A stretch of 62,810 nucleotides of DNA. It comes from Steroidobacteraceae bacterium. GTDB taxonomy: Bacteria > Pseudomonadota > Gammaproteobacteria > Steroidobacterales > Steroidobacteraceae. The position numbers and the translations under genes are program-made. The notes under the pieces were generated by a model. That model worked only from the letters and a program-made list of their open reading frames with translations, had not been told where the DNA came from and made no database searches. The DNA lies in contig DATMRG010000012.1 of the NCBI GenBank assembly GCA_035566495.1, positions 1-62,810 of the forward strand. The letters are read 5' to 3'. Positions 1-62,810 of this stretch are shown here, in pieces; position 1 is the stretch's first letter; each line of letters starts with the position of its first letter.

Positions 1-1551
1 GAGATACTTCTCGAGCAGCTGCTGCGCCTCCGCCTCGAAGGAGGCGAACATCGCGCGGTGCACGTCCTCCTTCACCCAGCGGTTGTAGAACTCCTTGCGG
101 GCGGTCACCAGGTGGTCGATCCAGGCCTTCTTCTGCTTGGCATCCATACGCGCATCGCTCTCGATGGAGTCCTTGAGCGCCAGCAGCAGCTCCATGCTGG
201 TGAGGCTGTGGGTGTTGCCGCGGGTGATGGCGTTGGAGATCGCGTTGATGACGAAGCGCGGGCTCACGCCGGTCAGGCCCTCGTCGGGCACTTCGGCGCG
301 GAGGCGCTGCGCTTCGGTCTCGGGCATGCCCTCGACCGCCTCGCCGGCATAGAGCCGCAGCTTCTTGGCGACGTCGAGCCCTTCGCGCTCCGGCTTCACG
401 AGGCGCGTGAGGATGGCGAACACGGAGGCGAGATTCAGCACGTGCGGGTCGAGATGCACGTTGCGGAATGCCGGCGCACCCGACACCAGCTTCAGGTAGA
501 TGCGCGACTCGTCGCGGTAGGAGAGCGCGTAGGGGATCTTGATGATCACCATGCGATCGAGCAGCGCCTCGTTCTCCTTCTCCTGCAGGAACTTGTGGAA
601 CTCGGCAAGATTGGTGTGCGCCAGGATGGTCTCGTCGAGGTGAATCAGCGGGAAGCGCGACACCTTGACGTTCTTCTCCTGGGTGAGGGTCAGGAGCAGG
701 TAGAGGAACTCGCGCTTCACCTTCAGGATCTCGATCATCTCGAGCACCCCGCGGCTCGCGGCGTACACGGCGCCGGACCAGGACCAGGCGCGCGGGTCGC
801 CCTCGTCGCCGATCTGCGCGACCTTGGCGAGATCCACCGAGCCGACGAGATCGGCGATATCGGCGGTGGTCGGGTCGTGCGGCGCGTACGTGCCGATGCC
901 GACGCGCGAGGCCTCGGCGAGGAACACCCGCTCGACCGGCACGCGCACGAAGTCGCCCTCGTAATCGCGCTCGACGAAGTCGCGCGCCCAGGGCGAGAGC
1001 TCGCCCTGCACGCTGATGCCGTAGCGCTGGCGGAACTCGGCACGGAGACTGGTGGGAATGAGGTTCAGCGGGTTCTCGCGCAGCGGCGAACCGCGGATCG
1101 CGTAGAGCGCGCCCTCGTCGGTGCGGCTGTATTCCTCGAGCCCGCGCTTGAGCAGTATGGCGACCGTGGACTTGCCGCCCGACGGTGGCCCGAGCATCAA
1201 GAGCAGACGCCGTCCGACGTCGGAACCGGCGGCGGCGGCCTTGAAGTAATCGACCAGGCGCGACAGCGGCTCGTCGATGCCGAACAGCTCGTGCTTGAAG
1301 AGCTCGACCGCGCGCACGTTCTCGGCGGCGTCGGGCTGCGCGGCGCGGCCGTGCCAGCGCAGCATGTCCCAGATGTATTCGTGGCTCGTGCGCGCCAGTG
1401 CGCTCGGATTCGCCGGCAGGATGTTGGCGAGGAAATCCCCGAAGGTGCCTTCCCAGCGCTGCGCGCGGTGCAGCTTGCTGAAGGAACTCAGGGTGTCGAT
1501 GAAGGTGGCGTTCGAGCCGTGAGAATCCGAGTCAGCTCCGAGTGGTCGCAT
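1..1551 (-). CDS. prkA: PrkA/YeaG-family AAA-type serine protein kinase, N-terminal 517 codons (3' end lies beyond the left window edge)
   Basis: Absent from the ORF track because it has no stop inside the window. Hand translation of the minus strand from ATG 1551 (SD GGAGGG at 1560-1565) reads MRPLGADSDSHGSNATFIDTLSSFSKLHRAQRWEGTFGDFL... It contains the P-loop LLLMLGPPSGGKSTVAILLKRGLEEYS and GVLEMIEILKVKREFLYLLLTLTQEKNVKVSRFPLIHLDETILAHTNLAEF, and stays open in frame to nt 1. The plus-strand ORF 58..1623 is its antisense shadow. Confidence 0.9.
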   Translation of the reverse strand, partial: MRPLGADSDSHGSNATFIDTLSSFSKLHRAQRWEGTFGDFLANILPANPSALARTSHEYIWDMLRWHGRAAQPDAAENVRAVELFKHELFGIDEPLSRLVDYFKAAAAGSDVGRRLLLMLGPPSGGKSTVAILLKRGLEEYSRTDEGALYAIRGSPLRENPLNLIPTSLRAEFRQRYGISVQGELSPWARDFVERDYEGDFVRVPVERVFLAEASRVGIGTYAPHDPTTADIADLVGSVDLAKVAQIGDEGDPRAWSWSGAVYAASRGVLEMIEILKVKREFLYLLLTLTQEKNVKVSRFPLIHLDETILAHTNLAEFHKFLQEKENEALLDRMVIIKIPYALSYRDESRIYLKLVSGAPAFRNVHLDPHVLNLASVFAILTRLVKPEREGLDVAKKLRLYAGEAVEGMPETEAQRLRAEVPDEGLTGVSPRFVINAISNAITRGNTHSLTSMELLLALKDSIESDARMDAKQKKAWIDHLVTARKEFYNRWVKEDVHRAMFASFEAEAQQLLEKYL

Positions 1552-2223
1552 CGTCCTTACCCTCCGTTGAGCTCACCAGTCCCTGGATGCCGGCTCAGGC
1601 CGGCGGATCCGCCTGACGTCTAAACTTAGTCCCAACGTCCCCATCAAAAAGTGACGGCTTTCCGATCCTCGTGGACTGATTACGTTAAGAGTGTCACAGC
1701 AACGGATTGTTCGCGCCAGAGGCCCGGGACGCCACCACGCAGGCGGGAGCGCTGGCGCGGAAACGGCCGCGGCCCCTTAAGTGGCTGATTGCAAAGCTCT
1801 GCGCACGGCCCAAGGTGGTGCCTGCGCGCGGCGCGCACCCGGGTGGAATTCGCTGCAGACGGCGGCTCCCGGGCCGCGCCAGCCGGGGCCGGTTGCGCAC
1901 CCCGCGCCGCCTGCGGTTCTGCGGCCGCGCGGGCCGCGCCGGACCGCCGCCGCCTGCCGCTCGAGCCGCGCCCCGGCCGCCCCCCCTCGGCCGCCGCGCG
2001 CGAAGCGAGCAGTGGCTCTGACTTTGGGCATCGCCGTCGCCGCACCCCGACGCGCCCTATCGTTATTGTGAACTGACGCACTGCGCTTGCGGTGAGGCTA
2101 CATATCCTCCATCGGCGAGGAGTTGCGCGCTGGGTATTTGCCGTGCGCGGCGGCCTCACTTCACGGATGGAGGGGATTCTTCAGCTTTGTCCGTGACCGC
2201 AAATCAGGTGGGAGACACGCCAC

Positions 2224-4329
2224 GTGGCCAGTGCAGCATCCAGATCATCGCGTAATCCCGCTACGGCATCGTCCGCGACCGCCACTGGCGGGGCGACGAG
2301 CCTGCAGCCCTCGGTCGACGTCACCGCCATCACGACGCGCGACGATTTCCTGCTCGAGCTCGGCCAGGCATTGGGCGGCCAGGCGTCGATCCGCCCGGTC
2401 GATTCGGTCGAGGCCGCGCTCGAGAGCCTCGGCGCACACGCCAGGCGCGGCCAGGTCCTGGTCATCGACGCGCTGCATGCGAACGAGGTCCGCCCCGCGG
2501 TGGATGCCGCGCAGGCGCACGCCCCGCAAGCGGTAATCCTGGTGTTCGCCGCCGAGGCGATCGAGCGCCAGGTAGCCGCGGCTGTCAAGGGCTCGAGGGT
2601 TTTCGCCGTTCTCCCCTCCTCGCCGATCGATCCGCGGAAGACGCACGCGGTGTTCGCCGGCGTGATCGAGGAGGCGGCCGCGAGGAGAAAGCCCGCGGCG
2701 CCGCCGGCGGCAGAGCCGCCGCTCGCCGTGCCGGACGACCTCGAGCTCGAGTCCACCCGCAGCGCCGCGGCTCTCAAGGTTCCGGGCATGAGCGGCGGCA
2801 AGGGCCTCCTCATCGCCGGCGCGCTGGTCGCGGTGGCGGCAATTGCGGCCGGCGCCTGGTTCTTCACGCGCGGCGGCGGCACCGCCAACGCGCCGGTCAC
2901 GCCGGCGGCGCAGCCCGAGGCCGCGGCGCCGGCCGCGGCTCCCCCCGAGGCGGCGCTGCCCGCGGCACCGAGCCCGGATCTCTCGATCGTGCACGGTAAG
3001 GTGGACGAGCTGCTCGAGAAGGCCCGCCTGGCCATGCGCGAGCGCCGCTACACCGAGCCCACCGGTGACAACGCGCTGCTCTACTACCGCTCCGCGGTCG
3101 CGGCCAATGCCGCCAACGGCGAGGCCCGCGACGGCCTGCAGCGCGTCGCCGGCGTGCTCGCCGGCCGCTTCGACGAGTCATTGAGCGCCGGCCACCTCGA
3201 TGAGGCCGCGCAGAACTTCGCCAATTTCAGGGCCGCCGTGCCCGACGATGCGCGCGTCGCCGAGCTCGGCGCGCGGCTCGCCAACTCCCAGATCACCAAG
3301 GCGGTGGCCGAGGGCAACATCGAGCGCGCTGCCGCCCTCGTCAAGCAGGCGCAGCAATCGGGCGCCCTGCCGGCCGACCAGCTCGCCAGATGGAAGGGCG
3401 AGCTCGCCAAGCGCCAGGACGACGCCAAAATGCAGCGCCTCGCCGGCCTCGTCGAGGATCGCATCCGCGAGGGCAAGCTCGCCGACCCCGCCGACGACAG
3501 CGCCAGGTTCTACGTGCGTCAGCTGCTCACGGCTTATCCCTCGAGCCAGAGCGCCGTGCGCGCCCAACACGCCCTCGCCGGCGCTTACCTGCGCAAGGCG
3601 CGCGAAGCCGCGCTCGCCAGAAATGGCGCCGAGCAGGAGCGCTGGCTGAATGAGGCGCGCGGCGCCGGCGCATCCAGCAACGAAATCAACGCCTTCCAGC
3701 GCGATCTGGCCGGCGCCCAGGCCAAGGCCGCGCGTGCCGAGGGCGACCGCTTCGCGCAGCTGGCACGCGAGCGCGTGCGCGACGGCCGCCTCACCGACCC
3801 CGCCCAGGACAGTGCCGCTTTTTATCTGACGCAGCTGCAGTCGGCCGATCCGGACAACGCGGCGGTGGCTGCGGTGAGCCGTGACCTCGCGAAGCTGCTC
3901 CTCGAGCGCGCCCGCACCAGTTTGCAGGCGGGCAGGAGCGCCGACCAGGACCTCGCCGCCGCGCGCCGCTTCGGCGCCGACCCGAGGGACATCCAGGCCG
4001 CGCAGCAGGCGGGCGCGTCCAGGGCGGGCGCAAACGTCGATCCGGCGACCCTGGCCGCGAGTCTCAAGGCCGTGAAGACGGTGCCACCCGAGTACCCGCA
4101 GAGCGCTCTCGCCAAGGGCGTCTCGGGCAGCGTGCTCCTGTCCTTCACCGTCGACGGCAAGGGCGATACGCGCGACGTGCAGGTTCTGCAGTCGACTCCG
4201 GCCGGCGTGTTCGACCGCGCCGCCATCAGCGCCGTGAAGCGCTGGCGCTACAACCCGGTGATCGTGAACGGCAGCGCGGTCGAAGTCCCCGCCAAGACGC
4301 GGGTGCGCTTCGAGCTGCCGAAGCAGTAG
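2224..4329 (+). CDS. TonB C-terminal-domain protein with a cytoplasmic receiver-like N-domain, one TM helix and periplasmic helical repeats (701 aa)
   Basis: GTG start with GGTGGGAG about 9 nt upstream. The C-terminus VKTVPPEYPQSALAKGVSGSVLLSFTVDGKGDTRDVQVLQSTPAGVFDRAAISAVKRWRYNPVIVNG...RVRFEL is a TonB_C domain. TM helix LLIAGALVAVAAIAAGAWFF is flanked by Pro/Ala-rich linkers. Three repeats are present: RYTEPTGDNALLYYRSAV, KLADPADDSARFYVRQLL and RLTDPAQDSAAFYLTQLQ. The N-terminal ~150 aa has an alternating beta/alpha pattern (QVLVIDAL, AVILVFAA, VFAVLPSSP). Confidence 0.85.
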   Translation: MASAASRSSRNPATASSATATGGATSLQPSVDVTAITTRDDFLLELGQALGGQASIRPVDSVEAALESLGAHARRGQVLVIDALHANEVRPAVDAAQAHAPQAVILVFAAEAIERQVAAAVKGSRVFAVLPSSPIDPRKTHAVFAGVIEEAAARRKPAAPPAAEPPLAVPDDLELESTRSAAALKVPGMSGGKGLLIAGALVAVAAIAAGAWFFTRGGGTANAPVTPAAQPEAAAPAAAPPEAALPAAPSPDLSIVHGKVDELLEKARLAMRERRYTEPTGDNALLYYRSAVAANAANGEARDGLQRVAGVLAGRFDESLSAGHLDEAAQNFANFRAAVPDDARVAELGARLANSQITKAVAEGNIERAAALVKQAQQSGALPADQLARWKGELAKRQDDAKMQRLAGLVEDRIREGKLADPADDSARFYVRQLLTAYPSSQSAVRAQHALAGAYLRKAREAALARNGAEQERWLNEARGAGASSNEINAFQRDLAGAQAKAARAEGDRFAQLARERVRDGRLTDPAQDSAAFYLTQLQSADPDNAAVAAVSRDLAKLLLERARTSLQAGRSADQDLAAARRFGADPRDIQAAQQAGASRAGANVDPATLAASLKAVKTVPPEYPQSALAKGVSGSVLLSFTVDGKGDTRDVQVLQSTPAGVFDRAAISAVKRWRYNPVIVNGSAVEVPAKTRVRFELPKQ

Positions 4330-4345
4330 AACAGGAGCAACTCCG

Positions 4346-6532
4346 ATGACCCTGAGCGGCACCGACCGCCGTCGCCAACTCATCACCGCCGGTATCGGCA
4401 CGGTGCTCACGCTCGTCATGGGCGCGGTGCTGTTCGTCGGCTTCCGCATCGCGACCCAGATGCGCGCCAACATCACCGCGCTGCAGACGGCGAGCTCGCT
4501 GCAGAACTATCCCGACGACATCACCCAGCAGCTCACCTCGCTCCGCGACCGGCTCGAGGCGCGCGCCTATTCGGGCCAGGCGCTCGAGGACCTGCAGGGC
4601 ACGGTGCGGCGCTTCGACCGGCAGCTGAAGGAGCTGAACGCCGCCGGCGCAATCCACTCGCCCGAGCTTGCGCGCGCGCTGCAGCTGTGGCGCGAATACG
4701 GCCCGGTGATCGAGCCGGTCGTCAGCTTCAACGCCCAGCCCTACGTGGACTCGGACACCTCCGGCAGCACGCTGTCGCGCGAGGGACGCGCGCACTACGC
4801 CGAGGTGAAGCGCGCCCAGCTGTTCGCCACCGACAATGCCAAGGTGCTGCAGGCGCAGCTGGCGACGCTCGCCACTTCGCTCCAGCACGAGGCCTCGGAC
4901 GCCGCCGCGCGCCTGCGCGCGCTGCTGTCGATCGGCGTGGTGGCGGCGCTGGTGCTGGCCGCCGCCGCCGCCTGGTTCCAGTTCACCCGCTCGCGCCACG
5001 AGCGTGTCGCGCGCGAGGCGCAGGAGCAGACCCGCGACATCCTCAAGACGGTGCGCGAGGGCTTCTTCCTGCTGGACGCCGACTATCGCATCGGCTCGGT
5101 GTGGTCGGAGGCGCTGACGCGCATGTTCGGGCGCGACGACTTCGCCGGCCTGTCCTTCGAAGAGCTGCTCAGGGACCTGGTGCCACCGGCGACCCTCGCC
5201 ACCGCCACCAAGTACATCAAGCTCCTGTGGGGCGAGCGCGCCCACGAGAACCTGATGAAGAGCATCAACCCCCTGGGTCAGCTCGAGATCACCATGGACA
5301 ACGGCCACGGCGGCCGCGAGACGCGCTACCTGCAGTTCGATTTCCACCGCGTCATGGGGCCGGCGGGCATCAAGCACGTGCTGTGCGCGGTCGGCGACAT
5401 CACCTCCGGCGTGCTCCTGGCGCGCGAGCTGCAGGAGTCGCAGGAGAACGCCAACGCCCAGGTCGACATGATGCTGGCGATGATGCACATCGACCCGCTG
5501 CAGCTGGTGTCGTTCCTCGACGGCGCCGAGACGGGGCTGAAGCTCGTCAACACCATTCTCAGGGAGCCGGCGCGCAGCGACGCCGAGTTCCGCAAGAAGC
5601 TCTCCGGACTGTTCCGCGAGCTGCACTCGATCAAGGGCGAAGCCTCGGCGCTCAGCCTCACGAGCATCGCCGCGCGCGTGCACGCGCTCGAGGACATCGT
5701 CAGCGAGCTGAAGAAGAAGGCCGAGCTCTCCGGCAACGACTTCCTGCCGATGGTATTGAAGCTCGACGACCTGCTCGCGCATCTGCGCTCAGTGCGCGAG
5801 ATGGCCGGACGCCTCACGGCGCTCAAGGAGAGCGCCACCGCCGGCGCCGGTACCACCGCCTTCACCGCCCCCGCCGCGGTGGCGCCGGCCGCGCCGCCGC
5901 CTGCGCCCGCGCCGAGCCAGCAGCCCGCCGCGCGCACCGCGCCGCAGTACGCACGGCGCGCGGAGGATCTGGCGCCGACACTGCATTCGCTCGCCGAGCG
6001 CCTGGCGCAGGATCACGGCAAGCGCTTCCGGCTCAAGCTCGCCGGCCTCGCCGACGTGCCGGCCCCGTACGTAGCGACCGTCAAGGACTGCCTGATCCAG
6101 ATGCTGCGCAACGCCGCGGTGCACGGCATCGAGGCGCCCGAGGTGCGGCGCTCGCTCACCAAGCAGGACATCGGCGTCGTGAGCGTCACCTTCCAGCGCA
6201 GCGCCGACTCCTTCGACCTGATGTTCGAGGACGACGGCGCCGGCATCGCGCCCGACACGCTCAAGGCCGCCGCGGTGCGCCAGCAGCTCATCACCGAGGA
6301 CGAGGCCGCCGCCATGGACACGCGCACCGCGATGGCGCTCATCTTCCGCCCCGGCTTCTCGACCCAGGACGACGTGTCGATGGACGCGGGCCGCGGCGTC
6401 GGCATGGACGTCGTGGCGCGCAGCGTCTACGCGCTCGGCGGCAGGATCGGCGTCAGCACGCACCCGGGGAAGTACACCCGTTTCAAGATCTCGCTCCCGG
6501 CCGGTCAGGCCTCGAGCAGCGCGGTCGCCTGA
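4346..6532 (+). CDS. Membrane-bound CheA-like histidine kinase: 2 TM + periplasmic helical sensor, PAS-like domain, Hpt, CheA-type ATPase (P4); no CheW-like P5 domain
   Basis: ATG 4346 is preceded by AGGAG. TM1 is ITAGIGTVLTLVMGAVLFVGF and TM2 is LLSIGVVAALVLAAAAAWFQF. The Hpt motif is FRELHSIKGEASALSL. The CheA-type catalytic domain reads VKDCLIQMLRNAAVHGIE...MFEDDGAGI...IFRPGFSTQDDVSMDAGRGVGMDVV...GKYTRFKISLP. The protein ends 10 aa after the ATPase. Confidence 0.88.
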   Translation: MTLSGTDRRRQLITAGIGTVLTLVMGAVLFVGFRIATQMRANITALQTASSLQNYPDDITQQLTSLRDRLEARAYSGQALEDLQGTVRRFDRQLKELNAAGAIHSPELARALQLWREYGPVIEPVVSFNAQPYVDSDTSGSTLSREGRAHYAEVKRAQLFATDNAKVLQAQLATLATSLQHEASDAAARLRALLSIGVVAALVLAAAAAWFQFTRSRHERVAREAQEQTRDILKTVREGFFLLDADYRIGSVWSEALTRMFGRDDFAGLSFEELLRDLVPPATLATATKYIKLLWGERAHENLMKSINPLGQLEITMDNGHGGRETRYLQFDFHRVMGPAGIKHVLCAVGDITSGVLLARELQESQENANAQVDMMLAMMHIDPLQLVSFLDGAETGLKLVNTILREPARSDAEFRKKLSGLFRELHSIKGEASALSLTSIAARVHALEDIVSELKKKAELSGNDFLPMVLKLDDLLAHLRSVREMAGRLTALKESATAGAGTTAFTAPAAVAPAAPPPAPAPSQQPAARTAPQYARRAEDLAPTLHSLAERLAQDHGKRFRLKLAGLADVPAPYVATVKDCLIQMLRNAAVHGIEAPEVRRSLTKQDIGVVSVTFQRSADSFDLMFEDDGAGIAPDTLKAAAVRQQLITEDEAAAMDTRTAMALIFRPGFSTQDDVSMDAGRGVGMDVVARSVYALGGRIGVSTHPGKYTRFKISLPAGQASSSAVA

Positions 6533-6541
6533 GCACGCACG

Positions 6542-6916
6542 ATGAACGCCAGGCGGCCCATGAAGCTGATGATCGTCGATGACTCGAATATCATGCGCCG
6601 CCGCATAGAGCGCTCGCAGCAGTTCGAGGAGCTGCAGCTGGTCGGCACCGCCGGCAACGGCATCGAGGCCATCGAGCTCTTCAAGCGCACCGATCCGGAC
6701 GTCGTGACCATGGATCTGACCATGCCGCGCATGGACGGCATCGAGTGCATCAGCCGCCTGGTGGCCCTCAAGCCCGAGGTCCGTATCCTGGTGGTCTCGG
6801 CGCTGGCCGACAAGGCCACCGCGGTCGAGGCGATGGAGAAGGGTGCCAACGGCTTCCTCAACAAACCGTTCACCGACCGGCAGCTGAACGAGGCGATCGC
6901 GGAGCTGATGCGCTGA
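6542..6916 (+). CDS. Single-domain CheY-like response regulator (124 aa; alternative start ATG 6560)
   Basis: KLMIVDDSNIMRRRI...DVVTMDLTMPRMDGIE...ILVVSALADK...GANGFLNKPF gives a full receiver signature (DD, D, S/T, K-P). Confidence 0.92.
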   Translation: MNARRPMKLMIVDDSNIMRRRIERSQQFEELQLVGTAGNGIEAIELFKRTDPDVVTMDLTMPRMDGIECISRLVALKPEVRILVVSALADKATAVEAMEKGANGFLNKPFTDRQLNEAIAELMR

Positions 6917-7362
6917 TGTTGCACGAACAGGAGCTGAAGACTTTCGTCGAGGGGACGACGAACTTCTTCGAGGTGGCGGCCCAGCAGCCGGCCTCGATCG
7001 GCTCCCCCTACCTTCTGGAAGGCATGCCCCAGGTACACGAGTACACCGGCGTCATCAATATCTCCGGCAAGCGCGAGGGTGTGGTGTTCTTCACCGCGCC
7101 CAAGGCGATGCTGACCGTGCTGCTGATGAAGATGCAGGAGAACGACTTCAGCCACGAGACCATGCGTGATCTGGTGGGCGAGGTCGCCAACACCATCTCC
7201 GGCAACGCGCGCCGCGACTTTGGCCGTGAGTTCGTGATCTCGGTGCCGTCGGTGCTGTCGGGCGAGAAGCCCGCGATTCCGCAGCGGCCCGGCCTGCGCT
7301 CGTTCATCATCCCGATCAACTGGCGCAGTCATTCGGCCAAGCTGGTCGTCTCCCTGACCTAA
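6916..7362 (+). CDS. CheX-family protein (CheY-P phosphatase fold), 148 aa
   Basis: ATG 6916 overlaps the CheY-like stop (TGATG). The sequence runs MLHEQELKTFVEGTTNFFEV...YTGVINISGKREGVVFFTAP... and carries the CheC/CheX-type motif D-x3-E-x2-N in RDLVGEVANTISGNA. The track ORF 6745..7362 is the same frame extended upstream into the CheY gene. Confidence 0.8.
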   Translation: MLHEQELKTFVEGTTNFFEVAAQQPASIGSPYLLEGMPQVHEYTGVINISGKREGVVFFTAPKAMLTVLLMKMQENDFSHETMRDLVGEVANTISGNARRDFGREFVISVPSVLSGEKPAIPQRPGLRSFIIPINWRSHSAKLVVSLT

Positions 7363-8063
7363 CCGGCCGCGTCGTCGTCGGCGCGTAGTCGGTAGCCGAC
7401 TCCGGTCTCCGTAAGCAGATAGCGCGGCTGGCGCGGGTCCGGCTCGAGCTTGGCGCGCAGGTTCTTGATGCAGACCCGCAACGAGCGCGAGTCATCCTCG
7501 CGTCCCGGCCCCCACACCTCGCGGATCAGCTGTCGTTGCATCACGATCGAGCCGAGCTGGCGCGCGAGGCAGCCGAGCACCCGGTACTCGAGCGGCGTCA
7601 GGTGGATCTCGCCGTCGGCGCTGCGCGTCTCGCGTCGCGCCAGATCGACCCGCACGCCGCCGAACCTGAGCGTCGCCGAAGGCGCGGCGTGCGTCACACG
7701 CCGCAGCGCCGCGCGCAGCCGCGCCAGCAGCTCCGGCGCGCTGAAGGGCTTGGCGATGTAGTCGTCCGCGCCGGCATCGAGCGCCGCCACCTTCTGCTCC
7801 TCCATGGTGCGCGCCGACAGCACCACGATCGGTACCGGTGACCAGGCACGCACGCGGCGGATCACCTTGAGGCCATCGCCGTCGGGCAGTCCGAGATCGA
7901 TGAGCAGCAGGTCCGGCTTGTGACTGCGCGCCTCGATCTCGGCGCGCAGCGCGGTGTCGGCCTCGATGTAGCGGTAGCCCGCGGCGGTCAGCAGCACACG
8001 CAGCACGGCGCGGATGCCCGGCTCGTCCTCGATCACCAGCACCTGGTGCATCGCCTCGGTCAT
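7359..8063 (-). CDS. kdpE: KdpE, OmpR-family response regulator of the kdp operon
   Basis: QVLVIEDEPGIR...DLLLIDLGLPDGDG...VVLSART...ADDYIAKPF plus a winged-helix C-terminus (LTPLEYRVL...YLLTETGVGYRL). ATGA overlap with the kdpD stop at 8060-8063. Confidence 0.93.
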   Translation of the reverse strand: MTEAMHQVLVIEDEPGIRAVLRVLLTAAGYRYIEADTALRAEIEARSHKPDLLLIDLGLPDGDGLKVIRRVRAWSPVPIVVLSARTMEEQKVAALDAGADDYIAKPFSAPELLARLRAALRRVTHAAPSATLRFGGVRVDLARRETRSADGEIHLTPLEYRVLGCLARQLGSIVMQRQLIREVWGPGREDDSRSLRVCIKNLRAKLEPDPRQPRYLLTETGVGYRLRADDDAAG

Positions 8064-10792
8064 GTAGGCGCGTCCAGTGGCGACACCGCCGCTGCCACAT
8101 CCGGCGCCGACCCTTCGGTCGCAGGCAGAGTGAACACGAAGCGCGCCCCGCCGCCCGCGCGGCGCTGTGCTTCGATCTCGCCGCCGTGGGCGCGCACGAT
8201 CGCCTGGACGATCGCGAGGCCGAGCCCGACTCCCATCACGCTCCCTTCGCCGTTGCCGCGCTGGAACTTATCGAACAGGCGCGCCGGATCGCCGGCGGGA
8301 AGCCCGGGCCCGTCGTCCTCGACCGACACCTGCACGAAATCGCCGACCGGAACTGCGGACACCGACACGTGGGTGCCGGGCGGAGTGTACTTGGCGATGT
8401 TGTCGAAGAGATTGGCGAACACCTGCACGATCAGCGTGGCGTCGACCCATACCGGCGGCAGATCGGGCGCGAGGCGCGTCTCCACCGGATGATCCGCGAA
8501 CCGCTCCTGATAGCGCGTGAGGGCGCTGCCGACCAGGTCGTCGAGGGTCTGCCAGTCGCGCCGCAGCGCCACCTGGCCGGACTCGAGCCGTACCAGATCG
8601 AGGACGTTCGAGACCAGATCCGACATCTCGCGCGCCGTGGTCTCGATCGAGCGCGCCAGCTCGACGCGCGTCGCCTGATCGAGCGAGCCGCCGTGCTGGG
8701 CGAGCGCGCTGCCGGCCCCCGCCATCACGGCGAGCGGCGTGCGCAGATCGTGCGAAATTGACGAGAGCAACGTATTGCGCAGGGTCTCGCGCTCGGCCGC
8801 CAGGCTCGACTGCACCGCGATCTCGGCGAGATGGGCGCGCTCGAGGGCGAGCGCGATCTGCCCGGCGAAGGTCTCGAGCAGATGGCTCTGCTCGGGCAGC
8901 AGCACGCGGCGCGCATTCTCGGGCAGCACCGCCAGAACTCCGACCGTGCGCTGCTCGTCGCCGAGCGGCACGTACAGCCCGCGCGCCGCGGGCAGGGTGT
9001 CGGAGCCGAGACCCGCGCGGCGGCCGTGATCCGCGACCCACTGTGCCACGGCCAGGTCCGCCCCGCGGAACGAGCTGTCGAGCGGCGGCTCCGCCGGATA
9101 GTGGAGCTTGCCGTCGGTGTCGGGCAGCAGCACCGCCGCCCGGCACTGGAACACCTCGGCGACGTGCCGCACCGCCACGCGCGCCATGTTGGTGATGCCG
9201 CGGGTCACGGCCAGCTCGCGGCTCATCGCGTACAGCAGCGCCGTGCGCCGCTCGCGCGCTCCCGCAACCCGGGTCTGCTGGCGCACGCTCGCGGTGAGCG
9301 TCGCGATCACGAGCGCGATCGTGACCATGGCGCCGAAGGTGACCAGGTACTGAACGTCCGAGACCGCGAACGAGAAGCGCGGCGGCACGAAGAAGAAGTC
9401 GAAGGCGGCGACGTTCAGCACCGCGGTCAGCGCCGAGGGTCCGCGCCCGAGCCGCAGGCCCGCCACCGTGACGCCGAGCAGGTAGATCATCACGAGGTTC
9501 GAGAGGTCGAAGTGCGGATACATGGCCGCCGCCAACAGCGTGCAGAGCACGGTAATGGTGGCGGCCCAGGCGTAACGGTCCCAGCGCACCGCCGACACAT
9601 GCGCGGGTTGTCGGGCGTCCGGGAGCGGGGCGGGCGGCGGCGGGCGCGGCGAGGCGGCGATCAGCACCACATCGAACCCGCGCGCGCGGCGCGCCAGCTC
9701 GGTGGCGGTCGAGGGCCTGAGCCAGGCGTGCCAGCCGCGGCGCTTGGGCGCGCCGACGATGACGCGGGTGGCGTGGCGGGTCTGCGCGTACTCGAGGAGT
9801 GTGGCGGCCGCGGAGGGGCCATCGAGCGTCACGGTCTCGCCGCCGAGCGACTCGGCGAGGCGCAGCACGTCGATGCGGCGGTTGCGCTGTGAGTCCGACA
9901 GCCGCAGCAGCCAGGGCGTCTCCACGTACACCACGGTCCACTCGGCATCCAGCGCATCCGCCATGCGTTTGCCGGCGCGCACCAGCTGCTCGGCCTGCTC
10001 GTCCGGGCCGACCGCGACCAGCACCCGGTCGCGCGCCCCGCGTGCCTGGGCGCGGTCGGGCGGCAGCTCGCGCGAGGCGGCCTCGACGCGGTCGGCGACG
10101 CGGCGCAGGGCGATTTCGCGCAGCGCCATCAGGTTCTGCTTGCGGAAGAAGCGCTCGACGGCGGTGCCGGCCTGGCTGGCCACGTATACCTTGCCGGCGT
10201 GCAGCCGCGCGATCAGGTCGTCGGGCGGCAGGTCGATGAGCTCGATGTCGTCGGCCTCGTCGAACACGTGATCGGGGAGCGTCTCGCGCTGGCGGATGCC
10301 GGTCGTCTGGAACACCAGATCGTTGAGGCTCTCGAGGTGCTGGACGTTGACCGTGGTCCAGACGTTGACTCCCGCCGCCAGCAGCTCCTCGATGTCCTGC
10401 CAGCGCTTGGGATGGCGCGGCGCGGGCTCGCCGCCCACGAGGTTGGAGTGCGCGAGCTCGTCGACCAGCAGGATCTCCGCGCGGCGCGCCAGCGCCGCAT
10501 CGAGGTCGAACTCCTGGCGGACGATGCCGCGGTAGCTGACCGGCAGCGTCGGCAGCCGCGGCAGCCCCTCGAGCAGCCGCTCGGTCTCGATGCGCCCGTG
10601 CGGCTCGACGTAGCCGACGACCACGTCGGTGCCCGCGGCGCGCACGTTGCGGGCCGCTTCCAGCATCGCGTAGGTCTTGCCGACGCCGGCGGAGGCGCCG
10701 AAGAAGATGCGCAGGCGGCCGCGGTGCTGGCGCGCCTCATCCGCCTTGACGCGCTCGAGCAGCTGGTCGGGGTCAGGCCGGGTTTCGGCCAT
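8060..10792 (-). CDS. kdpD: KdpD sensor histidine kinase (910 aa)
   Basis: N-terminal KdpD domain with P-loop FFGASAGVGKTYAML, a USP-like segment and 4 TM helices. H-box LLSSISHDLRTPL. ATPase motifs FANLFDNIAKYT...VEDDGPGL...GVGLGLAIV. Confidence 0.95.
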   Translation of the reverse strand: MAETRPDPDQLLERVKADEARQHRGRLRIFFGASAGVGKTYAMLEAARNVRAAGTDVVVGYVEPHGRIETERLLEGLPRLPTLPVSYRGIVRQEFDLDAALARRAEILLVDELAHSNLVGGEPAPRHPKRWQDIEELLAAGVNVWTTVNVQHLESLNDLVFQTTGIRQRETLPDHVFDEADDIELIDLPPDDLIARLHAGKVYVASQAGTAVERFFRKQNLMALREIALRRVADRVEAASRELPPDRAQARGARDRVLVAVGPDEQAEQLVRAGKRMADALDAEWTVVYVETPWLLRLSDSQRNRRIDVLRLAESLGGETVTLDGPSAAATLLEYAQTRHATRVIVGAPKRRGWHAWLRPSTATELARRARGFDVVLIAASPRPPPPAPLPDARQPAHVSAVRWDRYAWAATITVLCTLLAAAMYPHFDLSNLVMIYLLGVTVAGLRLGRGPSALTAVLNVAAFDFFFVPPRFSFAVSDVQYLVTFGAMVTIALVIATLTASVRQQTRVAGARERRTALLYAMSRELAVTRGITNMARVAVRHVAEVFQCRAAVLLPDTDGKLHYPAEPPLDSSFRGADLAVAQWVADHGRRAGLGSDTLPAARGLYVPLGDEQRTVGVLAVLPENARRVLLPEQSHLLETFAGQIALALERAHLAEIAVQSSLAAERETLRNTLLSSISHDLRTPLAVMAGAGSALAQHGGSLDQATRVELARSIETTAREMSDLVSNVLDLVRLESGQVALRRDWQTLDDLVGSALTRYQERFADHPVETRLAPDLPPVWVDATLIVQVFANLFDNIAKYTPPGTHVSVSAVPVGDFVQVSVEDDGPGLPAGDPARLFDKFQRGNGEGSVMGVGLGLAIVQAIVRAHGGEIEAQRRAGGGARFVFTLPATEGSAPDVAAAVSPLDAPT

Positions 10793-10798
10793 GTTGGA

Positions 10799-11388
10799 TC
10801 ACTTCAGCGAGTCAAGCGCCAGATTGAGCTCGAGGACGTTGACCCGCGGCTCGCCGATGACTCCCAGCAACCTACCCTCGGTGTGCGCGTCAATCAATGC
10901 CCGCACCCGCGCCTCGGGCAGGGAGCGCGCGCGCGCGACGCGCGCCGCCTGGTATTGCGCCGCCGCGACGCTGATGTGCGGATCGAGACCGCTTGCGGAC
11001 GCGGTCACGAGATCGACCGGGACCGGCGCGCTATTGCCCGGGTCCGCCGTCCTGAGCGTCGCGATGCGCGCCTTCACCGCATCGAGGAGCGCCGGGTTGA
11101 GGGGACCGAGGTTCGAGCCGGTCGAGCCCGTGCCGTTGTAGGGCTGCGGCGTCGTGGCCGAGGGCCGGCTCCAGAAGTGTCCGGGATCGCCGAAGCTCTG
11201 ACCGATCAGCGCCGAACCCAGCGCGTGCCCGCCGCGCAGCAAGAGGCTGCCGCCGGCGCGCGGGAACAGCAGCTGCGCGATGCCGGTGACGGCGAGCGGA
11301 TAGACGACGCCCGTCAGCACCGTCAGCACGGCGAGCAGCACCAGCGCCGGTCGCAGGGCGCTGCGCACGAGCGGCACGCGGGCGGCGC

Positions 11389-11392
<4 letters not shown>
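10799..11392 (-). CDS. kdpC: Potassium-transporting ATPase subunit KdpC
   Basis: [28 protein letters not shown]...GSALIGQSF...[15 protein letters not shown]...[16 protein letters not shown] overlap with the kdpB stop. Confidence 0.95.
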
Positions 11393-13451
<2,059 letters not shown>

Positions 13452-13455
<4 letters not shown>

Positions 13456-15260
13456 GGGCCAGCCCACAGCATGACGTGCTCGACGATCGGGCCGAGCGCC
13501 AGCGCCGGCACGAAGGTCAGCGCCCCGACCAGCAGCACCGTGCCGATGAGCAGCACGACGAAGGTTGGACCGTGCGTCGGCATGGTGCCGTCGGACACCG
13601 GAATGCGCTTCTTGGCGGCGAGCGAGCCGGCCACCGCCAGCACCGCCACGATCGGCCAGAAGCGGCCGAGCCACATGGTGAGCGCCAGCGCCACGTTCCA
13701 GAACGGCGTGTTGGCCGAGATGCCGGCGAAGGCGCTGCCGTTATTGTTACCGGCGGAGGAGAAGGCATAGAGGATCTCGGAGAAGCCGTGCGCGCCGGGA
13801 TTGGCGACGGCGGCACGGCCGGCGTCGAGGCTGACGGCGACCGCGGTGCCGGTGAGGACGATGAAGGGCATCACCAGGATCGCGATCGAGCTCATCTTCA
13901 TCTCGAAGGCCTCGATCTTCTTGCCGAGGTACTCGGGCGTACGGCCGATCATGAGACCGGCGATGAACACGCCGACGATGGCGAAGATCAGCATGGAATA
14001 GAGGCCGGTGCCGACGCCGCCGAACGCCACTTCGCCGAGCTGCATCTGAAACAGCGGCACGAAGCCGCCGAGCGGCGTGAACGAGTCGTGCATGCCGTTG
14101 ACCGCGCCGCAGGAGGTGGCGGTGGTGATGGTGGCGAACAGCGCCGAGGCGGCGATCCCGAAGCGGCTCTCCTTGCCCTCCATGTTGCCGCCCGGCTGCG
14201 TGGCGCTCGCGGCCTGATCGACGCCGAGCCGCGCCACGAGCGGATTGCCCTGCTGCTCGCTGTGCACCGTCACGGCGAGCAGCGCCACGAACAGGATGGC
14301 CATGGCGGCCAGCACCGCCCAGCCCTGGCGCGTGTCCCCCACCATCCGGCCGAAGGTGTAGGTGAGGCCGGCCGGAATCACCAGGATCGCCAGCATCTCG
14401 AGCAGGTTGGAGAGCGCCGTCGGATTCTCGTACGGATGGGCGGAGTTGGCGTTGAGGAAGCCGCCGCCGTTGGTGCCGAGCTCCTTGATGCTCTCCTGCG
14501 AGGCGATCGGACCCATGGGCAGGGTCTGCACGCGGGTCGTGAGCGTCTCCTGCACCGGGTTGCCGGCGGCATCCTTCACCGGGTTAGCGGCGGCATCGAG
14601 CTTCGGCTGCTGGTAGGTCAGCGCCTCGAGGGTGGCGACGTCCTGGTAGCCGCTGAAGTTCTGGATCACGCCCTGCGAGGCGAGCGCGAGCGCCAGCACC
14701 AGGGCGAGCGGCAGGAGCACGTAGAGCGTCGCGCGCGTGAGATCCACCCAGAGGTTGCCGATGGTGCGGGCGGTGTGGCGGGCCAGGCCGCGCACCAGCG
14801 CGATCGCCACCACGATACCGCTGGCCGCGGACAGGAAGTTCTGCACCGCGAGCCCGGCCATCTGCGTGAGATAGCTCATGGCGGACTCGCCCGAGTAGCC
14901 CTGCCAGTTGGTGTTGGTGACGAAGCTCACCGCCGTGTTGAAGGCGGAGTCGGGCGTCAGGTTGGTGAAATGCTGCGGATTGAGGGGCAGCCAGGCCTGG
15001 CAGCGCTGCAGCAGGTACACCACGAGCGCCCCGAGCGCATTGAACAGAATGAGGCCCGCGGCGTACTGCTTCCAGCCCATCTCGGACGCCGGGTCGACGC
15101 CGCACAGACGATAAATCCAGCGCTCGAGCGGCGCGCCGGCGCGCAACGGCCAGCCGGCGCCGCCCTCGAACACCCGCGCCATGTAGAACCCCATCGGCTT
15201 CACGCAGGCCAGCACCAGCAGCAGGAAGGCCGCGATCACGGTGAGAGCGGCCGCGGTCAT
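13452..15260 (-). CDS. kdpA: Potassium-transporting ATPase subunit KdpA (602 aa)
   Basis: Polytopic membrane protein with KdpA selectivity-filter-like segments ([35 protein letters not shown]). The start overlaps the kdpF stop (TGATG at 15258-15262). Confidence 0.93.
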
Positions 15261-15349
15261 CAGAACTTCTCGGGCCGGACCAGCGCGTACAGCAGATACG
15301 CGAACAACGCCACGGTGAGCAGCGCGCTGACGGCATAGATCCAGCTCAC
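15260..15349 (-). CDS. kdpF: KdpF small subunit (29 aa, GTG start)
   Basis: VSWIYAVSALLTVALFAYLLYALVRPEKF has the typical KdpF length, a single TM helix and the C-terminal (R)PE(K/R)F ending, and sits immediately upstream of kdpA. The 78-aa track ORF is the same frame over-extended. Confidence 0.8.
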   Translation of the reverse strand: MSWIYAVSALLTVALFAYLLYALVRPEKF

Positions 15350-15438
15350 TCGCCGCCTCCGAGACGGGAGACGGCGAGGATCAGCCAGTGGGTCGCCGCG
15401 TACAGCACGACCACGGCGAGAATGAAGATGAGATCCAC
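15346..15438 (-). CDS. Possible 30-aa hydrophobic leader peptide, translationally coupled to kdpF
   Basis: GTG 15438 to TGA 15346-15348 gives VDLIFILAVVVLYAATHWLILAVSRLGGGE. The stop overlaps the kdpF GTG (GTGA). 26 of 30 codons end in G/C, as in real genes here. There is no clear SD and it is too short for the ORF track. Confidence 0.25.
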   Translation of the reverse strand: MDLIFILAVVVLYAATHWLILAVSRLGGGE

Positions 15439-15660
15439 GATTACGCCCGCGAGGTCCGAGTTGGACCGCGTACGCTACCGGGGCTCCTGTGAGCACCGCG
15501 TGAGGAAAGCGAACTGTGACGGCTGCACTGTCACGTGCGGCGCTTTTGCCGCGTCATATGCGGCCGTGAGGACGCGCTGTCTCAATCCTGTCATGCGCTC
15601 GCGGCATTCTTGGCGCGGAGCGGCGCCCCTGTCCCGTGCCGCCGCGATCCGGGCCTCCTG

Positions 15661-15882
15661 ATGCATTCGAGTCCGCTGACCGTCATCACCCTGCGCCGCG
15701 AGGTCGCGGCACGCTATGCCCGGATCGACCGGCTCTGGCTCACCGCACGCAACGCCTACCGGCGCCTGCACGACGCCCCGGTGCAGGACCTCCTCGCCCT
15801 GCGCAACGCCGCGCAGCGGCTTGACCAGCTGGACCGCGGGCGCGCGGCGCTGCGCAGCGACCTGAAAGCCCTGGCGTATTAG
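15661..15882 (+). CDS. Hypothetical small helical protein (73 aa from ATG 15661)
   Basis: MHSSPLTVITLRREVAARYARIDRLWLTARNAYRRLHDAPVQDLLALRNAAQRLDQLDRGRAALRSDLKALAY. Third-position G/C is high. No family recognised, no obvious SD, and the start is uncertain (the track ORF begins at 15535). Confidence 0.45.
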   Translation: MHSSPLTVITLRREVAARYARIDRLWLTARNAYRRLHDAPVQDLLALRNAAQRLDQLDRGRAALRSDLKALAY

Positions 15883-15889
15883 CGGCGCT

Positions 15890-16087
15890 TCAGGCCCGGC
15901 GGCCGCCGAGCACGCGCGCCGGCAGCAGGATGATGGCCTTGAGCAGCTCGAACACCCCGTCGAATACCAGCCCCACCAGGCGGAACGGCAGCAGCAGGAG
16001 CCACACGAGCGGATACAGGACGAGCGCGACGAGCGCCAGTGGCCAGCACACGACGAGCAGCAGGAGCCAGAGCAGGAACGCGGCCAT
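15890..16087 (-). CDS. Hypothetical small membrane protein (65 aa, two hydrophobic helices)
   Basis: MAAFLLWLLLLVVCWPLALVALVLYPLVWLLLLPFRLVGLVFDGVFELLKAIILLPARVLGGRRA, from ATG 16087 inside track ORF 15890..16165. Confidence 0.5.
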   Translation of the reverse strand: MAAFLLWLLLLVVCWPLALVALVLYPLVWLLLLPFRLVGLVFDGVFELLKAIILLPARVLGGRRA

Positions 16088-16146
16088 TTGACGATCCTCG
16101 AGCGACGCGCCAGAGTCGCGCACGTGTTGGAGCCGCTGTATAACAC

Positions 16147-17067
16147 ATGACCGCCGGCCGGGCATTCCATCCCGCCGCTGGCCTCGCGCCCGGCGCCCGA
16201 GTCGCCGTGATCGCGCCGGCGAGCGCCTTCGACCGCGCCTCCTTCGAGAACGGGCTCGCCATCATCGGCGCGCGTTACGACGTCAGATACCAGCCGGCGA
16301 TCCTCGAGCGGCAGCGCTATCTCGCCGGCTCAGACGGCCGGCGCCTCGCCGAGCTCAGCGACGCGCTGCTCGACCCCGCCATCGAGGCGGTGTTCTGCGC
16401 GCGCGGCGGATACGGCTCGACGCGCCTGCTCAGGCAGCTCAGCACGCTCGAGCTGGCGGCGCCCAAGCCGCTGGTCGGCTTCTCGGACATCACCGCGCTC
16501 CATTTCTGGCTGCAGAGCCTCGGGATCATGAGCATCCACGGCCCGGTGCTGACGCAGCTCGGTCAGCTGCCCGCGCAGACCCGTCAGCGCCTGTTCGGTC
16601 TCCTCGAATCCACCACCCCGGCGGCGCCGCTGCGCGGCAGCGAAGCCTACGTCCCCGGGGTGGCGGAAGGCCCGCTGCTCGGCGGCACCCTCTCGGTGGT
16701 GACGCGTCTGCTCGGCACGCCCTACTTGCCCTCGCTCGAAGGCGCGATCCTGCTCCTCGAGGACGTCGGCGAGCGGCCCTACCGGCTCGATCGCATGTGG
16801 ATGCATCTCGATCTGGCCGGCGTGCTGCGCCAGGTGCGCGGCATCGCGCTCGGGTCGTTCACCAACTGCGAGGAGAAGGACGCGGATTACAGCGCCGCGG
16901 ATGTGCTGCGCGAGCTCGCGACGGCCGCCGGGCTGCCGTGTGTGGCGGGATTCCCCATCGGGCACGGCGCGGTCAACGAGCCGGTGCCGCTCGGTGCGCG
17001 GGTGCGGCTCGACGCGGGGGCTCGCAGCCTCACGTTCCTCGAAGCCGCGGTCACTCGAGGCGCCTGA
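16147..17067 (+). CDS. ldcA: LD-carboxypeptidase (peptidase S66, muramoyl-tetrapeptide carboxypeptidase-like)
   Basis: VAVIAPASAF..., nucleophile motif GFSDITALH, LLLEDVGERPYRLDRMWMHL and GFPIGHG together give the S66 Ser-Glu-His arrangement. Confidence 0.85.
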   Translation: MTAGRAFHPAAGLAPGARVAVIAPASAFDRASFENGLAIIGARYDVRYQPAILERQRYLAGSDGRRLAELSDALLDPAIEAVFCARGGYGSTRLLRQLSTLELAAPKPLVGFSDITALHFWLQSLGIMSIHGPVLTQLGQLPAQTRQRLFGLLESTTPAAPLRGSEAYVPGVAEGPLLGGTLSVVTRLLGTPYLPSLEGAILLLEDVGERPYRLDRMWMHLDLAGVLRQVRGIALGSFTNCEEKDADYSAADVLRELATAAGLPCVAGFPIGHGAVNEPVPLGARVRLDAGARSLTFLEAAVTRGA

Positions 17068-17353
17068 CCCCGACGGCGAGCAGCGCACCGCCGTCGGCGC
17101 GCTCGATACTGAACTCGATCGGCCGGCAGCAGACCTCGCAGTCCTCGATGTACCCGGCCTCGGCCGCCGTCATGTCCACGCGCGTCTCGAGGCGCTCGCC
17201 GCACCAAGGGCAGCGCACCGCCACGAACTCCTCGGGCGCGAGGCTCGCGGTCGGGTCGGCCCCCGGCTCATACACCGGCTCGAGTCCGTAGAGCCGGTCG
17301 ACGCTGTCCGCGTCGAGGCGCGTGATACGTCCCTTGAGGCTTTCGAGCTCCAT
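17051..17353 (-). CDS. CPXCG-motif cysteine-rich small protein (start uncertain: ATG 17371, ATG 17353 or GTG 17224)
   Basis: The core VAVRCPWCGERLETRVDMTAAEAGYIEDCEVCCRPIEFSIE has the CPxCG...CxxCC zinc-ribbon pattern. The 3' end overlaps the ldcA 3' end by 17 nt (convergent). Confidence 0.7.
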   Translation of the reverse strand: MELESLKGRITRLDADSVDRLYGLEPVYEPGADPTASLAPEEFVAVRCPWCGERLETRVDMTAAEAGYIEDCEVCCRPIEFSIERADGGALLAVGVRRLE

Positions 17354-17390
17354 GGCCTTGCGCCGGGTCATCGTGCGAGGATACGCCAAT

Positions 17391-18092
17391 ATGTGGAGAG
17401 TTCGTGTTGCGCTGCTGCTCGGCGCGGCCGCGGCCCTCGCGGGGTGCGCGGGAGGTCCGAAGGCCGACACGCCCCCGGGCGTGAACCTCGCCGGCAGCTG
17501 GAAGCTGAATCACGCGCTCGGCGACGATCCGCAGCAGGTGATCGCGAAGATGCGGGCGCAGGCGCTCAAGATCGTCGCGCGCCAGAGCGCGGCTGCGGAT
17601 GACGTTCCGCGCGCCGGCCCCGCGCGCACGCAGTCGCAGGACGCGAATCCGGTCCTCGGCAACGACGACCCGGGCGCCTCAGGGGGCCGCGGCGCCCGCC
17701 GCCCGGACGTGCTGCGCTACTCGCCGATGACACACGCGCTGACCCAGGTGGTGGAGCGCGGCGATTTCCTCACCGTGCGCCAGACGAGCGAGCAGCTGGT
17801 ATTCGACTACGGCACGACGGTGCGTAGCTTCACTCCCGGCGCGCGCAGCGTCGTGTCGGCCGAGATGGGAGTGGCGGATCAGGTCTCGGGCTGGAACGGA
17901 CGCGACTACGTCATCAACATCAAGGCGCAGCTCGGTCCCAACATCGTCGACAGTTACGGGCTCTCTCCCGACGGCAAGCGCCTGATCGAGAAGCTGACCA
18001 TAGGACCTGCGGAGCTGCCGAGAATCAGCCTGACCCGCGTCTACGAGCGAACCACCGAGACGGCTCCGCGGGCACCGCAGCCGGCTGATTGA
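17391..18092 (+). CDS. Hypothetical lipoprotein
   Basis: MWRVRVALLLGAAAALAGCAGG has a signal peptide with lipobox LAGC. No family recognised for the mature part. Confidence 0.7.
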   Translation: MWRVRVALLLGAAAALAGCAGGPKADTPPGVNLAGSWKLNHALGDDPQQVIAKMRAQALKIVARQSAAADDVPRAGPARTQSQDANPVLGNDDPGASGGRGARRPDVLRYSPMTHALTQVVERGDFLTVRQTSEQLVFDYGTTVRSFTPGARSVVSAEMGVADQVSGWNGRDYVINIKAQLGPNIVDSYGLSPDGKRLIEKLTIGPAELPRISLTRVYERTTETAPRAPQPAD

Positions 18093-19147
18093 GCGTGAGC
18101 GCGCTCTGCCAACCCGGCGCGCGGCCGAGCCGCCGGCTCGCGGCGCGGGTCGCGGTGCTGTTGCTTGCGGGAGCCGCCGGGCTGCACGCCCAGCCGCCCG
18201 CCGGTCCCGCGACACCCGTCCCTGTGCCCCCTGCACCTGCACCTGCGCCGGCCGCCGAAGCGCCGCTCGCCGAGGTGGTCGTGGAGGGACGGCACGAGGG
18301 GCCGCGCATGTGGACGGTGCGGCGCGGCGACCACATGCTCTGGATTCTCGGCACGGTGACGCCGCTGCCGAAGAAGATGGTGTGGCAGCCCGATGCGGTG
18401 CGGGCCGTGCTGCAGCAATCGCAGGAGGTCGTTCCCGCCTGGCCGACTTACGGCATCGGTGCGAATCCCTTCACGGCGCTCAGGGTGTTCATCCAGTGGC
18501 GCCGCATGCAGAAGCCTACCGATCACCTGCCGCTCAAGCAGACGCTGCCGCGGGAGCTGTACGCGCGGGTCGGCGCGCTCGAGGCCCGATACGACCCGCA
18601 CGACCAGCACCTCGAGGAGCTGCGCCCGATGCTGGCCGCCGAGCGGCTGACGACGCGGGTGCTGGATGCGTCGGGACTCGCGCTTCACAACGAGGTGCAG
18701 AAGCAGGTGCTCGCCCTCGCACGCGAGCAGGGAGTGCGGATCCGCCAGGACAAACTGAAGATCGACGACCCGGTGGACGTCCTCAAGGATGTGGGCGCGA
18801 CGCCGCTGTCCGCCGAGGTCGCCTGCCTCGACGCGGTGGTCACCCGCCTCGAGACTGATCTCGGTCCGATGCAGGCGCGCGCCCGCGCCTGGGCGCTCGG
18901 CGATGTGGACACACTGCGCAGCCTGCCCCATTCCGACGAGAAGAGCGCCTGCATCGCCGCGGTCTCCACCTCCGAGCGGGTTCGCACGCTCATCGCGCGC
19001 GCCCAGGACGACTGGCTCGTGGTGGTCGAGGACAGCCTGGCGCACAACCGCGGTACGCTCGCGGTGCAGTCCATGGACCGGCTGCTCGGCGAGCACGGAG
19101 CGCTGGCAGTGTTGAAGCAGCGGGGCTACGAGGTCGAAGGACCCTAA
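18089..19147 (+). CDS. TraB/GumN-family protein, exported
   Basis: TTG start overlaps the upstream stop (TTGA). Signal peptide RVAVLLLAGAAGLHAQ. GumN-like N-terminus GPRMWTVRRGDHMLWILGTVTPLPKKM and family-like length. Confidence 0.6.
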   Translation: MSVSALCQPGARPSRRLAARVAVLLLAGAAGLHAQPPAGPATPVPVPPAPAPAPAAEAPLAEVVVEGRHEGPRMWTVRRGDHMLWILGTVTPLPKKMVWQPDAVRAVLQQSQEVVPAWPTYGIGANPFTALRVFIQWRRMQKPTDHLPLKQTLPRELYARVGALEARYDPHDQHLEELRPMLAAERLTTRVLDASGLALHNEVQKQVLALAREQGVRIRQDKLKIDDPVDVLKDVGATPLSAEVACLDAVVTRLETDLGPMQARARAWALGDVDTLRSLPHSDEKSACIAAVSTSERVRTLIARAQDDWLVVVEDSLAHNRGTLAVQSMDRLLGEHGALAVLKQRGYEVEGP

Positions 19148-20028
19148 GCCCTGAGCGCGAATCCCCAGGCGATGACGATCTCGGCGATGGCGACGGCGCC
19201 CGCGAGCCATTGTGGGATCCGCTCGAGGAGCCGGCGCGAGGTGCCCGTCGCCGCTGCGACGCCGAGCAGCACGCCCGTCGTGAAGCCCGCGAGGTGCGCC
19301 ACGAGATCGGTGCCCTCCCCCGCCGAGCCCGTCCAGCCGAGGAGAACCACGCCGGCGACGAGCGGACCCCAGCGCCGTCCCCAGTGTTGCGGCAGGTGGA
19401 AGCGCTCGCGCCACGAGTAGGCGGACATGAGGCCGAGCGCCGTGAACACAGCGGTCGAGGCACCCACCGCGCTGTGCTCGGGTGGTCCGGTCAGACCCTC
19501 GAGAAGATTCGCGAGGGCGGCACCGGTGACGATGAGGAACCAGGAGGTCCCGGAGCCGATCTGCCGCGCAGCGAGATAGCCGAACCAGACTCCGGCGCCG
19601 AGGTTGGCCGCGAGGTGCGGGCCATCGAGATGGAGCGTCAGCGCGGTCCAGGCCCGCCACAATTCCCCGGCCTGCACGCGCGAGCAATCGAGTGTGCCGA
19701 GATCGAAGGCGTCGAGCCGCACCAGGCCGTTGCCGACCACGTAGGCGACACCGACGAGCGTCACGACGTAGACGATGCATCCGACCCAGGCGAAAGCGTG
19801 CAGGCGCGGCGGCGGCGGTGGGGGCGGCGGCGCTCGGTTCTCCGACTCGTACTGCGCCAGATGGCGCGCCGCGTAGGCGGCGTCCTGCGGGTCCACCTGG
19901 ACGAGGAACTCGCCTTCGCCGGGCACCAGCTCCGCCACGACCCCGACCGCAAGGAGCACCAGTAGCCGCTCCTCGCAGGCGCGGCGGCGGCGCGAGCGAA
20001 ACACGGTAACGGCGGCGTCGCCGCTCAC
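19144..20028 (-). CDS. Rhomboid-family intramembrane serine protease (294 aa from GTG 20028)
   Basis: HLDGPHLAANLGAGVWFGY (HxxxN), GASTAVFTALG (GxSxxxF) and AHLAGFTTGVLLG (catalytic His helix). The GTG overlaps the upstream stop (GTGA). The N-terminal cytoplasmic region contains PPPPPPPP. Confidence 0.85.
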   Translation of the reverse strand: MSGDAAVTVFRSRRRRACEERLLVLLAVGVVAELVPGEGEFLVQVDPQDAAYAARHLAQYESENRAPPPPPPPPRLHAFAWVGCIVYVVTLVGVAYVVGNGLVRLDAFDLGTLDCSRVQAGELWRAWTALTLHLDGPHLAANLGAGVWFGYLAARQIGSGTSWFLIVTGAALANLLEGLTGPPEHSAVGASTAVFTALGLMSAYSWRERFHLPQHWGRRWGPLVAGVVLLGWTGSAGEGTDLVAHLAGFTTGVLLGVAAATGTSRRLLERIPQWLAGAVAIAEIVIAWGFALRA

Positions 20029-20819
20029 GAGGGGGGCGGCTCGGCGTCGTGCCGGCGCAGGTGCGTCGCGACGAGCAGCCGCCGCACCACATCTCCGAGG
20101 ATCTCGTACGCGGCTTCGGTGGATCGCGTCAGGCCGCGCGCAGTCGGCACGAAGTCGATCAGCGGGCGCTGCGGTGGCGGCGCCAACACGTGCGCGGGCG
20201 CGGGCTCGACCGCGAGCCCGGTGCTCATGAACTCCTGCGCCGCGCGCCACTCATGGCTGCTGCTCGTGACGAGCACGATGCGCGCGATACGATCGGCCTT
20301 GAGGAGCCGCGCCGAGAAGCGCGCATTGTCGAATGTATCGCGCGAGGCGCCCTCGACCCAGCGCGCGCGGATCCCGAAGTCGCGCGCGAGCACGGTGCTC
20401 ATCGCCAGTGCCTCGTTCGCGCTGCCCGAGACCAGCACCGGAAGCCCCGTGCGGCGCGCCACGTAGGCCCCGTAGCTGATGCGATCGAGCAGCTCGAAGC
20501 CGGCGGCGGGCCCGCCATATTCGGGCGCCATACGCGCGGTTCCGCCGCCCAGGATCACGATCGCCTGGCCGCGCACCGGCCGGCTCAGGTCGAGCGCAGG
20601 GTAATGCTCCGCGAGACGCGCGAGCGCATCCGCCACCACCAGCGTCGAGAGCAGCCAGAGTGTCACCAGGCCCGTCACGGCGAGCGCAACGCCGGCCTTC
20701 CTGGCCGTATGGCCCGCCCGGCCGCGCAGCAGCAGCCACAGGCCGGCGCCAGCGAGCAGCAACGGCCCCCCGGGGGGAAGCAGCAGCGTATGCAGAAACG
20801 ATTTCAACGTCACAAACAT
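20025..20819 (-). CDS. YdcF/ElyC/SanA (DUF218) family envelope-biogenesis protein
   Basis: From ATG 20819: MFVTLKSFLHTLLLPPGGPLLLAGAGLWLL..., then AIVILGGG...LDRISYGAYVARRTGLPVLVSG...TFDNARFSARLL...IVLVTSSSHEWRA. Confidence 0.8.
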   Translation of the reverse strand: MFVTLKSFLHTLLLPPGGPLLLAGAGLWLLLRGRAGHTARKAGVALAVTGLVTLWLLSTLVVADALARLAEHYPALDLSRPVRGQAIVILGGGTARMAPEYGGPAAGFELLDRISYGAYVARRTGLPVLVSGSANEALAMSTVLARDFGIRARWVEGASRDTFDNARFSARLLKADRIARIVLVTSSSHEWRAAQEFMSTGLAVEPAPAHVLAPPPQRPLIDFVPTARGLTRSTEAAYEILGDVVRRLLVATHLRRHDAEPPPS

Positions 20820-20836
20820 GCGCGTTCCCCGCGGCC

Positions 20837-22270
20837 TCAGATCCGGATCCGCTGCCAGGCGCGCGAGCGCCAGCGCAGGTAGAGCGTCGACCCGAGCACC
20901 ATGACATAGATGAGCACCGCCACCCAGCCTCCGACCGGGCCCCAGCCGAACTGCGGCAGGAAGTGCACCCAACCCTCGCCAGGCGCGAAGGTGAAGGCAT
21001 GCGCCAGCGGCACGAACAACAGCAACGACACGGTCAGCACCAGCAACGCCGGTATCCTGACATCGCCCGCGCCGCGCAGGCACATGCTGCTGCCGAGATT
21101 GAGGCCATCGAAGAACTGATAACCCGCGGCGAGCCATAGCAGCCGGACGCCCATCGCCACCGCGGCCCCCGCCTCGGCGTCATGCGACCCGGTGAAGAAC
21201 GGCAGAACCCACGGGCCTCCGAGCGCTATCACGACGCCGATCGCGCCCATGTAGAGAGCGGCCATCAGGATCACCCGGTTGCCGACCGTGAACGCCCAGT
21301 CGCGCGCGCCCGCGCCGATCGACTGGCCCACGAGTGTCGTGCCCGCAGAGGCGATGCCGAAGCCCGGCAAATAAGCGAGCGAGGTGAGCATGACGACGAT
21401 CTGCGTGGCGGCGCCGCCGGGGGTGCCGAGCCGCGTCTGCATCATCTGGAAGACAGCGAACCCGAGCAGATCGGCCGCCGGCGAGAGCCCCATCGGCACG
21501 CCGAGGCGCAGCTGCTGGAGCAGCACGCCGCGGTGCGCTCTCCAGGTGAGGTTCGAGTGATAACGACGACGGTAGTCGGCGCCGAGAAAGATCGCCAACG
21601 CCGCCAGGAGCCCGAGGAGCTGGGCGGCGTTGGTCGCCCAAGCGGAGCCGGCGATGCCCCAGCCGAGGTGGAAAATGAACAGCTGATTGAGCAGCGCATT
21701 GGCGACCGTGGTCAGGACGGTGATGAGCAGCGTCACGCGCGGGCGCCCGACGCCGTTGAAGAACCCGAACAGCGCCCACACCGCGGCACCGACCGAGGCG
21801 CCACCGACGCGCGGAAACCAGAACGCGGAGGCGAGACGCTCGACCCCGGGGTCGAAGCCGAACGGCGCGAGAATCAGGTGACGCGCGGCCCCCGCCAGCA
21901 CGAACAGCGGCGTGGCGAACAGCATCGCCCAGAGCGCGATCCAGACGGCCTGCCCCGCACGCCGGTAACGGCGCGCCCCGTGGTACTGGGCGACGAGCGT
22001 CTGCACCGCGGTGCCGGCGCCACCCAGTACCAGTACGACGGCGAACACCAGCCATTGCACCGCGCCGACCGCCGCGAGCGCCTTGGTCGAGACGCGCCCC
22101 ATGAACCACATGTCGGTGAGATTGAGCACGATCTGCACCGCGCTGTTGGCCATGAGCGGCAGCGCCAGCGCCAGCACCGCGCGCTGATCGACGTGCGTCT
22201 TGCCCGCGGCGTCGATGCGCTGCGCGGGCAAACGCGGGGCGGTGCTCGGCGTGTAGACCCGGGAATTCAT
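20837..22270 (-). CDS. MATE-family efflux transporter (477 aa)
   Basis: 12-TM profile with a MATE N-terminus, LALALPLMANSAVQIVLNLTDMWFMGRVSTKALAAVG, and internal duplication. Confidence 0.88.
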   Translation of the reverse strand: MNSRVYTPSTAPRLPAQRIDAAGKTHVDQRAVLALALPLMANSAVQIVLNLTDMWFMGRVSTKALAAVGAVQWLVFAVVLVLGGAGTAVQTLVAQYHGARRYRRAGQAVWIALWAMLFATPLFVLAGAARHLILAPFGFDPGVERLASAFWFPRVGGASVGAAVWALFGFFNGVGRPRVTLLITVLTTVANALLNQLFIFHLGWGIAGSAWATNAAQLLGLLAALAIFLGADYRRRYHSNLTWRAHRGVLLQQLRLGVPMGLSPAADLLGFAVFQMMQTRLGTPGGAATQIVVMLTSLAYLPGFGIASAGTTLVGQSIGAGARDWAFTVGNRVILMAALYMGAIGVVIALGGPWVLPFFTGSHDAEAGAAVAMGVRLLWLAAGYQFFDGLNLGSSMCLRGAGDVRIPALLVLTVSLLLFVPLAHAFTFAPGEGWVHFLPQFGWGPVGGWVAVLIYVMVLGSTLYLRWRSRAWQRIRI

Positions 22271-22328
22271 GGCAACATCTCGAGGAATCGGTCATTCTCG
22301 CACAACGATTCCCGCGACGAGGTCGTCC

Positions 22329-23342
22329 ATGGCAGCTCGCAAATCCGCCGCCGCCGCAGGCGCACGCCGCACGCCGGCACGCCGCCGTGGCCGGCTGGCG
22401 CCCGGCGGCAAGGCGCGCGGCCTCGATGCCGCGGAAGTCGCCGCGTCGCTCGAGGATCCGGCGCTGGCACCGCTCACCGCCCTGGTGCGCGCGGCGGGCG
22501 GCGCGCCGATCGGCGCCTACCACGAGCCGCTCGGCGGCCGCGCACTGCTGCTCGCCAGCCTGCCGCTCGCAGCGGTACAGCCGACCCCCTTTCAGCGCGA
22601 CCTCTCGCCGACGCACGCCAAGCGGCTCGCGCAGAAGATCGACGAGACCCAGGTGTTCCTCGATCCCATCATCGTGGTACGCGGCGAGGATGGGCGGCTA
22701 TGGACACCGAACGGCCGCCACCGCCTCGCGGCCGCCAAGGTCCTCGGCATGAAGCAGATCAGCGCGCTCATCTCGCCCGACGAGGCGCTCGCCTACCGCA
22801 TCCTCGCGCTGAATACCGAGAAGGCTCACAACCTCAAGGACCGGAGCCTCGAGGTGATCCGCATGGCCCGCAGCCTCGCCCGGAGCCGGGGCCGCGAGCC
22901 CGAGACGCAGTTCGCGGCGGAGTTCGAGGCGCCCGAGCTCCTCACCCTCGGCGTGGTGTACGAGCGCGCGCCGCGCTTCGCGGGCGGCGCGTACAGCGCC
23001 TTCCTCAAGAAGGTGGACCGCTTCAGCGAGCGGGGTCTCGCGGTGAGCCTGCGCCAGCGCGAGGATTACGCGGCGCGGCTCCTCGAGATCGACGCGCGCG
23101 TGAAGAGCCTCATCGCCGCACTCCAGGCGCGCGGCTTCAAGTCGCCGTACCTGCGCAACTACGTGGTCGCGCGCATCAACCCGGTGCGCTTCCACAAGGC
23201 CAAGAAGGGCGTCACCGCGCCACCGATGCCGATCGCGCAAGCGCTCACGCGCATGGCGGCCGCGGCGCGCGGCTTCAACGTGGGATCCGTGAGCAACTCC
23301 GACCTCGCCTGGGTCGCCGTCGGCGCGGGTGGCGGCGAGTGA
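22329..23342 (+). CDS. ParB/Srx-fold N-terminal domain protein, orphan (no ParA)
   Basis: QPTPFQRDLSPTHAKRLAQKI...DPIIVVRGEDGRLWTPNGRHRLAAAKVLG is a ParB-type GxxRxxA box. The track ORF starts at 22269, where its ATG overlaps the divergent MATE ATG (CATG). ATG 22329 is the more likely start. Confidence 0.7.
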   Translation: MAARKSAAAAGARRTPARRRGRLAPGGKARGLDAAEVAASLEDPALAPLTALVRAAGGAPIGAYHEPLGGRALLLASLPLAAVQPTPFQRDLSPTHAKRLAQKIDETQVFLDPIIVVRGEDGRLWTPNGRHRLAAAKVLGMKQISALISPDEALAYRILALNTEKAHNLKDRSLEVIRMARSLARSRGREPETQFAAEFEAPELLTLGVVYERAPRFAGGAYSAFLKKVDRFSERGLAVSLRQREDYAARLLEIDARVKSLIAALQARGFKSPYLRNYVVARINPVRFHKAKKGVTAPPMPIAQALTRMAAAARGFNVGSVSNSDLAWVAVGAGGGE

Positions 23343-23346
23343 GCGC

Positions 23347-23373
23347 AGAATCGCCGGCGGCAGGCGATTTTTC
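23347..23373 (+). terminator. Candidate intrinsic terminator after the ParB-like gene
   Basis: AGAATCGCC-ggcggca-GGCGATTTT followed by a T-run (stem about 23349-23355 / 23363-23369, Ts to 23372). Confidence 0.55.
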
Positions 23374-23377
23374 CTGT

Positions 23378-25258
23378 CTAGTACTTGAGCCCGTAGCCGT
23401 AGGGAAATAACGGCGTGGCCGCTGCGGCCGCCGTCGCGCTCGGTGCGCGCGGCCAGGTGAGCGGCAGGCGGCCGCGAAAATCGTGCGCGATTCGGCCGTC
23501 GCGCGCCCGGAACAGCACGTCCGCCACACCGCCCCCCTCGGCGCCCGGAAGCCAGGCCGCGACGAAGCTGTCGGCGGCGGCGAGCTCCGCCTCGATGAAG
23601 AGCGGCCGGCCCGAGATGAGCACCGCGACCACGGGGATCCCCTGTGCGTGCAGGCGCGCGAGCAGCGCGGCATCGTGCCGCGCGCCGGCGTAGGTGAGCG
23701 CCGGCACATCCCCCGCGCCCTCGGCGTAGCCATTCTCACCGAAGACGACGATCGCCACATCGGGGCGGGTGCTGAACTCGCCGCTCGGATTCAACTCCGC
23801 GCTGCCGCCGGCGGCCGACACCGCGGCACGGATGCCGGCGAAGATCGACTCCGAGGGGTGGATGTCGGTGCTCGGCCGCGTGCCCTGCCAGTCGATCGTC
23901 CATCCGCCGCATTGCTTCTGAACGTCGTCGGCGCCATCGCCGGCGACCAGTACGCGCGAGCGCGCTACGAGCGGCAGGAGCTGCCGCTCGTTCTTGAGGA
24001 GCACGAGTGACTCGCGCACGGCCTGCCGCGCCAGGGCGCGGTGCTGCGGGGATCCAAGCAGCTCGAAGTGCCCGGCGAATGGCCGCGCCGACGGCCGCCC
24101 CTCCTCGCGGAGACGGGCGCGCAGCTTCACCCGCAGGACGCGGCGCACCGCATCGTCGAGCCGCGCCGCCGGGATCTCGCCGGAGCTCACCTGCGCGAGC
24201 GTGTTGACGAAGAGCTGACGCCAGCCCTCGGGCGCCATGAGCACGTCGATGCCCGCGGTGACGGCCGGCACGCAGCTCACGAACGTGCAGCCGGGCACTT
24301 GCGCGTGTCCGTCCCAGTCGCCGACGACGAGCCCGTCGAACCCAATGCGCTCCTTGAGTACTTCGGTGAGCAGGGCGTGGTTGCCATGCAGCTTCACGCC
24401 CTGCCAGCTCGAGAACGAGGCCATCACGGTCTGCACGCCGGCGGCGATCGCGGCCACGTGGCCGGCCGCGTCGACCTCGCGCAGCTCGGTCTCGCTCGAG
24501 GGGTTGTCACCCTCGTCGTGGCCGCCGGTACCGCCGTCTCCCACGAAGTGCTTGGCGGTCGCCAGCACGTGCGCGGCGTCGAGAAACTCGCGCGAGCCGG
24601 GCCGGCCCTGCAGTCCCTCGACCAGCGCGGCGCCGGACTCGGCCACGAGCCGCGGATTCTCGCCGTAGCTCTCGTAGGCGCGCCCCCAGCGCGCGTCGCG
24701 CACCACGGCGAGGCTCGGCGCAAACGCCCAGTCGAGCCCGGTGACCCGCACCTCGAGCGCCGTGGCCGCGCCGATGCGGCGGATCAGCCGGGCGTCGCGT
24801 GCGGCGCCGAGGCCGATGTTGTGGGGGAAGATGGTGGCGCCCGGAATGTTGTTGTCGCCGTGCACGGCGTCCGTGGCCCACATCACCGGGATCGCGCCCG
24901 GCGTGGCGGTGGAGGCCGCATAGAACCGGTCCGCCAGGCTCAGCCACTCACCCGGTGAGGCCAGTTTGTCGTTGTTGGGCGCCACGTCGGCGCCGTTCAG
25001 CACCGAGCCGAGGGGAAAGTGCCGCAGATCGTCCGGGGTGATGCTGCCGATGTCAGCCTGAATGAGCTGACCCACTTTCTCGACCGGCGTCATGCGTGCC
25101 AGGAGCGCGCTGATGCGCGCCTCGAGACGAGCGTCGGCCGGCAGCGCCGGCGCCGGGCGGGGCCAGTCGCCGGGGTGCACGAGCGGCGCGGCGGCGGAGC
25201 TGCCGGCCAGCATCAGGGAGGCGACGAACATCGTGCCGCGCGTCGCCGCGAGTTTCAT
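23378..25258 (-). CDS. Glycoside hydrolase family 3 (periplasmic beta-glucosidase/exo-glucanase-like), 626 aa
   Basis: From ATG 25258: signal peptide MKLAATRGTMFVASLMLAGSSAAAP, MTPVEKVGQLIQ, GH3 catalytic region GFDGLVVGDWDGH, and KHFVGDGGT. The upstream 213 codons of the track ORF overlap the sigma-factor gene and are rejected. Confidence 0.88.
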   Translation of the reverse strand: MKLAATRGTMFVASLMLAGSSAAAPLVHPGDWPRPAPALPADARLEARISALLARMTPVEKVGQLIQADIGSITPDDLRHFPLGSVLNGADVAPNNDKLASPGEWLSLADRFYAASTATPGAIPVMWATDAVHGDNNIPGATIFPHNIGLGAARDARLIRRIGAATALEVRVTGLDWAFAPSLAVVRDARWGRAYESYGENPRLVAESGAALVEGLQGRPGSREFLDAAHVLATAKHFVGDGGTGGHDEGDNPSSETELREVDAAGHVAAIAAGVQTVMASFSSWQGVKLHGNHALLTEVLKERIGFDGLVVGDWDGHAQVPGCTFVSCVPAVTAGIDVLMAPEGWRQLFVNTLAQVSSGEIPAARLDDAVRRVLRVKLRARLREEGRPSARPFAGHFELLGSPQHRALARQAVRESLVLLKNERQLLPLVARSRVLVAGDGADDVQKQCGGWTIDWQGTRPSTDIHPSESIFAGIRAAVSAAGGSAELNPSGEFSTRPDVAIVVFGENGYAEGAGDVPALTYAGARHDAALLARLHAQGIPVVAVLISGRPLFIEAELAAADSFVAAWLPGAEGGGVADVLFRARDGRIAHDFRGRLPLTWPRAPSATAAAAATPLFPYGYGLKY

Positions 25259-25291
25259 GAGCCATAGGATACACACACGAGGTTCGCGCCC

Positions 25292-25912
25292 ATGCTCAAT
25301 ACGGTAACCGCCGCCCCTGACAGCCCGCCCGCCGGCGCCGCCGCGCACGGTGTGCCCGATCTGCTCCTCATCGAGCGGGCGCGCGCCGCCGATATGCGTG
25401 CGATCGAGACGCTGCTGCGCCGCTACGTGCAGCGGCTGTTCAGAATCGCCCGCAGCTCGCTCGGCGACGAGGAGGCCGCCGAGGGCGCGGTGCAGGAGGC
25501 GTGCGTCGCGGCCTTCGACGAGCTCCGGCGCCACGAGCCCGCGGGCAAGTTCGCCGTCTGGCTCACGCGCCTCGCACTCGGGCAGCTGCAGGCACGGCGC
25601 GAGGCCGCACGTCCGGCGGCGCGCCCGGCGCCGGTGTATCGCCATCCGCTCGAGCCCGCGATCGATGCGCTGCCGGAGGTGTTTCGAACGGTGTTCGTGC
25701 TGCGGGTTATCGAAGGCATCAGCGGCACCGAGACCGCGGCCGCCCTCGGTCTCAATGTCACGACGGTGCGCACGCGGCTGTTCCGCGCGCATCGGCGCCT
25801 GAGCGGCGGCACGGGGCTGCAGGCGTCGCAGGGCGTGTTCGGGCTCGATAGCGCGCGCGCCGAGCGCATCGTCAGCGAGGTACTCGCTCGCCTGCACAGC
25901 CGCGGCGCTTGA
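25292..25912 (+). CDS. ECF-type RNA polymerase sigma-70 family factor (206 aa)
   Basis: The region-2-like segment is LLRRYVQRLFRIARSSLGDEEAAEGAVQEACVAAF. The region-4 HTH is FRTVFVLRVIEGISGTETAAALGLNVTTVRTRLFRAHRRL. SD GAGG lies 8 nt before the ATG. Confidence 0.85.
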   Translation: MLNTVTAAPDSPPAGAAAHGVPDLLLIERARAADMRAIETLLRRYVQRLFRIARSSLGDEEAAEGAVQEACVAAFDELRRHEPAGKFAVWLTRLALGQLQARREAARPAARPAPVYRHPLEPAIDALPEVFRTVFVLRVIEGISGTETAAALGLNVTTVRTRLFRAHRRLSGGTGLQASQGVFGLDSARAERIVSEVLARLHSRGA

Positions 25913-25936
25913 CGTTCACGCGGGTGCTGTGTGTAC
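25908..25936 (+). promoter_or_regulatory. Candidate sigma-70-type promoter for the Wzi-like gene
   Basis: TTGACG (25908-25913, overlapping the sigma-factor stop), a 17-nt spacer, then TGTACT (25931-25936). Read by eye only. Confidence 0.3.
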
Positions 25937-25941
25937 TCCGG

Positions 25942-25964
25942 TCCGGGCGCCGCCGGCGCCCGGA
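25942..25964 (+). promoter_or_regulatory. Strong GC hairpin in the 5' region of the Wzi-like gene
   Basis: TCCGGGCGCC-gcc-GGCGCCCGGA forms a perfect ~10-bp stem with no U-tract. It lies between the candidate promoter and the SD AGGAG (25970-25974). Confidence 0.5.
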
Positions 25965-25987
25965 CGCTCAGGAGTCAACGCGGCATC

Positions 25988-28030
25988 GTGCTGTCATGGT
26001 TCAAGCGACTCAAGCGCTCGGCCGCGCTGCTGTGCGCCGCGTGCGCAGTCGGCGCAGCGGCGCAGGCGGATCCGCTGAGTGCCTACCTGCCCCTCAATCT
26101 CGAGCCCGAGATGGAGCGGCAGGTCGAGCGGGTCCTGATCCTCGCCGACGAGCCGATCCTCAAGCGCCCGATTCCGGTCGAGCTCGTCAAGGCGGCGCTG
26201 CCCGACGCCTGTAAAAAGGACGCCGCGCTCTGCGCGCGGGTGCGGCGTTATCTCGAGCGCTACGCACACGACTACGGCGTCACCCACGCGAGCGTCACCG
26301 GCGCCGCCACCAGCGGCGCGCACGTGGTCGTGCCGAATCAGTACGGACTCACCAGCAACGACAACTGGGAGCTCTCGGCACAGGGCTACGTGCAGCCGAG
26401 TGACTACCTGCTGGCGAGCGTCGGGGCGATCGCCTACTCGGGCCGCACCCAGGCCACGGGCTCGGTGCTGAGCGTCGGGGCCAGCTCGGCGCAGCTCGAC
26501 GCCGGCTACCGACCCCACTGGCTCTCGCCGATGACCGACACCGGCAGCATGCTCTACAGCACCGAGAGCCCGACCAGCCCCACGGTGACGCTCTCGAACT
26601 GGGAGCCGCTCACCCGCCTCGGATTCCAGTACGAGTTCGCGCTCGGCAAGCTGTCGCAGACCAGCGCCAACAGCGGCGCCAGCCTTCCCGGCGACAACAT
26701 CCTCTACAACGGTGTGTCGAGCCGCGGGAACCCGAAGCTCTTGAGCGCGCAGCTCTCGATCGAGCCCTTCCCCGGTTGGTCGCTCGGCGTCAATCGCAAC
26801 CTCGAGTACGGCGGCGGCAGCGGCTTGCCGAGCTCGGCGCGCTTTCTGCTGCGCGATTTCTTCAAGCCGAGCGGACTGTCACAGGAACAGGGAAACCAGC
26901 AGGCCTCCTACATCAGCCGCTTCATCTTCCCGGGCAAGACGCCCTTTGCCGTGTATTTCCAGTACGCGGGCGAGGACAACTCCAACGGCGGCAGCTATCT
27001 CCTCGGCAATGCCGCGCTCTCGGCCGGTATCGATTTTCCGCGCATTGGGCGCCACTTCGATGCGACCTACGAGTTCGCCGAGTGGCAGAACATCTGGTAC
27101 GTGCACTTCATTTATGCGGATGGCATGACCAACTACGGTGACGTACTCGGCACCTGGGGCGCCGATCAGCGCAATTTCGGCGACGCCGTCGGCGCGCGCA
27201 GCCAGATGCTGCGGCTCGGTTGGGAGCCGCCGTTCGGCGGTTATCTCGAGGCGCGCGCACACACGCTCGCCAATCAGACTTACTATGCGGGTGGTGGAGA
27301 GCGTCGGCAGTACACGCCCGGCCAGCCCCTGCCCTTCCCCTATTACCACTACTACGACGTGAGCCTCACCTACTCGAGGCCCTGGAACGACGTGACGGTC
27401 GGCGCGCAGGCAACCGCCGGGCGTGACGTCTACGGGGATTCCTTCACGCGCTTTGCGGCGTTCGTACGCTACGGGGGTGAGCCGCGCTCGCGCGCGGACG
27501 ATGCGCCGCCGGATGAAGGGGACTCCGAAGACGCGAAGCCGGACACCCACGGCGCCGAGTGGTTCGTCGATGCCGGCGTCAACGCCAACCAGGTGCGCGT
27601 CGACCTCGACGGCAGCGCCCCGATCACCACGTCGTCGGTTGGCACGGGTCCGCACTTCGGTCTCGGCGCGCGCCGCGCGGTCTCCACCTGGAACGACCTC
27701 GGCGTGCGCCTCGAGGTCGACGGGATCCAGGGTCACTCGCTGATCGGCGTGCGCGTGGTCGACTTTCGTCACCGCTTCGGCGATACGTTCGCGCTCAGCC
27801 TTTTCGCCGGGGTGGACCGCTACGACCTGGCGACACCCGCCTACTCGATGTACGGAGGTCTGGGCGTGCAGTGGCGCAACCTGCTGCCCGCCTGGGACCT
27901 CGGCTTCGACTTCCGCTACGGACAGAACATCGCCCGCGACCATGTGCTGCCGACCGACCCGCAGGGGCCGCGGCCCGACAGCTTCTACAAGATCGCGAGC
28001 GGCGTGCTCTATCTCTCGCGGCACTTCTGA
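25988..28030 (+). CDS. Wzi-family outer-membrane protein with an extra C-terminal beta-barrel-like domain
   Basis: GTG 25988 gives signal peptide VLSWFKRLKRSAALLCAACAVGAAAQA. Blocks GNQQASYISRFIF...AVYFQYAGEDNSNGG and YVHFIYADGMTNYGDVLGTWGAD parallel E. coli Wzi (GNQLAGFDFKF...FYGQMIGEDESG; YTHHIYKDGYYQQGYPLGDAMGGD). An acidic linker follows, then about 160 aa of alternating-hydrophobic strands ending LYLSRHF. Confidence 0.75.
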   Translation: MLSWFKRLKRSAALLCAACAVGAAAQADPLSAYLPLNLEPEMERQVERVLILADEPILKRPIPVELVKAALPDACKKDAALCARVRRYLERYAHDYGVTHASVTGAATSGAHVVVPNQYGLTSNDNWELSAQGYVQPSDYLLASVGAIAYSGRTQATGSVLSVGASSAQLDAGYRPHWLSPMTDTGSMLYSTESPTSPTVTLSNWEPLTRLGFQYEFALGKLSQTSANSGASLPGDNILYNGVSSRGNPKLLSAQLSIEPFPGWSLGVNRNLEYGGGSGLPSSARFLLRDFFKPSGLSQEQGNQQASYISRFIFPGKTPFAVYFQYAGEDNSNGGSYLLGNAALSAGIDFPRIGRHFDATYEFAEWQNIWYVHFIYADGMTNYGDVLGTWGADQRNFGDAVGARSQMLRLGWEPPFGGYLEARAHTLANQTYYAGGGERRQYTPGQPLPFPYYHYYDVSLTYSRPWNDVTVGAQATAGRDVYGDSFTRFAAFVRYGGEPRSRADDAPPDEGDSEDAKPDTHGAEWFVDAGVNANQVRVDLDGSAPITTSSVGTGPHFGLGARRAVSTWNDLGVRLEVDGIQGHSLIGVRVVDFRHRFGDTFALSLFAGVDRYDLATPAYSMYGGLGVQWRNLLPAWDLGFDFRYGQNIARDHVLPTDPQGPRPDSFYKIASGVLYLSRHF

Positions 28031-28058
28031 CCGCGTCGTCGCGCGGTCGGCGGCAGGC

Positions 28059-28526
28059 TCATGGTTCGAGGCGCACGATCTCGAGCTCGCCCGACTGAAA
28101 TGGCACCGCTTCGCCCGTCTCGTGGCCGAGCAGGGCCTGGGCGAGCGGCGACACCCAGCTCAGGAGCCCCCGTGCCACGTCCGCCTCGTCCTCGCCGACG
28201 AGCCGGAAGGACTGCTCCGCGCCACCTGCGTTGCGCAGCAGCACACGCACTCCGAAGCGCACACGGTCGGGAACTGTCGCGGCGGGCGCGACGACACGCG
28301 CCGTCGCGAGCCGCTGCGTGAAATAGCGCAGGTCGCGCTCGATGCGCGCGCGCTGGGTGCTGTCGCCGCCCGAGCGCGCCGCCTGCCGCTCGCTCTCGAG
28401 CGCGCGCACCTGCGCCTCGAGAGCCGCGAGACCGCCCGGAGTAACGAGGTTCGGATGGGCGCTGACCGGGCGCTCGGGCAGGGTTCCCGGATCATCGTCC
28501 GACTCGCGGGTGAACGCGCGGCTCAT
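28059..28526 (-). CDS. GreA/GreB-family (Rnk-like) transcription factor, 155 aa
   Basis: From ATG 28526 (ATGA overlap with the upstream SDR stop): MSRAFTRESDDD..., a coiled-coil LAALEAQVRALESERQAA, and the C-terminal domain SFRLVGEDEADVARGLLSWVSPLAQALLGHETGEAV. Confidence 0.8.
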   Translation of the reverse strand: MSRAFTRESDDDPGTLPERPVSAHPNLVTPGGLAALEAQVRALESERQAARSGGDSTQRARIERDLRYFTQRLATARVVAPAATVPDRVRFGVRVLLRNAGGAEQSFRLVGEDEADVARGLLSWVSPLAQALLGHETGEAVPFQSGELEIVRLEP

Positions 28527-29374
28527 ACCTGGGAGAGGGCGGTGAGTCGCACGCTCTCGCTCCAGAGCCGCGCTGCCCCCTCGTCGCAGCGGGCGGCGGC
28601 ACTCGGCTCGATCGGGCGACAATCGCGGTAGTAGCCGCCCGTCCGGCCCTCGACCTCGGGAGCGGTGGCCAGATACACGCTGGTTCGGGCTCCGTTCTTG
28701 ACCGAGCGCATGAAGGGACGCACCAGAGTGGCGAGCAGCAGGCGCAGCGGCGGCGGGAAGCCGCGAAACAACTCGCTGCTGACGAACCCCGGATGCAGCG
28801 CGTTCACGCTGATGCCGCTGCCCCGCAGGCGCCCGGCGAGCGCGCGCATGAAGAGAAGGTTGGCGAGCTTCGAGCGCTCGTAGGCGCGCAGGTAGCCGAC
28901 CCGGGCATTCATCAGATCGCCGAAATCGAGCCGCGCGCGGCGGTGCGCCTCGGAGGCAACCACGACGACGCGGGCCGGGACCGAGCGGCCGAGCGTCTCG
29001 AGCAGCAGGTTGGTGAGGAGAAAGGGCGCGAGGTGATTGACGCCGAAGGTGGCGTCGTAGCCCTCCGCCGTGCAGCGGCGCGCGGGGTCGATGAGTCCGG
29101 CGTTGTTGATGAGGACATCGAGGCGCGGCAGCCGCTCGAGCCGCCCGGCGAGCTCGCGCACCTCGTCGAGGTGCATGAAGTCCGCGCGGACGAAGCGTAC
29201 CGCGCGATTACCGCTCACGCGGGCGATATTCGCCACCACGCGCGCGCCGAGGTCATCATCGCGCCCATGCACCAGCACCGTCGCCCCGGCCGCGGCGAGG
29301 GCGTGCGCGGTGACGAGCCCGATACCGCGGGTGGCCCCGGTGACGAGGCAGGTTTTGCCGTTCATACTGCGCAC
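28523..29374 (-). CDS. SDR-family oxidoreductase (retinol-dehydrogenase-like)
   Basis: KTCLVTGATRGIGLVTA (TGxxxGxG), NNAG and YERSKLANLLF (YxxxK). Confidence 0.88.
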   Translation of the reverse strand: MRSMNGKTCLVTGATRGIGLVTAHALAAAGATVLVHGRDDDLGARVVANIARVSGNRAVRFVRADFMHLDEVRELAGRLERLPRLDVLINNAGLIDPARRCTAEGYDATFGVNHLAPFLLTNLLLETLGRSVPARVVVVASEAHRRARLDFGDLMNARVGYLRAYERSKLANLLFMRALAGRLRGSGISVNALHPGFVSSELFRGFPPPLRLLLATLVRPFMRSVKNGARTSVYLATAPEVEGRTGGYYRDCRPIEPSAAARCDEGAARLWSESVRLTALSQV

Positions 29375-29415
29375 GAGCCCTCTTTGGTCCGATGGTATCT
29401 GAAAGGTCGCAGAGC

Positions 29416-29973
29416 ATGCGCGCCCTGGGAATTCGAGCGCGAGCCGTGCTCGCCGCGGCGCTGGCCGCCGGCGCCGTGCTTGCCTGCAGCGGCGCCTCCG
29501 TGCAGGCGCCCTATCCCGCCCCCGAGTTCACCCACACGCAGGCCGCGGACTGGCTCAACAGCGCGCCACTCACGCTGGCGCGGCTGCACGGCAGAGTGGT
29601 GTTGGTCGAGGTCTGGGCCTTCGAGTGCGTCAATTGCCTCAACTCCAGGGCCTGGCTCGAATCCGTCGCGCAGTCAAAGGCCGCCGCGGGTCTGGTGGTG
29701 GTGGCGGTGCATACGCCGGAGCTGCGCGCTGAGCGCTCTCCCGACAACGTGCGCGCCGCAGTGGCGCGCCTCGGCATCCATTACCCGGTCATGATGGACG
29801 GCGACTACTCCTACTGGAACGCGCTCGGTAATCAGTACTGGCCCGCGTTCTATCTCATCGGCCGCGACGGCCTGATCCACGGGCGCGCCATCGGCGAGCT
29901 GCACTTCGGGGATGGCAGTGCGCGCCCGGTCGAGGCGCTCATCGACCAGCTGCTCGCGGTGGCGTCGTCATGA
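29416..29973 (+). CDS. Exported thioredoxin-fold (TlpA/redoxin-like) protein
   Basis: Signal peptide MRALGIRARAVLAAALAAGAVLACSGA. Thioredoxin-fold active site VVLVEVWAFECVNCLNS (CxxC), then YWPAFYLIGRDG. Confidence 0.8.
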   Translation: MRALGIRARAVLAAALAAGAVLACSGASVQAPYPAPEFTHTQAADWLNSAPLTLARLHGRVVLVEVWAFECVNCLNSRAWLESVAQSKAAAGLVVVAVHTPELRAERSPDNVRAAVARLGIHYPVMMDGDYSYWNALGNQYWPAFYLIGRDGLIHGRAIGELHFGDGSARPVEALIDQLLAVASS

Positions 29974-30626
29974 GCGCGATCGCGAGCGCGTTTCTGCTCA
30001 CCTTCGCCGGGCTCTTTCCCATCGTCAATCCGCTCGAGTCGGCGCCGTTTTTCCTCGGGCTCACCGCGGGGCTCTCGACCGAGGAGCGGCATACGCTGGC
30101 GCGCAAGGCCGCCGCCAATGGCTTCGCGCTGCTGCTCGGGTCGATGGCGCTCGGGCCGTGGCTGCTCGAGGCGTTAGGCATCGAGCTGCCGGTCGTGCGC
30201 ATCGCCGGAGGACTGGTGGTGACGGCGCTCGGCTGGAAGCTGCTGTCAGCCGAGCAGCTCTCCGAGCACGCGGTCGGCGCCGGAAGCGGAGGACCGGTGC
30301 GGAAAGTCGGCAGCTTCTATCCCCTCACCATGCCGCTGACGGTGGGCCCGGGCTCTATGTCGGTCGCGATCACGATCGGCAGCCGCAAGCCCGCCGGCTT
30401 CCCGCAGCTCTCGCAGCTCGCCGAGCACGCGACCGGAGCGCTCGGCGGCCTGATCGCCATCGGGCTCAGCATCTACCTCGCCTATCGGTTCGCCGAGAAC
30501 ATCGCGCGGCTGCTCGGCGACACCGGTCTCGAGGTGCTGGTGCGCCTGTCGGCATTCATCCTCATGTGCATCGGCATCGAGATCATCTGGAACGGCTACA
30601 GCGCGCTGCACGCCGCCGCCGGCTAA
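29970..30626 (+). CDS. marC: MarC-family (UPF0056) integral membrane protein
   Basis: MSAIASAFLLTFAGLFPIVNPLESAPFFLGLT... and YPLTMPLTVGPGSMSVAITIG. ATGA overlap with the upstream gene. Confidence 0.85.
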   Translation: MSAIASAFLLTFAGLFPIVNPLESAPFFLGLTAGLSTEERHTLARKAAANGFALLLGSMALGPWLLEALGIELPVVRIAGGLVVTALGWKLLSAEQLSEHAVGAGSGGPVRKVGSFYPLTMPLTVGPGSMSVAITIGSRKPAGFPQLSQLAEHATGALGGLIAIGLSIYLAYRFAENIARLLGDTGLEVLVRLSAFILMCIGIEIIWNGYSALHAAAG

Positions 30627-32344
30627 CGGTCCGCGCCCCCATCCGGCGCCAGCAGCTCGAGCACCGCCGTGCGCGCCGCGGCCGAATGCACCGGCAGGGC
30701 CAGCACGTCCCCGGGGCGTGCCCACTCGAGCGCGCAGCGCACCGCCTCGAGCTCACTCGCGCACATCGGCAGCGCCGAGGCCGGCAGGCCCGCTGCGAGC
30801 AGCGCCGCGTGGATGATGCGCGGAATCTCCCCCGGCGCGCGCCCGCGCAGGTGGCCTTCGTTCTCCTTCACCACCACGAGCGCTGGATGAAAGCCGGCGG
30901 CGACGCGCGCCAGGGCCTCGACCTCGGCGTCCTGGCGGTTGCCGGCGTGACCGAGCAGCGTGCCGAGCCGGCCCCCGGGCTTGCGCAAGTGCTCGGCGAC
31001 CTCGAGCAGCCCGCGCAGCCCTTCGGCGTTGTGGGCGTAGTCGACGAGAATCCGCACTCCGCCGCGCTCGAAGCGCATGAGGCGGCCGAAGTTGTCGTCG
31101 ACGCTCGAGCCGAAATGCGCGAACACCGCGGCGATGACCGGCGGCGGCACGCCGAGTGCCGTCGCGGCGATAGCCGCGCCCGCGAGGTTGGCGATGTTGT
31201 AGCGGGCGCTGCCGCCGAGCGTGAGCGGCATGGCGCTCACCTCGCCCAATTCGTGCTCCCCGCCGCCGTGTCTGAGCGTCAGCCGGCCGCCACGCACGCC
31301 GCAGGTCGTCCCGCCGCGCTCCCGGTGCGCGACCAGGAGCGGAGCGTCCGCGTCGAGCGCGAACCAGGCGAGCGCGGGCGCACGGCCGAAGCGCCGCGCC
31401 AGCTGTGGCGCTCTGGCCACCAGGCGCGAGTCGTCGCCGTTCAGCACCAGGAGTCCCGCGGGCTCCAGGACCCCGGCCACGGCGAGCTTGACGTCCGCCA
31501 GGCCGTCGAGATCGTCGATGCCGTACTCGCCGAAATGATCGGGGCTCACGTTGGTGACGAGCGCGACGTGCGCGTGGCTCAAGGCAATGCCGCGCCGCAG
31601 GATCCCGCCGCGCGCCGTCTCGACGATGGCGCAGCGGGCACGGCGCTCGCGGATGACGAGCCGCGCGCCGAGCGGCCCCGAGTAGTCGCCGCTGGCGAGC
31701 GCCGCGCCGCCGAGGAATACGCCGTCGGTACAGCAGTAGGCGCTCGTCCAGCCATGCGCCTCGGTGCAGGCCGCGAGCAGCCGCACCGAAGTGGTCTTGC
31801 CATTCGAGCCGGTGACGACGGCGGTCGGGATGTCATGGAGCACGCTCCATGGCACCGCGGCCGCCTCGGGGAGCGCGGCGAGCTCGTAGTCACGCCCGCC
31901 CGCTCCGGCGCCGAGCGTCAGGAGCGTCTCATCGAGCACGTGCGGCAGTGAATGCGCGGCGGCGGCATCGAGCAACCGCATGAGGTCCGGACGTGCCTCG
32001 CGTGCCGCGAGCGAGGTTAGGCGCTCGAGCGCCGCGCGCTCCTCCAGTACCGGCGCGACCAGGGTGGCGGGATCGTCCGCGCTCTCGAGGGCCGCGGCGG
32101 CGAGCGCTTCCCCGAGATGGCTCCAGCGTGCCGGGTCGCGCGCCAGGAGCGCCGCGCACAGCGCCCATTCGTTGACCTCGGTAGCGGTGAACAGCTGGTC
32201 GAGCGGAGCTGCGAGCGCGAGCGAGGCGCCGCCTGCGTGCGGCCGCGCAACGAGGCCCCAGAGCCCCCAGCCGAGCCGCGCCCGCGCCCGCAGGACGCGT
32301 ACCCGCCACTCCTCGAGCAACGCCGCGTCGGGCTCGATACCCAC
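30623..32344 (-). CDS. CphA paralogue consisting of a short N-terminal region plus the Mur-ligase-like (M) domain; ATP-grasp (G) domain absent (573 aa)
   Basis: VVTGSNGKTTSVRLLA...TDGVFLGG...VETARGGILRRG...VTNVSPDHFGEYGIDDL... parallels the M domain of the adjacent CphA (ITGTNGKTTTARML...TTDGVYIDG...LETARGGLLRAG...INVQPDHLGLKGIDTL). Only about 170 aa precede the P-loop. Confidence 0.85.
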   Translation of the reverse strand: MGIEPDAALLEEWRVRVLRARARLGWGLWGLVARPHAGGASLALAAPLDQLFTATEVNEWALCAALLARDPARWSHLGEALAAAALESADDPATLVAPVLEERAALERLTSLAAREARPDLMRLLDAAAAHSLPHVLDETLLTLGAGAGGRDYELAALPEAAAVPWSVLHDIPTAVVTGSNGKTTSVRLLAACTEAHGWTSAYCCTDGVFLGGAALASGDYSGPLGARLVIRERRARCAIVETARGGILRRGIALSHAHVALVTNVSPDHFGEYGIDDLDGLADVKLAVAGVLEPAGLLVLNGDDSRLVARAPQLARRFGRAPALAWFALDADAPLLVAHRERGGTTCGVRGGRLTLRHGGGEHELGEVSAMPLTLGGSARYNIANLAGAAIAATALGVPPPVIAAVFAHFGSSVDDNFGRLMRFERGGVRILVDYAHNAEGLRGLLEVAEHLRKPGGRLGTLLGHAGNRQDAEVEALARVAAGFHPALVVVKENEGHLRGRAPGEIPRIIHAALLAAGLPASALPMCASELEAVRCALEWARPGDVLALPVHSAAARTAVLELLAPDGGADR

Positions 32345-32433
32345 CGTCTCGAGCTGCGCGCCGGCTGACGCGAAGAAGAGGTTCGCGCCGCCGAGACGCC
32401 GCGAAGCCTCGAACGGCAGCGCGGGCAGCGCGT

Positions 32434-35271
32434 TCAGTCGTCGGCCTCCGGGGCGAACCGCACGCCGCGCTCATCGCGGATCAGGCCCTCGAGGCTCACC
32501 GCCGCCGCGGCCGGCGCGGCTCCCGCGCCGTCGCCGCCAAAGCCGGAGATGAAATGACCGTCCTCGCCGCGCGTCTCGGATGGGGCGGCCCGCGTCTCGC
32601 GCGGCGCGGCGCGCGCCGCGGCTCCGGCCGGCTTGAACTTGGTGATCTGCTTCCAGGAGCGCGTCAACTGATCGGCGAAGATCAGCACCAGATCGCCGGG
32701 CTGACCCATGTTGAGCGCGGTGTCGATCGCCTGCTGCTCGTCCGGGATGATCGAGATGGCATCGGCGGGCACGCCGGCCTCGCGCAGCGCCGCCGCCTGG
32801 ATGCGCGGTACCTCATCGGGTGCGCGGTCGCGCAGCCCGTCGTCGCGGCGGCAGATGTAGTGATCGAAGCGTCCGGCCGCGGCGCGCGCGATGGCGATGA
32901 GGTCCTCGTCGCGCCGGTCGCCGGGGCCGGCGAGCACCACGATGCGCCGCCCCTGCACGTCGAGGCGCTGCGCGAGCTCCGCCATCACGCTCACGGCGTG
33001 CGCGTTGTGACCGTAGTCGAACAGCACCTTGAAGGGATGCTCGTTGAACACGTTCATGCGGCCCGGCGCCTGGAAGAAGGTCGAGTCGAAGGTGCGCAGT
33101 CCCTGGCGGATCGCATCGAGCTTCACGCCGAGCGAGAACGCCATGGCCGCCGCGAACATGGCGTTCTGCACGTTGTGGACGGCACGGCCCTCGAGGGTCG
33201 CGGGAATCAGGTGGGTCCAGAGGAGCGGTATGTGCCCGCCGCGGTCGTAGAGGGTGATCATCTGGCCGTTGACGCCGGCCTCGAGCGCGCAGGCGCGCGC
33301 GCCGGCGCGGATGTGCTCGCGTACCAGAGCGTGCTGCGGGTTCATCGTGACATAGCAGATGTGCTTCGCTTCCGTATAGCCCGACATCCTCATCACCAGC
33401 GGGTCGTCGGCGTTCAGCACCGCGCAGTCGGTCGCCACCTCGACCACGATGCGCTTGACCTCGGCCAGCTGCTCGAGCGTGTCGATGCCCTTGAGCCCGA
33501 GGTGATCGGGCTGCACGTTGATCACCGCCCCGACGTTGACCTCGTTGACGCCCATGCCCGCGCGCAGCAACCCGCCGCGCGCGGTCTCGAGCACCGCGAT
33601 GTCGATCTGCGGATCGGCCAGCACCATGCGCGCCGAGACCGGCCCGGTCATGTCGCCCGGCACCGTGCGCTGGCCGTCGATGTAGACGCCGTCAGTCGTG
33701 GTGAGCCCGGTCGTGTAGCCGGCCATCTTGGCGATGTGGGCCAGCATGCGCGCGGTGGTGGTCTTGCCGTTGGTGCCGGTGATGGCGGCGATCGGCACGC
33801 GCGCCGAGGTCCCGGCCGGAAAGAGCATGTCGATCACCGGCGCGGCGACGTCGCGCGGCGTGCCCTCGCTCGGCGCCACGTGCATGCGGAAGCCGGGCGC
33901 CGCATTCACCTCGCAAATGCCGCCGCCGATCTTGCGGTAGCTTTCGGTGATGTTCCTGGAAAGGAAGTCGACGCCGCCGACGTCGAGCCCGATCGCGCGC
34001 ACGGCGCGCTCGGCCATCTCGCGGTTGTCGGGGTGGATCACGTCGGTCACGTCGGTAGCGGTGCCGCCGGTCGAGAGGTTGGCGGTGGAGCGCAGGTAGA
34101 TGATCTGCCCTTGGGCGGGAACCGCGCCGGGCGTCAGCTGCACCTTCTCGAGCATCTTGTGCGCCTGTGCGTCGAGCTCGAGGCGCGTCAGCACCTTCTC
34201 GTGCCCCACCCCACGGCGCGGGTCCTGGTTCACGATCTCTATGAGCTCCTCGACGCTGTGCTCGCCATCGCCGACCACGTGCCCCGGCGTGCGGCGCGTC
34301 GCGGCCACGAGCTCGCCATTCACGACCAGCAGGCGATGGTCCTCGCCCTCGAGGAAGGTCTCGACGATGACCGACCGCGAGTGCTCGCGCGCGAGGTTGA
34401 AGCCGTGCGCTACCTCCTCGTCAGTGCCGAGGCGGATCGAGATGCCGCGCCCGTGGTTGCCGTTATAGGGCTTGGTCACCACCGGGAAGCCGATGCGGCG
34501 CGCGGCGCGCACCGCCGCGGTCTCGCTCTGCACCAGCTCCTGCTTCGGCACCGGGAGACCGAGACCCGCCAGGATCTTGTTGGTCTCCTCCTTGTCGCTT
34601 GCGAGCTCGACCGAGATATGCGGCGTGCGGCCCGTGACGGTGGCCTGGATGCGCTGCTGGTACTTGCCGTGCCCGAGCTGCACCAGCGACTGGTCGTTGA
34701 GGCGCAGCCAGGGAATGCCGCGCGCCTCGGCCGCACGCACCAGCGACATGGTCGAGGGGCCGAGCGCGCGGCGCTGCGCGAAGCGGATGAACTGGTCGCG
34801 CGCCTCGGGCCAGCTCCAGCCGGCCGGCACCGAGTCCGGCGGCCGGATCGCCTCCGGCAGCAGCGAGGCGAGGAGCCGCAGCCCGAGCTCGCCCGCGGCG
34901 ATGCCCTCGTCGCGCTGCGCATATTCGTAGACCACGGTGTAGACACCGGCGGGCCCGGCGCTGCGGGTCTTGCCGAACGTGACCGCTTCGCCGGCAATGT
35001 TCTGCAGCTCGATCGCGACGTGCTCGAGCACGTGGCCGAGCCAGGTACCCTCGCCCTCGCGCATGCGGCGGAAGAAGCCGCCGGGCTCGCGGTACGAGCA
35101 GCCGTGCTCGGCCAGCCCGGGGAGAGCCGCTGCCAGCGCTTCGACGAACGGGCTCCCCAGGCGGCCGGTGGGCCAGGCCTCGAGCTCACCGAGCTCGAGC
35201 TCGAGGCGGATGACGGGAAAGCGTGCGTAGAGCGAGGGACCGACGTAGACGGAACGATCGAGGATGCGCAT
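32434..35271 (-). CDS. cphA: Cyanophycin synthetase (N domain + ATP-grasp + Mur-ligase-like domain), 945 aa
   Basis: MRILDRSVYVGPSLYARFPVIRLELELG..., ATP-grasp region VVTKPYNGNHGRGISI...VIVETFLEGEDHRLLVVNG...VGGVDFL, then the Mur-ligase P-loop ITGTNGKTTT. Confidence 0.93.
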   Translation of the reverse strand: MRILDRSVYVGPSLYARFPVIRLELELGELEAWPTGRLGSPFVEALAAALPGLAEHGCSYREPGGFFRRMREGEGTWLGHVLEHVAIELQNIAGEAVTFGKTRSAGPAGVYTVVYEYAQRDEGIAAGELGLRLLASLLPEAIRPPDSVPAGWSWPEARDQFIRFAQRRALGPSTMSLVRAAEARGIPWLRLNDQSLVQLGHGKYQQRIQATVTGRTPHISVELASDKEETNKILAGLGLPVPKQELVQSETAAVRAARRIGFPVVTKPYNGNHGRGISIRLGTDEEVAHGFNLAREHSRSVIVETFLEGEDHRLLVVNGELVAATRRTPGHVVGDGEHSVEELIEIVNQDPRRGVGHEKVLTRLELDAQAHKMLEKVQLTPGAVPAQGQIIYLRSTANLSTGGTATDVTDVIHPDNREMAERAVRAIGLDVGGVDFLSRNITESYRKIGGGICEVNAAPGFRMHVAPSEGTPRDVAAPVIDMLFPAGTSARVPIAAITGTNGKTTTARMLAHIAKMAGYTTGLTTTDGVYIDGQRTVPGDMTGPVSARMVLADPQIDIAVLETARGGLLRAGMGVNEVNVGAVINVQPDHLGLKGIDTLEQLAEVKRIVVEVATDCAVLNADDPLVMRMSGYTEAKHICYVTMNPQHALVREHIRAGARACALEAGVNGQMITLYDRGGHIPLLWTHLIPATLEGRAVHNVQNAMFAAAMAFSLGVKLDAIRQGLRTFDSTFFQAPGRMNVFNEHPFKVLFDYGHNAHAVSVMAELAQRLDVQGRRIVVLAGPGDRRDEDLIAIARAAAGRFDHYICRRDDGLRDRAPDEVPRIQAAALREAGVPADAISIIPDEQQAIDTALNMGQPGDLVLIFADQLTRSWKQITKFKPAGAAARAAPRETRAAPSETRGEDGHFISGFGGDGAGAAPAAAAVSLEGLIRDERGVRFAPEADD

Positions 35272-35342
35272 GGGTGTTGCTCGGCGTCGTAATAGTTGTT
35301 CAAGGCAACCGGACCAGGCGGAGACAGAGGGTTAAGTCTGGG

Positions 35343-36194
35343 TCACTCCTTGGACTTTCTCAACGCGCCGGCGCTGGCGACCCGGGTATGCAGGTTGAAG
35401 GTGGCGCCGGCGACCAGGACGTGAAGCTTGAGCCCCAGTACGCAGGCCGGCTGCCCCTCCTCGACGCTGTCGATCGAGGAGTAGCTGCAGTCTGCGGCGT
35501 CGACGATGGTCACGCCACCGCTCCCCTCGACCTCGACGGTCTCATCGGGACCGATCAGCGCCGCGGTGTCCTCGTCCAGCCCGATGCCGATGGCAAAAGG
35601 GTTGTAGGCGAGCGCGGTCAGGAGCCGGCCGAGCCGGTCGCGCTGGCGGAAGTGCTGATCGATGATGAAGCGGTTGGTGAGCCCGAGGCCCGGCGCGAGC
35701 CGGACGCTCCCGGCGATCACCGAGGAACCCTCGTCCCCGGCCGCGATCATGTGCTCGGAGAGAATGCTGGCGCCGGCGCTCGTGCCGCCGATGGTGACGC
35801 CGCGGGCGTTGGCGCTGCGGATGAGCTTGGCGACCGCCGTGCCCCCGAGCAGGGTCGTCAGGCGCAGCTGGTTGCCGCCGGTGAAGAAAATGCCGCTCGC
35901 CTCGGCGAGACGCTCGAGCCTCCCCGGCTCCTGGCAGTCGCGGCGCGTGTCGAAATCCATGGCCGTCACCCGTGCAGCGCCGATGTCGCTGAACAGCTGC
36001 TCGTAGCGCGGCCCGGTCTCATGCACGCGGCTCGCGGTCGGTATGACCACGATATCCGCTGCTGCGCCGCCCGCAGCGCCGACGAAGCGCTCGAGAATGC
36101 GGCGATCGTTCTCCTTGTTCTCCGCGCCACCGATGGCGATGATCCATCCGCGCTGCTGGCCCTCCGGAACTCTGCTGGGCATTCGCTCCGCCAC
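35343..36194 (-). CDS. cphB: Cyanophycinase (peptidase S51), no signal peptide
   Basis: WIIAIGGAENKEND...IVVIPTAS...IFFTGGNQLRL...GVTIGGTSAGASILSEHMI (GxSAG nucleophile). GTG 36194 or ATG 36182 could be the start. Confidence 0.9.
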   Translation of the reverse strand: MAERMPSRVPEGQQRGWIIAIGGAENKENDRRILERFVGAAGGAAADIVVIPTASRVHETGPRYEQLFSDIGAARVTAMDFDTRRDCQEPGRLERLAEASGIFFTGGNQLRLTTLLGGTAVAKLIRSANARGVTIGGTSAGASILSEHMIAAGDEGSSVIAGSVRLAPGLGLTNRFIIDQHFRQRDRLGRLLTALAYNPFAIGIGLDEDTAALIGPDETVEVEGSGGVTIVDAADCSYSSIDSVEEGQPACVLGLKLHVLVAGATFNLHTRVASAGALRKSKE

Positions 36195-36316
36195 TCCTTA
36201 TATAGAGGTAGTTCCAGGCGGAAAGGTATCACGCCCGGCCCGGCGGCCGGGAGGCTCGAGCCCGGCACTGTGACCCTGCGCCCAGAAATGACCCGGCTGG
36301 CCCTCAGGGAGTCGCA

Positions 36317-36589
36317 ATGATTGGAACATTGACGCTGAGCTCCGCGGCACTGTTACTGGTCACGACGGCCGCACTCGCAGCTCCGCCGGTCGAGGACATC
36401 GGCAAGAGACACCCGAACCTGGCCGCCGCCCAACGTCTCTCGCATCAGGCCTGGGAGCGGATCACCGCCGCCCAGCAGGCGAACGAATGGGACATGGATG
36501 GCCACGCCGCCAAGGCCAAGGAGCTGCTCGACAAGGTCAATGAAGAGCTTAGGATGGCCGCCGAAGCCGCCAACAAGAACCACAAGTAA
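36317..36589 (+). CDS. Hypothetical small exported helical protein (90 aa)
   Basis: SD AGGGAG before ATG 36317. Signal peptide MIGTLTLSSAALLLVTTAALAAP. Followed by a clear terminator. Confidence 0.7.
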   Translation: MIGTLTLSSAALLLVTTAALAAPPVEDIGKRHPNLAAAQRLSHQAWERITAAQQANEWDMDGHAAKAKELLDKVNEELRMAAEAANKNHK

Positions 36590-36617
36590 CGCGCGCTCCG
36601 GCTGCTGAGCGCTCCAC

Positions 36618-36650
36618 GAGCCCGGCCTCACGGCCGGGCTCGTTTTGTTT
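36618..36650 (+). terminator. Rho-independent terminator
   Basis: GAGCCCGGCC-tcac-GGCCGGGCTC followed by GTTTTGTTT. Confidence 0.85.
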
Positions 36651-36672
36651 CCGGGCGCAGGCGTCGCCCCGC

Positions 36673-37902
36673 TCAGCCGCGCACGAGCTGGTGCACTCCC
36701 TCGACGAGGCGCGCGACTTCCCCGGCGGTCGTGTAAGCCGCGCAGCCGGCGCGCACCAGGCCGTCGTGCTCGTGGCCGAGCGCCCGCACGGCGGTGGTGG
36801 CGTAGAAATCCCCGTGCGATACGAACACGCCCAGCGCCGCGAGGTGCGCGGCGACCGCCGCGCTCGCATGCCCCGCGACCGCAAACGACAGAGTGGCGGT
36901 GCGCGCCGGGCCGGGCGGCGGTCCATAGACCTCGACGCCCTGGACCTTGCTCAAGCCACCCCACAACTGCCCGAGGAGCTCCGCACCGCGCTCGTGCAGG
37001 ACTTGCGACACCTGCGCGAGCCGCTCGCGCCGCGGTGCGTGGCCGCGGGCGAGCGAGGCCAGAAAGTCGATCGCCGCGCCGGCGCCGACGATCCCCTCGT
37101 GGTTCAGCGTACCGGTCTCGAGGATCTCGGGCGGCTCCCCCGAGGCAGGCGCGAGCTTGGGCGGATCGAGCTCTCCGAGGAGCTCGCGCCGTCCCCACAG
37201 CACCCCGACGTGCGGACCGTAGAATTTGTAGGCGGAGCAGGCGAAGAAATCGCAGTTCCAGGCGCGCACGTCCGGCATCTGGTGGGCGGCGTAGTGCACG
37301 CCGTCGACGAATACCAGCGCGCCGGCCGCGTGGGCGCGCGCGGTGAGCTGCTCGACGTCGTTGATGGTGCCGAGCGCGTTGGAGGCGGCGCCGAGCGCCA
37401 GCAGGCGCACGCCGGGGGTGAGCTTGGCTTCCGCGTCCGCCGCGTCGAGCCGCCCGTCCTCGCGCCGCATGCGGATCGCGCGGATCTCGACCCCGCGCTC
37501 GCGCGCGAGCGCCCGCCAGGTGTCGGAATTGGCGTGGTGATCGAGCTCGGTGACCACCACCACGTCCCCGCCCCGCCAGCCGCGCCCGAGCGCCCGCCCG
37601 AGATGGAAGGTGAGCGTCGTCATGTTGGCGCCGAACGCGATCTCGTCGGCGGCGCCGCCGAGCCAGTCCGCCAGCGCCGCCCGCGCGGCGCCGAGTGCCG
37701 CGTCGGTCTCGCGGCTCGAGGGAAAATCCCAGTGAGTGTTGGCGTTGTGGTTGAGCAGATAGTCGGTCATCGCGGCCGTCACCGCGCGCGGTACCTGCGT
37801 TCCGCCCGGACCGTCGAAGTAGGCGACCGGGAAGCCGTTGTGGCTGCGCGCGAGCGCGGGGAAATGACTGCGAATCTCTTCGACGCCGGCGACTTCGGTC
37901 AT
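36673..37902 (-). CDS. Class-V aminotransferase fold, cysteine-desulfurase-like PLP enzyme (409 aa from ATG 37902)
   Basis: IRSHFPAL...YFDGPGGTQVPRAV..., PLP-lysine context FFACSAYKFYGPHVGVLWG. Confidence 0.82.
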   Translation of the reverse strand: MTEVAGVEEIRSHFPALARSHNGFPVAYFDGPGGTQVPRAVTAAMTDYLLNHNANTHWDFPSSRETDAALGAARAALADWLGGAADEIAFGANMTTLTFHLGRALGRGWRGGDVVVVTELDHHANSDTWRALARERGVEIRAIRMRREDGRLDAADAEAKLTPGVRLLALGAASNALGTINDVEQLTARAHAAGALVFVDGVHYAAHQMPDVRAWNCDFFACSAYKFYGPHVGVLWGRRELLGELDPPKLAPASGEPPEILETGTLNHEGIVGAGAAIDFLASLARGHAPRRERLAQVSQVLHERGAELLGQLWGGLSKVQGVEVYGPPPGPARTATLSFAVAGHASAAVAAHLAALGVFVSHGDFYATTAVRALGHEHDGLVRAGCAAYTTAGEVARLVEGVHQLVRG

Positions 37903-38008
37903 GGCAGGCCTGCGGGTGGACGGTGGGCGCCGCACTATAACGCGCAGGCTGCCCGGCGTGCCTCAGGCGGGCTTGACCGGGCCACATCGATCGGATCTAT
38001 TGCCGCGC

Positions 38009-39847
38009 ATGCCCACGCGACGGCGGATTGCCGGCTGGATTGCGCTCGCGCTCGTGGCGGCGCTCGGCTATGCCGGCTACCGCACCGCGTGGGGCAAACC
38101 GTTCAGCATCAACATGCTGGCCGACCGCCAGGCGCTCGAGTTCCTGATGAGGAATCCGGAGATGTTCACCGCCGTCGGCCTCGGCGAAGGCTCGATCTTC
38201 GATTACCACTCCGCCAAGCTCGCTCCCTACACCCTGCGCCAGCGCGACGACGACTACGCGCAGCTCACCCGCTTCCTTGCCGAGGTGCGCAAGTTCGACC
38301 GCGCCAGCCTCGGGCGCGAGGATCAGATCACCTACGACATCCTGGTCGACCAGTACGAGACCGGGCTCTCATTCCGGCGCTTCGGCTGGCTGCAGGGGGA
38401 CGAGCTCTACCCGGTGAGCCCGATGTTCGGCGTCGAAGTCGAGCTCTCGACCTTCATGCAGACAGTCCACGTGGTCACCAACGACAAGACCGCGCGCAAC
38501 TACGTGCGGCGCCTCGAGGCCATGGGCGACAAGCTCGATCAGGTCACCGCCGCGATGCGGCGCCAGGCGCAGGCGGGCGTGGTGCTGCCGCCCTCGCTCC
38601 TCGAGCGCTCCCTCACCGTCATTCGCGACATGGTGAGTGCCGCCCCCGCGCAGAACGCACTGATCACGAGCTTCGCGGCGCGGATGGACCAGGTGAAGTC
38701 GCTGGACGCGGCCCGCAAGCGACAGCTCGAGAGCCAGGCGATCGCGGCGGTCGGTTCACGGGTCTACCCGGCTTACGCCCGCATGAGTGCGGCGCTCGAG
38801 GCCGAGCGGCCGGCCGCCGCGACTCAGGCGGCGGGCGTCGGCCGGCTGGCCGATGGCGCCGCCTACTACGCCCTGCAGCTCAAGGCGAACACGACCACCG
38901 ACTACACGCCCGGGCAGGTGCATGCGCTCGGGCTCGCCGAGGTGGCGCGCATCAGCGCTGAGATGGATAGTCTGCTCGCCGCGCACGGGCTCGCAGCGGG
39001 CAGCGTCGGCGAGCGCATGGCGGCGCTCGCCCGGGATCCGCGCTTTCTCCTGCCGGACGATGCCGACGGCCGGCGCCAGGCGCTGGCCCGCTATCGGGAG
39101 ATCCTCGACGAGGTGAGCGCGCGCATGCCCGAGTACTTCCGCAACGTCCCCGCGAAACGGCTCGCGGTCGAGCGCGTGCCGGCATCGCAGGAGAAGGGCG
39201 CCTCGGGAGCCTATTACCAGCAGGCCGCGATGGACGGCTCGCGCCCCGGCGTCTTCTTCGCCAACCTGAGGGACATGAGCGAGGTGCCGACCTGGGGAAT
39301 GAAGACGCTCGCCTACCACGAGGGCGTCCCCGGCCACCATCTGCAGGTCTCGATCGCGCTCGGTCTCAAGAACCTGCCGCTGATCCGTGAGCAGACGCTC
39401 TACCCCGCGTACGCCGAGGGTTGGGCGCTGTACGCCGAGCAGCTCGCCGCCGAGATCGGCATGTACAAGGTCGACCCGTGGGGCAACCTCGGGCGGCTGC
39501 AGCTCGAGCTGGTGCGCGCGGCGCGGCTCGTGATCGACACCGGCATCCACGCCGAGGGCTGGAGCCGCGAGCAGGCGATCGCTTACATGGTCGCGACCAC
39601 CGGCAAGCCCGAATCCGAAGTCGCATCCGAAGTCGAGCGCTACATGGCGATGCCGGGCCAGGCGTGCTCCTACAAGGTCGGCGAGCTCAAGATCCTCGAG
39701 CTGCGCGCCAGGGCGCGCGCGGCGCTCGGTCCCAAGTTCAACCTGAAGGACTTCCACACGGTGATTCTCGAAAACGGCAGCGTGCCGCTCACGCTTCTCG
39801 AGCAACTGGTCGACGAATGGATCGCGCGCACGCGAGGTGCAACATGA
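38009..39847 (+). CDS. DUF885-family putative metallopeptidase, membrane-anchored/exported
   Basis: ATG 38009 gives MPTRRRIAGWIALALVAALGYAGY (signal/anchor). Family motif AYHEGVPGHHLQ plus GWALYAEQLA. Confidence 0.8.
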   Translation: MPTRRRIAGWIALALVAALGYAGYRTAWGKPFSINMLADRQALEFLMRNPEMFTAVGLGEGSIFDYHSAKLAPYTLRQRDDDYAQLTRFLAEVRKFDRASLGREDQITYDILVDQYETGLSFRRFGWLQGDELYPVSPMFGVEVELSTFMQTVHVVTNDKTARNYVRRLEAMGDKLDQVTAAMRRQAQAGVVLPPSLLERSLTVIRDMVSAAPAQNALITSFAARMDQVKSLDAARKRQLESQAIAAVGSRVYPAYARMSAALEAERPAAATQAAGVGRLADGAAYYALQLKANTTTDYTPGQVHALGLAEVARISAEMDSLLAAHGLAAGSVGERMAALARDPRFLLPDDADGRRQALARYREILDEVSARMPEYFRNVPAKRLAVERVPASQEKGASGAYYQQAAMDGSRPGVFFANLRDMSEVPTWGMKTLAYHEGVPGHHLQVSIALGLKNLPLIREQTLYPAYAEGWALYAEQLAAEIGMYKVDPWGNLGRLQLELVRAARLVIDTGIHAEGWSREQAIAYMVATTGKPESEVASEVERYMAMPGQACSYKVGELKILELRARARAALGPKFNLKDFHTVILENGSVPLTLLEQLVDEWIARTRGAT

Positions 39848-41373
39848 CAGCCCGCCGGCGGGAATCGCACCGCGCGGCGGCCGCGGGTCAGGCGCCGCGC
39901 TCGGTGCGCTATCGTCACCTGGTCAATCCCTTCGAGCCGGTGCGGATCTTCTCCGAGGAGCAGGTCGAGAGCATGCACCTGGCGGCGCTCGGCATCCTCG
40001 AGCGCCAGGGCATGCGGGTGCTGTCGCCGCGCGGACGGACGGTGCTGGCCGCCGCCGGCGCCGCGGTCGAGGAGGCGACGCAGATGGTGAGGCTCGATCC
40101 CGGCATGGTGACCGCGGCGCTCTCGACGGTGCCCCACGAGGTCAACCTGGTCGCGGGCAACCCGGAGCGCAGCTGCCGCGTGGGCGGCCGCCACGTGGTG
40201 TTCGCGCCGGTCGCAGGCCCGCCGAGCGTCAGCGACCTCGGGCGCGGCAAGCGCCAGGGCACCATCGCCGACTACCGCGACCTGGTGCGGCTGTCGCAGG
40301 CCTTCGACGTGATCCACGTGCTCGGGCAGATGACCGAGCCGGGCGATGTGCCGGTGCACGAGCGCCATCTCGATACCACGCTCGCGCAGCTGACCCTCGG
40401 CGACAAGCCGCCCTACTTCTACTGCCGCGGCGCCGGGCAGCTCGGCGACTGCTTCGCGATGCTGCGCATCGCGCACGGCATCGACGAGGAGACGTTCCGC
40501 CGCGAGCCGCGCTGCTACAGCATCTGTAACACCAACTCGCCGCTCCAGCTCGACCTGCCGATGACCGACGGCATCATCGAGTTCGCCCTCAACGGCCAGC
40601 TGATGATCGTCACGCCCTTCACGCTCGCCGGCGCGATGGCGCCGATCACCATTCCCGGGGCGCTGACGCTCGCGCACGCCGAAGCGCTGTTCGGGCTCAC
40701 GCTCAGCCAGATCGTGCGCGCCGGCGCGCCGGTCATGTACGGCAGCTTCACCTCGAACGTCGACATGAAGTCGGGCTCGCCGGCCTTCGGCACCCCCGAG
40801 TACGCCAAGGCGGCGTTCGGCGCCGGACAGCTGGCGCGGCGCATCGGCGTGCCGTGGCGCTGCTCGAGCGCGACCGCCGGCAACGCGCCGGATGCGCAGG
40901 CCGCTTACGAGTCGCAGATGAGCCTTTGGGGCGCGCTGTTCGGCGGCTGCCACTTCGTGCTGCACGCCGCCGGCTGGCTCGAGGGCGGTCTGACCGCTTC
41001 CTACGAGAAGTTCATCCTCGACGTCGAGATGCTGCAGATGTTCGCCGAGCTGTTCCAGCCGGTGCCGGCCTCGAGCGACGACATCGGCGTCGAGGCGGTC
41101 GCGGAGGTGGGTCCCGGCGGCCACTTCTTCTCGGCCGCCCACACCATGCAGCGCTACCGCGACGCGTTCTACGCCCCGCTGGTCTCCGACTGGCGCAACT
41201 ACGGGCAGTGGTTCGACGACGGGGCGAAGACCGCCACCGAGCGCGCCTGCAAGGTGTGGCAGAGCACGCTGGCCGCGTTTCAGCCGCCCGCCATGGATCC
41301 GGCCGTGACCGCGGCGCTCGAGGCGTTCGTCGCGCGCCGCCGCGCCGAGGGCGGCGCCCCGCCGCAGACCTGA
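39844..41373 (+). CDS. MttB-superfamily (trimethylamine-methyltransferase fold) protein, non-pyrrolysine type (509 aa)
   Basis: ATG 39844 overlaps the DUF885 stop (ATGA). FSEEQVESMHLAALGILERQGMRV..., TNSPLQLD..., PFTLAGAMAPITIPGAL..., EKFILDVEMLQM... There is no in-frame TAG. The track ORF 39421..41373 is over-extended upstream. Confidence 0.85.
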   Translation: MTARRRESHRAAAAGQAPRSVRYRHLVNPFEPVRIFSEEQVESMHLAALGILERQGMRVLSPRGRTVLAAAGAAVEEATQMVRLDPGMVTAALSTVPHEVNLVAGNPERSCRVGGRHVVFAPVAGPPSVSDLGRGKRQGTIADYRDLVRLSQAFDVIHVLGQMTEPGDVPVHERHLDTTLAQLTLGDKPPYFYCRGAGQLGDCFAMLRIAHGIDEETFRREPRCYSICNTNSPLQLDLPMTDGIIEFALNGQLMIVTPFTLAGAMAPITIPGALTLAHAEALFGLTLSQIVRAGAPVMYGSFTSNVDMKSGSPAFGTPEYAKAAFGAGQLARRIGVPWRCSSATAGNAPDAQAAYESQMSLWGALFGGCHFVLHAAGWLEGGLTASYEKFILDVEMLQMFAELFQPVPASSDDIGVEAVAEVGPGGHFFSAAHTMQRYRDAFYAPLVSDWRNYGQWFDDGAKTATERACKVWQSTLAAFQPPAMDPAVTAALEAFVARRRAEGGAPPQT

Positions 41374-41377
41374 GTCC

Positions 41378-42418
41378 TCAGCGGATCCTGAGCACGATCT
41401 TGCCGAGCACGTGGCCGGCCGCCATGCGCTCTTGCGCCTTGGCGGCCTCCGCCAGCGGGAATTCCGCCGCGATCGGCACTTCGAGCTTCGCGGCGACGGT
41501 TGCCTGGTTCAGCCGCTCATACTCGGCGGGGCCCGTGAGGGCGTCGTACTTCGTGAGCGCAAGTCCTGGACGCGGCTTGGGCTCGGGACGCACGCCGGAT
41601 GGAAACGCCACCCGCCCGCCGGGCTTGAGCGCGTCGATGCAGGCCTCGAGCGCATCTCCGCCGGCGAACGCCAGCACCGCATCGACCCCGCCGGGCGCGA
41701 GCCCACGGGCGGCGGCGCGGATATCACCGTGCCGGCCATCGACCGCAGCGGTGGCGCCGAGGCGCCTGACGAAGCTCACGCCGTCGTCGCCCGATGCGGT
41801 TGCCAGCACCTTCACGCCGCGCAGCTTCGCGAACTGCACGGCGAGGCTGCCGACGGCACCGGAGGCGCCGTGGATGATGAGAGTCTCGCCGGCCTTGACG
41901 TGCAGCGCGTCGTCGACTCCCTGGAGTGCCGTGAGCGCGCTCACGGCCATCGCTCCCGCGTCCTTCAAGCTCATACCGGCCGGCACGTGGCCGACGACCT
42001 TCGCGGGCAGCGCGACGTACTCGGCGTAGAAACCGCCCTTGGGGTTGTCCCAGGCGTAGGCGTACACCGCATCCCCGGGTTTGAATTCGTGCACTTGGGT
42101 GCCAACCGCCGCCACGGTCCCCGCCCCATCGACACCGAGCACGATCGGGAAATTCCTCGCCTTCCAGTAGTCGAGTCGCTCGCGCACGTCGATGTCCCAG
42201 GGGCCCACGCCGGCGGTGTCGAGCGCGATCAGCACCTCGTCCGCCCCGGGCTGCGGCACGGGCACCTCGTGCAAGGTGAGGACTTCGGGGCCGCCCTTTC
42301 GATCGATGGCGGCGGCGTGCATGCTCGCCGGTACTGCCGGGCTGGCCGCCCAGGCGGCGCCCGCTACGGCACTGACCCACGCCAACAACAGGATTCCCGC
42401 GGCGCGCGACACTTTCAC
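41378..42418 (-). CDS. MDR-superfamily NAD(P)-dependent quinone oxidoreductase/alcohol dehydrogenase with a predicted N-terminal signal peptide
   Basis: GTG 42418 is preceded by AGGGAG at 9 nt. MKVSRAAGILLLAWVSAVAGAAWA|AS, then MHAAAIDRKGGPEVLTL..., nucleotide-binding GETLIIHGASGAVGSLAVQFAKLRGVKVLA. The alternative start is ATG 42322. Confidence 0.85.
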   Translation of the reverse strand: MKVSRAAGILLLAWVSAVAGAAWAASPAVPASMHAAAIDRKGGPEVLTLHEVPVPQPGADEVLIALDTAGVGPWDIDVRERLDYWKARNFPIVLGVDGAGTVAAVGTQVHEFKPGDAVYAYAWDNPKGGFYAEYVALPAKVVGHVPAGMSLKDAGAMAVSALTALQGVDDALHVKAGETLIIHGASGAVGSLAVQFAKLRGVKVLATASGDDGVSFVRRLGATAAVDGRHGDIRAAARGLAPGGVDAVLAFAGGDALEACIDALKPGGRVAFPSGVRPEPKPRPGLALTKYDALTGPAEYERLNQATVAAKLEVPIAAEFPLAEAAKAQERMAAGHVLGKIVLRIR

Positions 42419-42532
42419 GGTGGCGTACTCCCTGGCTCTCTGAGGCTGGTCATCATACGTGCGCGCCGCTCGCGGCCGGGTGGTTTCGGGCAGCCTCCGG
42501 CCGCGCCCGGCGCACCGCTCGCCGCGCCGCGC

Positions 42533-43084
42533 TCAGTGCGCTTCCGCCGGCTTGCGCCGGTACTCGTGATCGAACAGCGCTTCGAGGTCGGGATGCACCC
42601 CGCGCAGGCGGTCGACTACCGCCTTGGCCCAGTCGAAGTACTCGCGCCGCCGCTGCAGCGACCAGTCGGCGGGCGGTGAGTCCACCATATCGCGCAGGTT
42701 GCAGATCTTGTCGGCGAGCTTGACCAGCCGCGCGGGGCGGCTGAGGTGCGCCGCGTGCTCGATCTGCAGCCGCTTGCGCTCGGCCTTCGGCAGAGTCTTG
42801 TCGTCGGTCACCTCGCGTACGACCCCCGCCACCTCCTTGCCGAAGGAGCGCTCGAGGTCCTCGAAGCTGGTCGCCGTGTCCTCGACCGTGTCGTGCAGCA
42901 ACGCCGCCATCAGCACGGTCGGGTCGCGCTCGCCGCGCTCGGCCAGGAGATTCGCCAGGGCGAGCGGATGATTGATGTAGGGCGAGGCGTCCTTGCCCTT
43001 GCGCCGTTGGTCCCGGTGGCGCTCGGCGGCGAAGCTCGCGGCGCTCAGCACCCTCGAGATGGGATCCAGGGTTGTCGGTGTCAT
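42533..43084 (-). CDS. HD-domain (p)ppGpp-hydrolase-like small alarmone hydrolase (183 aa)
   Basis: [29 protein letters not shown]...[10 protein letters not shown]...VREVTDDK...[12 protein letters not shown] is a RelA/SpoT-type HD hydrolase pattern with no synthetase domain. Confidence 0.8.
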
Positions 43085-43145
43085 GGGCCGATTGTGCCAA
43101 AGGCCGGCTTGCGCCGCTCCGAGCGCGGACGTACTGTTCTCTCTC

Positions 43146-43571
43146 ATGCAAAGGGTTGGCGGCGGTTGTCACTGCGGCAACATCCGCGTCGAGCTGGAGC
43201 TGACGCGTACCGCCGGTACCTACAATCCGCGCGCCTGTGACTGCGACTTCTGCCGCAAGCACCGGGCGGCGTACGTCTCCGACCCGCAGGGCTCGCTCCT
43301 CATCCTCATTCGCGACGAGCGCGACTCGGGCCGCTACGCGCAGGGCAGCGGCCAGGCGGAGCTGCTGCTCTGCCGCAATTGCGGCGTGCTGGTCAGTCCT
43401 CTCTATCGCCAGGCCGGGCGCCTGTACGCCGCGGTGAACGCCAACGTCGTGGAGGGCGTCGCCTTCGGAGCGCAGCAGCCGGTGTCGCCACGCGCGCTCG
43501 GCGCGGACGATAAGGTGAAGCGCTGGAAGGAGCTGTGGTTCTCGAACGTCACGATGCGGGTGAGCACCTGA
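43146..43571 (+). CDS. GFA/CENP-V-family zinc protein (glutathione-dependent formaldehyde-activating enzyme-like)
   Basis: [17 protein letters not shown]...CDCDFCRKH...CRNCG cysteine pattern. The start is ATG 43146 within track ORF 42993..43571. Confidence 0.75.
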
Positions 43572-43573
43572 CA

Positions 43574-45598
43574 GTGTCGACGCGCCGCCTTCCGGCAATA
43601 TCCCTGGGTGCGCTGCTCGCCCTCACGCCGCTGACGGACGCAGACGCTGACTCTCCCGGCGTCAGCCGGGCGCTCGATGCGCTCAACGCCGTGCGCGCGA
43701 TCAACGAGGTCGCGCTCGCGCCGGACGGCAAGCGCCTGGTCTACGGCCGACTCGTGCGTGGCAGGCGCGGCGGCGCGGACGTGGATGTGTCGGCGCTCTA
43801 CATCCTGAATGCCAAGGACGGATCCGGAGAGAGACGTCTCACCGCCTGTCCCGGCGCGGTGTGCGATGAGCACGGCGCCGCCTGGTCGGGCGACGGCAGG
43901 CGGATCGTGTTCGTCACAACGGATGAGAGGGAGCAGCCGCAGATCGCGCTCGCCGCAGCCGACGGCGGCGCCGTCAGGACCATCACCCATGCGCACGGCC
44001 CGCTCGATACGCCACGCTTCTCTCCGGACGGCGAGCGCGTCGCGTTCCTGTACTCCGCGGGCGCGCCCCGGACTCCCGGCCCCCTGAATCCACTCGCACG
44101 GGACGCCGGCGTACTCTCCTCGACCGTGTACGAGCAGCGCCTCGCCGTCCTCGCGGCCGACGGCGGTGAGCCGCGGCTCCTCGGCCCCCCCGACCTCAAC
44201 GTCTACGAGTATGACTGGTCGCCCGATGGCCGCCGCTTCGTCGTGAGCGCCGCGCACGGCTCGGGAGACGACAACTGGTGGCTCGCCGAGCTCGATCTGT
44301 GCGATGCCGGGAACGGCACCATCACGACCCTGGCGAAGCCGCACCTGCAGATCGCCTCGCCGCGCTGGTCCGGCGACGGCCGGCGTATCGCCTGGATCGG
44401 CGGGATCATGAGCGATGAGACCATCACCGGTGGCGACGTCTTCCTGATAGCGGCCTCCGGCGGTGAGGCAATCGACGTCATCCCGGGTCTCAGCGCATCC
44501 GTGCACACGATCACCTGGAACGGCTCGGCCACGCACCTCATCGCCACCGAGTTCGCCGCGGGCGAAGAAGTGCTCGCCTCGATCGACGTCGACGCACGAT
44601 CGCAACGCGAGCTGTGGCGCGCTCCCGAGATGATCTGGGCCAGCAACGTGTTCGGCTTCACTTCGGGCGACGCCGGCATCTCGCTCGCGAAGAACGGCGC
44701 ACTGTCGGCCGTGATCCGTCAGTCCTACACCGCGCCGCCCGAGGTGGAGAGCGGGCCGCCGGGCAAATGGCGGCCGATCACGCGGATCAATGCCGGCGCG
44801 CGGCCGATCACCGGCAAGGCGACCAACCTCTACTGGAAGAGCGACAGCTTCAAGGTCCAGGGAATGCTGATCGAGCCGCCGGTGGTCGTTCCCGGCAGGA
44901 AGTACCCGCTGGTGGTGCTGGTGCACGGCGGGCCGGCGCATGCGCACTATCCGGTGTTCCCAGCGAGCGCCGAGTCGTACGACGCGGTGCTCGCGAGCGA
45001 GGGCTATTACGTCTTCAAGCCGAATCCGCGCGGCAGCTATGGGCAGGGCGAGGCGTTCACGCAGGCCAACGTCAGGGATTTCGGCTATGGCGACCTGCGC
45101 GACATCCTCGCGGGTGTCGATGCGGTACTGAAGAGCGCTCCGATAGATCCCTCGCGCCTCGGAATCGCCGGCTGGAGCTACGGCGGCTACATGACCATGT
45201 GGGCGCTGACTCAGACCAACCGCTTCAAGGCGGCGGTCGCGGGCGCCGGACTCTCCGACTGGCTGAGCTACTACGGCACCAACAACATCGATACGTGGAT
45301 GATCCCCTACTTCGGCGCCTCGGTGTACGACGATCCGAAAGTCTACGAGCGCAGCTCGCCCATCACCTTCATCAGGAACGTACACACGCCGACCCTCATG
45401 GTGGGCGGCGACCGCGATGCGGAAGTGCCGATCACACAGTCGTACGAGTACTGGAACGCGCTGCAGCGCCTGGGGGTCAAGACCGAGTTCGTGGTCTATC
45501 CGGACGAGGGACACTTCTTCTTCAGGCACGACGACCAGGTCGATGTCATGACGCGGCTGGTCGGCTGGTTCGACGAGTACCTGAAGCCCGGCGGTTAG
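43574..45598 (+). CDS. Peptidase S9 (prolyl oligopeptidase/acylaminoacyl-peptidase family) with N-terminal beta-propeller, exported
   Basis: Signal peptide VSTRRLPAISLGALLALTPLTDADA (GTG 43574; the track start 43535 overlaps the GFA gene). TolB-like WSPDG/WSGDG repeats. Catalytic GWSYGGYMT, GGDRDAEVP and YPDEGHFF. Confidence 0.88.
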   Translation: MSTRRLPAISLGALLALTPLTDADADSPGVSRALDALNAVRAINEVALAPDGKRLVYGRLVRGRRGGADVDVSALYILNAKDGSGERRLTACPGAVCDEHGAAWSGDGRRIVFVTTDEREQPQIALAAADGGAVRTITHAHGPLDTPRFSPDGERVAFLYSAGAPRTPGPLNPLARDAGVLSSTVYEQRLAVLAADGGEPRLLGPPDLNVYEYDWSPDGRRFVVSAAHGSGDDNWWLAELDLCDAGNGTITTLAKPHLQIASPRWSGDGRRIAWIGGIMSDETITGGDVFLIAASGGEAIDVIPGLSASVHTITWNGSATHLIATEFAAGEEVLASIDVDARSQRELWRAPEMIWASNVFGFTSGDAGISLAKNGALSAVIRQSYTAPPEVESGPPGKWRPITRINAGARPITGKATNLYWKSDSFKVQGMLIEPPVVVPGRKYPLVVLVHGGPAHAHYPVFPASAESYDAVLASEGYYVFKPNPRGSYGQGEAFTQANVRDFGYGDLRDILAGVDAVLKSAPIDPSRLGIAGWSYGGYMTMWALTQTNRFKAAVAGAGLSDWLSYYGTNNIDTWMIPYFGASVYDDPKVYERSSPITFIRNVHTPTLMVGGDRDAEVPITQSYEYWNALQRLGVKTEFVVYPDEGHFFFRHDDQVDVMTRLVGWFDEYLKPGG

Positions 45599-45755
45599 AA
45601 CCGGCGGCACGCGCACCGCGCGCAACTCAACCGCCGCACTGCGGCTGCAGACGGCCGGTCAGGAATGGCTCGAGCAGTGTAAGACTGCGCAATTCGACTT
45701 GGCCGGCAGGCTCCCGCACACTGCCGCGACCGGCGTTCCACTGCGGCGGTGGCAT

Positions 45756-46223
45756 ATGTCGAACGACCAGCTCGCCGATCTCGACAGTCTCGGCGCCTAC
45801 CTGAGGGCGCGCATCGCGCCGGCGCGCGCGCTCGGCTTCAGCCTCGAGGCCGTCGATCCGCTGACGATCGCCGCACCGCTCGAGGCGAACCTCAACGACA
45901 AGGGCACGGGCTTCGCGGGGAGCCTGTTCTCCGTGGCGGCGCTCGCCGGCTGGGCGTTGCTCACTCGCTGGTGCGTGGCCGAGGACCTCGACGCCGAGGT
46001 GGTGCTGCAGAGCTCGACGGCGCGCTTCGTCGCCCCGGCGCGCGCGGGCTTTCGCGCCGTTGCGCACGAGCCGCCGGCGGCGGAGCGCGACAAGCTCCGC
46101 CGCATGCTCGCGCGCAGCGGCCGCGGCCGGGCGCAGCTTGCCGTCGACGTCAAGGTTCACGAGGCGATCGTGATGAGCTTCAGCGGTGTATACGCCGTCA
46201 TTGCGGGCGCCCGGCCGAGATGA
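45756..46223 (+). CDS. YiiD C-terminal-type thioesterase-fold protein (155 aa)
   Basis: MSNDQLADLDSLGAYLRARIAPARALGFSLEAV...APLEANLNDKGTGFAGSLFSVAALAGWALL... Confidence 0.65.
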   Translation: MSNDQLADLDSLGAYLRARIAPARALGFSLEAVDPLTIAAPLEANLNDKGTGFAGSLFSVAALAGWALLTRWCVAEDLDAEVVLQSSTARFVAPARAGFRAVAHEPPAAERDKLRRMLARSGRGRAQLAVDVKVHEAIVMSFSGVYAVIAGARPR

Positions 46224-46322
46224 GACCCGCCTCTGCCGCAGAGCGCGCCAGTGATGCGACGGTGGGTCCGCTCGGCTAGACTCTCGCGCTCCCCAAGGGC
46301 CGGAAACAATCAGGATGAGATC

Positions 46323-47969
46323 ATGAGCCGCCACAAGTTCGTCTCGCGCCCGTCGTTGGCTCTCGCGGTGATGGCGTCTGCCGCGCTCGCCGCCGCCGCC
46401 GGCGCGCAGGAGCACAAGGGTGACGGCGAGCCCGAGAAGGCGGAGGGCCATAAATTCGAGCCTTTCAAGCCCGAGGCGGCCGCGAGCAGTGGCAGCGTCA
46501 CGATCGGCGGCAGGGCGCTGAATTACCAGGCGGTCGCCGGCACGCTCATAGTTCACCCGCGCGGCTGGGACGACGTGCCGCACGATCCCGGCGCCAAGCC
46601 AGCCGCCGGCGAGGAGGCGGGCGAAGGCGCCAATCCGACCGCCGAAGCCTCCATGTTCTACGTCTATTACTCGAAGGGGGGCGAAGGTCCGCGTCCGGTC
46701 ACATTTTTTTACAACGGCGGCCCGGGCTCCTCGACCATGTGGCTGCACCTCGGCGCCTTCGGACCGCGCCGCATCGTGACCTCGACCGATGCACACACGC
46801 CCGCCGCGCCCTACTCGCTGGTCAACAATGCCTACAGCCTCCTCGATGCCACCGATCTCGTCTTCATCGACGCTCCGGGCACCGGCTTCAGCCGCATCGC
46901 CGGCAAGGACAAGGAGAAGGCCTTCTTCGGCGTCGACGCGGACGCCTACGCCTTCAGCGAATTCATCACCCAGTTCCTCACCAGGTACGGCCGCTGGAAC
47001 TCACCCAAGTATCTCTTCGGTGAGAGCTACGGCACGCCGCGCTCGGCGGTCGTGGTCAACCAGCTCGAGGCCGAGCGCTCGGTCGACCTGAACGGAGTCA
47101 TTCTTCTCTCGCAGATCCTGAGCTTCGACCTGAGCGCCGACCGGCCGACCGGCAACCCGGGCGTCGATCTGCCCTACGAGACGGTACTGCCGACCTACGC
47201 GGCCACCGCCTGGTATCACAAGAAGCTGCCGGGCGAGCACCCGAGTCTCGAAGCGCTGCTGAGTGAGGTGGAGCTGTTCGCCATGGGCGACTACGCACGC
47301 GCTCTCGCGGCGGGCTCGGAACTGAGTGCCAGCGATCGCACCGCGGTCGCCCAGAAGCTGCATGAGTACACCGGGCTGCCGGTCGATTACATCCTCAAAG
47401 CCGACCTGCGCATCGACGGCGGCGAGTTCCGGCAGACGCTGCAGAGCGACGGCGGGCTCACCACCGGCCGGCTCGACAGCCGCTTCTCGGGTCCCGACCT
47501 CGATCCGCTGAGCCAGCGGGCCGACTACGATCCGCAGTCCGCCGCGCTCAGCTCGGCGTACGTCTCGGCGTTCAACGACTACGCGCGCAAGGAGCTGCAC
47601 TACGGTGAGGGCAAGGTCTTCAAGCCGAGCATCCAGACCTTCCGCACCTGGAACTTCGCGCACCAGCAGCCGGGGCAGCAGGGCCCGCCGTTCTCACCGC
47701 GCCAGGGCACCAACGTGATGCCCGACCTCGCCAACGCGATGAAGCTCAACCCGAATCTGAAGGTGCAGCTGAACGCCGGCTACTTCGATCTCGCGACGCC
47801 GTTCTACCAGGGCGTCTACGAGATGCATCACCTGCCGATCCCGCAGAGCCTCGAATCCAACATCGAGTTCCGTTTCTACGACTCGGGGCACATGGTGTAT
47901 GCGAAGGACTCCTCGCTCCGCCAGTTGCACGACAACGTCGCGGACTTCATCCGCCGCTCGGGTCACTAG
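46323..47969 (+). CDS. Peptidase S10 (serine carboxypeptidase) family, exported
   Basis: Signal peptide MSRHKFVSRPSLALAVMASAALAAAAGAQE. FFYNGGPGSSTMWLHLGAFGP and nucleophile motif YLFGESYGTPRSA. Confidence 0.82.
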   Translation: MSRHKFVSRPSLALAVMASAALAAAAGAQEHKGDGEPEKAEGHKFEPFKPEAAASSGSVTIGGRALNYQAVAGTLIVHPRGWDDVPHDPGAKPAAGEEAGEGANPTAEASMFYVYYSKGGEGPRPVTFFYNGGPGSSTMWLHLGAFGPRRIVTSTDAHTPAAPYSLVNNAYSLLDATDLVFIDAPGTGFSRIAGKDKEKAFFGVDADAYAFSEFITQFLTRYGRWNSPKYLFGESYGTPRSAVVVNQLEAERSVDLNGVILLSQILSFDLSADRPTGNPGVDLPYETVLPTYAATAWYHKKLPGEHPSLEALLSEVELFAMGDYARALAAGSELSASDRTAVAQKLHEYTGLPVDYILKADLRIDGGEFRQTLQSDGGLTTGRLDSRFSGPDLDPLSQRADYDPQSAALSSAYVSAFNDYARKELHYGEGKVFKPSIQTFRTWNFAHQQPGQQGPPFSPRQGTNVMPDLANAMKLNPNLKVQLNAGYFDLATPFYQGVYEMHHLPIPQSLESNIEFRFYDSGHMVYAKDSSLRQLHDNVADFIRRSGH

Positions 47970-48700
47970 CTCCTGAGGTAGGAGGCGCCGTTGACGTCGA
48001 GGATCGCGCCGGTCATGGCCGGCGGTGCCTCGAACAGGCAGAACGCCACGACCTGCGCGACCTCCGCGGGGGTGGCGACGCGGCCGAGCGGCTGGTCGGC
48101 GAGCACGGCCGGGTCCCGGATTGCGGTTGCCACCCGCTCGGTCGACACCCAGCCCGGCGCGACCACGAATACGTACACGCCCTTCGGCGCGAGCGCCTTC
48201 GCCATTGACTGACTCAGGGCATTGAGGCCCGCCTTGCTGGCCGCGTAGGCGGGCGCGGCGGGCTCGCCGCGAAAAGCGCCGCGCGAGGACACACTCACGA
48301 TCCGGCCGCCGCCGCCGCGCTGCGCCATGGCGCGCGCCGCCAGATAGGAAAGATGTGCGGCGCCAAACAGGTTGATGCCGAGCGTTCGCTGCCAGGCCGC
48401 GGTCCAGGCCGCGTAATCGGTGGCGAGCGGTGGATGGTTGGGAAAGATCCCGGCGTTGTTGACCAGGGCGTCGATCGGGCGCTGCGTGCTCGCAGCCGCC
48501 CAGATCCGCTCGACCGCGGCGGCGTCGGCGAGATCGCCCTGAATGAGACTATGTCCGTCGCCCTCGAGCGCGCGCTGCACCGCCTCCGCGGCCGCGCGGT
48601 TGCCCCGATAGTGCAGAGCGATGCTGGCGCCGCGCGCCGCCAGCGCGGCCGCGATCGCCGCGCCGATTCCGCCCGAAGCTCCGGTAACGAGTACGTGCAT
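47966..48700 (-). CDS. SDR-family oxidoreductase (FabG-like)
   Basis: MHVLVTGASGGIGAAIA, NNAG and YAASKAGLNAL. The stop shares CTAG with the convergent S10 gene. Confidence 0.88.
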   Translation of the reverse strand: MHVLVTGASGGIGAAIAAALAARGASIALHYRGNRAAAEAVQRALEGDGHSLIQGDLADAAAVERIWAAASTQRPIDALVNNAGIFPNHPPLATDYAAWTAAWQRTLGINLFGAAHLSYLAARAMAQRGGGGRIVSVSSRGAFRGEPAAPAYAASKAGLNALSQSMAKALAPKGVYVFVVAPGWVSTERVATAIRDPAVLADQPLGRVATPAEVAQVVAFCLFEAPPAMTGAILDVNGASYLRS

Positions 48701-48718
48701 CGTGCTGCTCCCACGGTT

Positions 48719-49684
48719 CTACAGAGTGAGCTCCTGACCGACGCCGCGCCGTCGGGCCGCAGCGTACAGGGCCTGGGCGACATACAGATCGTAGAGCGCC
48801 ATGCCCGCCGACTTGTAGGCCGTCGTGCGCGTGACGTCGATGCTGCGCCGTCCGGCGATTACCTCGCCGATGGTGAAGACGTCGGCGTCGGCGAGGATGC
48901 CGTGCTCGGCCGGCCAGACCGCCTCGCCCACCTCGTGACGGGCGAAGCCGGAATCCAGCACCAGGTGTCCCGCGAGCCTGAAGACAGCCTCGGGCAGCTC
49001 GCGCATGTGGCGCTCGTAGGACCCCATGGCGATGAAATGCTTGCCGGCGAGCAGGCCGGCATCATCCGGCAGAACCGGAGTGGCGCAGGTCGTCGCCGTG
49101 ACGATCACCTCCGCGTGCGCGAGCACCTCGCTCACGCTGTCGCAGGCGACGACACGCACTCCGGGAGCGTGCGCCGCGAGTGTGGCGCGAAACCTGTCGA
49201 AGCCGGCCGGCGTACGCCGCAGCGCGAATATCGCCCGGATCGGCCGCACCGCGCAGGCGGAGATTGCCTGCCAGGCGCCCTGCACTCCGGCGCCGACGAC
49301 GCCGAGAGCGGCAACCGTCAGCGGAGTCAGGTACTTGACGCCGAGCGCGCCGACCGCGCCGGTACGCATCGCGGTCAGCGCCGCGGCGTCCATGATGGCG
49401 AGCGGCAGCCCCGTGCCGGAATCGCCGAAGATCATGAGCCCGTTCGTAACCGGGAGCTGGCGCCCGGCGTTGCCCGGCACCACCGAGACCAGCTTGACGG
49501 CCAACGCGCCCGCGGCGATTGCCGGCATCGTGAGCAGCGTGCCATGCGCCCATCTCACGTGCTGGCGCGCCGGCACGACCGAGTCGCCGCCGCTCTGCGC
49601 CGCGAGCGCCGCGGACTCGACGATTCCAATCGTCTCCGCCGGAGTGAGCAGGCTGAGGAGTTGAGCCGAACCGAGTGCGATCAT
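48719..49684 (-). CDS. Ornithine cyclodeaminase/mu-crystallin family protein (321 aa)
   Basis: From ATG 49684: MIALGSAQLLSLL...MPAIAAGALAVKLVSVVPGN...ALTAMRTGAVGALGVKYL...LGVVGAGVQG. The remaining 377 upstream codons of track ORF 48719..50815 are antisense to the beta-lactamase-like gene and are rejected. Confidence 0.85.
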   Translation of the reverse strand: MIALGSAQLLSLLTPAETIGIVESAALAAQSGGDSVVPARQHVRWAHGTLLTMPAIAAGALAVKLVSVVPGNAGRQLPVTNGLMIFGDSGTGLPLAIMDAAALTAMRTGAVGALGVKYLTPLTVAALGVVGAGVQGAWQAISACAVRPIRAIFALRRTPAGFDRFRATLAAHAPGVRVVACDSVSEVLAHAEVIVTATTCATPVLPDDAGLLAGKHFIAMGSYERHMRELPEAVFRLAGHLVLDSGFARHEVGEAVWPAEHGILADADVFTIGEVIAGRRSIDVTRTTAYKSAGMALYDLYVAQALYAAARRRGVGQELTL

Positions 49685-49708
49685 CGTGATAAAGGATAAT
49701 ATCGCCGG

Positions 49709-50794
49709 ATGCCAGCCGTTAGCAGATGTCTCATCCTTCCCGCCCTGCTCGCCGCGATCGGTGTCGCCCGCGCCGCGACGCCGGCACCCGCCGGGCTCGA
49801 CGCGCGGCTCGACGCGCTGGTCACCGATGAGATGCGCCGCCAGCAGATACCGGCGGTCACGATCGCGGTGCTGAGCGCCGACAGACTCGTCTATTCGAGA
49901 GCGTTCGGCTCCGCGGACCTCGAGAACTCGGTTGCCGCGACCCCGGAGACGCTGATCCGCACCGCCTCGATCGCCAAGCCGATCACGGCGGTCGCGGCGA
50001 TGACGCTGGTCGAGTCCGGCAAACTGCAGCTCGACGCACCGGTACAAACCTACTGTGCGCCCTTCCCGACCAAGCAGTGGCCGATCACGACGCGCCAACT
50101 CCTCGCGCATACCTCGGGGATCCGCCACTACAACCCGGGAGAGATGGAGAACACGCGCCACTACCAGTGGATGTCGGATGGCTTCGCAATCTTCGCGGCC
50201 GACCCACTGCTGTTCCGTCCCGGGACCGGGTACCAGTACAGCACCTACGGCTACACCGTCGTCGGCTGCGCGATCGAGGGCGCGGCGGCGGTGCGCTTCC
50301 AGGACTACGTCGCGCAGCAGGTACTGGCACGCGCCGGAATGACCCATACCTCGGTCGATGACGCGTTCGACATCGTGCCGCACCGCGCGCGCGGCTACCA
50401 GCTGATGAACGGCGAGCTGAAGAACGCCAGCCTCATGGACAGCAGCTACAAGATTCCGGGCGGCGGCTACGTGACCACCGCCGAGGACCTGGCGCGCTTC
50501 GCGCAGGCGCTGCTCGATGGCAGGCTGTTGAAGCCCGCTACCCTCGCGCAGATGTGGACGGCCACGCCGCAGAGCGGCAAGGAAGGCTATGGGCTCGGAT
50601 TCACCGTGCGCGACGGCGGCAAGTTCGTCTGGCACACGGGCGGGCAACCCGGCACTACCACCGAGCTCTTCATCATTCCCGACAAGCATTTCGCGCTGGC
50701 GGTGCTCGCCAACAGGGACGGCGTGCAGCAACAGGATCTGGTGCGCGCACTGGTCGCCGAGATGAAGCTGCCCTTCCCCGCCCCGCTCCAATGA
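49709..50794 (+). CDS. Class-C beta-lactamase/PBP-like serine hydrolase, exported
   Basis: Signal peptide MPAVSRCLILPALLAAIGVARA. SxxK motif in LIRTASIAKPITAVAAM. HTSGIRHY and WHTGGQPG. Confidence 0.85.
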   Translation: MPAVSRCLILPALLAAIGVARAATPAPAGLDARLDALVTDEMRRQQIPAVTIAVLSADRLVYSRAFGSADLENSVAATPETLIRTASIAKPITAVAAMTLVESGKLQLDAPVQTYCAPFPTKQWPITTRQLLAHTSGIRHYNPGEMENTRHYQWMSDGFAIFAADPLLFRPGTGYQYSTYGYTVVGCAIEGAAAVRFQDYVAQQVLARAGMTHTSVDDAFDIVPHRARGYQLMNGELKNASLMDSSYKIPGGGYVTTAEDLARFAQALLDGRLLKPATLAQMWTATPQSGKEGYGLGFTVRDGGKFVWHTGGQPGTTTELFIIPDKHFALAVLANRDGVQQQDLVRALVAEMKLPFPAPLQ

Positions 50795-51573
50795 CTGGCG
50801 GCTGCCCGATGTCATTGCGGATCAGCGCGCGGCGTGGTGCGCTCCTTGCCGCGCTCGTGCTCGGCGCGACCGCCGCGTTCGCAGCCAACGCCGAGCAAGC
50901 TGCGGTCGTCGACGGCGTTTTTCACGTCACTCCAGTGCGGCCGGTGGCGGAGCTCCTGCCGATCGCGCTGGCCGCCACTCCGCCCGCGGAGAGCGGCGAC
51001 TTCCGGCCCGCGGATCTGGTCGAATTGACGTCCCTCGATCGCACCATCCGGCTCGACATCCGCTACGCCGGCACGCGCAACTTTCTCGGTACGCCGCTCT
51101 ACAGCCAGGCGCGCGCCTTCATGCAGCGGCCGGCGGCGGAAGCACTGGTACGCGTGCAGCGCTCACTCGCGGCCGAGGGCTATGGCCTCCTGGTGCACGA
51201 TGCCTACCGTCCGTGGTACGTGACGCGGATATTCTGGGACGCCATGCCGCCGGAGCTGCACCGGTACGTCGCCGATCCCGCCGAGGGCTCGCGCCACAAT
51301 CGTGGCTGCGCGGTGGATCTCACGCTGTACGAATTGCGAACCGGCCGCGAGGTGGAGATGCCGAGTCTGTATGACGAGGCCACCGAGCGGGCCTATCCCA
51401 CCTACACCGGCGGCAGCGCCGAGCAGCGCCGCACGCGCGACCTCCTGCGCCGGCACATGGAGGCCGAAGGCTTCACGGTCTACGAGTTCGAGTGGTGGCA
51501 CTTCGACTACCGCGACTGGAAGGCGTACCGGATCGGGAACACGCGCTTCGAGGATCTCGGCGCGCGCCGCTGA
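50791..51573 (+). CDS. D-alanyl-D-alanine dipeptidase (peptidase M15D, VanX/DdpX-like) with signal peptide (alternative start ATG 50809)
   Basis: [46 protein letters not shown], zinc/catalytic motifs [12 protein letters not shown] and [11 protein letters not shown] 50791 overlaps the upstream stop (ATGA). Confidence 0.85.
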
Positions 51574-51598
51574 CGAGCGCGGCGGCCGGAGGCGCCGG

Positions 51599-52360
51599 CT
51601 AGTTCTTGAGCTTGTAGCCGGTCATGAAGATCCAGCGCACCGCCGCGACGCACAACGCCAGGAACAACAGCGTTGCCGCGGCGCTGACCCCGACGTTGAC
51701 GTCCGCCGCGCCGAAGAAGCTCCAGCGAAAGCCGCTGATCAGGTACACCACCGGGTTGAAGAGCGTGATCTTCTGCCAGAGCGGCGGCAGCATGCCGATT
51801 GAATAGAACGCCCCGCCGAGAAAGGTGAGCGGCGTCAGGATCATCAGCGGCACCACCTGCAACTGCTCGAAGCTGCCGGCCCAGACGCCGATGATGAAGC
51901 CGAGCATGCTGAAGGTCAGCGCCGTGAGGATCAGGAAGGCAACCATCCACACGGGGTGCAGGATCTCGTACGGCACGAACACCCGCGCCGTCACGAGGAT
52001 CAGCACCCCGAGCATCACCGACTTGGTGGCCGCCGCTCCCACGTAGCCGATCAGCACCTCGACATAGGAGACCGGAGCGGACAGGAGCTCGAAGATCGTC
52101 CCGGACCACTTGGGAAGGTAGATTCCGAACGAGGCGTTCGAGACGCTCTCGGTCAGAATCGACAGCATGATGAGGCCGGGCACGATGAAGGAGCCGTAGC
52201 CGACGCCGTCGACCTTACCCATGCGCGCGCCGATCGCGGCGCCGAACACCACGAAATACAGGGCCGTCGACAGAACCGGGGCGGCGATGCTCTGCATCAG
52301 GGTGCGGAAGGTGCGCGCCATCTCGAAGCGGTAGATGGCCTGGACCGCGTGCAGGTTCAT
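51599..52360 (-). CDS. ABC-2-type transporter permease (253 aa)
   Basis: From ATG 52360 (ATGA overlap with the ATPase stop): [40 protein letters not shown]... Six hydrophobic helices. Confidence 0.85.
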
Positions 52361-53322
52361 GTGCGCTCGCTCACCAGGCCCACGAAGATGTCCTCGAGCG
52401 AGCTCTCGCTCGACTGCAGGTCCTTGAAGTCGATGCCGAGCTCGCCGAGGCGCTTCAAGAGCAGCGCGATGCCGCTGTCGCCGCGCTGGTGGGCGTCGAA
52501 TGTCAGCACCAGCGTGCCGCCGCCGTCGGCCAGCTCGAGCGGGTAGCCGGACAGTGCGGCGGGAATGGCCGTGAGCGGCTGCTGCAGGTGCAGGGTCAGC
52601 TGCCGTTTGCCGAGCTTGCGCATCAGCAACGTTTTGTCCTCGACGAGGATCAGCCGGCCCTTGTGGATCACGCCGACGCGGTCGGCCATCTGCTCGGCTT
52701 CCTCGATGTAGTGGGTGGTGAGGATGATGGTCACGCCGCTCTCGCGCAGCCGGCGCACCAGCTGCCACATGTCGCGGCGCAGCTCCACGTCGACCCCCGC
52801 GCTCGGCTCGTCGAGGAACAGGATAGTCGGCTGGTGCGCCAGGGCCTTGGCGATCAGCACGCGGCGCTTCATCCCACCCGAGAGCGTCATGATCTTGGCG
52901 TCCTTGCGGTCCCACAGCGACAGGTCGCGCAGCACGCGCTCGCAGTAGGCCGGATCCGGCGCCCGGCCGAACAGCCCGCGGCTCAAATTGACCGTCGCGA
53001 GGACGGTCTCAAAGGTATCTGTGTGCAGCTCCTGGGGTACGAGCCCGATCCTGCTGCGCGCCGCGCGGTAGTCGCGCACGATGTCGTAGCCATCGGCGAG
53101 CACGCTGCCGGCGCTCGCTGTGACGATGCCGCAGATGATGTTGATGAGGGTGGTCTTGCCGGCCCCGTTCGGGCCGAGCAAGGCGAAGATCTCGCCGCGC
53201 TCGATAGTCAGGTCGATATCGTCGAGCGCGGTGAGGCCGTTGGCGTAGGTCTTGCGCAGCCCCGCCACAGTCACGACGGCGGCGGAGCCCGCCGGTCGGT
53301 TCGCTGCGTGAAATCCGGGCAT
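52357..53322 (-). CDS. ABC transporter ATP-binding protein (321 aa)
   Basis: From ATG 53322: Walker [10 protein letters not shown], signature LSGGMKRR, Walker [13 protein letters not shown]. Confidence 0.9.
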
Positions 53323-53363
53323 ATTTGCCCTACTCTTGCTCACCCAATATTGCCCCGTCACCC

Positions 53364-54644
53364 ATGTCCAGCGCCGAGCCCACCGACCCGCAGCGCCCAC
53401 CTCCATCGGTGTTCCTGAGCTATGCCTCCGAGGATCGCCCGGCCGCGCAGACCCTCAGGGACGCTCTGCAGACCTATGGACTCGAGGTCTGGTACGACGA
53501 GAGCGGACTCGACGGAGGCGACGTGTGGGACCAGAAGATCCGCAGGCAGATACGCGAGTGCGATTTTTTCATGCCGGTCATATCCGCGCAAACCGACGCG
53601 CGGCCCGAGGGCTACTTTCGCCGCGAGTGGCGCCTGGCGGTCGAGCGGACCCAGGACATGGCGGACGATCACGCCTTTCTGCTGCCGGTGGTCGTCGACG
53701 ACACGCAGCAGGCGCGGGCCCGCGTGCCGGAGAAGTTCCTGGCCGTGCAGTGGACGCGCGCGCCGGGCGGACAGGCCACGCCGGCGCTCGAAGCGCTCAG
53801 CCGGCGGCTGCTCTCGGGCCAGGCGGCCGGGGCGGCGCTCAACAAGGGGCCGGCGGAGCGCCCCGCACGTCCCGCCCGCCGCGAGGGGCCGCCACGTCCC
53901 TATCCCGAATTCCCGCGCGAGGAGCCCGGACAGCGCATCCGCTTCTGGGCGCACGTCGCCGGCTGGCTGCTGCAGGCGGCCTGGATATCCTTCCGGCGGC
54001 TGCCGCGCTGGATCAGGCTGATCGTCTGGATCTGGCTCGCCATCGCCATCATGGCGAAAGCCTGCACGCCCTGGGGCCGGGACAGCGACGAGCCGCCCGC
54101 CACGCCGAAGATACCGGGAGCCAAGACGCTCTCGCCGGCGGATGCCAGCAAGCTCCGCGACATTGCCGACAGCTACCAGGGCAGCTCGAACAAATCCGAC
54201 GTCGGCAAGCTCGGCGTCGAGATCGCACAGACGTTCGCCAGCGAGATGGGCAAGCAGATCGCGGCCGCGGAAACCCCGCTGCTGGCGATTCCCTTCGGCG
54301 CGCCGGCCGGTGATCCGGCCGCTCAGAAGCTCGCCGATTCCACCTTCGCGCAGGTCTACGGACGCCTCGCCATTTCCCACCATGGGCACGTCGGCCTCGT
54401 GGACGAGCCGCTCGCCTCGTTCGACGGCGTCGCGGTGCGCGCCCGCGGCCGCGAGCACCAGGCGAAGTACGTTCTCTATGGCGCCGTCGACCCGCGCTCG
54501 CCGACGCAGAGCCTCACCGTGAAGCTGTTAGCGGTGAAGGACGGCGCCGTGCTCTGGTCCGAATCCTATCCGCTGTCGGGCGCCGACCCGGCCGGAATCG
54601 CGGCGCAGGTCGATGCCAAGGTGCCCGCGGCGGAGGATGACTGA
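53364..54644 (+). CDS. TIR-domain protein: N-terminal cytoplasmic TIR, membrane segment, C-terminal extracytoplasmic domain (426 aa)
   Basis: [62 protein letters not shown]...[13 protein letters not shown]...FLLPVVVDD is a TIR_2-like pattern. The hydrophobic segment is [24 protein letters not shown]. The C-terminal block is [30 protein letters not shown]... ATG 53364 is preferred over TTG 53325. Confidence 0.8.
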
Positions 54645-54668
54645 TCGATCAGTTCGGCGGGTGCCGTC

Positions 54669-55445
54669 CTACCAGATGCCGCCGAGCGCCACGGTGACCG
54701 CTTCGCCGTTGACGCCGCCCGCGGCCTCGCTGCACAGGAACGCGATCACCTCGGCGACCTCGCGCGGCTCGAGCACCCGGTTCTGCGGATAGATCGCGGC
54801 GCGCTCGCGCCACACCTGCTCGACGCTGACCGCGCGGCGCTCGGCCTCGGTCCTGGCCGAGCGCTCCGCCATCGCCGTGCGCACCCAACCCGGGAGCACC
54901 GCGTTCGATGTGACGCCGAACGGCCCCGCGTCCTGGGCAATGGCGCGTGCGAGTCCGATCAGCCCGTGCTTGGAGGCGCTGTAGGCGCTGCCCGAGCGCT
55001 CGGCCTTCTCGCCGGCGGTGGAGCTCGTGAACACCACCCGGCCGAAACCGCGCTTGCTCATCCCGCCCACCGTGAGCCGCGCCAGCTCGAAGGGACCGTC
55101 GAGGTTGATGCGCATCGTCTCGCGCCAGACTTCCGGGTCCTGTTCCCACACGAGCCGCTCGTGCGCCGAGCCGATGCCGTGGTTCACGACCAGGAGATCG
55201 ATCGGACCGAGACGCCGCTCGGTCTCGGCCACCGCCAACGCACAGCCCGCGGCAGTGCCGAGATCGGCCGCGACGTACTCGAGGCCGACGGCCGCGAGCT
55301 CGGCGATGGAGCGCGCCACGATCATCACGCGGGCGCCCGCCGCGGCGAGCAGCAGTGCCGCCTCGCGCCCGATGCCCCGGCCGCCGCCGGTCACGAGCGC
55401 CACACGTCCCTTCATTGCCGCCTCCTGATTTAATGATCGCGGCAT
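54669..55445 (-). CDS. SDR-family oxidoreductase (alternative start ATG 55415)
   Basis: KGRVALVTGGGRGIGREAAL, NHGIG, and SSTAGEKAERSGSAYSASKHGLIGL. Confidence 0.88.
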   Translation of the reverse strand: MPRSLNQEAAMKGRVALVTGGGRGIGREAALLLAAAGARVMIVARSIAELAAVGLEYVAADLGTAAGCALAVAETERRLGPIDLLVVNHGIGSAHERLVWEQDPEVWRETMRINLDGPFELARLTVGGMSKRGFGRVVFTSSTAGEKAERSGSAYSASKHGLIGLARAIAQDAGPFGVTSNAVLPGWVRTAMAERSARTEAERRAVSVEQVWRERAAIYPQNRVLEPREVAEVIAFLCSEAAGGVNGEAVTVALGGIW

Positions 55446-55497
55446 CGTCCCACGCTAAACTCGCGCGCACAAATCATTCCAACAATCAGAGCAGCCC

Positions 55498-58400
55498 ATG
55501 CGCACGAGGACACTACGCCACTGGCTCATCGCGACCGCCGCGCTCTCGGGTCTGGCGGCCGGCGCCGTCCTGGCGGCCGAGGCCGACGCCGACAAGCAGG
55601 GAGATTTCAAATTCCGCTTCGTCGGCCCGCATGTCGGGAACCGCATCGCCGCGGCCGCCGGAGTACCCGGCGACGCGTCGGTGTACTACGCCGGCGCGGC
55701 CTCCGGCGGGGTGTGGAAATCGACCGACGGCGGCAACCGCTGGGCGCCGATCTTCGACAAGCAGAACGCCGCGGCCATCGGCGCGCTCGCCGTCGCCCCC
55801 TCGGAACCCGGCACGGTGTGGGCGGGTACCGGCGAAGCCTGGGTGATCCGCGACAGCGACGTCATGGGCAACGGTATCTACAAGTCCACCGACGCCGGCC
55901 GCACCTGGACCAACATGGGACTGCCGGAGTCCGGGCGCATCGGCCGCATCATCGTGCATCCTGCGAATCCCGACGTCGTGTACGCCTGCGTGCTCGGCCG
56001 CGTCACCGGGCCGCAGCAGGAGCGCGGCGTCTACCGCACCACCGACGGCGGCCAGCACTGGCAACGGCTGTTGTTCGCGGGCGAGAAGGTCGGCTGCTCG
56101 GGCCTGTCGCTCGATGCGCACGACCCGCACACCCTCATCGCCGGCATGTGGCAGGTGGAGATGCACACCTGGGGCGAATACAGCGGCGGCCCGGGCAGCG
56201 GTCTGTACCTCTCGCACGATGGCGGCACGACCTGGAAGCGTCTCGAGAAGCACGGCCTGCCGGATGCGCCGCTCGGCAAGATCGACGTGGCGATCGCCCC
56301 GGGCAACTCGCAGCGCATCTATGCGCTGATCCAGACCGCCGACAAGGGTTCGGTGTGGAGATCCGACGATGCCGGCAAGGAATGGAAGCTGGTCAATTCC
56401 CAGCGCGCGCTGATCGGGCGCGCCGGATACTACATCCGTCTCGCGGTATCGCCGGCGGCCGACAGCGAGGTAGTGGTCGCGAACAGCTCCTTCCATCAGT
56501 CACTCGACTCGGGCGAGAGCTTTCACGAGGTCCGCTGGGGCGGGGACACGCACGACATCTGGATCGACCCGCTGAACCCCGACCGCTTCGTCATCACCGA
56601 CGACGGTGGGATGATCATCACCACGGTGCATGGCCGCGGTTTCCACCGCGTCACGCTGCCGATCGGCCAGATGTACCACGTGGCGGTCGACGCGCAGGTG
56701 CCCTACTTCTTCTATAGCAACATGCAGGACGACGGCAACATGCGCGGTCCGAGCGTGCCGCTCGGCGGCGAGGAAGGCTGGGACCGTCACATGGGCGGCT
56801 GCGAATCCGGCTTCACCGTGCCCGATCCCGCCGATCCGAACGTGGTATGGGCGACCTGCTACGGCGACACGGTGACGCGCTGGGACGCGCGCTATCGCGA
56901 GGCACATTCGGTGAGCCCCTGGAAGCACACCCTCGACTCGCCTCCCAACGCCATCAAGTACCGCTGCCACTGGACCCCGCCGCTCGCGATCGATCCGTTC
57001 GACCACAACACCGTCTACTACGGCTGCCAGGTGATCTTCAGAACCACGGACGCCGGTCACAGCTGGGCGGTGGTGAGCCCGGATCTTTCCACCCAGGATC
57101 CGGCGCACATCGCGCCCTCAGGCGGCATCGTCGGCGACAACCTCGGCCAGTTCTACGGCGAGGTCGTGTTTGCGATCGCGCCTTCCAGGATTCAGAAGGG
57201 CCTGATCTGGGCCGGCACCAACGACGGCCAGATCTGGTACACCAGGGACGGCGCCGCGAACTGGGTGAACGTCACGAGCCACGTCGCGGGCCTGCCGCCC
57301 GGCGGCACGATCACCAGCATCGCGCCCTCGAGCTTCGACGCCGCGACCGCCTACGTCAGCGTCGATTTTCACCTGGTGGATAACCGCGATCCCTTCATAT
57401 TCAAGACCAGCGATTTCGGCAAGAGCTGGAAGCGCATCAGCGGCAATCTGCCGAAGCACCAGCTCGCCTACGTGCGCACGGTGACCGAAGACGCCAACTG
57501 CCAGGGGCTGCTGTTTGCCGGCACCGGCAACGGCCTCTACTACTCACTCGACGACGGCGGCCACTGGACGGCGCTGCAGAACGGCCTGCCGCCCGCGCCG
57601 GTCACCTGGGCGGTGGTGCAGAAGGAATTCCACGACCTGGTGGTGTCGACCTACGGCCGCGGACTCTACATTCTCGACGACATCTCCCCGCTCGAGCAGA
57701 TGGCGCGGCACCGCTCCGACGCCGCCGCGGTGCTGTTCGAGCCGCGCAAGGCCTACCGCTTCGTGCAGGGCGGCGCGGCGCTGCTCAACTTCTCCCTCGC
57801 CACGGTTCCCAAGGAACCCGTGCAGCTCGAGATCACCGACGCCGAGGGTCAGCGCGTGCGCAAGCTCGATGCCAAGGAGCTCATCGCCGGCATCAACCGC
57901 GTGAGCTGGGATCTGCGTTATGACTCCCCGCGAGTCGTGGCGCTGCGCACGGTGGCACCCGACAATTCGCGCATCTGGCAGGAGCCACGCTTCCGCGACG
58001 AGGACTCGCGGCCCATCACGCACTGGGGCAGCAAGCCTGCCGAGGTCGGACCGATCGCCGCCCCGGGCAGCTACTCGGTACATCTCAAGGCCGGCGGGCA
58101 GTCCCTGACTCAGCCGCTCACGGTGGTGGCCGATCCGCGCGCGCCGGGCTCGGCGGCGGACATCCAGCTCTCGGTCAAGACGCTGCTCAGAATCCGCGAC
58201 GACATCAGTCACGTCTCCGACTCCGTCAATCAGGTGGAATGGCTGCGCAAACAGCTCGAGGTCGTCGAGGCGATGCTGCGGCCCGCGAGGGCGCATGGAA
58301 AGCATGAGGCGGTGCTCGCCGAGGAAGATGACGAGCCGGACGAGGAGCCCGCGCAGGCGCCGGGCCGCGAGCTGCACGCCAGCGAGGAGCAGCAGCGCCG

Positions 58401-58740
58401 CGAGCTGCTCAAGGCAGCCGAGGGACTCGACCAGAAGCTGCAGTCGACCGAGTCGCGTCTGGTCTCGCGTGCGCTGCGCGATAGCGACGACAAATACTTC
58501 GTCGAGGCCGACGGCACCTATCTCGATCTCATCTGGCTCAACGCGGAGGTCGGGACTGGTGGCGGCGACGTCGCCGGGGGTGCCGATTTCGCGCCCACGC
58601 TAGCCCAGCTCGACAACCTCACGACCCTAGAGGGGGAGATCGCGGCAGCCGACACGGAGCTCAAGGAGATCCTCGAGCGCGATCTGCCGGCGCTCGATCA
58701 GTCACTCGAGCGCGCGAGCTTCGCCCCCGTGGCCCGCTGA
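55498..58740 (+). CDS. Large exported BNR/Asp-box repeat protein (sortilin/VPS10-like, GH74-like double beta-propeller), 1080 aa
   Basis: Signal peptide MRTRTLRHWLIATAALSGLAAGAVLAAEA. At least 9 Asp-boxes: STDGGNRW, STDAGRTW, TTDGGQHW, SHDGGTTW, SDDAGKEW, TTDAGHSW, TRDGAANW, TSDFGKSW and SLDDGGHW. Confidence 0.85.
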   Translation: MRTRTLRHWLIATAALSGLAAGAVLAAEADADKQGDFKFRFVGPHVGNRIAAAAGVPGDASVYYAGAASGGVWKSTDGGNRWAPIFDKQNAAAIGALAVAPSEPGTVWAGTGEAWVIRDSDVMGNGIYKSTDAGRTWTNMGLPESGRIGRIIVHPANPDVVYACVLGRVTGPQQERGVYRTTDGGQHWQRLLFAGEKVGCSGLSLDAHDPHTLIAGMWQVEMHTWGEYSGGPGSGLYLSHDGGTTWKRLEKHGLPDAPLGKIDVAIAPGNSQRIYALIQTADKGSVWRSDDAGKEWKLVNSQRALIGRAGYYIRLAVSPAADSEVVVANSSFHQSLDSGESFHEVRWGGDTHDIWIDPLNPDRFVITDDGGMIITTVHGRGFHRVTLPIGQMYHVAVDAQVPYFFYSNMQDDGNMRGPSVPLGGEEGWDRHMGGCESGFTVPDPADPNVVWATCYGDTVTRWDARYREAHSVSPWKHTLDSPPNAIKYRCHWTPPLAIDPFDHNTVYYGCQVIFRTTDAGHSWAVVSPDLSTQDPAHIAPSGGIVGDNLGQFYGEVVFAIAPSRIQKGLIWAGTNDGQIWYTRDGAANWVNVTSHVAGLPPGGTITSIAPSSFDAATAYVSVDFHLVDNRDPFIFKTSDFGKSWKRISGNLPKHQLAYVRTVTEDANCQGLLFAGTGNGLYYSLDDGGHWTALQNGLPPAPVTWAVVQKEFHDLVVSTYGRGLYILDDISPLEQMARHRSDAAAVLFEPRKAYRFVQGGAALLNFSLATVPKEPVQLEITDAEGQRVRKLDAKELIAGINRVSWDLRYDSPRVVALRTVAPDNSRIWQEPRFRDEDSRPITHWGSKPAEVGPIAAPGSYSVHLKAGGQSLTQPLTVVADPRAPGSAADIQLSVKTLLRIRDDISHVSDSVNQVEWLRKQLEVVEAMLRPARAHGKHEAVLAEEDDEPDEEPAQAPGRELHASEEQQRRELLKAAEGLDQKLQSTESRLVSRALRDSDDKYFVEADGTYLDLIWLNAEVGTGGGDVAGGADFAPTLAQLDNLTTLEGEIAAADTELKEILERDLPALDQSLERASFAPVAR

Positions 58741-58752
58741 GGGGAATCGCCG

Positions 58753-59361
58753 ATGCGCGCGAGGTTCCGGCGGCGGCGTGAGCTCGCCCGGGCTCTGTGC
58801 GTGCTCGCGGCTCTGTGCGCGTTGCCGCGCACGACGCCCGCCGACGACACGAAGCCACTCACCGCAATCCTCATCAAGGCGACGGCCGGGCTGTCGGATC
58901 CCTTCTTCGCCGACTCGGTGGTGCTGGTGATGAACAATCTCGGCCCGGCTCCAGTCGGCATCGTCATCAACAGACCGACACCGCTCCCGGTCGCGCGTCT
59001 CTTTCCGGATCTCAAGCGCCTCGCCGAGGTGCCCGACCACGTGTATTTCGGCGGACCGGTCGAGTTCGAATCGGTCTGGTTCCTGGTTCGCGCCGCCAAG
59101 ACCCCCGAGCACGCGGTGCAGGCCTGCGCGGGCGTTTATCTGAGCGCCAGCCGCGAGTTGCTGCTGCGGCTGCTCGGGCGCGACAAGCCGATGGAGGGCC
59201 TGCGCATCTTCATGGGCCACGCGGGCTGGGGGCCCGGTCAGCTCGAGGCCGAGATCGCGCGTGGCGACTGGCGGCTGGCGCGCGCCGAGCCGGCGGCGAT
59301 CTTCGGCAACAAGTCCGAGCATCCCTGGCCCGCGCCGCAGGCTCCGAGCGACGGAACCTGA
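58753..59361 (+). CDS. YqgE/AlgH-family (UPF0301) protein with an atypical signal-peptide-like N-terminus
   Basis: LIKATAGLSDPFFADSVVLVMNNLGPAPVGIVINRPT...VYFGGPVE...RIFMGHAGWGPGQLEAEIARGDW. The N-terminus is MRARFRRRRELARALCVLAALCALPRTTPA. Confidence 0.8.
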   Translation: MRARFRRRRELARALCVLAALCALPRTTPADDTKPLTAILIKATAGLSDPFFADSVVLVMNNLGPAPVGIVINRPTPLPVARLFPDLKRLAEVPDHVYFGGPVEFESVWFLVRAAKTPEHAVQACAGVYLSASRELLLRLLGRDKPMEGLRIFMGHAGWGPGQLEAEIARGDWRLARAEPAAIFGNKSEHPWPAPQAPSDGT

Positions 59362-59363
59362 GC

Positions 59364-60602
59364 TCAGCCGGCCGCGACCGCCGGCTGCGGAGCGCGCGCC
59401 CGCAAGCTCCGATCGAAGAGATAGAGGCCGCCGATCAGCAGCGCCATCGGCACGAGTCCGAGGGTGAAGGCCGTGCGGCCATCGGTGGCGGCAAAGATAC
59501 GACCGGTGATGAAAGAGCCGGAGGTACCGCCGAGCGCGGAGAACACCACGATCAGTCCGGTCATCGGCGCGTGCTTCTCGAGCGGCAGCGCGCACAACAT
59601 CGTCGAGCAGATGGTCGGATAGATGGGCGCGAGGAACAGGCCGATGACCGCCGGCAGGTAAGCGGCGAGCGGCAGGCTGGCCCAGTCGGTCGCCCCGGCT
59701 CCGCTCGCGCGTACCGAGAGCAGCAGCGCGCACGCCGCGGCGATCAGGCAACCGATCAGGAGATTCCGCCAGTAGATGTGGCGCAGAGCGATGCTCGCGG
59801 TCAGTCGCCCGAGCGCGAGCGCCCCGGAATACAGGCTCGCCAGCTGCACGCTCAGCGTCACCGGCAGCTGCAGCTCCTCGCGGTTGAAGGTCGGCAGCCA
59901 GGTCTGAACCTCCTGCTCGATCAGCACGTAGAGGAACGCGGCGACGACAAACACCAGCACCTCGCGGTGCCGCAACAGGTTCAGCATGCCCGGAATCGGC
60001 GACTCGCCCGCGGGCTCGGCCGCGCGCACCGCCGACTCGTCGAGCTTCGCGAAGGCCACGAGCAGCGCGGCCGCCGCAGCGATCGCGGCAAACAGCCAGT
60101 AGACGTGCAGCCAGACGGGATCGGCCGGGGAGTTGCGGTTGATGAAGATGCTGAATACCCACGAGGTCGACAGTACGCCGACCATGAACAGGCCCTCGAG
60201 CAGGCTGGTAAGGCTCGCGTGCCGCCTGGCCGACGACGTCAGGAGCCCGATCGAGGAATACACCGACACCTTGACGAGCGCGAAGCCGACGCCGACCGCC
60301 ACGAACATGAGCCGGGTCGTGACGAATCCCGGCAACAGCGGCATCGCCGTGCAGGCGAGTGCCACGAACCCGAGCCCCAGCACCATCGCACGGCGGTAGC
60401 CGAGGCGCGGGATGTAAGCCGCGGCCGCGAGCGAAGTGATCGCGATCGGCAGGTCCTTGCAGGCATCGAGGGTCGAAGTCGCGATCTTGTCGACGCCGAA
60501 GGTCAGCATCGACTGCAGGATGACCGGCGCCACGCTGTTGAGCAGCATCGCGAACACGAAGTAGGTGGCCGCGAGCGCGACGATCATGACTGTTCGGTTC
60601 AT
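59364..60602 (-). CDS. MFS transporter (412 aa)
   Basis: 12 hydrophobic helices in a 6+6 arrangement with a central loop (KLDESAVRAAEPAGESP). ATGA overlap with the upstream gene stop. Confidence 0.8.
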   Translation of the reverse strand: MNRTVMIVALAATYFVFAMLLNSVAPVILQSMLTFGVDKIATSTLDACKDLPIAITSLAAAAYIPRLGYRRAMVLGLGFVALACTAMPLLPGFVTTRLMFVAVGVGFALVKVSVYSSIGLLTSSARRHASLTSLLEGLFMVGVLSTSWVFSIFINRNSPADPVWLHVYWLFAAIAAAAALLVAFAKLDESAVRAAEPAGESPIPGMLNLLRHREVLVFVVAAFLYVLIEQEVQTWLPTFNREELQLPVTLSVQLASLYSGALALGRLTASIALRHIYWRNLLIGCLIAAACALLLSVRASGAGATDWASLPLAAYLPAVIGLFLAPIYPTICSTMLCALPLEKHAPMTGLIVVFSALGGTSGSFITGRIFAATDGRTAFTLGLVPMALLIGGLYLFDRSLRARAPQPAVAAG

Positions 60603-61417
60603 ACGGACACCCGGCGCGCCGCTTTACCACTCGCCAGCCACGGAACGCGGCGGTAGGTGTCCGCCACCAGCCACGCGCCACTGGCGATCGCCGCCGAGAT
60701 CAGGAACTCGGCCCAGATTCCCTGATCCCCTGGTAACGGCACGACCCGCGGCACCCAGACGAGCAGCGTGAACAGCCAGAGCATCGCCGACTCGAGATTC
60801 GCGGCCAGGCGCGGGGCGATGCCGAACAGCATGCCCGCCGCGGCCGCGAGGCTCGCGGCGCCGGTCAGATAGGTCCAGCCGAGAGAAAAGCCGAGCCATT
60901 TCGGCACCAGGCTCGCCGTCAGATCGTGATACGCGAAGTGCGCGAGGCCGAACATGGGCAACGCCGCGATGAAGAGGAGCCGCGCCACGCGCACGCCGCT
61001 CTCGCCGACGGCGAACCGGAGATGACGCCGCTCCCAGGCGCCCGCGTGGGCGGCGAACAGACACCAGCCGCCGGCCGCGGTGGCGGCGATCTCGCCGAAC
61101 GACTCCCAGCTCGCCATCACTCGGGGTGCGTGAATGACGGCCGGCAGTTTGAGCAGGGTCAGCCACAGCAGCAGGAACACGAGGAGCACCCGGCAGGCGG
61201 AGGTCGTGTACTCGCGCAGAAGCAGGCCGATTCCGCTGCCGAGCTCGATCGCGGAGCAGAGGTAGATGATCGCGGCCCGCCCGGGGAGGCTCCGCGGGAT
61301 CGGTGCCCAGAGCTCGGAGGAATTCCCGTAGATCAGGCCGAGGATCCCGAGTCCGAGCAACGCTGCCGCAAAGACCGCACGGCTCGGGCTGATGGGGATT
61401 CCCATAGGTGTTGCCAC
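60599..61417 (-). CDS. Hypothetical polytopic membrane protein (GTG 61417 or ATG 61405)
   Basis: About 8 hydrophobic helices (AVFAAALLGLGILGLIY, AAIIYLCSAIELGSGIGLLL, VLLVFLLLWLTLLKL...). Family not recognised (possibly DoxX-like). Translationally coupled to the MFS gene. Confidence 0.6.
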   Translation of the reverse strand: MATPMGIPISPSRAVFAAALLGLGILGLIYGNSSELWAPIPRSLPGRAAIIYLCSAIELGSGIGLLLREYTTSACRVLLVFLLLWLTLLKLPAVIHAPRVMASWESFGEIAATAAGGWCLFAAHAGAWERRHLRFAVGESGVRVARLLFIAALPMFGLAHFAYHDLTASLVPKWLGFSLGWTYLTGAASLAAAAGMLFGIAPRLAANLESAMLWLFTLLVWVPRVVPLPGDQGIWAEFLISAAIASGAWLVADTYRRVPWLASGKAARRVSV

Positions 61418-61551
61418 TCATTCTATACCTGAGTCATTCTCGCGACTTGACCAACGAACCGGGTGGGGGTGAAAGCCCGCACGCTCTTCGAGGCCGACAA
61501 TCCCGACACCTTCACCGCGATGTACAAATTCTGGATTCAGCGCGGCACGGG

Positions 61552-62619
61552 TTAGTGCCGCGGCGGATATTCCTTCCAGGCGCCGGTTCTCTGATTCAGG
61601 ATCCCGAAGGACCCGTCCGCGCGCGCCACGAGCTTGATCCAGAAAGCCGTGCCCTCGTCCGGGTTGGCGATGGTCGGCGGAGCGAAATTGGCGTCGCCCG
61701 CATCGGCTGACCAGTGCAGCTGCCAGACGTCCTCGAGACCCGCCACCTGGTGCAGCGCCTGATAAGTCGTGCGTGCGCCGCCCTTCTTCAAGCCGTTGTT
61801 CATGATCGCGACACGCGGCCTGAAGGCCATGAAGGTCGCAGGATCGGCGACATCCGCGCCGCCGTGGTGTGCGACCAGATAGGCATCGACCGGACCGATC
61901 AGACTCTTTGGGCAGGCAAGATCGAAGAGCGGCTGACCGCTCAGATCGCCCACGTCGAGAAAGCGGAACTTGCCGTAACGCAGCACCACCCCGGTCGAGC
62001 GTGGGTTCTCGTACGCGTCGCCTGGCGCGACCGCCCGCTGCTGACAGAGCGCGTTCGTCTCCCCGGCGCCGGGCAGAGGCTGCGTGAGCGTTGCGCCAGC
62101 GGAACTGACGATGATCGCCTCGACATCCGCGAGAGGCAGGCGCTCTCCGGGCCTGGGCTCCAGATGAGCTGCCGACGCGCCGCGCACCTTCACGTAGGCG
62201 GCAAATGCGTCTCCGGTCTCGGGGCTGCTTTTCACCGCATCCTGGCTCGGCGCGCCGTGATCGACGAAGGTCCGAATTGGCATGAGGCGCGCCAGCTCGG
62301 AGACACCGCCGTCGTGGTCGATATGAAAATGTGTGATGAGAAGGTAATCGATCCGGCTGACTCCGGCGTCGCGGGCGGCGGCCAGGATGCGGTTCGCATC
62401 CCGGGCCTGATGCGGGTCACCCGGGTGGAATCCGGACCCATCGCCCGCCCAGCCGGTATCTATCAACAGGGAATGCCGGTCCGGGGTGACGATGAGAGTC
62501 GACTGCCCGCCTTCGACGTCAATGAAATACATCGTGAGGTCTGGCTCGGTCGCACGCGCTCCGCAGCCCGCCGACGCCAGCAACACAAAGAGCAATGCAC
62601 GGCCAATCGAGCCTGACAT
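61552..62619 (-). CDS. Exported metallo-beta-lactamase-fold hydrolase
   Basis: ATG 62619 has SD GGGAGG 5 nt upstream (the track start GTG 62625 is also possible). Signal peptide MSGSIGRALLFVLLASAGCGARA. MBL motif YLLITHFHIDHDGG and a later VAHHGG. Confidence 0.85.
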   Translation of the reverse strand: MSGSIGRALLFVLLASAGCGARATEPDLTMYFIDVEGGQSTLIVTPDRHSLLIDTGWAGDGSGFHPGDPHQARDANRILAAARDAGVSRIDYLLITHFHIDHDGGVSELARLMPIRTFVDHGAPSQDAVKSSPETGDAFAAYVKVRGASAAHLEPRPGERLPLADVEAIIVSSAGATLTQPLPGAGETNALCQQRAVAPGDAYENPRSTGVVLRYGKFRFLDVGDLSGQPLFDLACPKSLIGPVDAYLVAHHGGADVADPATFMAFRPRVAIMNNGLKKGGARTTYQALHQVAGLEDVWQLHWSADAGDANFAPPTIANPDEGTAFWIKLVARADGSFGILNQRTGAWKEYPPRH

Positions 62620-62621
62620 GA

Positions 62622-62810
62622 TCACCTCCCGCGCAGCTTGTCGGCGCCACGGGTCTCGGTGTCTACCTTGACGGTGAGTGCCGAGGGCCCGCGTCTTCTC
62701 ACCTGCACAGCCTCGCTGCCGAGCGCGAGCTCATCCCCCGGATCGAGCCGCGTCGGCGCGCTGATCCGCCTGCCCTTCACGTGCGTGCCGTTGGTGCTGC
62801 CGAGATCCTC
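62622..62810 (-). CDS. C-terminal 62 codons of an FHA-domain protein (5' part beyond the right window edge)
   Basis: Hand translation from the window edge gives EDLGSTNGTHVKGRRISAPTRLDPGDELALGSEAVQVRRRGPSALTVKVDTETRGADKLRGR*, the last strands of an FHA domain (DLGSTNGT motif). Stop TGA is at 62622-62624. Confidence 0.75.
   Translation of the reverse strand, partial: EDLGSTNGTHVKGRRISAPTRLDPGDELALGSEAVQVRRRGPSALTVKVDTETRGADKLRGR

What the first reader, a model, noticed from the sequence alone, without database searches (positions are those of the whole stretch)
2224..7362. Compact tonB-like / CheA-like kinase / CheY / CheX operon with no chemotaxis, motility or ExbBD partners: candidate phosphorelay-controlled envelope-spanning module
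Four co-directional genes are separated by 16 nt, 9 nt and a 1-nt overlap (TGATG at 6914-6918).

The four products are:
1. A 701-aa protein with a cytoplasmic receiver-like domain, one TM helix, three periplasmic helical repeats and a TonB_C domain.
2. A two-TM sensor with PAS-like, Hpt and CheA-type ATPase domains but no CheW-like P5 domain.
3. A 124-aa CheY-like receiver.
4. A CheX-type protein with an intact D-x3-E-x2-N phosphatase motif.

Nothing else in the 62.8 kb encodes an MCP, CheW, CheB/CheR, flagellar or pilus genes, ExbB/ExbD or a TonB-dependent receptor.

A kinase, a diffusible CheY and its dedicated phosphatase make a complete fast on/off switch, and the only obvious output encoded with them is the TonB-like protein. 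My inference is that CheY~P docks on the cytoplasmic N-domain of the TonB-like protein and gates an envelope-spanning function. I do not recognise this arrangement as a characterised system, but I could not run a literature or database search.
Basis: partly seen in the sequence, partly recalled or inferred. Interest (0 to 1): 0.75.

Follow-up and report, generated by a model that had tools for sequence, protein, structure and literature searches.

The report
Receiver-headed TonB-like protein with kinase–CheY–CheX switch
A soil gammaproteobacterium (Steroidobacteraceae-like) carries a tight four-gene operon in which an uncharacterised kinase/CheY/CheX phospho-switch is always linked to a membrane-spanning protein with a degenerate receiver domain inside the cell and a TonB-type domain in the periplasm, a combination that no one seems to have described and that may couple phosphorylation signalling to the outer membrane.

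Summary
The four ORFs, their spacing and nearly all domain calls are confirmed; only "PAS-like" could not be verified.

The 701-aa protein (T) has three parts:
- a cytoplasmic (βα)5 receiver fold that keeps only the acceptor Asp;
- one TM helix followed by a TPR-like solenoid;
- a canonical TonB C-terminal domain.

The kinase has CheA-type Hpt and P4 domains but lacks the dimerization and CheW-like domains. It also has its own two-TM sensor, so it is not a CheA.

Kinase–CheY–CheX is a conserved stand-alone triad in all 82 genome loci. These include non-flagellated Neisseria, with close kinase homologues in Kingella and Psychrobacter.

T is linked to the triad only in Steroidobacteraceae-like genomes. 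There it occurs in five gene orders, often with a pseudo-receiver Ser/Thr kinase. In the reciprocal survey T was followed by the kinase in 71 of 71 informative loci.

T's receiver is near-canonical in one clade and degenerate in the window's clade.

Best reading: a branched Hpt phosphorelay whose receiver-bearing TonB-like partner links relay state to the envelope. No literature match was found. I rate it a new variant of known kinds.

The parts
2224..4329 (+). T: the TonB-like membrane-spanning protein (701 aa, GTG start)
   Evidence: ORF. The N-terminus is conserved in 20 homologues. An SD-like GGGAGA lies upstream of the start.
2314..2682 (+). Cytoplasmic receiver-fold domain of T (residues 31-153). 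It keeps the acceptor Asp82 but lacks the canonical acidic pair, Thr and Lys, so it is a pseudo-receiver.
   Evidence: AlphaFold2 predicts a (βα)5 topology. Foldseek matches it to receiver domains. Asp82 is conserved in 61 of 61 sequences. Pfam Response_reg gives no hit.
2806..2862 (+). Single TM helix of T (residues 195-213). It contains no His or Ser motif.
   Evidence: Hydropathy scan and sequence; alignment.
2983..4026 (+). Periplasmic all-helical TPR-like region of T (residues ~254-601), with three repeats starting at residues 272, 413 and 517
   Evidence: AlphaFold2 pLDDT is about 90. Foldseek finds TPR superhelices. The repeat motif is located.
4084..4317 (+). TonB C-terminal domain of T (residues 621-698)
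   Evidence: Pfam PF03544, 72.8 bits. TIGR01352. Foldseek match to 6i97_D with TM-score 0.87 normalised to the target and rmsd 1.4 Å.
4346..6532 (+). K: sensor histidine kinase (728 aa). Architecture: TM1 (13-31), periplasmic domain, TM2 (193-211), conserved cytoplasmic block, Hpt, Ala/Pro linker, CheA-type P4.
5513..5788 (+). Hpt (P1-like) domain of K. The phospho-acceptor is His427 (codon 5624-5626).
   Evidence: Pfam Hpt. It aligns with CheA P1 around HsiKG. His427 is invariant in 29 diverse homologues.
5984..6505 (+). CheA-type ATP-binding (P4, HATPase_c) domain of K. The N, G1 and G2 boxes are intact.
   Evidence: PDB profile match to CheA P4, E = 6e-44. Motifs located. Invariant columns.
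6542..6916 (+). Y: CheY-like single-domain response regulator (124 aa) with intact D13, D14, D58, S86 and K108
   Evidence: Pfam, 99 bits. Alignment A5. Closest solved structures are Thermotoga- and archaeal-type CheY, E ~5e-23.
6916..7362 (+). X: CheX-family phosphatase (148 aa). Active-site motif DLVGEVAN at residues 85-92 (nt 7168-7191).
   Evidence: Pfam PF13690. PDB CheX 3hm4, E = 4.6e-9. Motif present in 77 of 77 family members.

Best explanation
**Abbreviations:** K = the sensor kinase, Y = the CheY-like regulator, X = the CheX-family protein, T = the TonB-like protein, S = a Ser/Thr kinase partner found in related loci.

The locus encodes a branched, non-chemotaxis Hpt-type phosphorelay.

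**Core of the relay (inferred from intact catalytic motifs)**
1. K is membrane-bound. It has its own periplasmic sensor, a conserved cytoplasmic block, a CheA-type Hpt and a CheA-type P4 domain, but no dimerization or CheW domain.
2. K autophosphorylates on His427.
3. It passes the phosphate to the soluble CheY-like protein.
4. CheX dephosphorylates CheY and so sets its lifetime.

**The triad is the ancestral unit (shown)**
- K-Y-X is a widespread, self-contained module with a highly conserved CheY.

**What the Steroidobacteraceae-like lineage added (linkage shown)**
- This lineage recruited T, a single-pass inner-membrane protein. Its cytoplasmic head is a receiver domain, and its periplasmic part is a TPR-like solenoid ending in a canonical TonB C-terminal domain.
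- I propose that the receiver-like head is the contact point with the relay. Ancestrally it was a second phospho-acceptor of the Hpt domain, because one clade keeps Asp, Thr and Lys-Pro.
- In the window's clade it has degenerated to an Asp-only docking domain. It would bind Hpt~P or CheY~P.
- The state of the relay would thus be transmitted inside-out through T to whatever its TonB_C end binds, namely TonB-box outer-membrane proteins. This would happen without canonical ExbBD energisation. All of this is inferred.
- The CheY/CheX branch then acts both as a separate output and as a fast phosphate drain.
For: **The relay components look functional**
- Catalytic motifs are intact and conserved in K, Y and X.
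- Operon-like spacing of 16 nt, 9 nt and a 1-nt overlap, with no internal terminators beyond chance.

**The triad is a conserved unit**
- The K-Y-X order is conserved wherever the contig extends far enough, across all 82 loci and several orders.
- The kinase family is large: 1,303 clusters (at 50% identity) match at E ≤ 1e-30.

**T is linked to the triad**
- T is present in 63 of 80 species-representative loci.
- It occurs in five gene orders: T-K-Y-X, T-S-K-Y-X, S-T-K-Y-X, K-Y-X-T and S-K-Y-X-T. Linkage survived rearrangements and a gene insertion.
- In the reciprocal survey, T was followed by K in 71 of 71 informative loci.

**T's head is a receiver fold with a constrained active-site face**
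- The receiver fold is well supported.
- All 60 complete T proteins have the domain, and Asp82 is invariant.
- The deepest-conserved positions are T37, D40, D82, residue 84 and P134. They sit in the loops around the receiver active site.
- The K-Y-X-T clade, which includes cultured Peristeroidobacter agariperforans, keeps 'LMATG' and 'HKP'.

**Other support**
- A second recurrent partner, S, also carries a degenerate receiver head. This suggests that receiver-like domains are the common adaptor to this relay.
- T's TonB_C domain is canonical: the YP and W-x-Y motifs are invariant, and the TM-score to P. aeruginosa TonB CTD, normalised to the target, is 0.87.
Against: - No experiment and no complex prediction was possible, so contact between T and the relay is inferred from linkage only.
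- In the window's clade the receiver lacks the acidic pair in its canonical position, Thr and Lys. Phosphorylation there is unlikely.
- The T-linked genomes are one family-level clade, and most are MAGs. Part of the synteny is inherited rather than independently selected.
- The α1 sequences of CheY and the T head are dissimilar, and a profile-profile comparison is not significant.
- Nothing shows which way the signal flows.
- No outer-membrane partner is encoded nearby. No TonB-dependent receptor or ExbBD family recurs in the flanks.
- Triad-only genomes show that the relay works without T.
Confidence: 0.4

Rival explanations
1. CheY~P is the only relay output here. It docks on the pseudo-receiver head of the TonB-like protein T, as a receiver–receiver heterodimer, and gates its envelope function. 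CheX resets the switch.
For: - T carries a receiver-fold head. Receiver domains commonly pair through α4-β5-α5, which is established knowledge.
- In the window's clade the head cannot plausibly be phosphorylated, so binding a phosphorylated partner is attractive.
- The genes are tightly linked.
Against: - CheY is 53-73% identical, and its α4-β5 region is invariant, in taxa that have no T gene near the triad. CheY's conserved partner is therefore something else.
- The most conserved positions of the T head surround the acceptor Asp rather than α4-β5-α5.
- One clade keeps Thr and Lys-Pro, which points to direct phosphotransfer.
- No interaction was tested.
Confidence: 0.2
2. The TonB-like protein T is an input, not an output. 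Its TonB_C end reports on outer-membrane TonB-box proteins, for example ligand-loaded receptors. The signal reaches the kinase through periplasmic TPR–sensor contacts or through the pseudo-receiver head, so T is a lineage-specific co-sensor. The triad's output lies elsewhere and is the same in all taxa.
For: - The triad and its very conserved CheY exist without T.
- The kinase's periplasmic domain varies between lineages. One homologue carries a PilJ domain, and there is a weak match to the ligand-binding domain of a chemotaxis transducer, PDB 6gcv.
- T's TM helix lacks the His motif needed for ExbBD energisation. That fits a passive reporter.
Against: - Receiver folds are normally signal-receiving modules.
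- The head is near-canonical in the K-Y-X-T clade, which suggests it accepts phosphate rather than controlling the kinase.
- There is no evidence of contact between the two periplasmic domains.
Confidence: 0.2
3. The cluster is an accessory branch of a conventional chemotaxis, flagellar or type IV pilus pathway whose MCP, CheW and motor partners are encoded elsewhere. The TonB-like gene is only a syntenic neighbour.
For: - CheY is closest to genuine chemotaxis CheYs.
- In Vibrio, CheX phosphatases act on the flagellar CheY3 (PMC12887009).
- The window is only 62.8 kb, so the rest of the genome was not seen.
Against: - The kinase lacks the CheW-like and dimerization domains that every CheA has (PMC10542144). 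It has its own transmembrane sensor, so it cannot plug into an MCP array.
- The triad, or its kinase, occurs in non-flagellated Neisseria, Kingella, Alysiella, Conchiformibius and Psychrobacter.
- T keeps its linkage through five gene orders.
- The Vibrio cheX sits in a different gene context, next to zur and yjbQ.
Confidence: 0.1

Closest known systems
CheA–CheY–CheX of CheC/CheX-type chemotaxis systems (Thermotoga maritima, Borrelia burgdorferi)
   Same: - Hpt with the HsiKG phospho-His motif.
- CheA-type P4 ATPase domain (E = 6e-44 to CheA P4).
- A Thermotoga-type single-domain CheY.
- CheX with the D-x3-E-x2-N motif.
   Different: - No P3 dimerization domain and no P5 CheW-like domain.
- The kinase has two TM helices, a periplasmic domain and a conserved cytoplasmic block.
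- No MCP or CheW gene lies in the locus.
- The triad, or its kinase, is present in non-flagellated genera.
TonB / TolA energy transducers
   Same: - Single-pass inner-membrane protein.
- Ala/Pro-rich segment after the TM helix.
- A long periplasmic spacer.
- A canonical TonB C-terminal domain (TM-score 0.87 normalised to the target).
   Different: - About 190 cytoplasmic residues form a receiver fold, where TonB has only a short tail.
- The TM helix lacks the conserved His/Ser motif used to couple to ExbB/ExbD.
- The spacer is a ~350-residue TPR-like solenoid.
- No exbBD genes lie nearby.
Myxococcus GltJ/GltG of the Agl-Glt gliding machinery (PMC11135422)
   Same: Both are inner-membrane proteins with periplasmic TonB-related parts and a cytoplasmic regulatory domain. 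That domain is switched by a soluble signalling protein (MglA-GTP for GltJ), which gives inside-out control of an envelope-spanning complex.
   Different: - The cytoplasmic module here is a receiver fold, not ZnR/GYF.
- The regulator is a phosphorelay, not a small GTPase.
- No motor or Glt genes are present.
- Only weak similarity to the myxobacterial AgmX/PglI tail model (E = 0.004, below its cutoff).
Atypical or pseudo-receiver domains (TadZ/CpaE N-domain, FrzS, PleD first receiver)
   Same: - The same (βα)5 fold. TadZ (4lda) and the CpaE-like structures 4dad and 4dn6 are among the top Foldseek matches.
- Loss of the catalytic Thr and Lys, with the domain used for protein–protein interaction or localisation.
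   Different: - Here the domain is fused to a TM helix and a periplasmic TonB_C module.
- The acceptor Asp is strictly retained.
- Sister clades keep a near-canonical active site.
LapD-type inside-out signalling
   Same: Conceptually similar: a cytoplasmic signal is read by an inner-membrane protein whose periplasmic domain then changes what it binds.
   Different: - The signal would be phosphorylation rather than c-di-GMP.
- There is no domain homology.
- The comparison is purely an analogy from my own knowledge and was not tested.

Membership tests
CheA histidine kinase (core domains per Berry et al., PMC10542144) | Hpt (P1) domain with the phospho-acceptor His | tested here: met
   Pfam Hpt at residues 390-481. 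His427 lies in HSIKGE, is aligned to the CheA P1 His, and is invariant.
CheA histidine kinase (core domains per Berry et al., PMC10542144) | H-kinase_dim (P3) dimerization domain | tested here: not met
   No Pfam hit at E ≤ 0.1. PDB CheA matches start at profile position ~537-547, which is P4 only. An Ala/Pro-rich linker sits between Hpt and P4.
CheA histidine kinase (core domains per Berry et al., PMC10542144) | CheA-type HATPase_c (P4) domain | tested here: met
   E = 6e-44 to CheA P4 structures. The N, G1 and G2 boxes are present.
CheA histidine kinase (core domains per Berry et al., PMC10542144) | CheW-like (P5) domain; no sensor domain of its own | tested here: not met
   The protein ends at residue 728, right after P4, with no CheW hit. 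It has two TM helices and a periplasmic domain.
Chemosensory pathway (MCP + CheW + CheA + CheY) | MCP and CheW genes associated with the kinase | tested here: not met
   None is present in the 62.8-kb window. None appears among the recurrent neighbours in 81 loci. The rest of the genome could not be examined.
CheY-type response regulator | Receiver domain with the acidic pair, acceptor Asp, Ser/Thr and Lys | tested here: met
   D13, D14, D58, S86 and K108-P109 are all invariant. Pfam gives 99 bits.
CheX (CheC/CheX/FliY phosphatases) | CheX fold and the D/S-x3-E-x2-N active-site motif | tested here: met
   PF13690, 67 bits. DLVGEVAN at residue 85, with the motif in 77 of 77 homologues. PDB CheX 3hm4, E = 4.6e-9. 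Phosphatase activity itself is not testable here.
TonB energy transducer | C-terminal TonB_C domain | tested here: met
   PF03544, 72.8 bits. Foldseek matches to TonB CTDs with TM-scores of 0.75-0.87 normalised to the target.
TonB energy transducer | N-terminal TM helix with the conserved Ser/His motif that couples to ExbB/ExbD, preceded by a short cytoplasmic tail | tested here: not met
   The TM helix LLIAGALVAVAAIAAGAWF has no His or Ser, and only Trp212 is invariant. It is preceded by ~190 cytoplasmic residues. The motif definition comes from established TonB literature (my own knowledge).
TonB energy transducer | Partner ExbB/ExbD and TonB-dependent receptors | not testable with these tools
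   None lies in the window or recurs in the flanks. One TonB-dependent receptor lies near the cluster in L036.
Response-regulator receiver domain (N-domain of the TonB-like protein) | (βα)5 fold with the acceptor Asp at the end of β3 | tested here: met
   AlphaFold2 topology. Foldseek matches to receiver domains with TM-scores of 0.73-0.78 normalised to the query. Asp82 is conserved in 61 of 61 sequences.
Response-regulator receiver domain (N-domain of the TonB-like protein) | Acidic pair after β1, Thr/Ser at the end of β4, Lys at the end of β5; recognised by the Pfam Response_reg model | tested here: not met
   The window protein has T37-T38 where the acidic pair should be (Asp40 and Asp41 are displaced), Phe108 and Leu130. 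There is no Pfam hit, and hhalign against CheY is not significant. The K-Y-X-T clade does keep Thr and Lys-Pro.

The most novel reading that the evidence does not exclude
The TonB-like protein is the first example of a transmembrane 'response regulator' of the TonB family. In this reading, a phosphorelay acts on a cytoplasmic receiver head, either directly from the Hpt domain or through CheY~P. That drives inside-out control of a periplasmic TonB C-terminal domain, switching engagement with TonB-box outer-membrane proteins on a seconds timescale and independently of ExbBD. The kinase–CheY–CheX triad would then be a widespread, so far unnamed, non-motility signalling module.
Probability: 0.25. 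Interest if true: 0.8.

Novelty: new variant of a known kind. Interest (0 to 1): 0.6.

Why it matters
TonB-family proteins are thought of as energy transducers driven by ExbBD, and CheA/CheY/CheX proteins as motility control. This locus suggests two things that are not in the literature I could search.

1. **An uncharacterised signalling triad.** A large family of sensor kinases built from CheA parts, but lacking the array-coupling domains, is always followed by a very conserved CheY and a CheX. The triad, or its kinase, occurs even in non-flagellated Neisseria, Kingella and Psychrobacter. Its output is unknown.

2. **A receiver-headed TonB-like protein.** In one soil lineage a TonB_C protein carries a receiver fold on its cytoplasmic end and is genetically tied to that relay. 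If the link is functional, phosphorylation signalling could directly control, or be informed by, contacts with outer-membrane receptors. That would be a new route for cross-envelope signalling.

A cultured carrier, Peristeroidobacter agariperforans KA5-B, makes the idea testable.

Tried and rejected
- **Sequence-level tests of the N-domain.** A profile search against PDB sequences gave nothing significant (best receiver hit 3kcn, E = 1.8). hhalign against the CheY profile gave probability 0.2. Only the structure-based comparison was informative.
- **Locus search with the 29-sequence kinase alignment.** The first attempt had no stretch conserved enough to search with. It was repeated with 11 sequences.
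- **Regulatory signals.** The promoter/terminator scan of 1500-7600 found no σ70-like sites and three terminator-like hairpins against 2.1 expected. A σ54 −24/−12 pattern gave 50 matches against ~61 expected. Repeats in the upstream intergenic region looked like GC-rich chance matches. No regulatory conclusion was drawn.
- **Search for a recurrent partner in triad-only loci.** The neighbours are ribosomal L28, dehydrogenases, Rho and ABC transporters, with no consistent family.
- **Vibrio cheX lead (VC0377 / vv1_1397).** That gene is flanked by zur, yjbQ and PBP1A, and it acts on the flagellar CheY3. It is a different CheX lineage and context, not this triad.
- **Literature searches.** Searches for the combination (CheX, TonB, Hpt, transmembrane CheA-like, Neisseriaceae, Steroidobacter) returned nothing relevant.

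Full report
**Abbreviations used throughout:** T = the TonB-like protein, K = the sensor kinase, Y = the CheY-like regulator, X = the CheX-family protein, S = a Ser/Thr kinase partner found in related loci.

**1. What is in the sequence**

The window is about 70% G+C. Four co-directional ORFs lie at 2224-4329, 4346-6532, 6542-6916 and 6916-7362.

- TAG, then 16 nt containing AGGAG, then ATG;
- TGA, then 9 nt, then ATG;
- an overlapping TGATG.

A consensus scan found no σ70-like promoter inside the block. It found only chance-level hairpins, 3 against 2.1 expected. The GTG start of the first gene is supported by a conserved N-terminus in homologues and a GGGAGA upstream.

Pfam and NCBIfam confirm TonB_C, Hpt plus HATPase_c, Response_reg and CheX. 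No NCBIfam equivalog model reaches its cutoff for any of the four proteins.

**2. The TonB-like protein (T)**

An AlphaFold2 model built on 20 homologues (mean pLDDT 77.6) shows three folded parts:
- residues 31-153 form a β1α1…β5α5 domain;
- residues 254-601 are all-helical;
- residues 616-698 form a mixed α/β domain.

Foldseek against the PDB matches each part:
- The C-terminus matches TonB C-terminal domains. The best is 6i97_D, with TM-score 0.87 normalised to the target and rmsd 1.4 Å.
- The middle matches TPR superhelices.
- The N-terminus matches receiver domains.

Modelled alone, the N-domain reaches pLDDT 88 and pTM 0.84. Its top 50 PDB matches are almost all receiver domains, with TM-scores up to 0.78 normalised to the query. 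They include the atypical receivers of TadZ and CpaE.

Other features of T:
- One TM helix at 195-213 separates the N-domain from the periplasmic part.
- That helix has no His or Ser, and only Trp212 is invariant. The motif through which TonB couples to ExbBD is therefore absent.
- Three repeats begin at residues 272, 413 and 517.

At the sequence level the N-domain is not recognised as a receiver. It keeps Asp82 at the end of β3. However, it has Thr-Thr where the acidic pair should be, Phe108 for the β4 Thr, and Leu130 for the β5 Lys. It is therefore a pseudo-receiver.

**3. The kinase, CheY and CheX**

A profile of the kinase family matches CheA P4 structures at E = 6e-44 and CheA P1 at about 1e-7.
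- His427 aligns with the CheA phospho-His.
- The N, G1 and G2 boxes are intact.
- There is no dimerization (P3) domain and no CheW-like (P5) domain.
- The protein has two TM helices, a ~160-residue periplasmic domain and a strongly conserved cytoplasmic block at about residues 225-375. I could not assign that block to PAS.

Berry et al. (PMC10542144) found Hpt, dimerization, HATPase_c and CheW domains in every CheA, and no sensor domain. This protein is therefore built from CheA parts but is not a CheA.

The 124-aa protein is a complete receiver. It is closest to Thermotoga- and archaeal-type CheY.

The CheX has the D-x3-E-x2-N motif, as do all 77 homologues retrieved. Its nearest solved relatives are CheX structures.

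**4. The rest of the window**

About 40 further ORFs were scanned. They include:
- kdpABCDE, immediately downstream on the opposite strand;
- a cyanophycin cluster;
- peptidases and dehydrogenases;
- a TIR-domain protein.

No MCP, CheW, CheB/R, flagellar, pilus or ExbBD gene, and no TonB-dependent receptor, was found.

**5. Comparative genomics, the decisive part**

*Size of the families.*
- The kinase has 1,985 close word-sharing homologues.
- In the exhaustive search it has 1,303 representative clusters at E ≤ 1e-30, with full-length matches down to ~28% identity.

*The triad.*
- Eighty loci from GTDB species representatives, plus two from long contigs, were analysed with phmmer.
- Kinase, CheY and CheX occur together, in that order, in every locus long enough to show them.
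- These include Neisseria musculi, N. dentiae, Cellvibrio, Motilimonas, Marinagarivorans, Marinicella and a Burkholderiaceae MAG.
- In those distant taxa the neighbours are unrelated housekeeping or ABC-transporter genes.
- Close kinase homologues also occur in Kingella, Alysiella, Conchiformibius, Wielerella and Psychrobacter. To my knowledge these genera lack flagella.
- CheY is 53-73% identical across all of this, and its α4-β5 region is invariant. The kinases are only ~29-40% identical.

*Linkage of T.* T is found only in the Steroidobacteraceae- or Lysobacterales-labelled genomes. There it occupies different positions:

| Gene order | Loci |
|---|---|
| T-K-Y-X | 35, plus 3 truncated |
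| T-S-K-Y-X | 16 |
| S-T-K-Y-X | 4 |
| K-Y-X-T | 5, including cultured Peristeroidobacter agariperforans |
| S-K-Y-X-T | 2 |

- S is a Ser/Thr protein kinase with its own degenerate receiver head. In most copies Glu sits at the acceptor position and Trp replaces Lys.
- Sixteen loci show only K-Y-X. At least 11 of them have several kb of flank on both sides.
- In the reverse direction, 80 metagenomic loci were retrieved with T as the query. T is followed directly by the kinase in all 71 loci that extend past T. The other nine end less than 200 bp after T.
- No TonB-dependent receptor or ExbBD family recurs in the flanks.

*Variation in T's receiver head.*
- All 60 complete T proteins have the receiver-like head, and Asp82 is invariant.
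- The other deeply conserved positions are T37, D40, residue 84 and P134. They lie in the loops that ring a receiver's active site.
- The K-Y-X-T clade has 'LMATG' and 'HKP', meaning the Thr and Lys-Pro are retained. L033 and L068 keep only the Lys. The window's clade keeps neither.

**6. Interpretation**

*Shown:*
- the operon-like organisation;
- the architecture of the four proteins;
- the triad as an ancient, stand-alone module;
- the persistent, rearrangement-proof linkage of a receiver-headed TonB_C protein to the triad within one lineage.

*Inferred from intact motifs:* the kinase phosphorylates itself on His427, passes the phosphate to CheY, and CheX removes it.

*Proposed:* T's receiver head is the interface to the relay.
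- The gradient from a near-canonical to an Asp-only active site suggests an ancestral second phospho-acceptor of the Hpt domain.
- So does the concentration of conservation around that site.
- So does the existence of a second partner with a degenerate receiver head.
- In the window's clade the head would have become a docking domain for Hpt~P or CheY~P.

The effect would be transmitted through the single TM helix and the TPR solenoid to the TonB_C domain. That domain is canonical and so probably binds TonB boxes. T lacks the ExbBD-coupling motif, so it is unlikely to be a conventional energy transducer.

Rival readings:
It is weakened because CheY's surface is equally conserved where T is absent, so T cannot be the general target.
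- A reversed flow, with T as co-sensor feeding the kinase, is not excluded.
- An accessory role in ordinary chemotaxis is unlikely. The kinase lacks the P3 and P5 domains, has its own sensor, and the triad, or its kinase, occurs in non-flagellated genera.

**7. Comparison with known systems and novelty**

- The parts are familiar: CheA P1 and P4, CheY, CheX, TonB_C, TPR and a pseudo-receiver.
- The closest functional analogies are the Thermotoga/Borrelia CheA-CheY-CheX switch, TonB/TolA, and Myxococcus GltJ. GltJ is an envelope-spanning, TonB-related protein switched from the cytoplasm (PMC11135422).
- Membership tests fail for CheA (no P3, no P5, own sensor), for TonB proper (no coupling motif, large cytoplasmic domain) and for a canonical receiver (T's head).
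- Seven literature searches aimed at the combination found no description of the triad or of a receiver–TM–TonB_C protein. Two further searches followed the GltJ and Vibrio cheX leads.
- The studied Vibrio cheX sits in a different context.
- I rate this a new variant of known kinds, with moderate to high interest.

**8. Limits**

- Nearly all T-carrying genomes are MAGs of one family-level clade.
- No interaction, phosphotransfer or expression data exist.
- The rest of the genome (ExbBD, TonB-dependent receptors, flagella, pili) was not visible.

Noticed in passing
window 1-~1620 (- strand, cut by the window start); L001:739-5272: A prkA–DUF444(yeaH)–spoVR operon lies divergently upstream of the TonB-like gene. 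The PrkA family recurs next to the cluster in 24 loci, including the window. These span three different gene orders (T-K-Y-X, T-S-K-Y-X, S-T-K-Y-X). This may be more than inherited synteny.
   Followed up: partly
L036:6613-7974 and 21 other loci (for example L030, L053, L068): A Ser/Thr protein kinase with an N-terminal degenerate receiver domain is a second recurrent partner of the kinase–CheY–CheX cluster. In most copies the acceptor position is Glu and Lys is replaced by Trp. It appears in four different positions. It is absent from the window.
   Followed up: partly
L036:214-3078 and L036:3075-4250: Upstream of one cluster variant lies a 954-aa fusion of a trypsin-like protease and a TonB_C domain, followed by a 391-aa protein with no Pfam hit. 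The latter recurs in L038, L039 and L046. This is another non-canonical use of TonB_C in this lineage.
   Followed up: no
L080 (Neisseria musculi), L073 (N. dentiae); proteins P0391-P0444: The kinase–CheY–CheX triad stands alone among housekeeping genes in animal-associated Neisseria. Close kinase homologues occur in Kingella, Alysiella, Conchiformibius, Wielerella and Psychrobacter. All are annotated only as 'ATP-binding protein' or 'CheA'. The target of this very conserved CheY is unknown.
   Followed up: partly
window 4439-4921 (kinase residues 32-192): The periplasmic domain of the kinase gives a weak profile match to the ligand-binding domain of a chemotaxis transducer (PDB 6gcv, E = 0.004). 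One distant homologue (P0340) carries a Pfam PilJ domain. This hints at a four-helix-bundle small-molecule sensor.
   Followed up: no
window 7359-15260 (- strand): A complete kdpABC–kdpD–kdpE potassium-uptake locus converges on the cluster. The kdpE ORF end (7359) overlaps the cheX stop (7362) by 4 nt, leaving no room for a terminator between them. In L001 and L002 the kdp genes are absent, and the same downstream genes (Peptidase_S66, TraB/GumN) follow more closely.
   Followed up: partly
window 30623-36194 (- strand): A cyanophycin cluster. It comprises a cyanophycin synthetase (945 aa), a second Mur-ligase-like protein (573 aa) and a Peptidase_S51 (cyanophycinase-type) gene.
   Followed up: no
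window 53325-54644 (+): A 439-aa protein with an N-terminal TIR_2 domain. It is a possible NADase or defence-type protein. It partly overlaps the call for the neighbouring ABC ATPase gene on the other strand.
   Followed up: no
window 37901-41373 (+): The longest ORFs for a DUF885 protein (37901-39847) and an MttB-family methyltransferase (39421-41373) overlap by ~430 nt. The Pfam match in the MttB ORF begins at residue 145, so its true start is probably downstream of the ORF start.
   Followed up: no
window 55498-58740 (+): A 1,080-aa protein with Sortilin/Vps10 and BNR (Asp-box) repeats and a weak FlgD-Ig-like match. It is probably a secreted β-propeller glycan-binding or glycoside-acting protein.
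   Followed up: no
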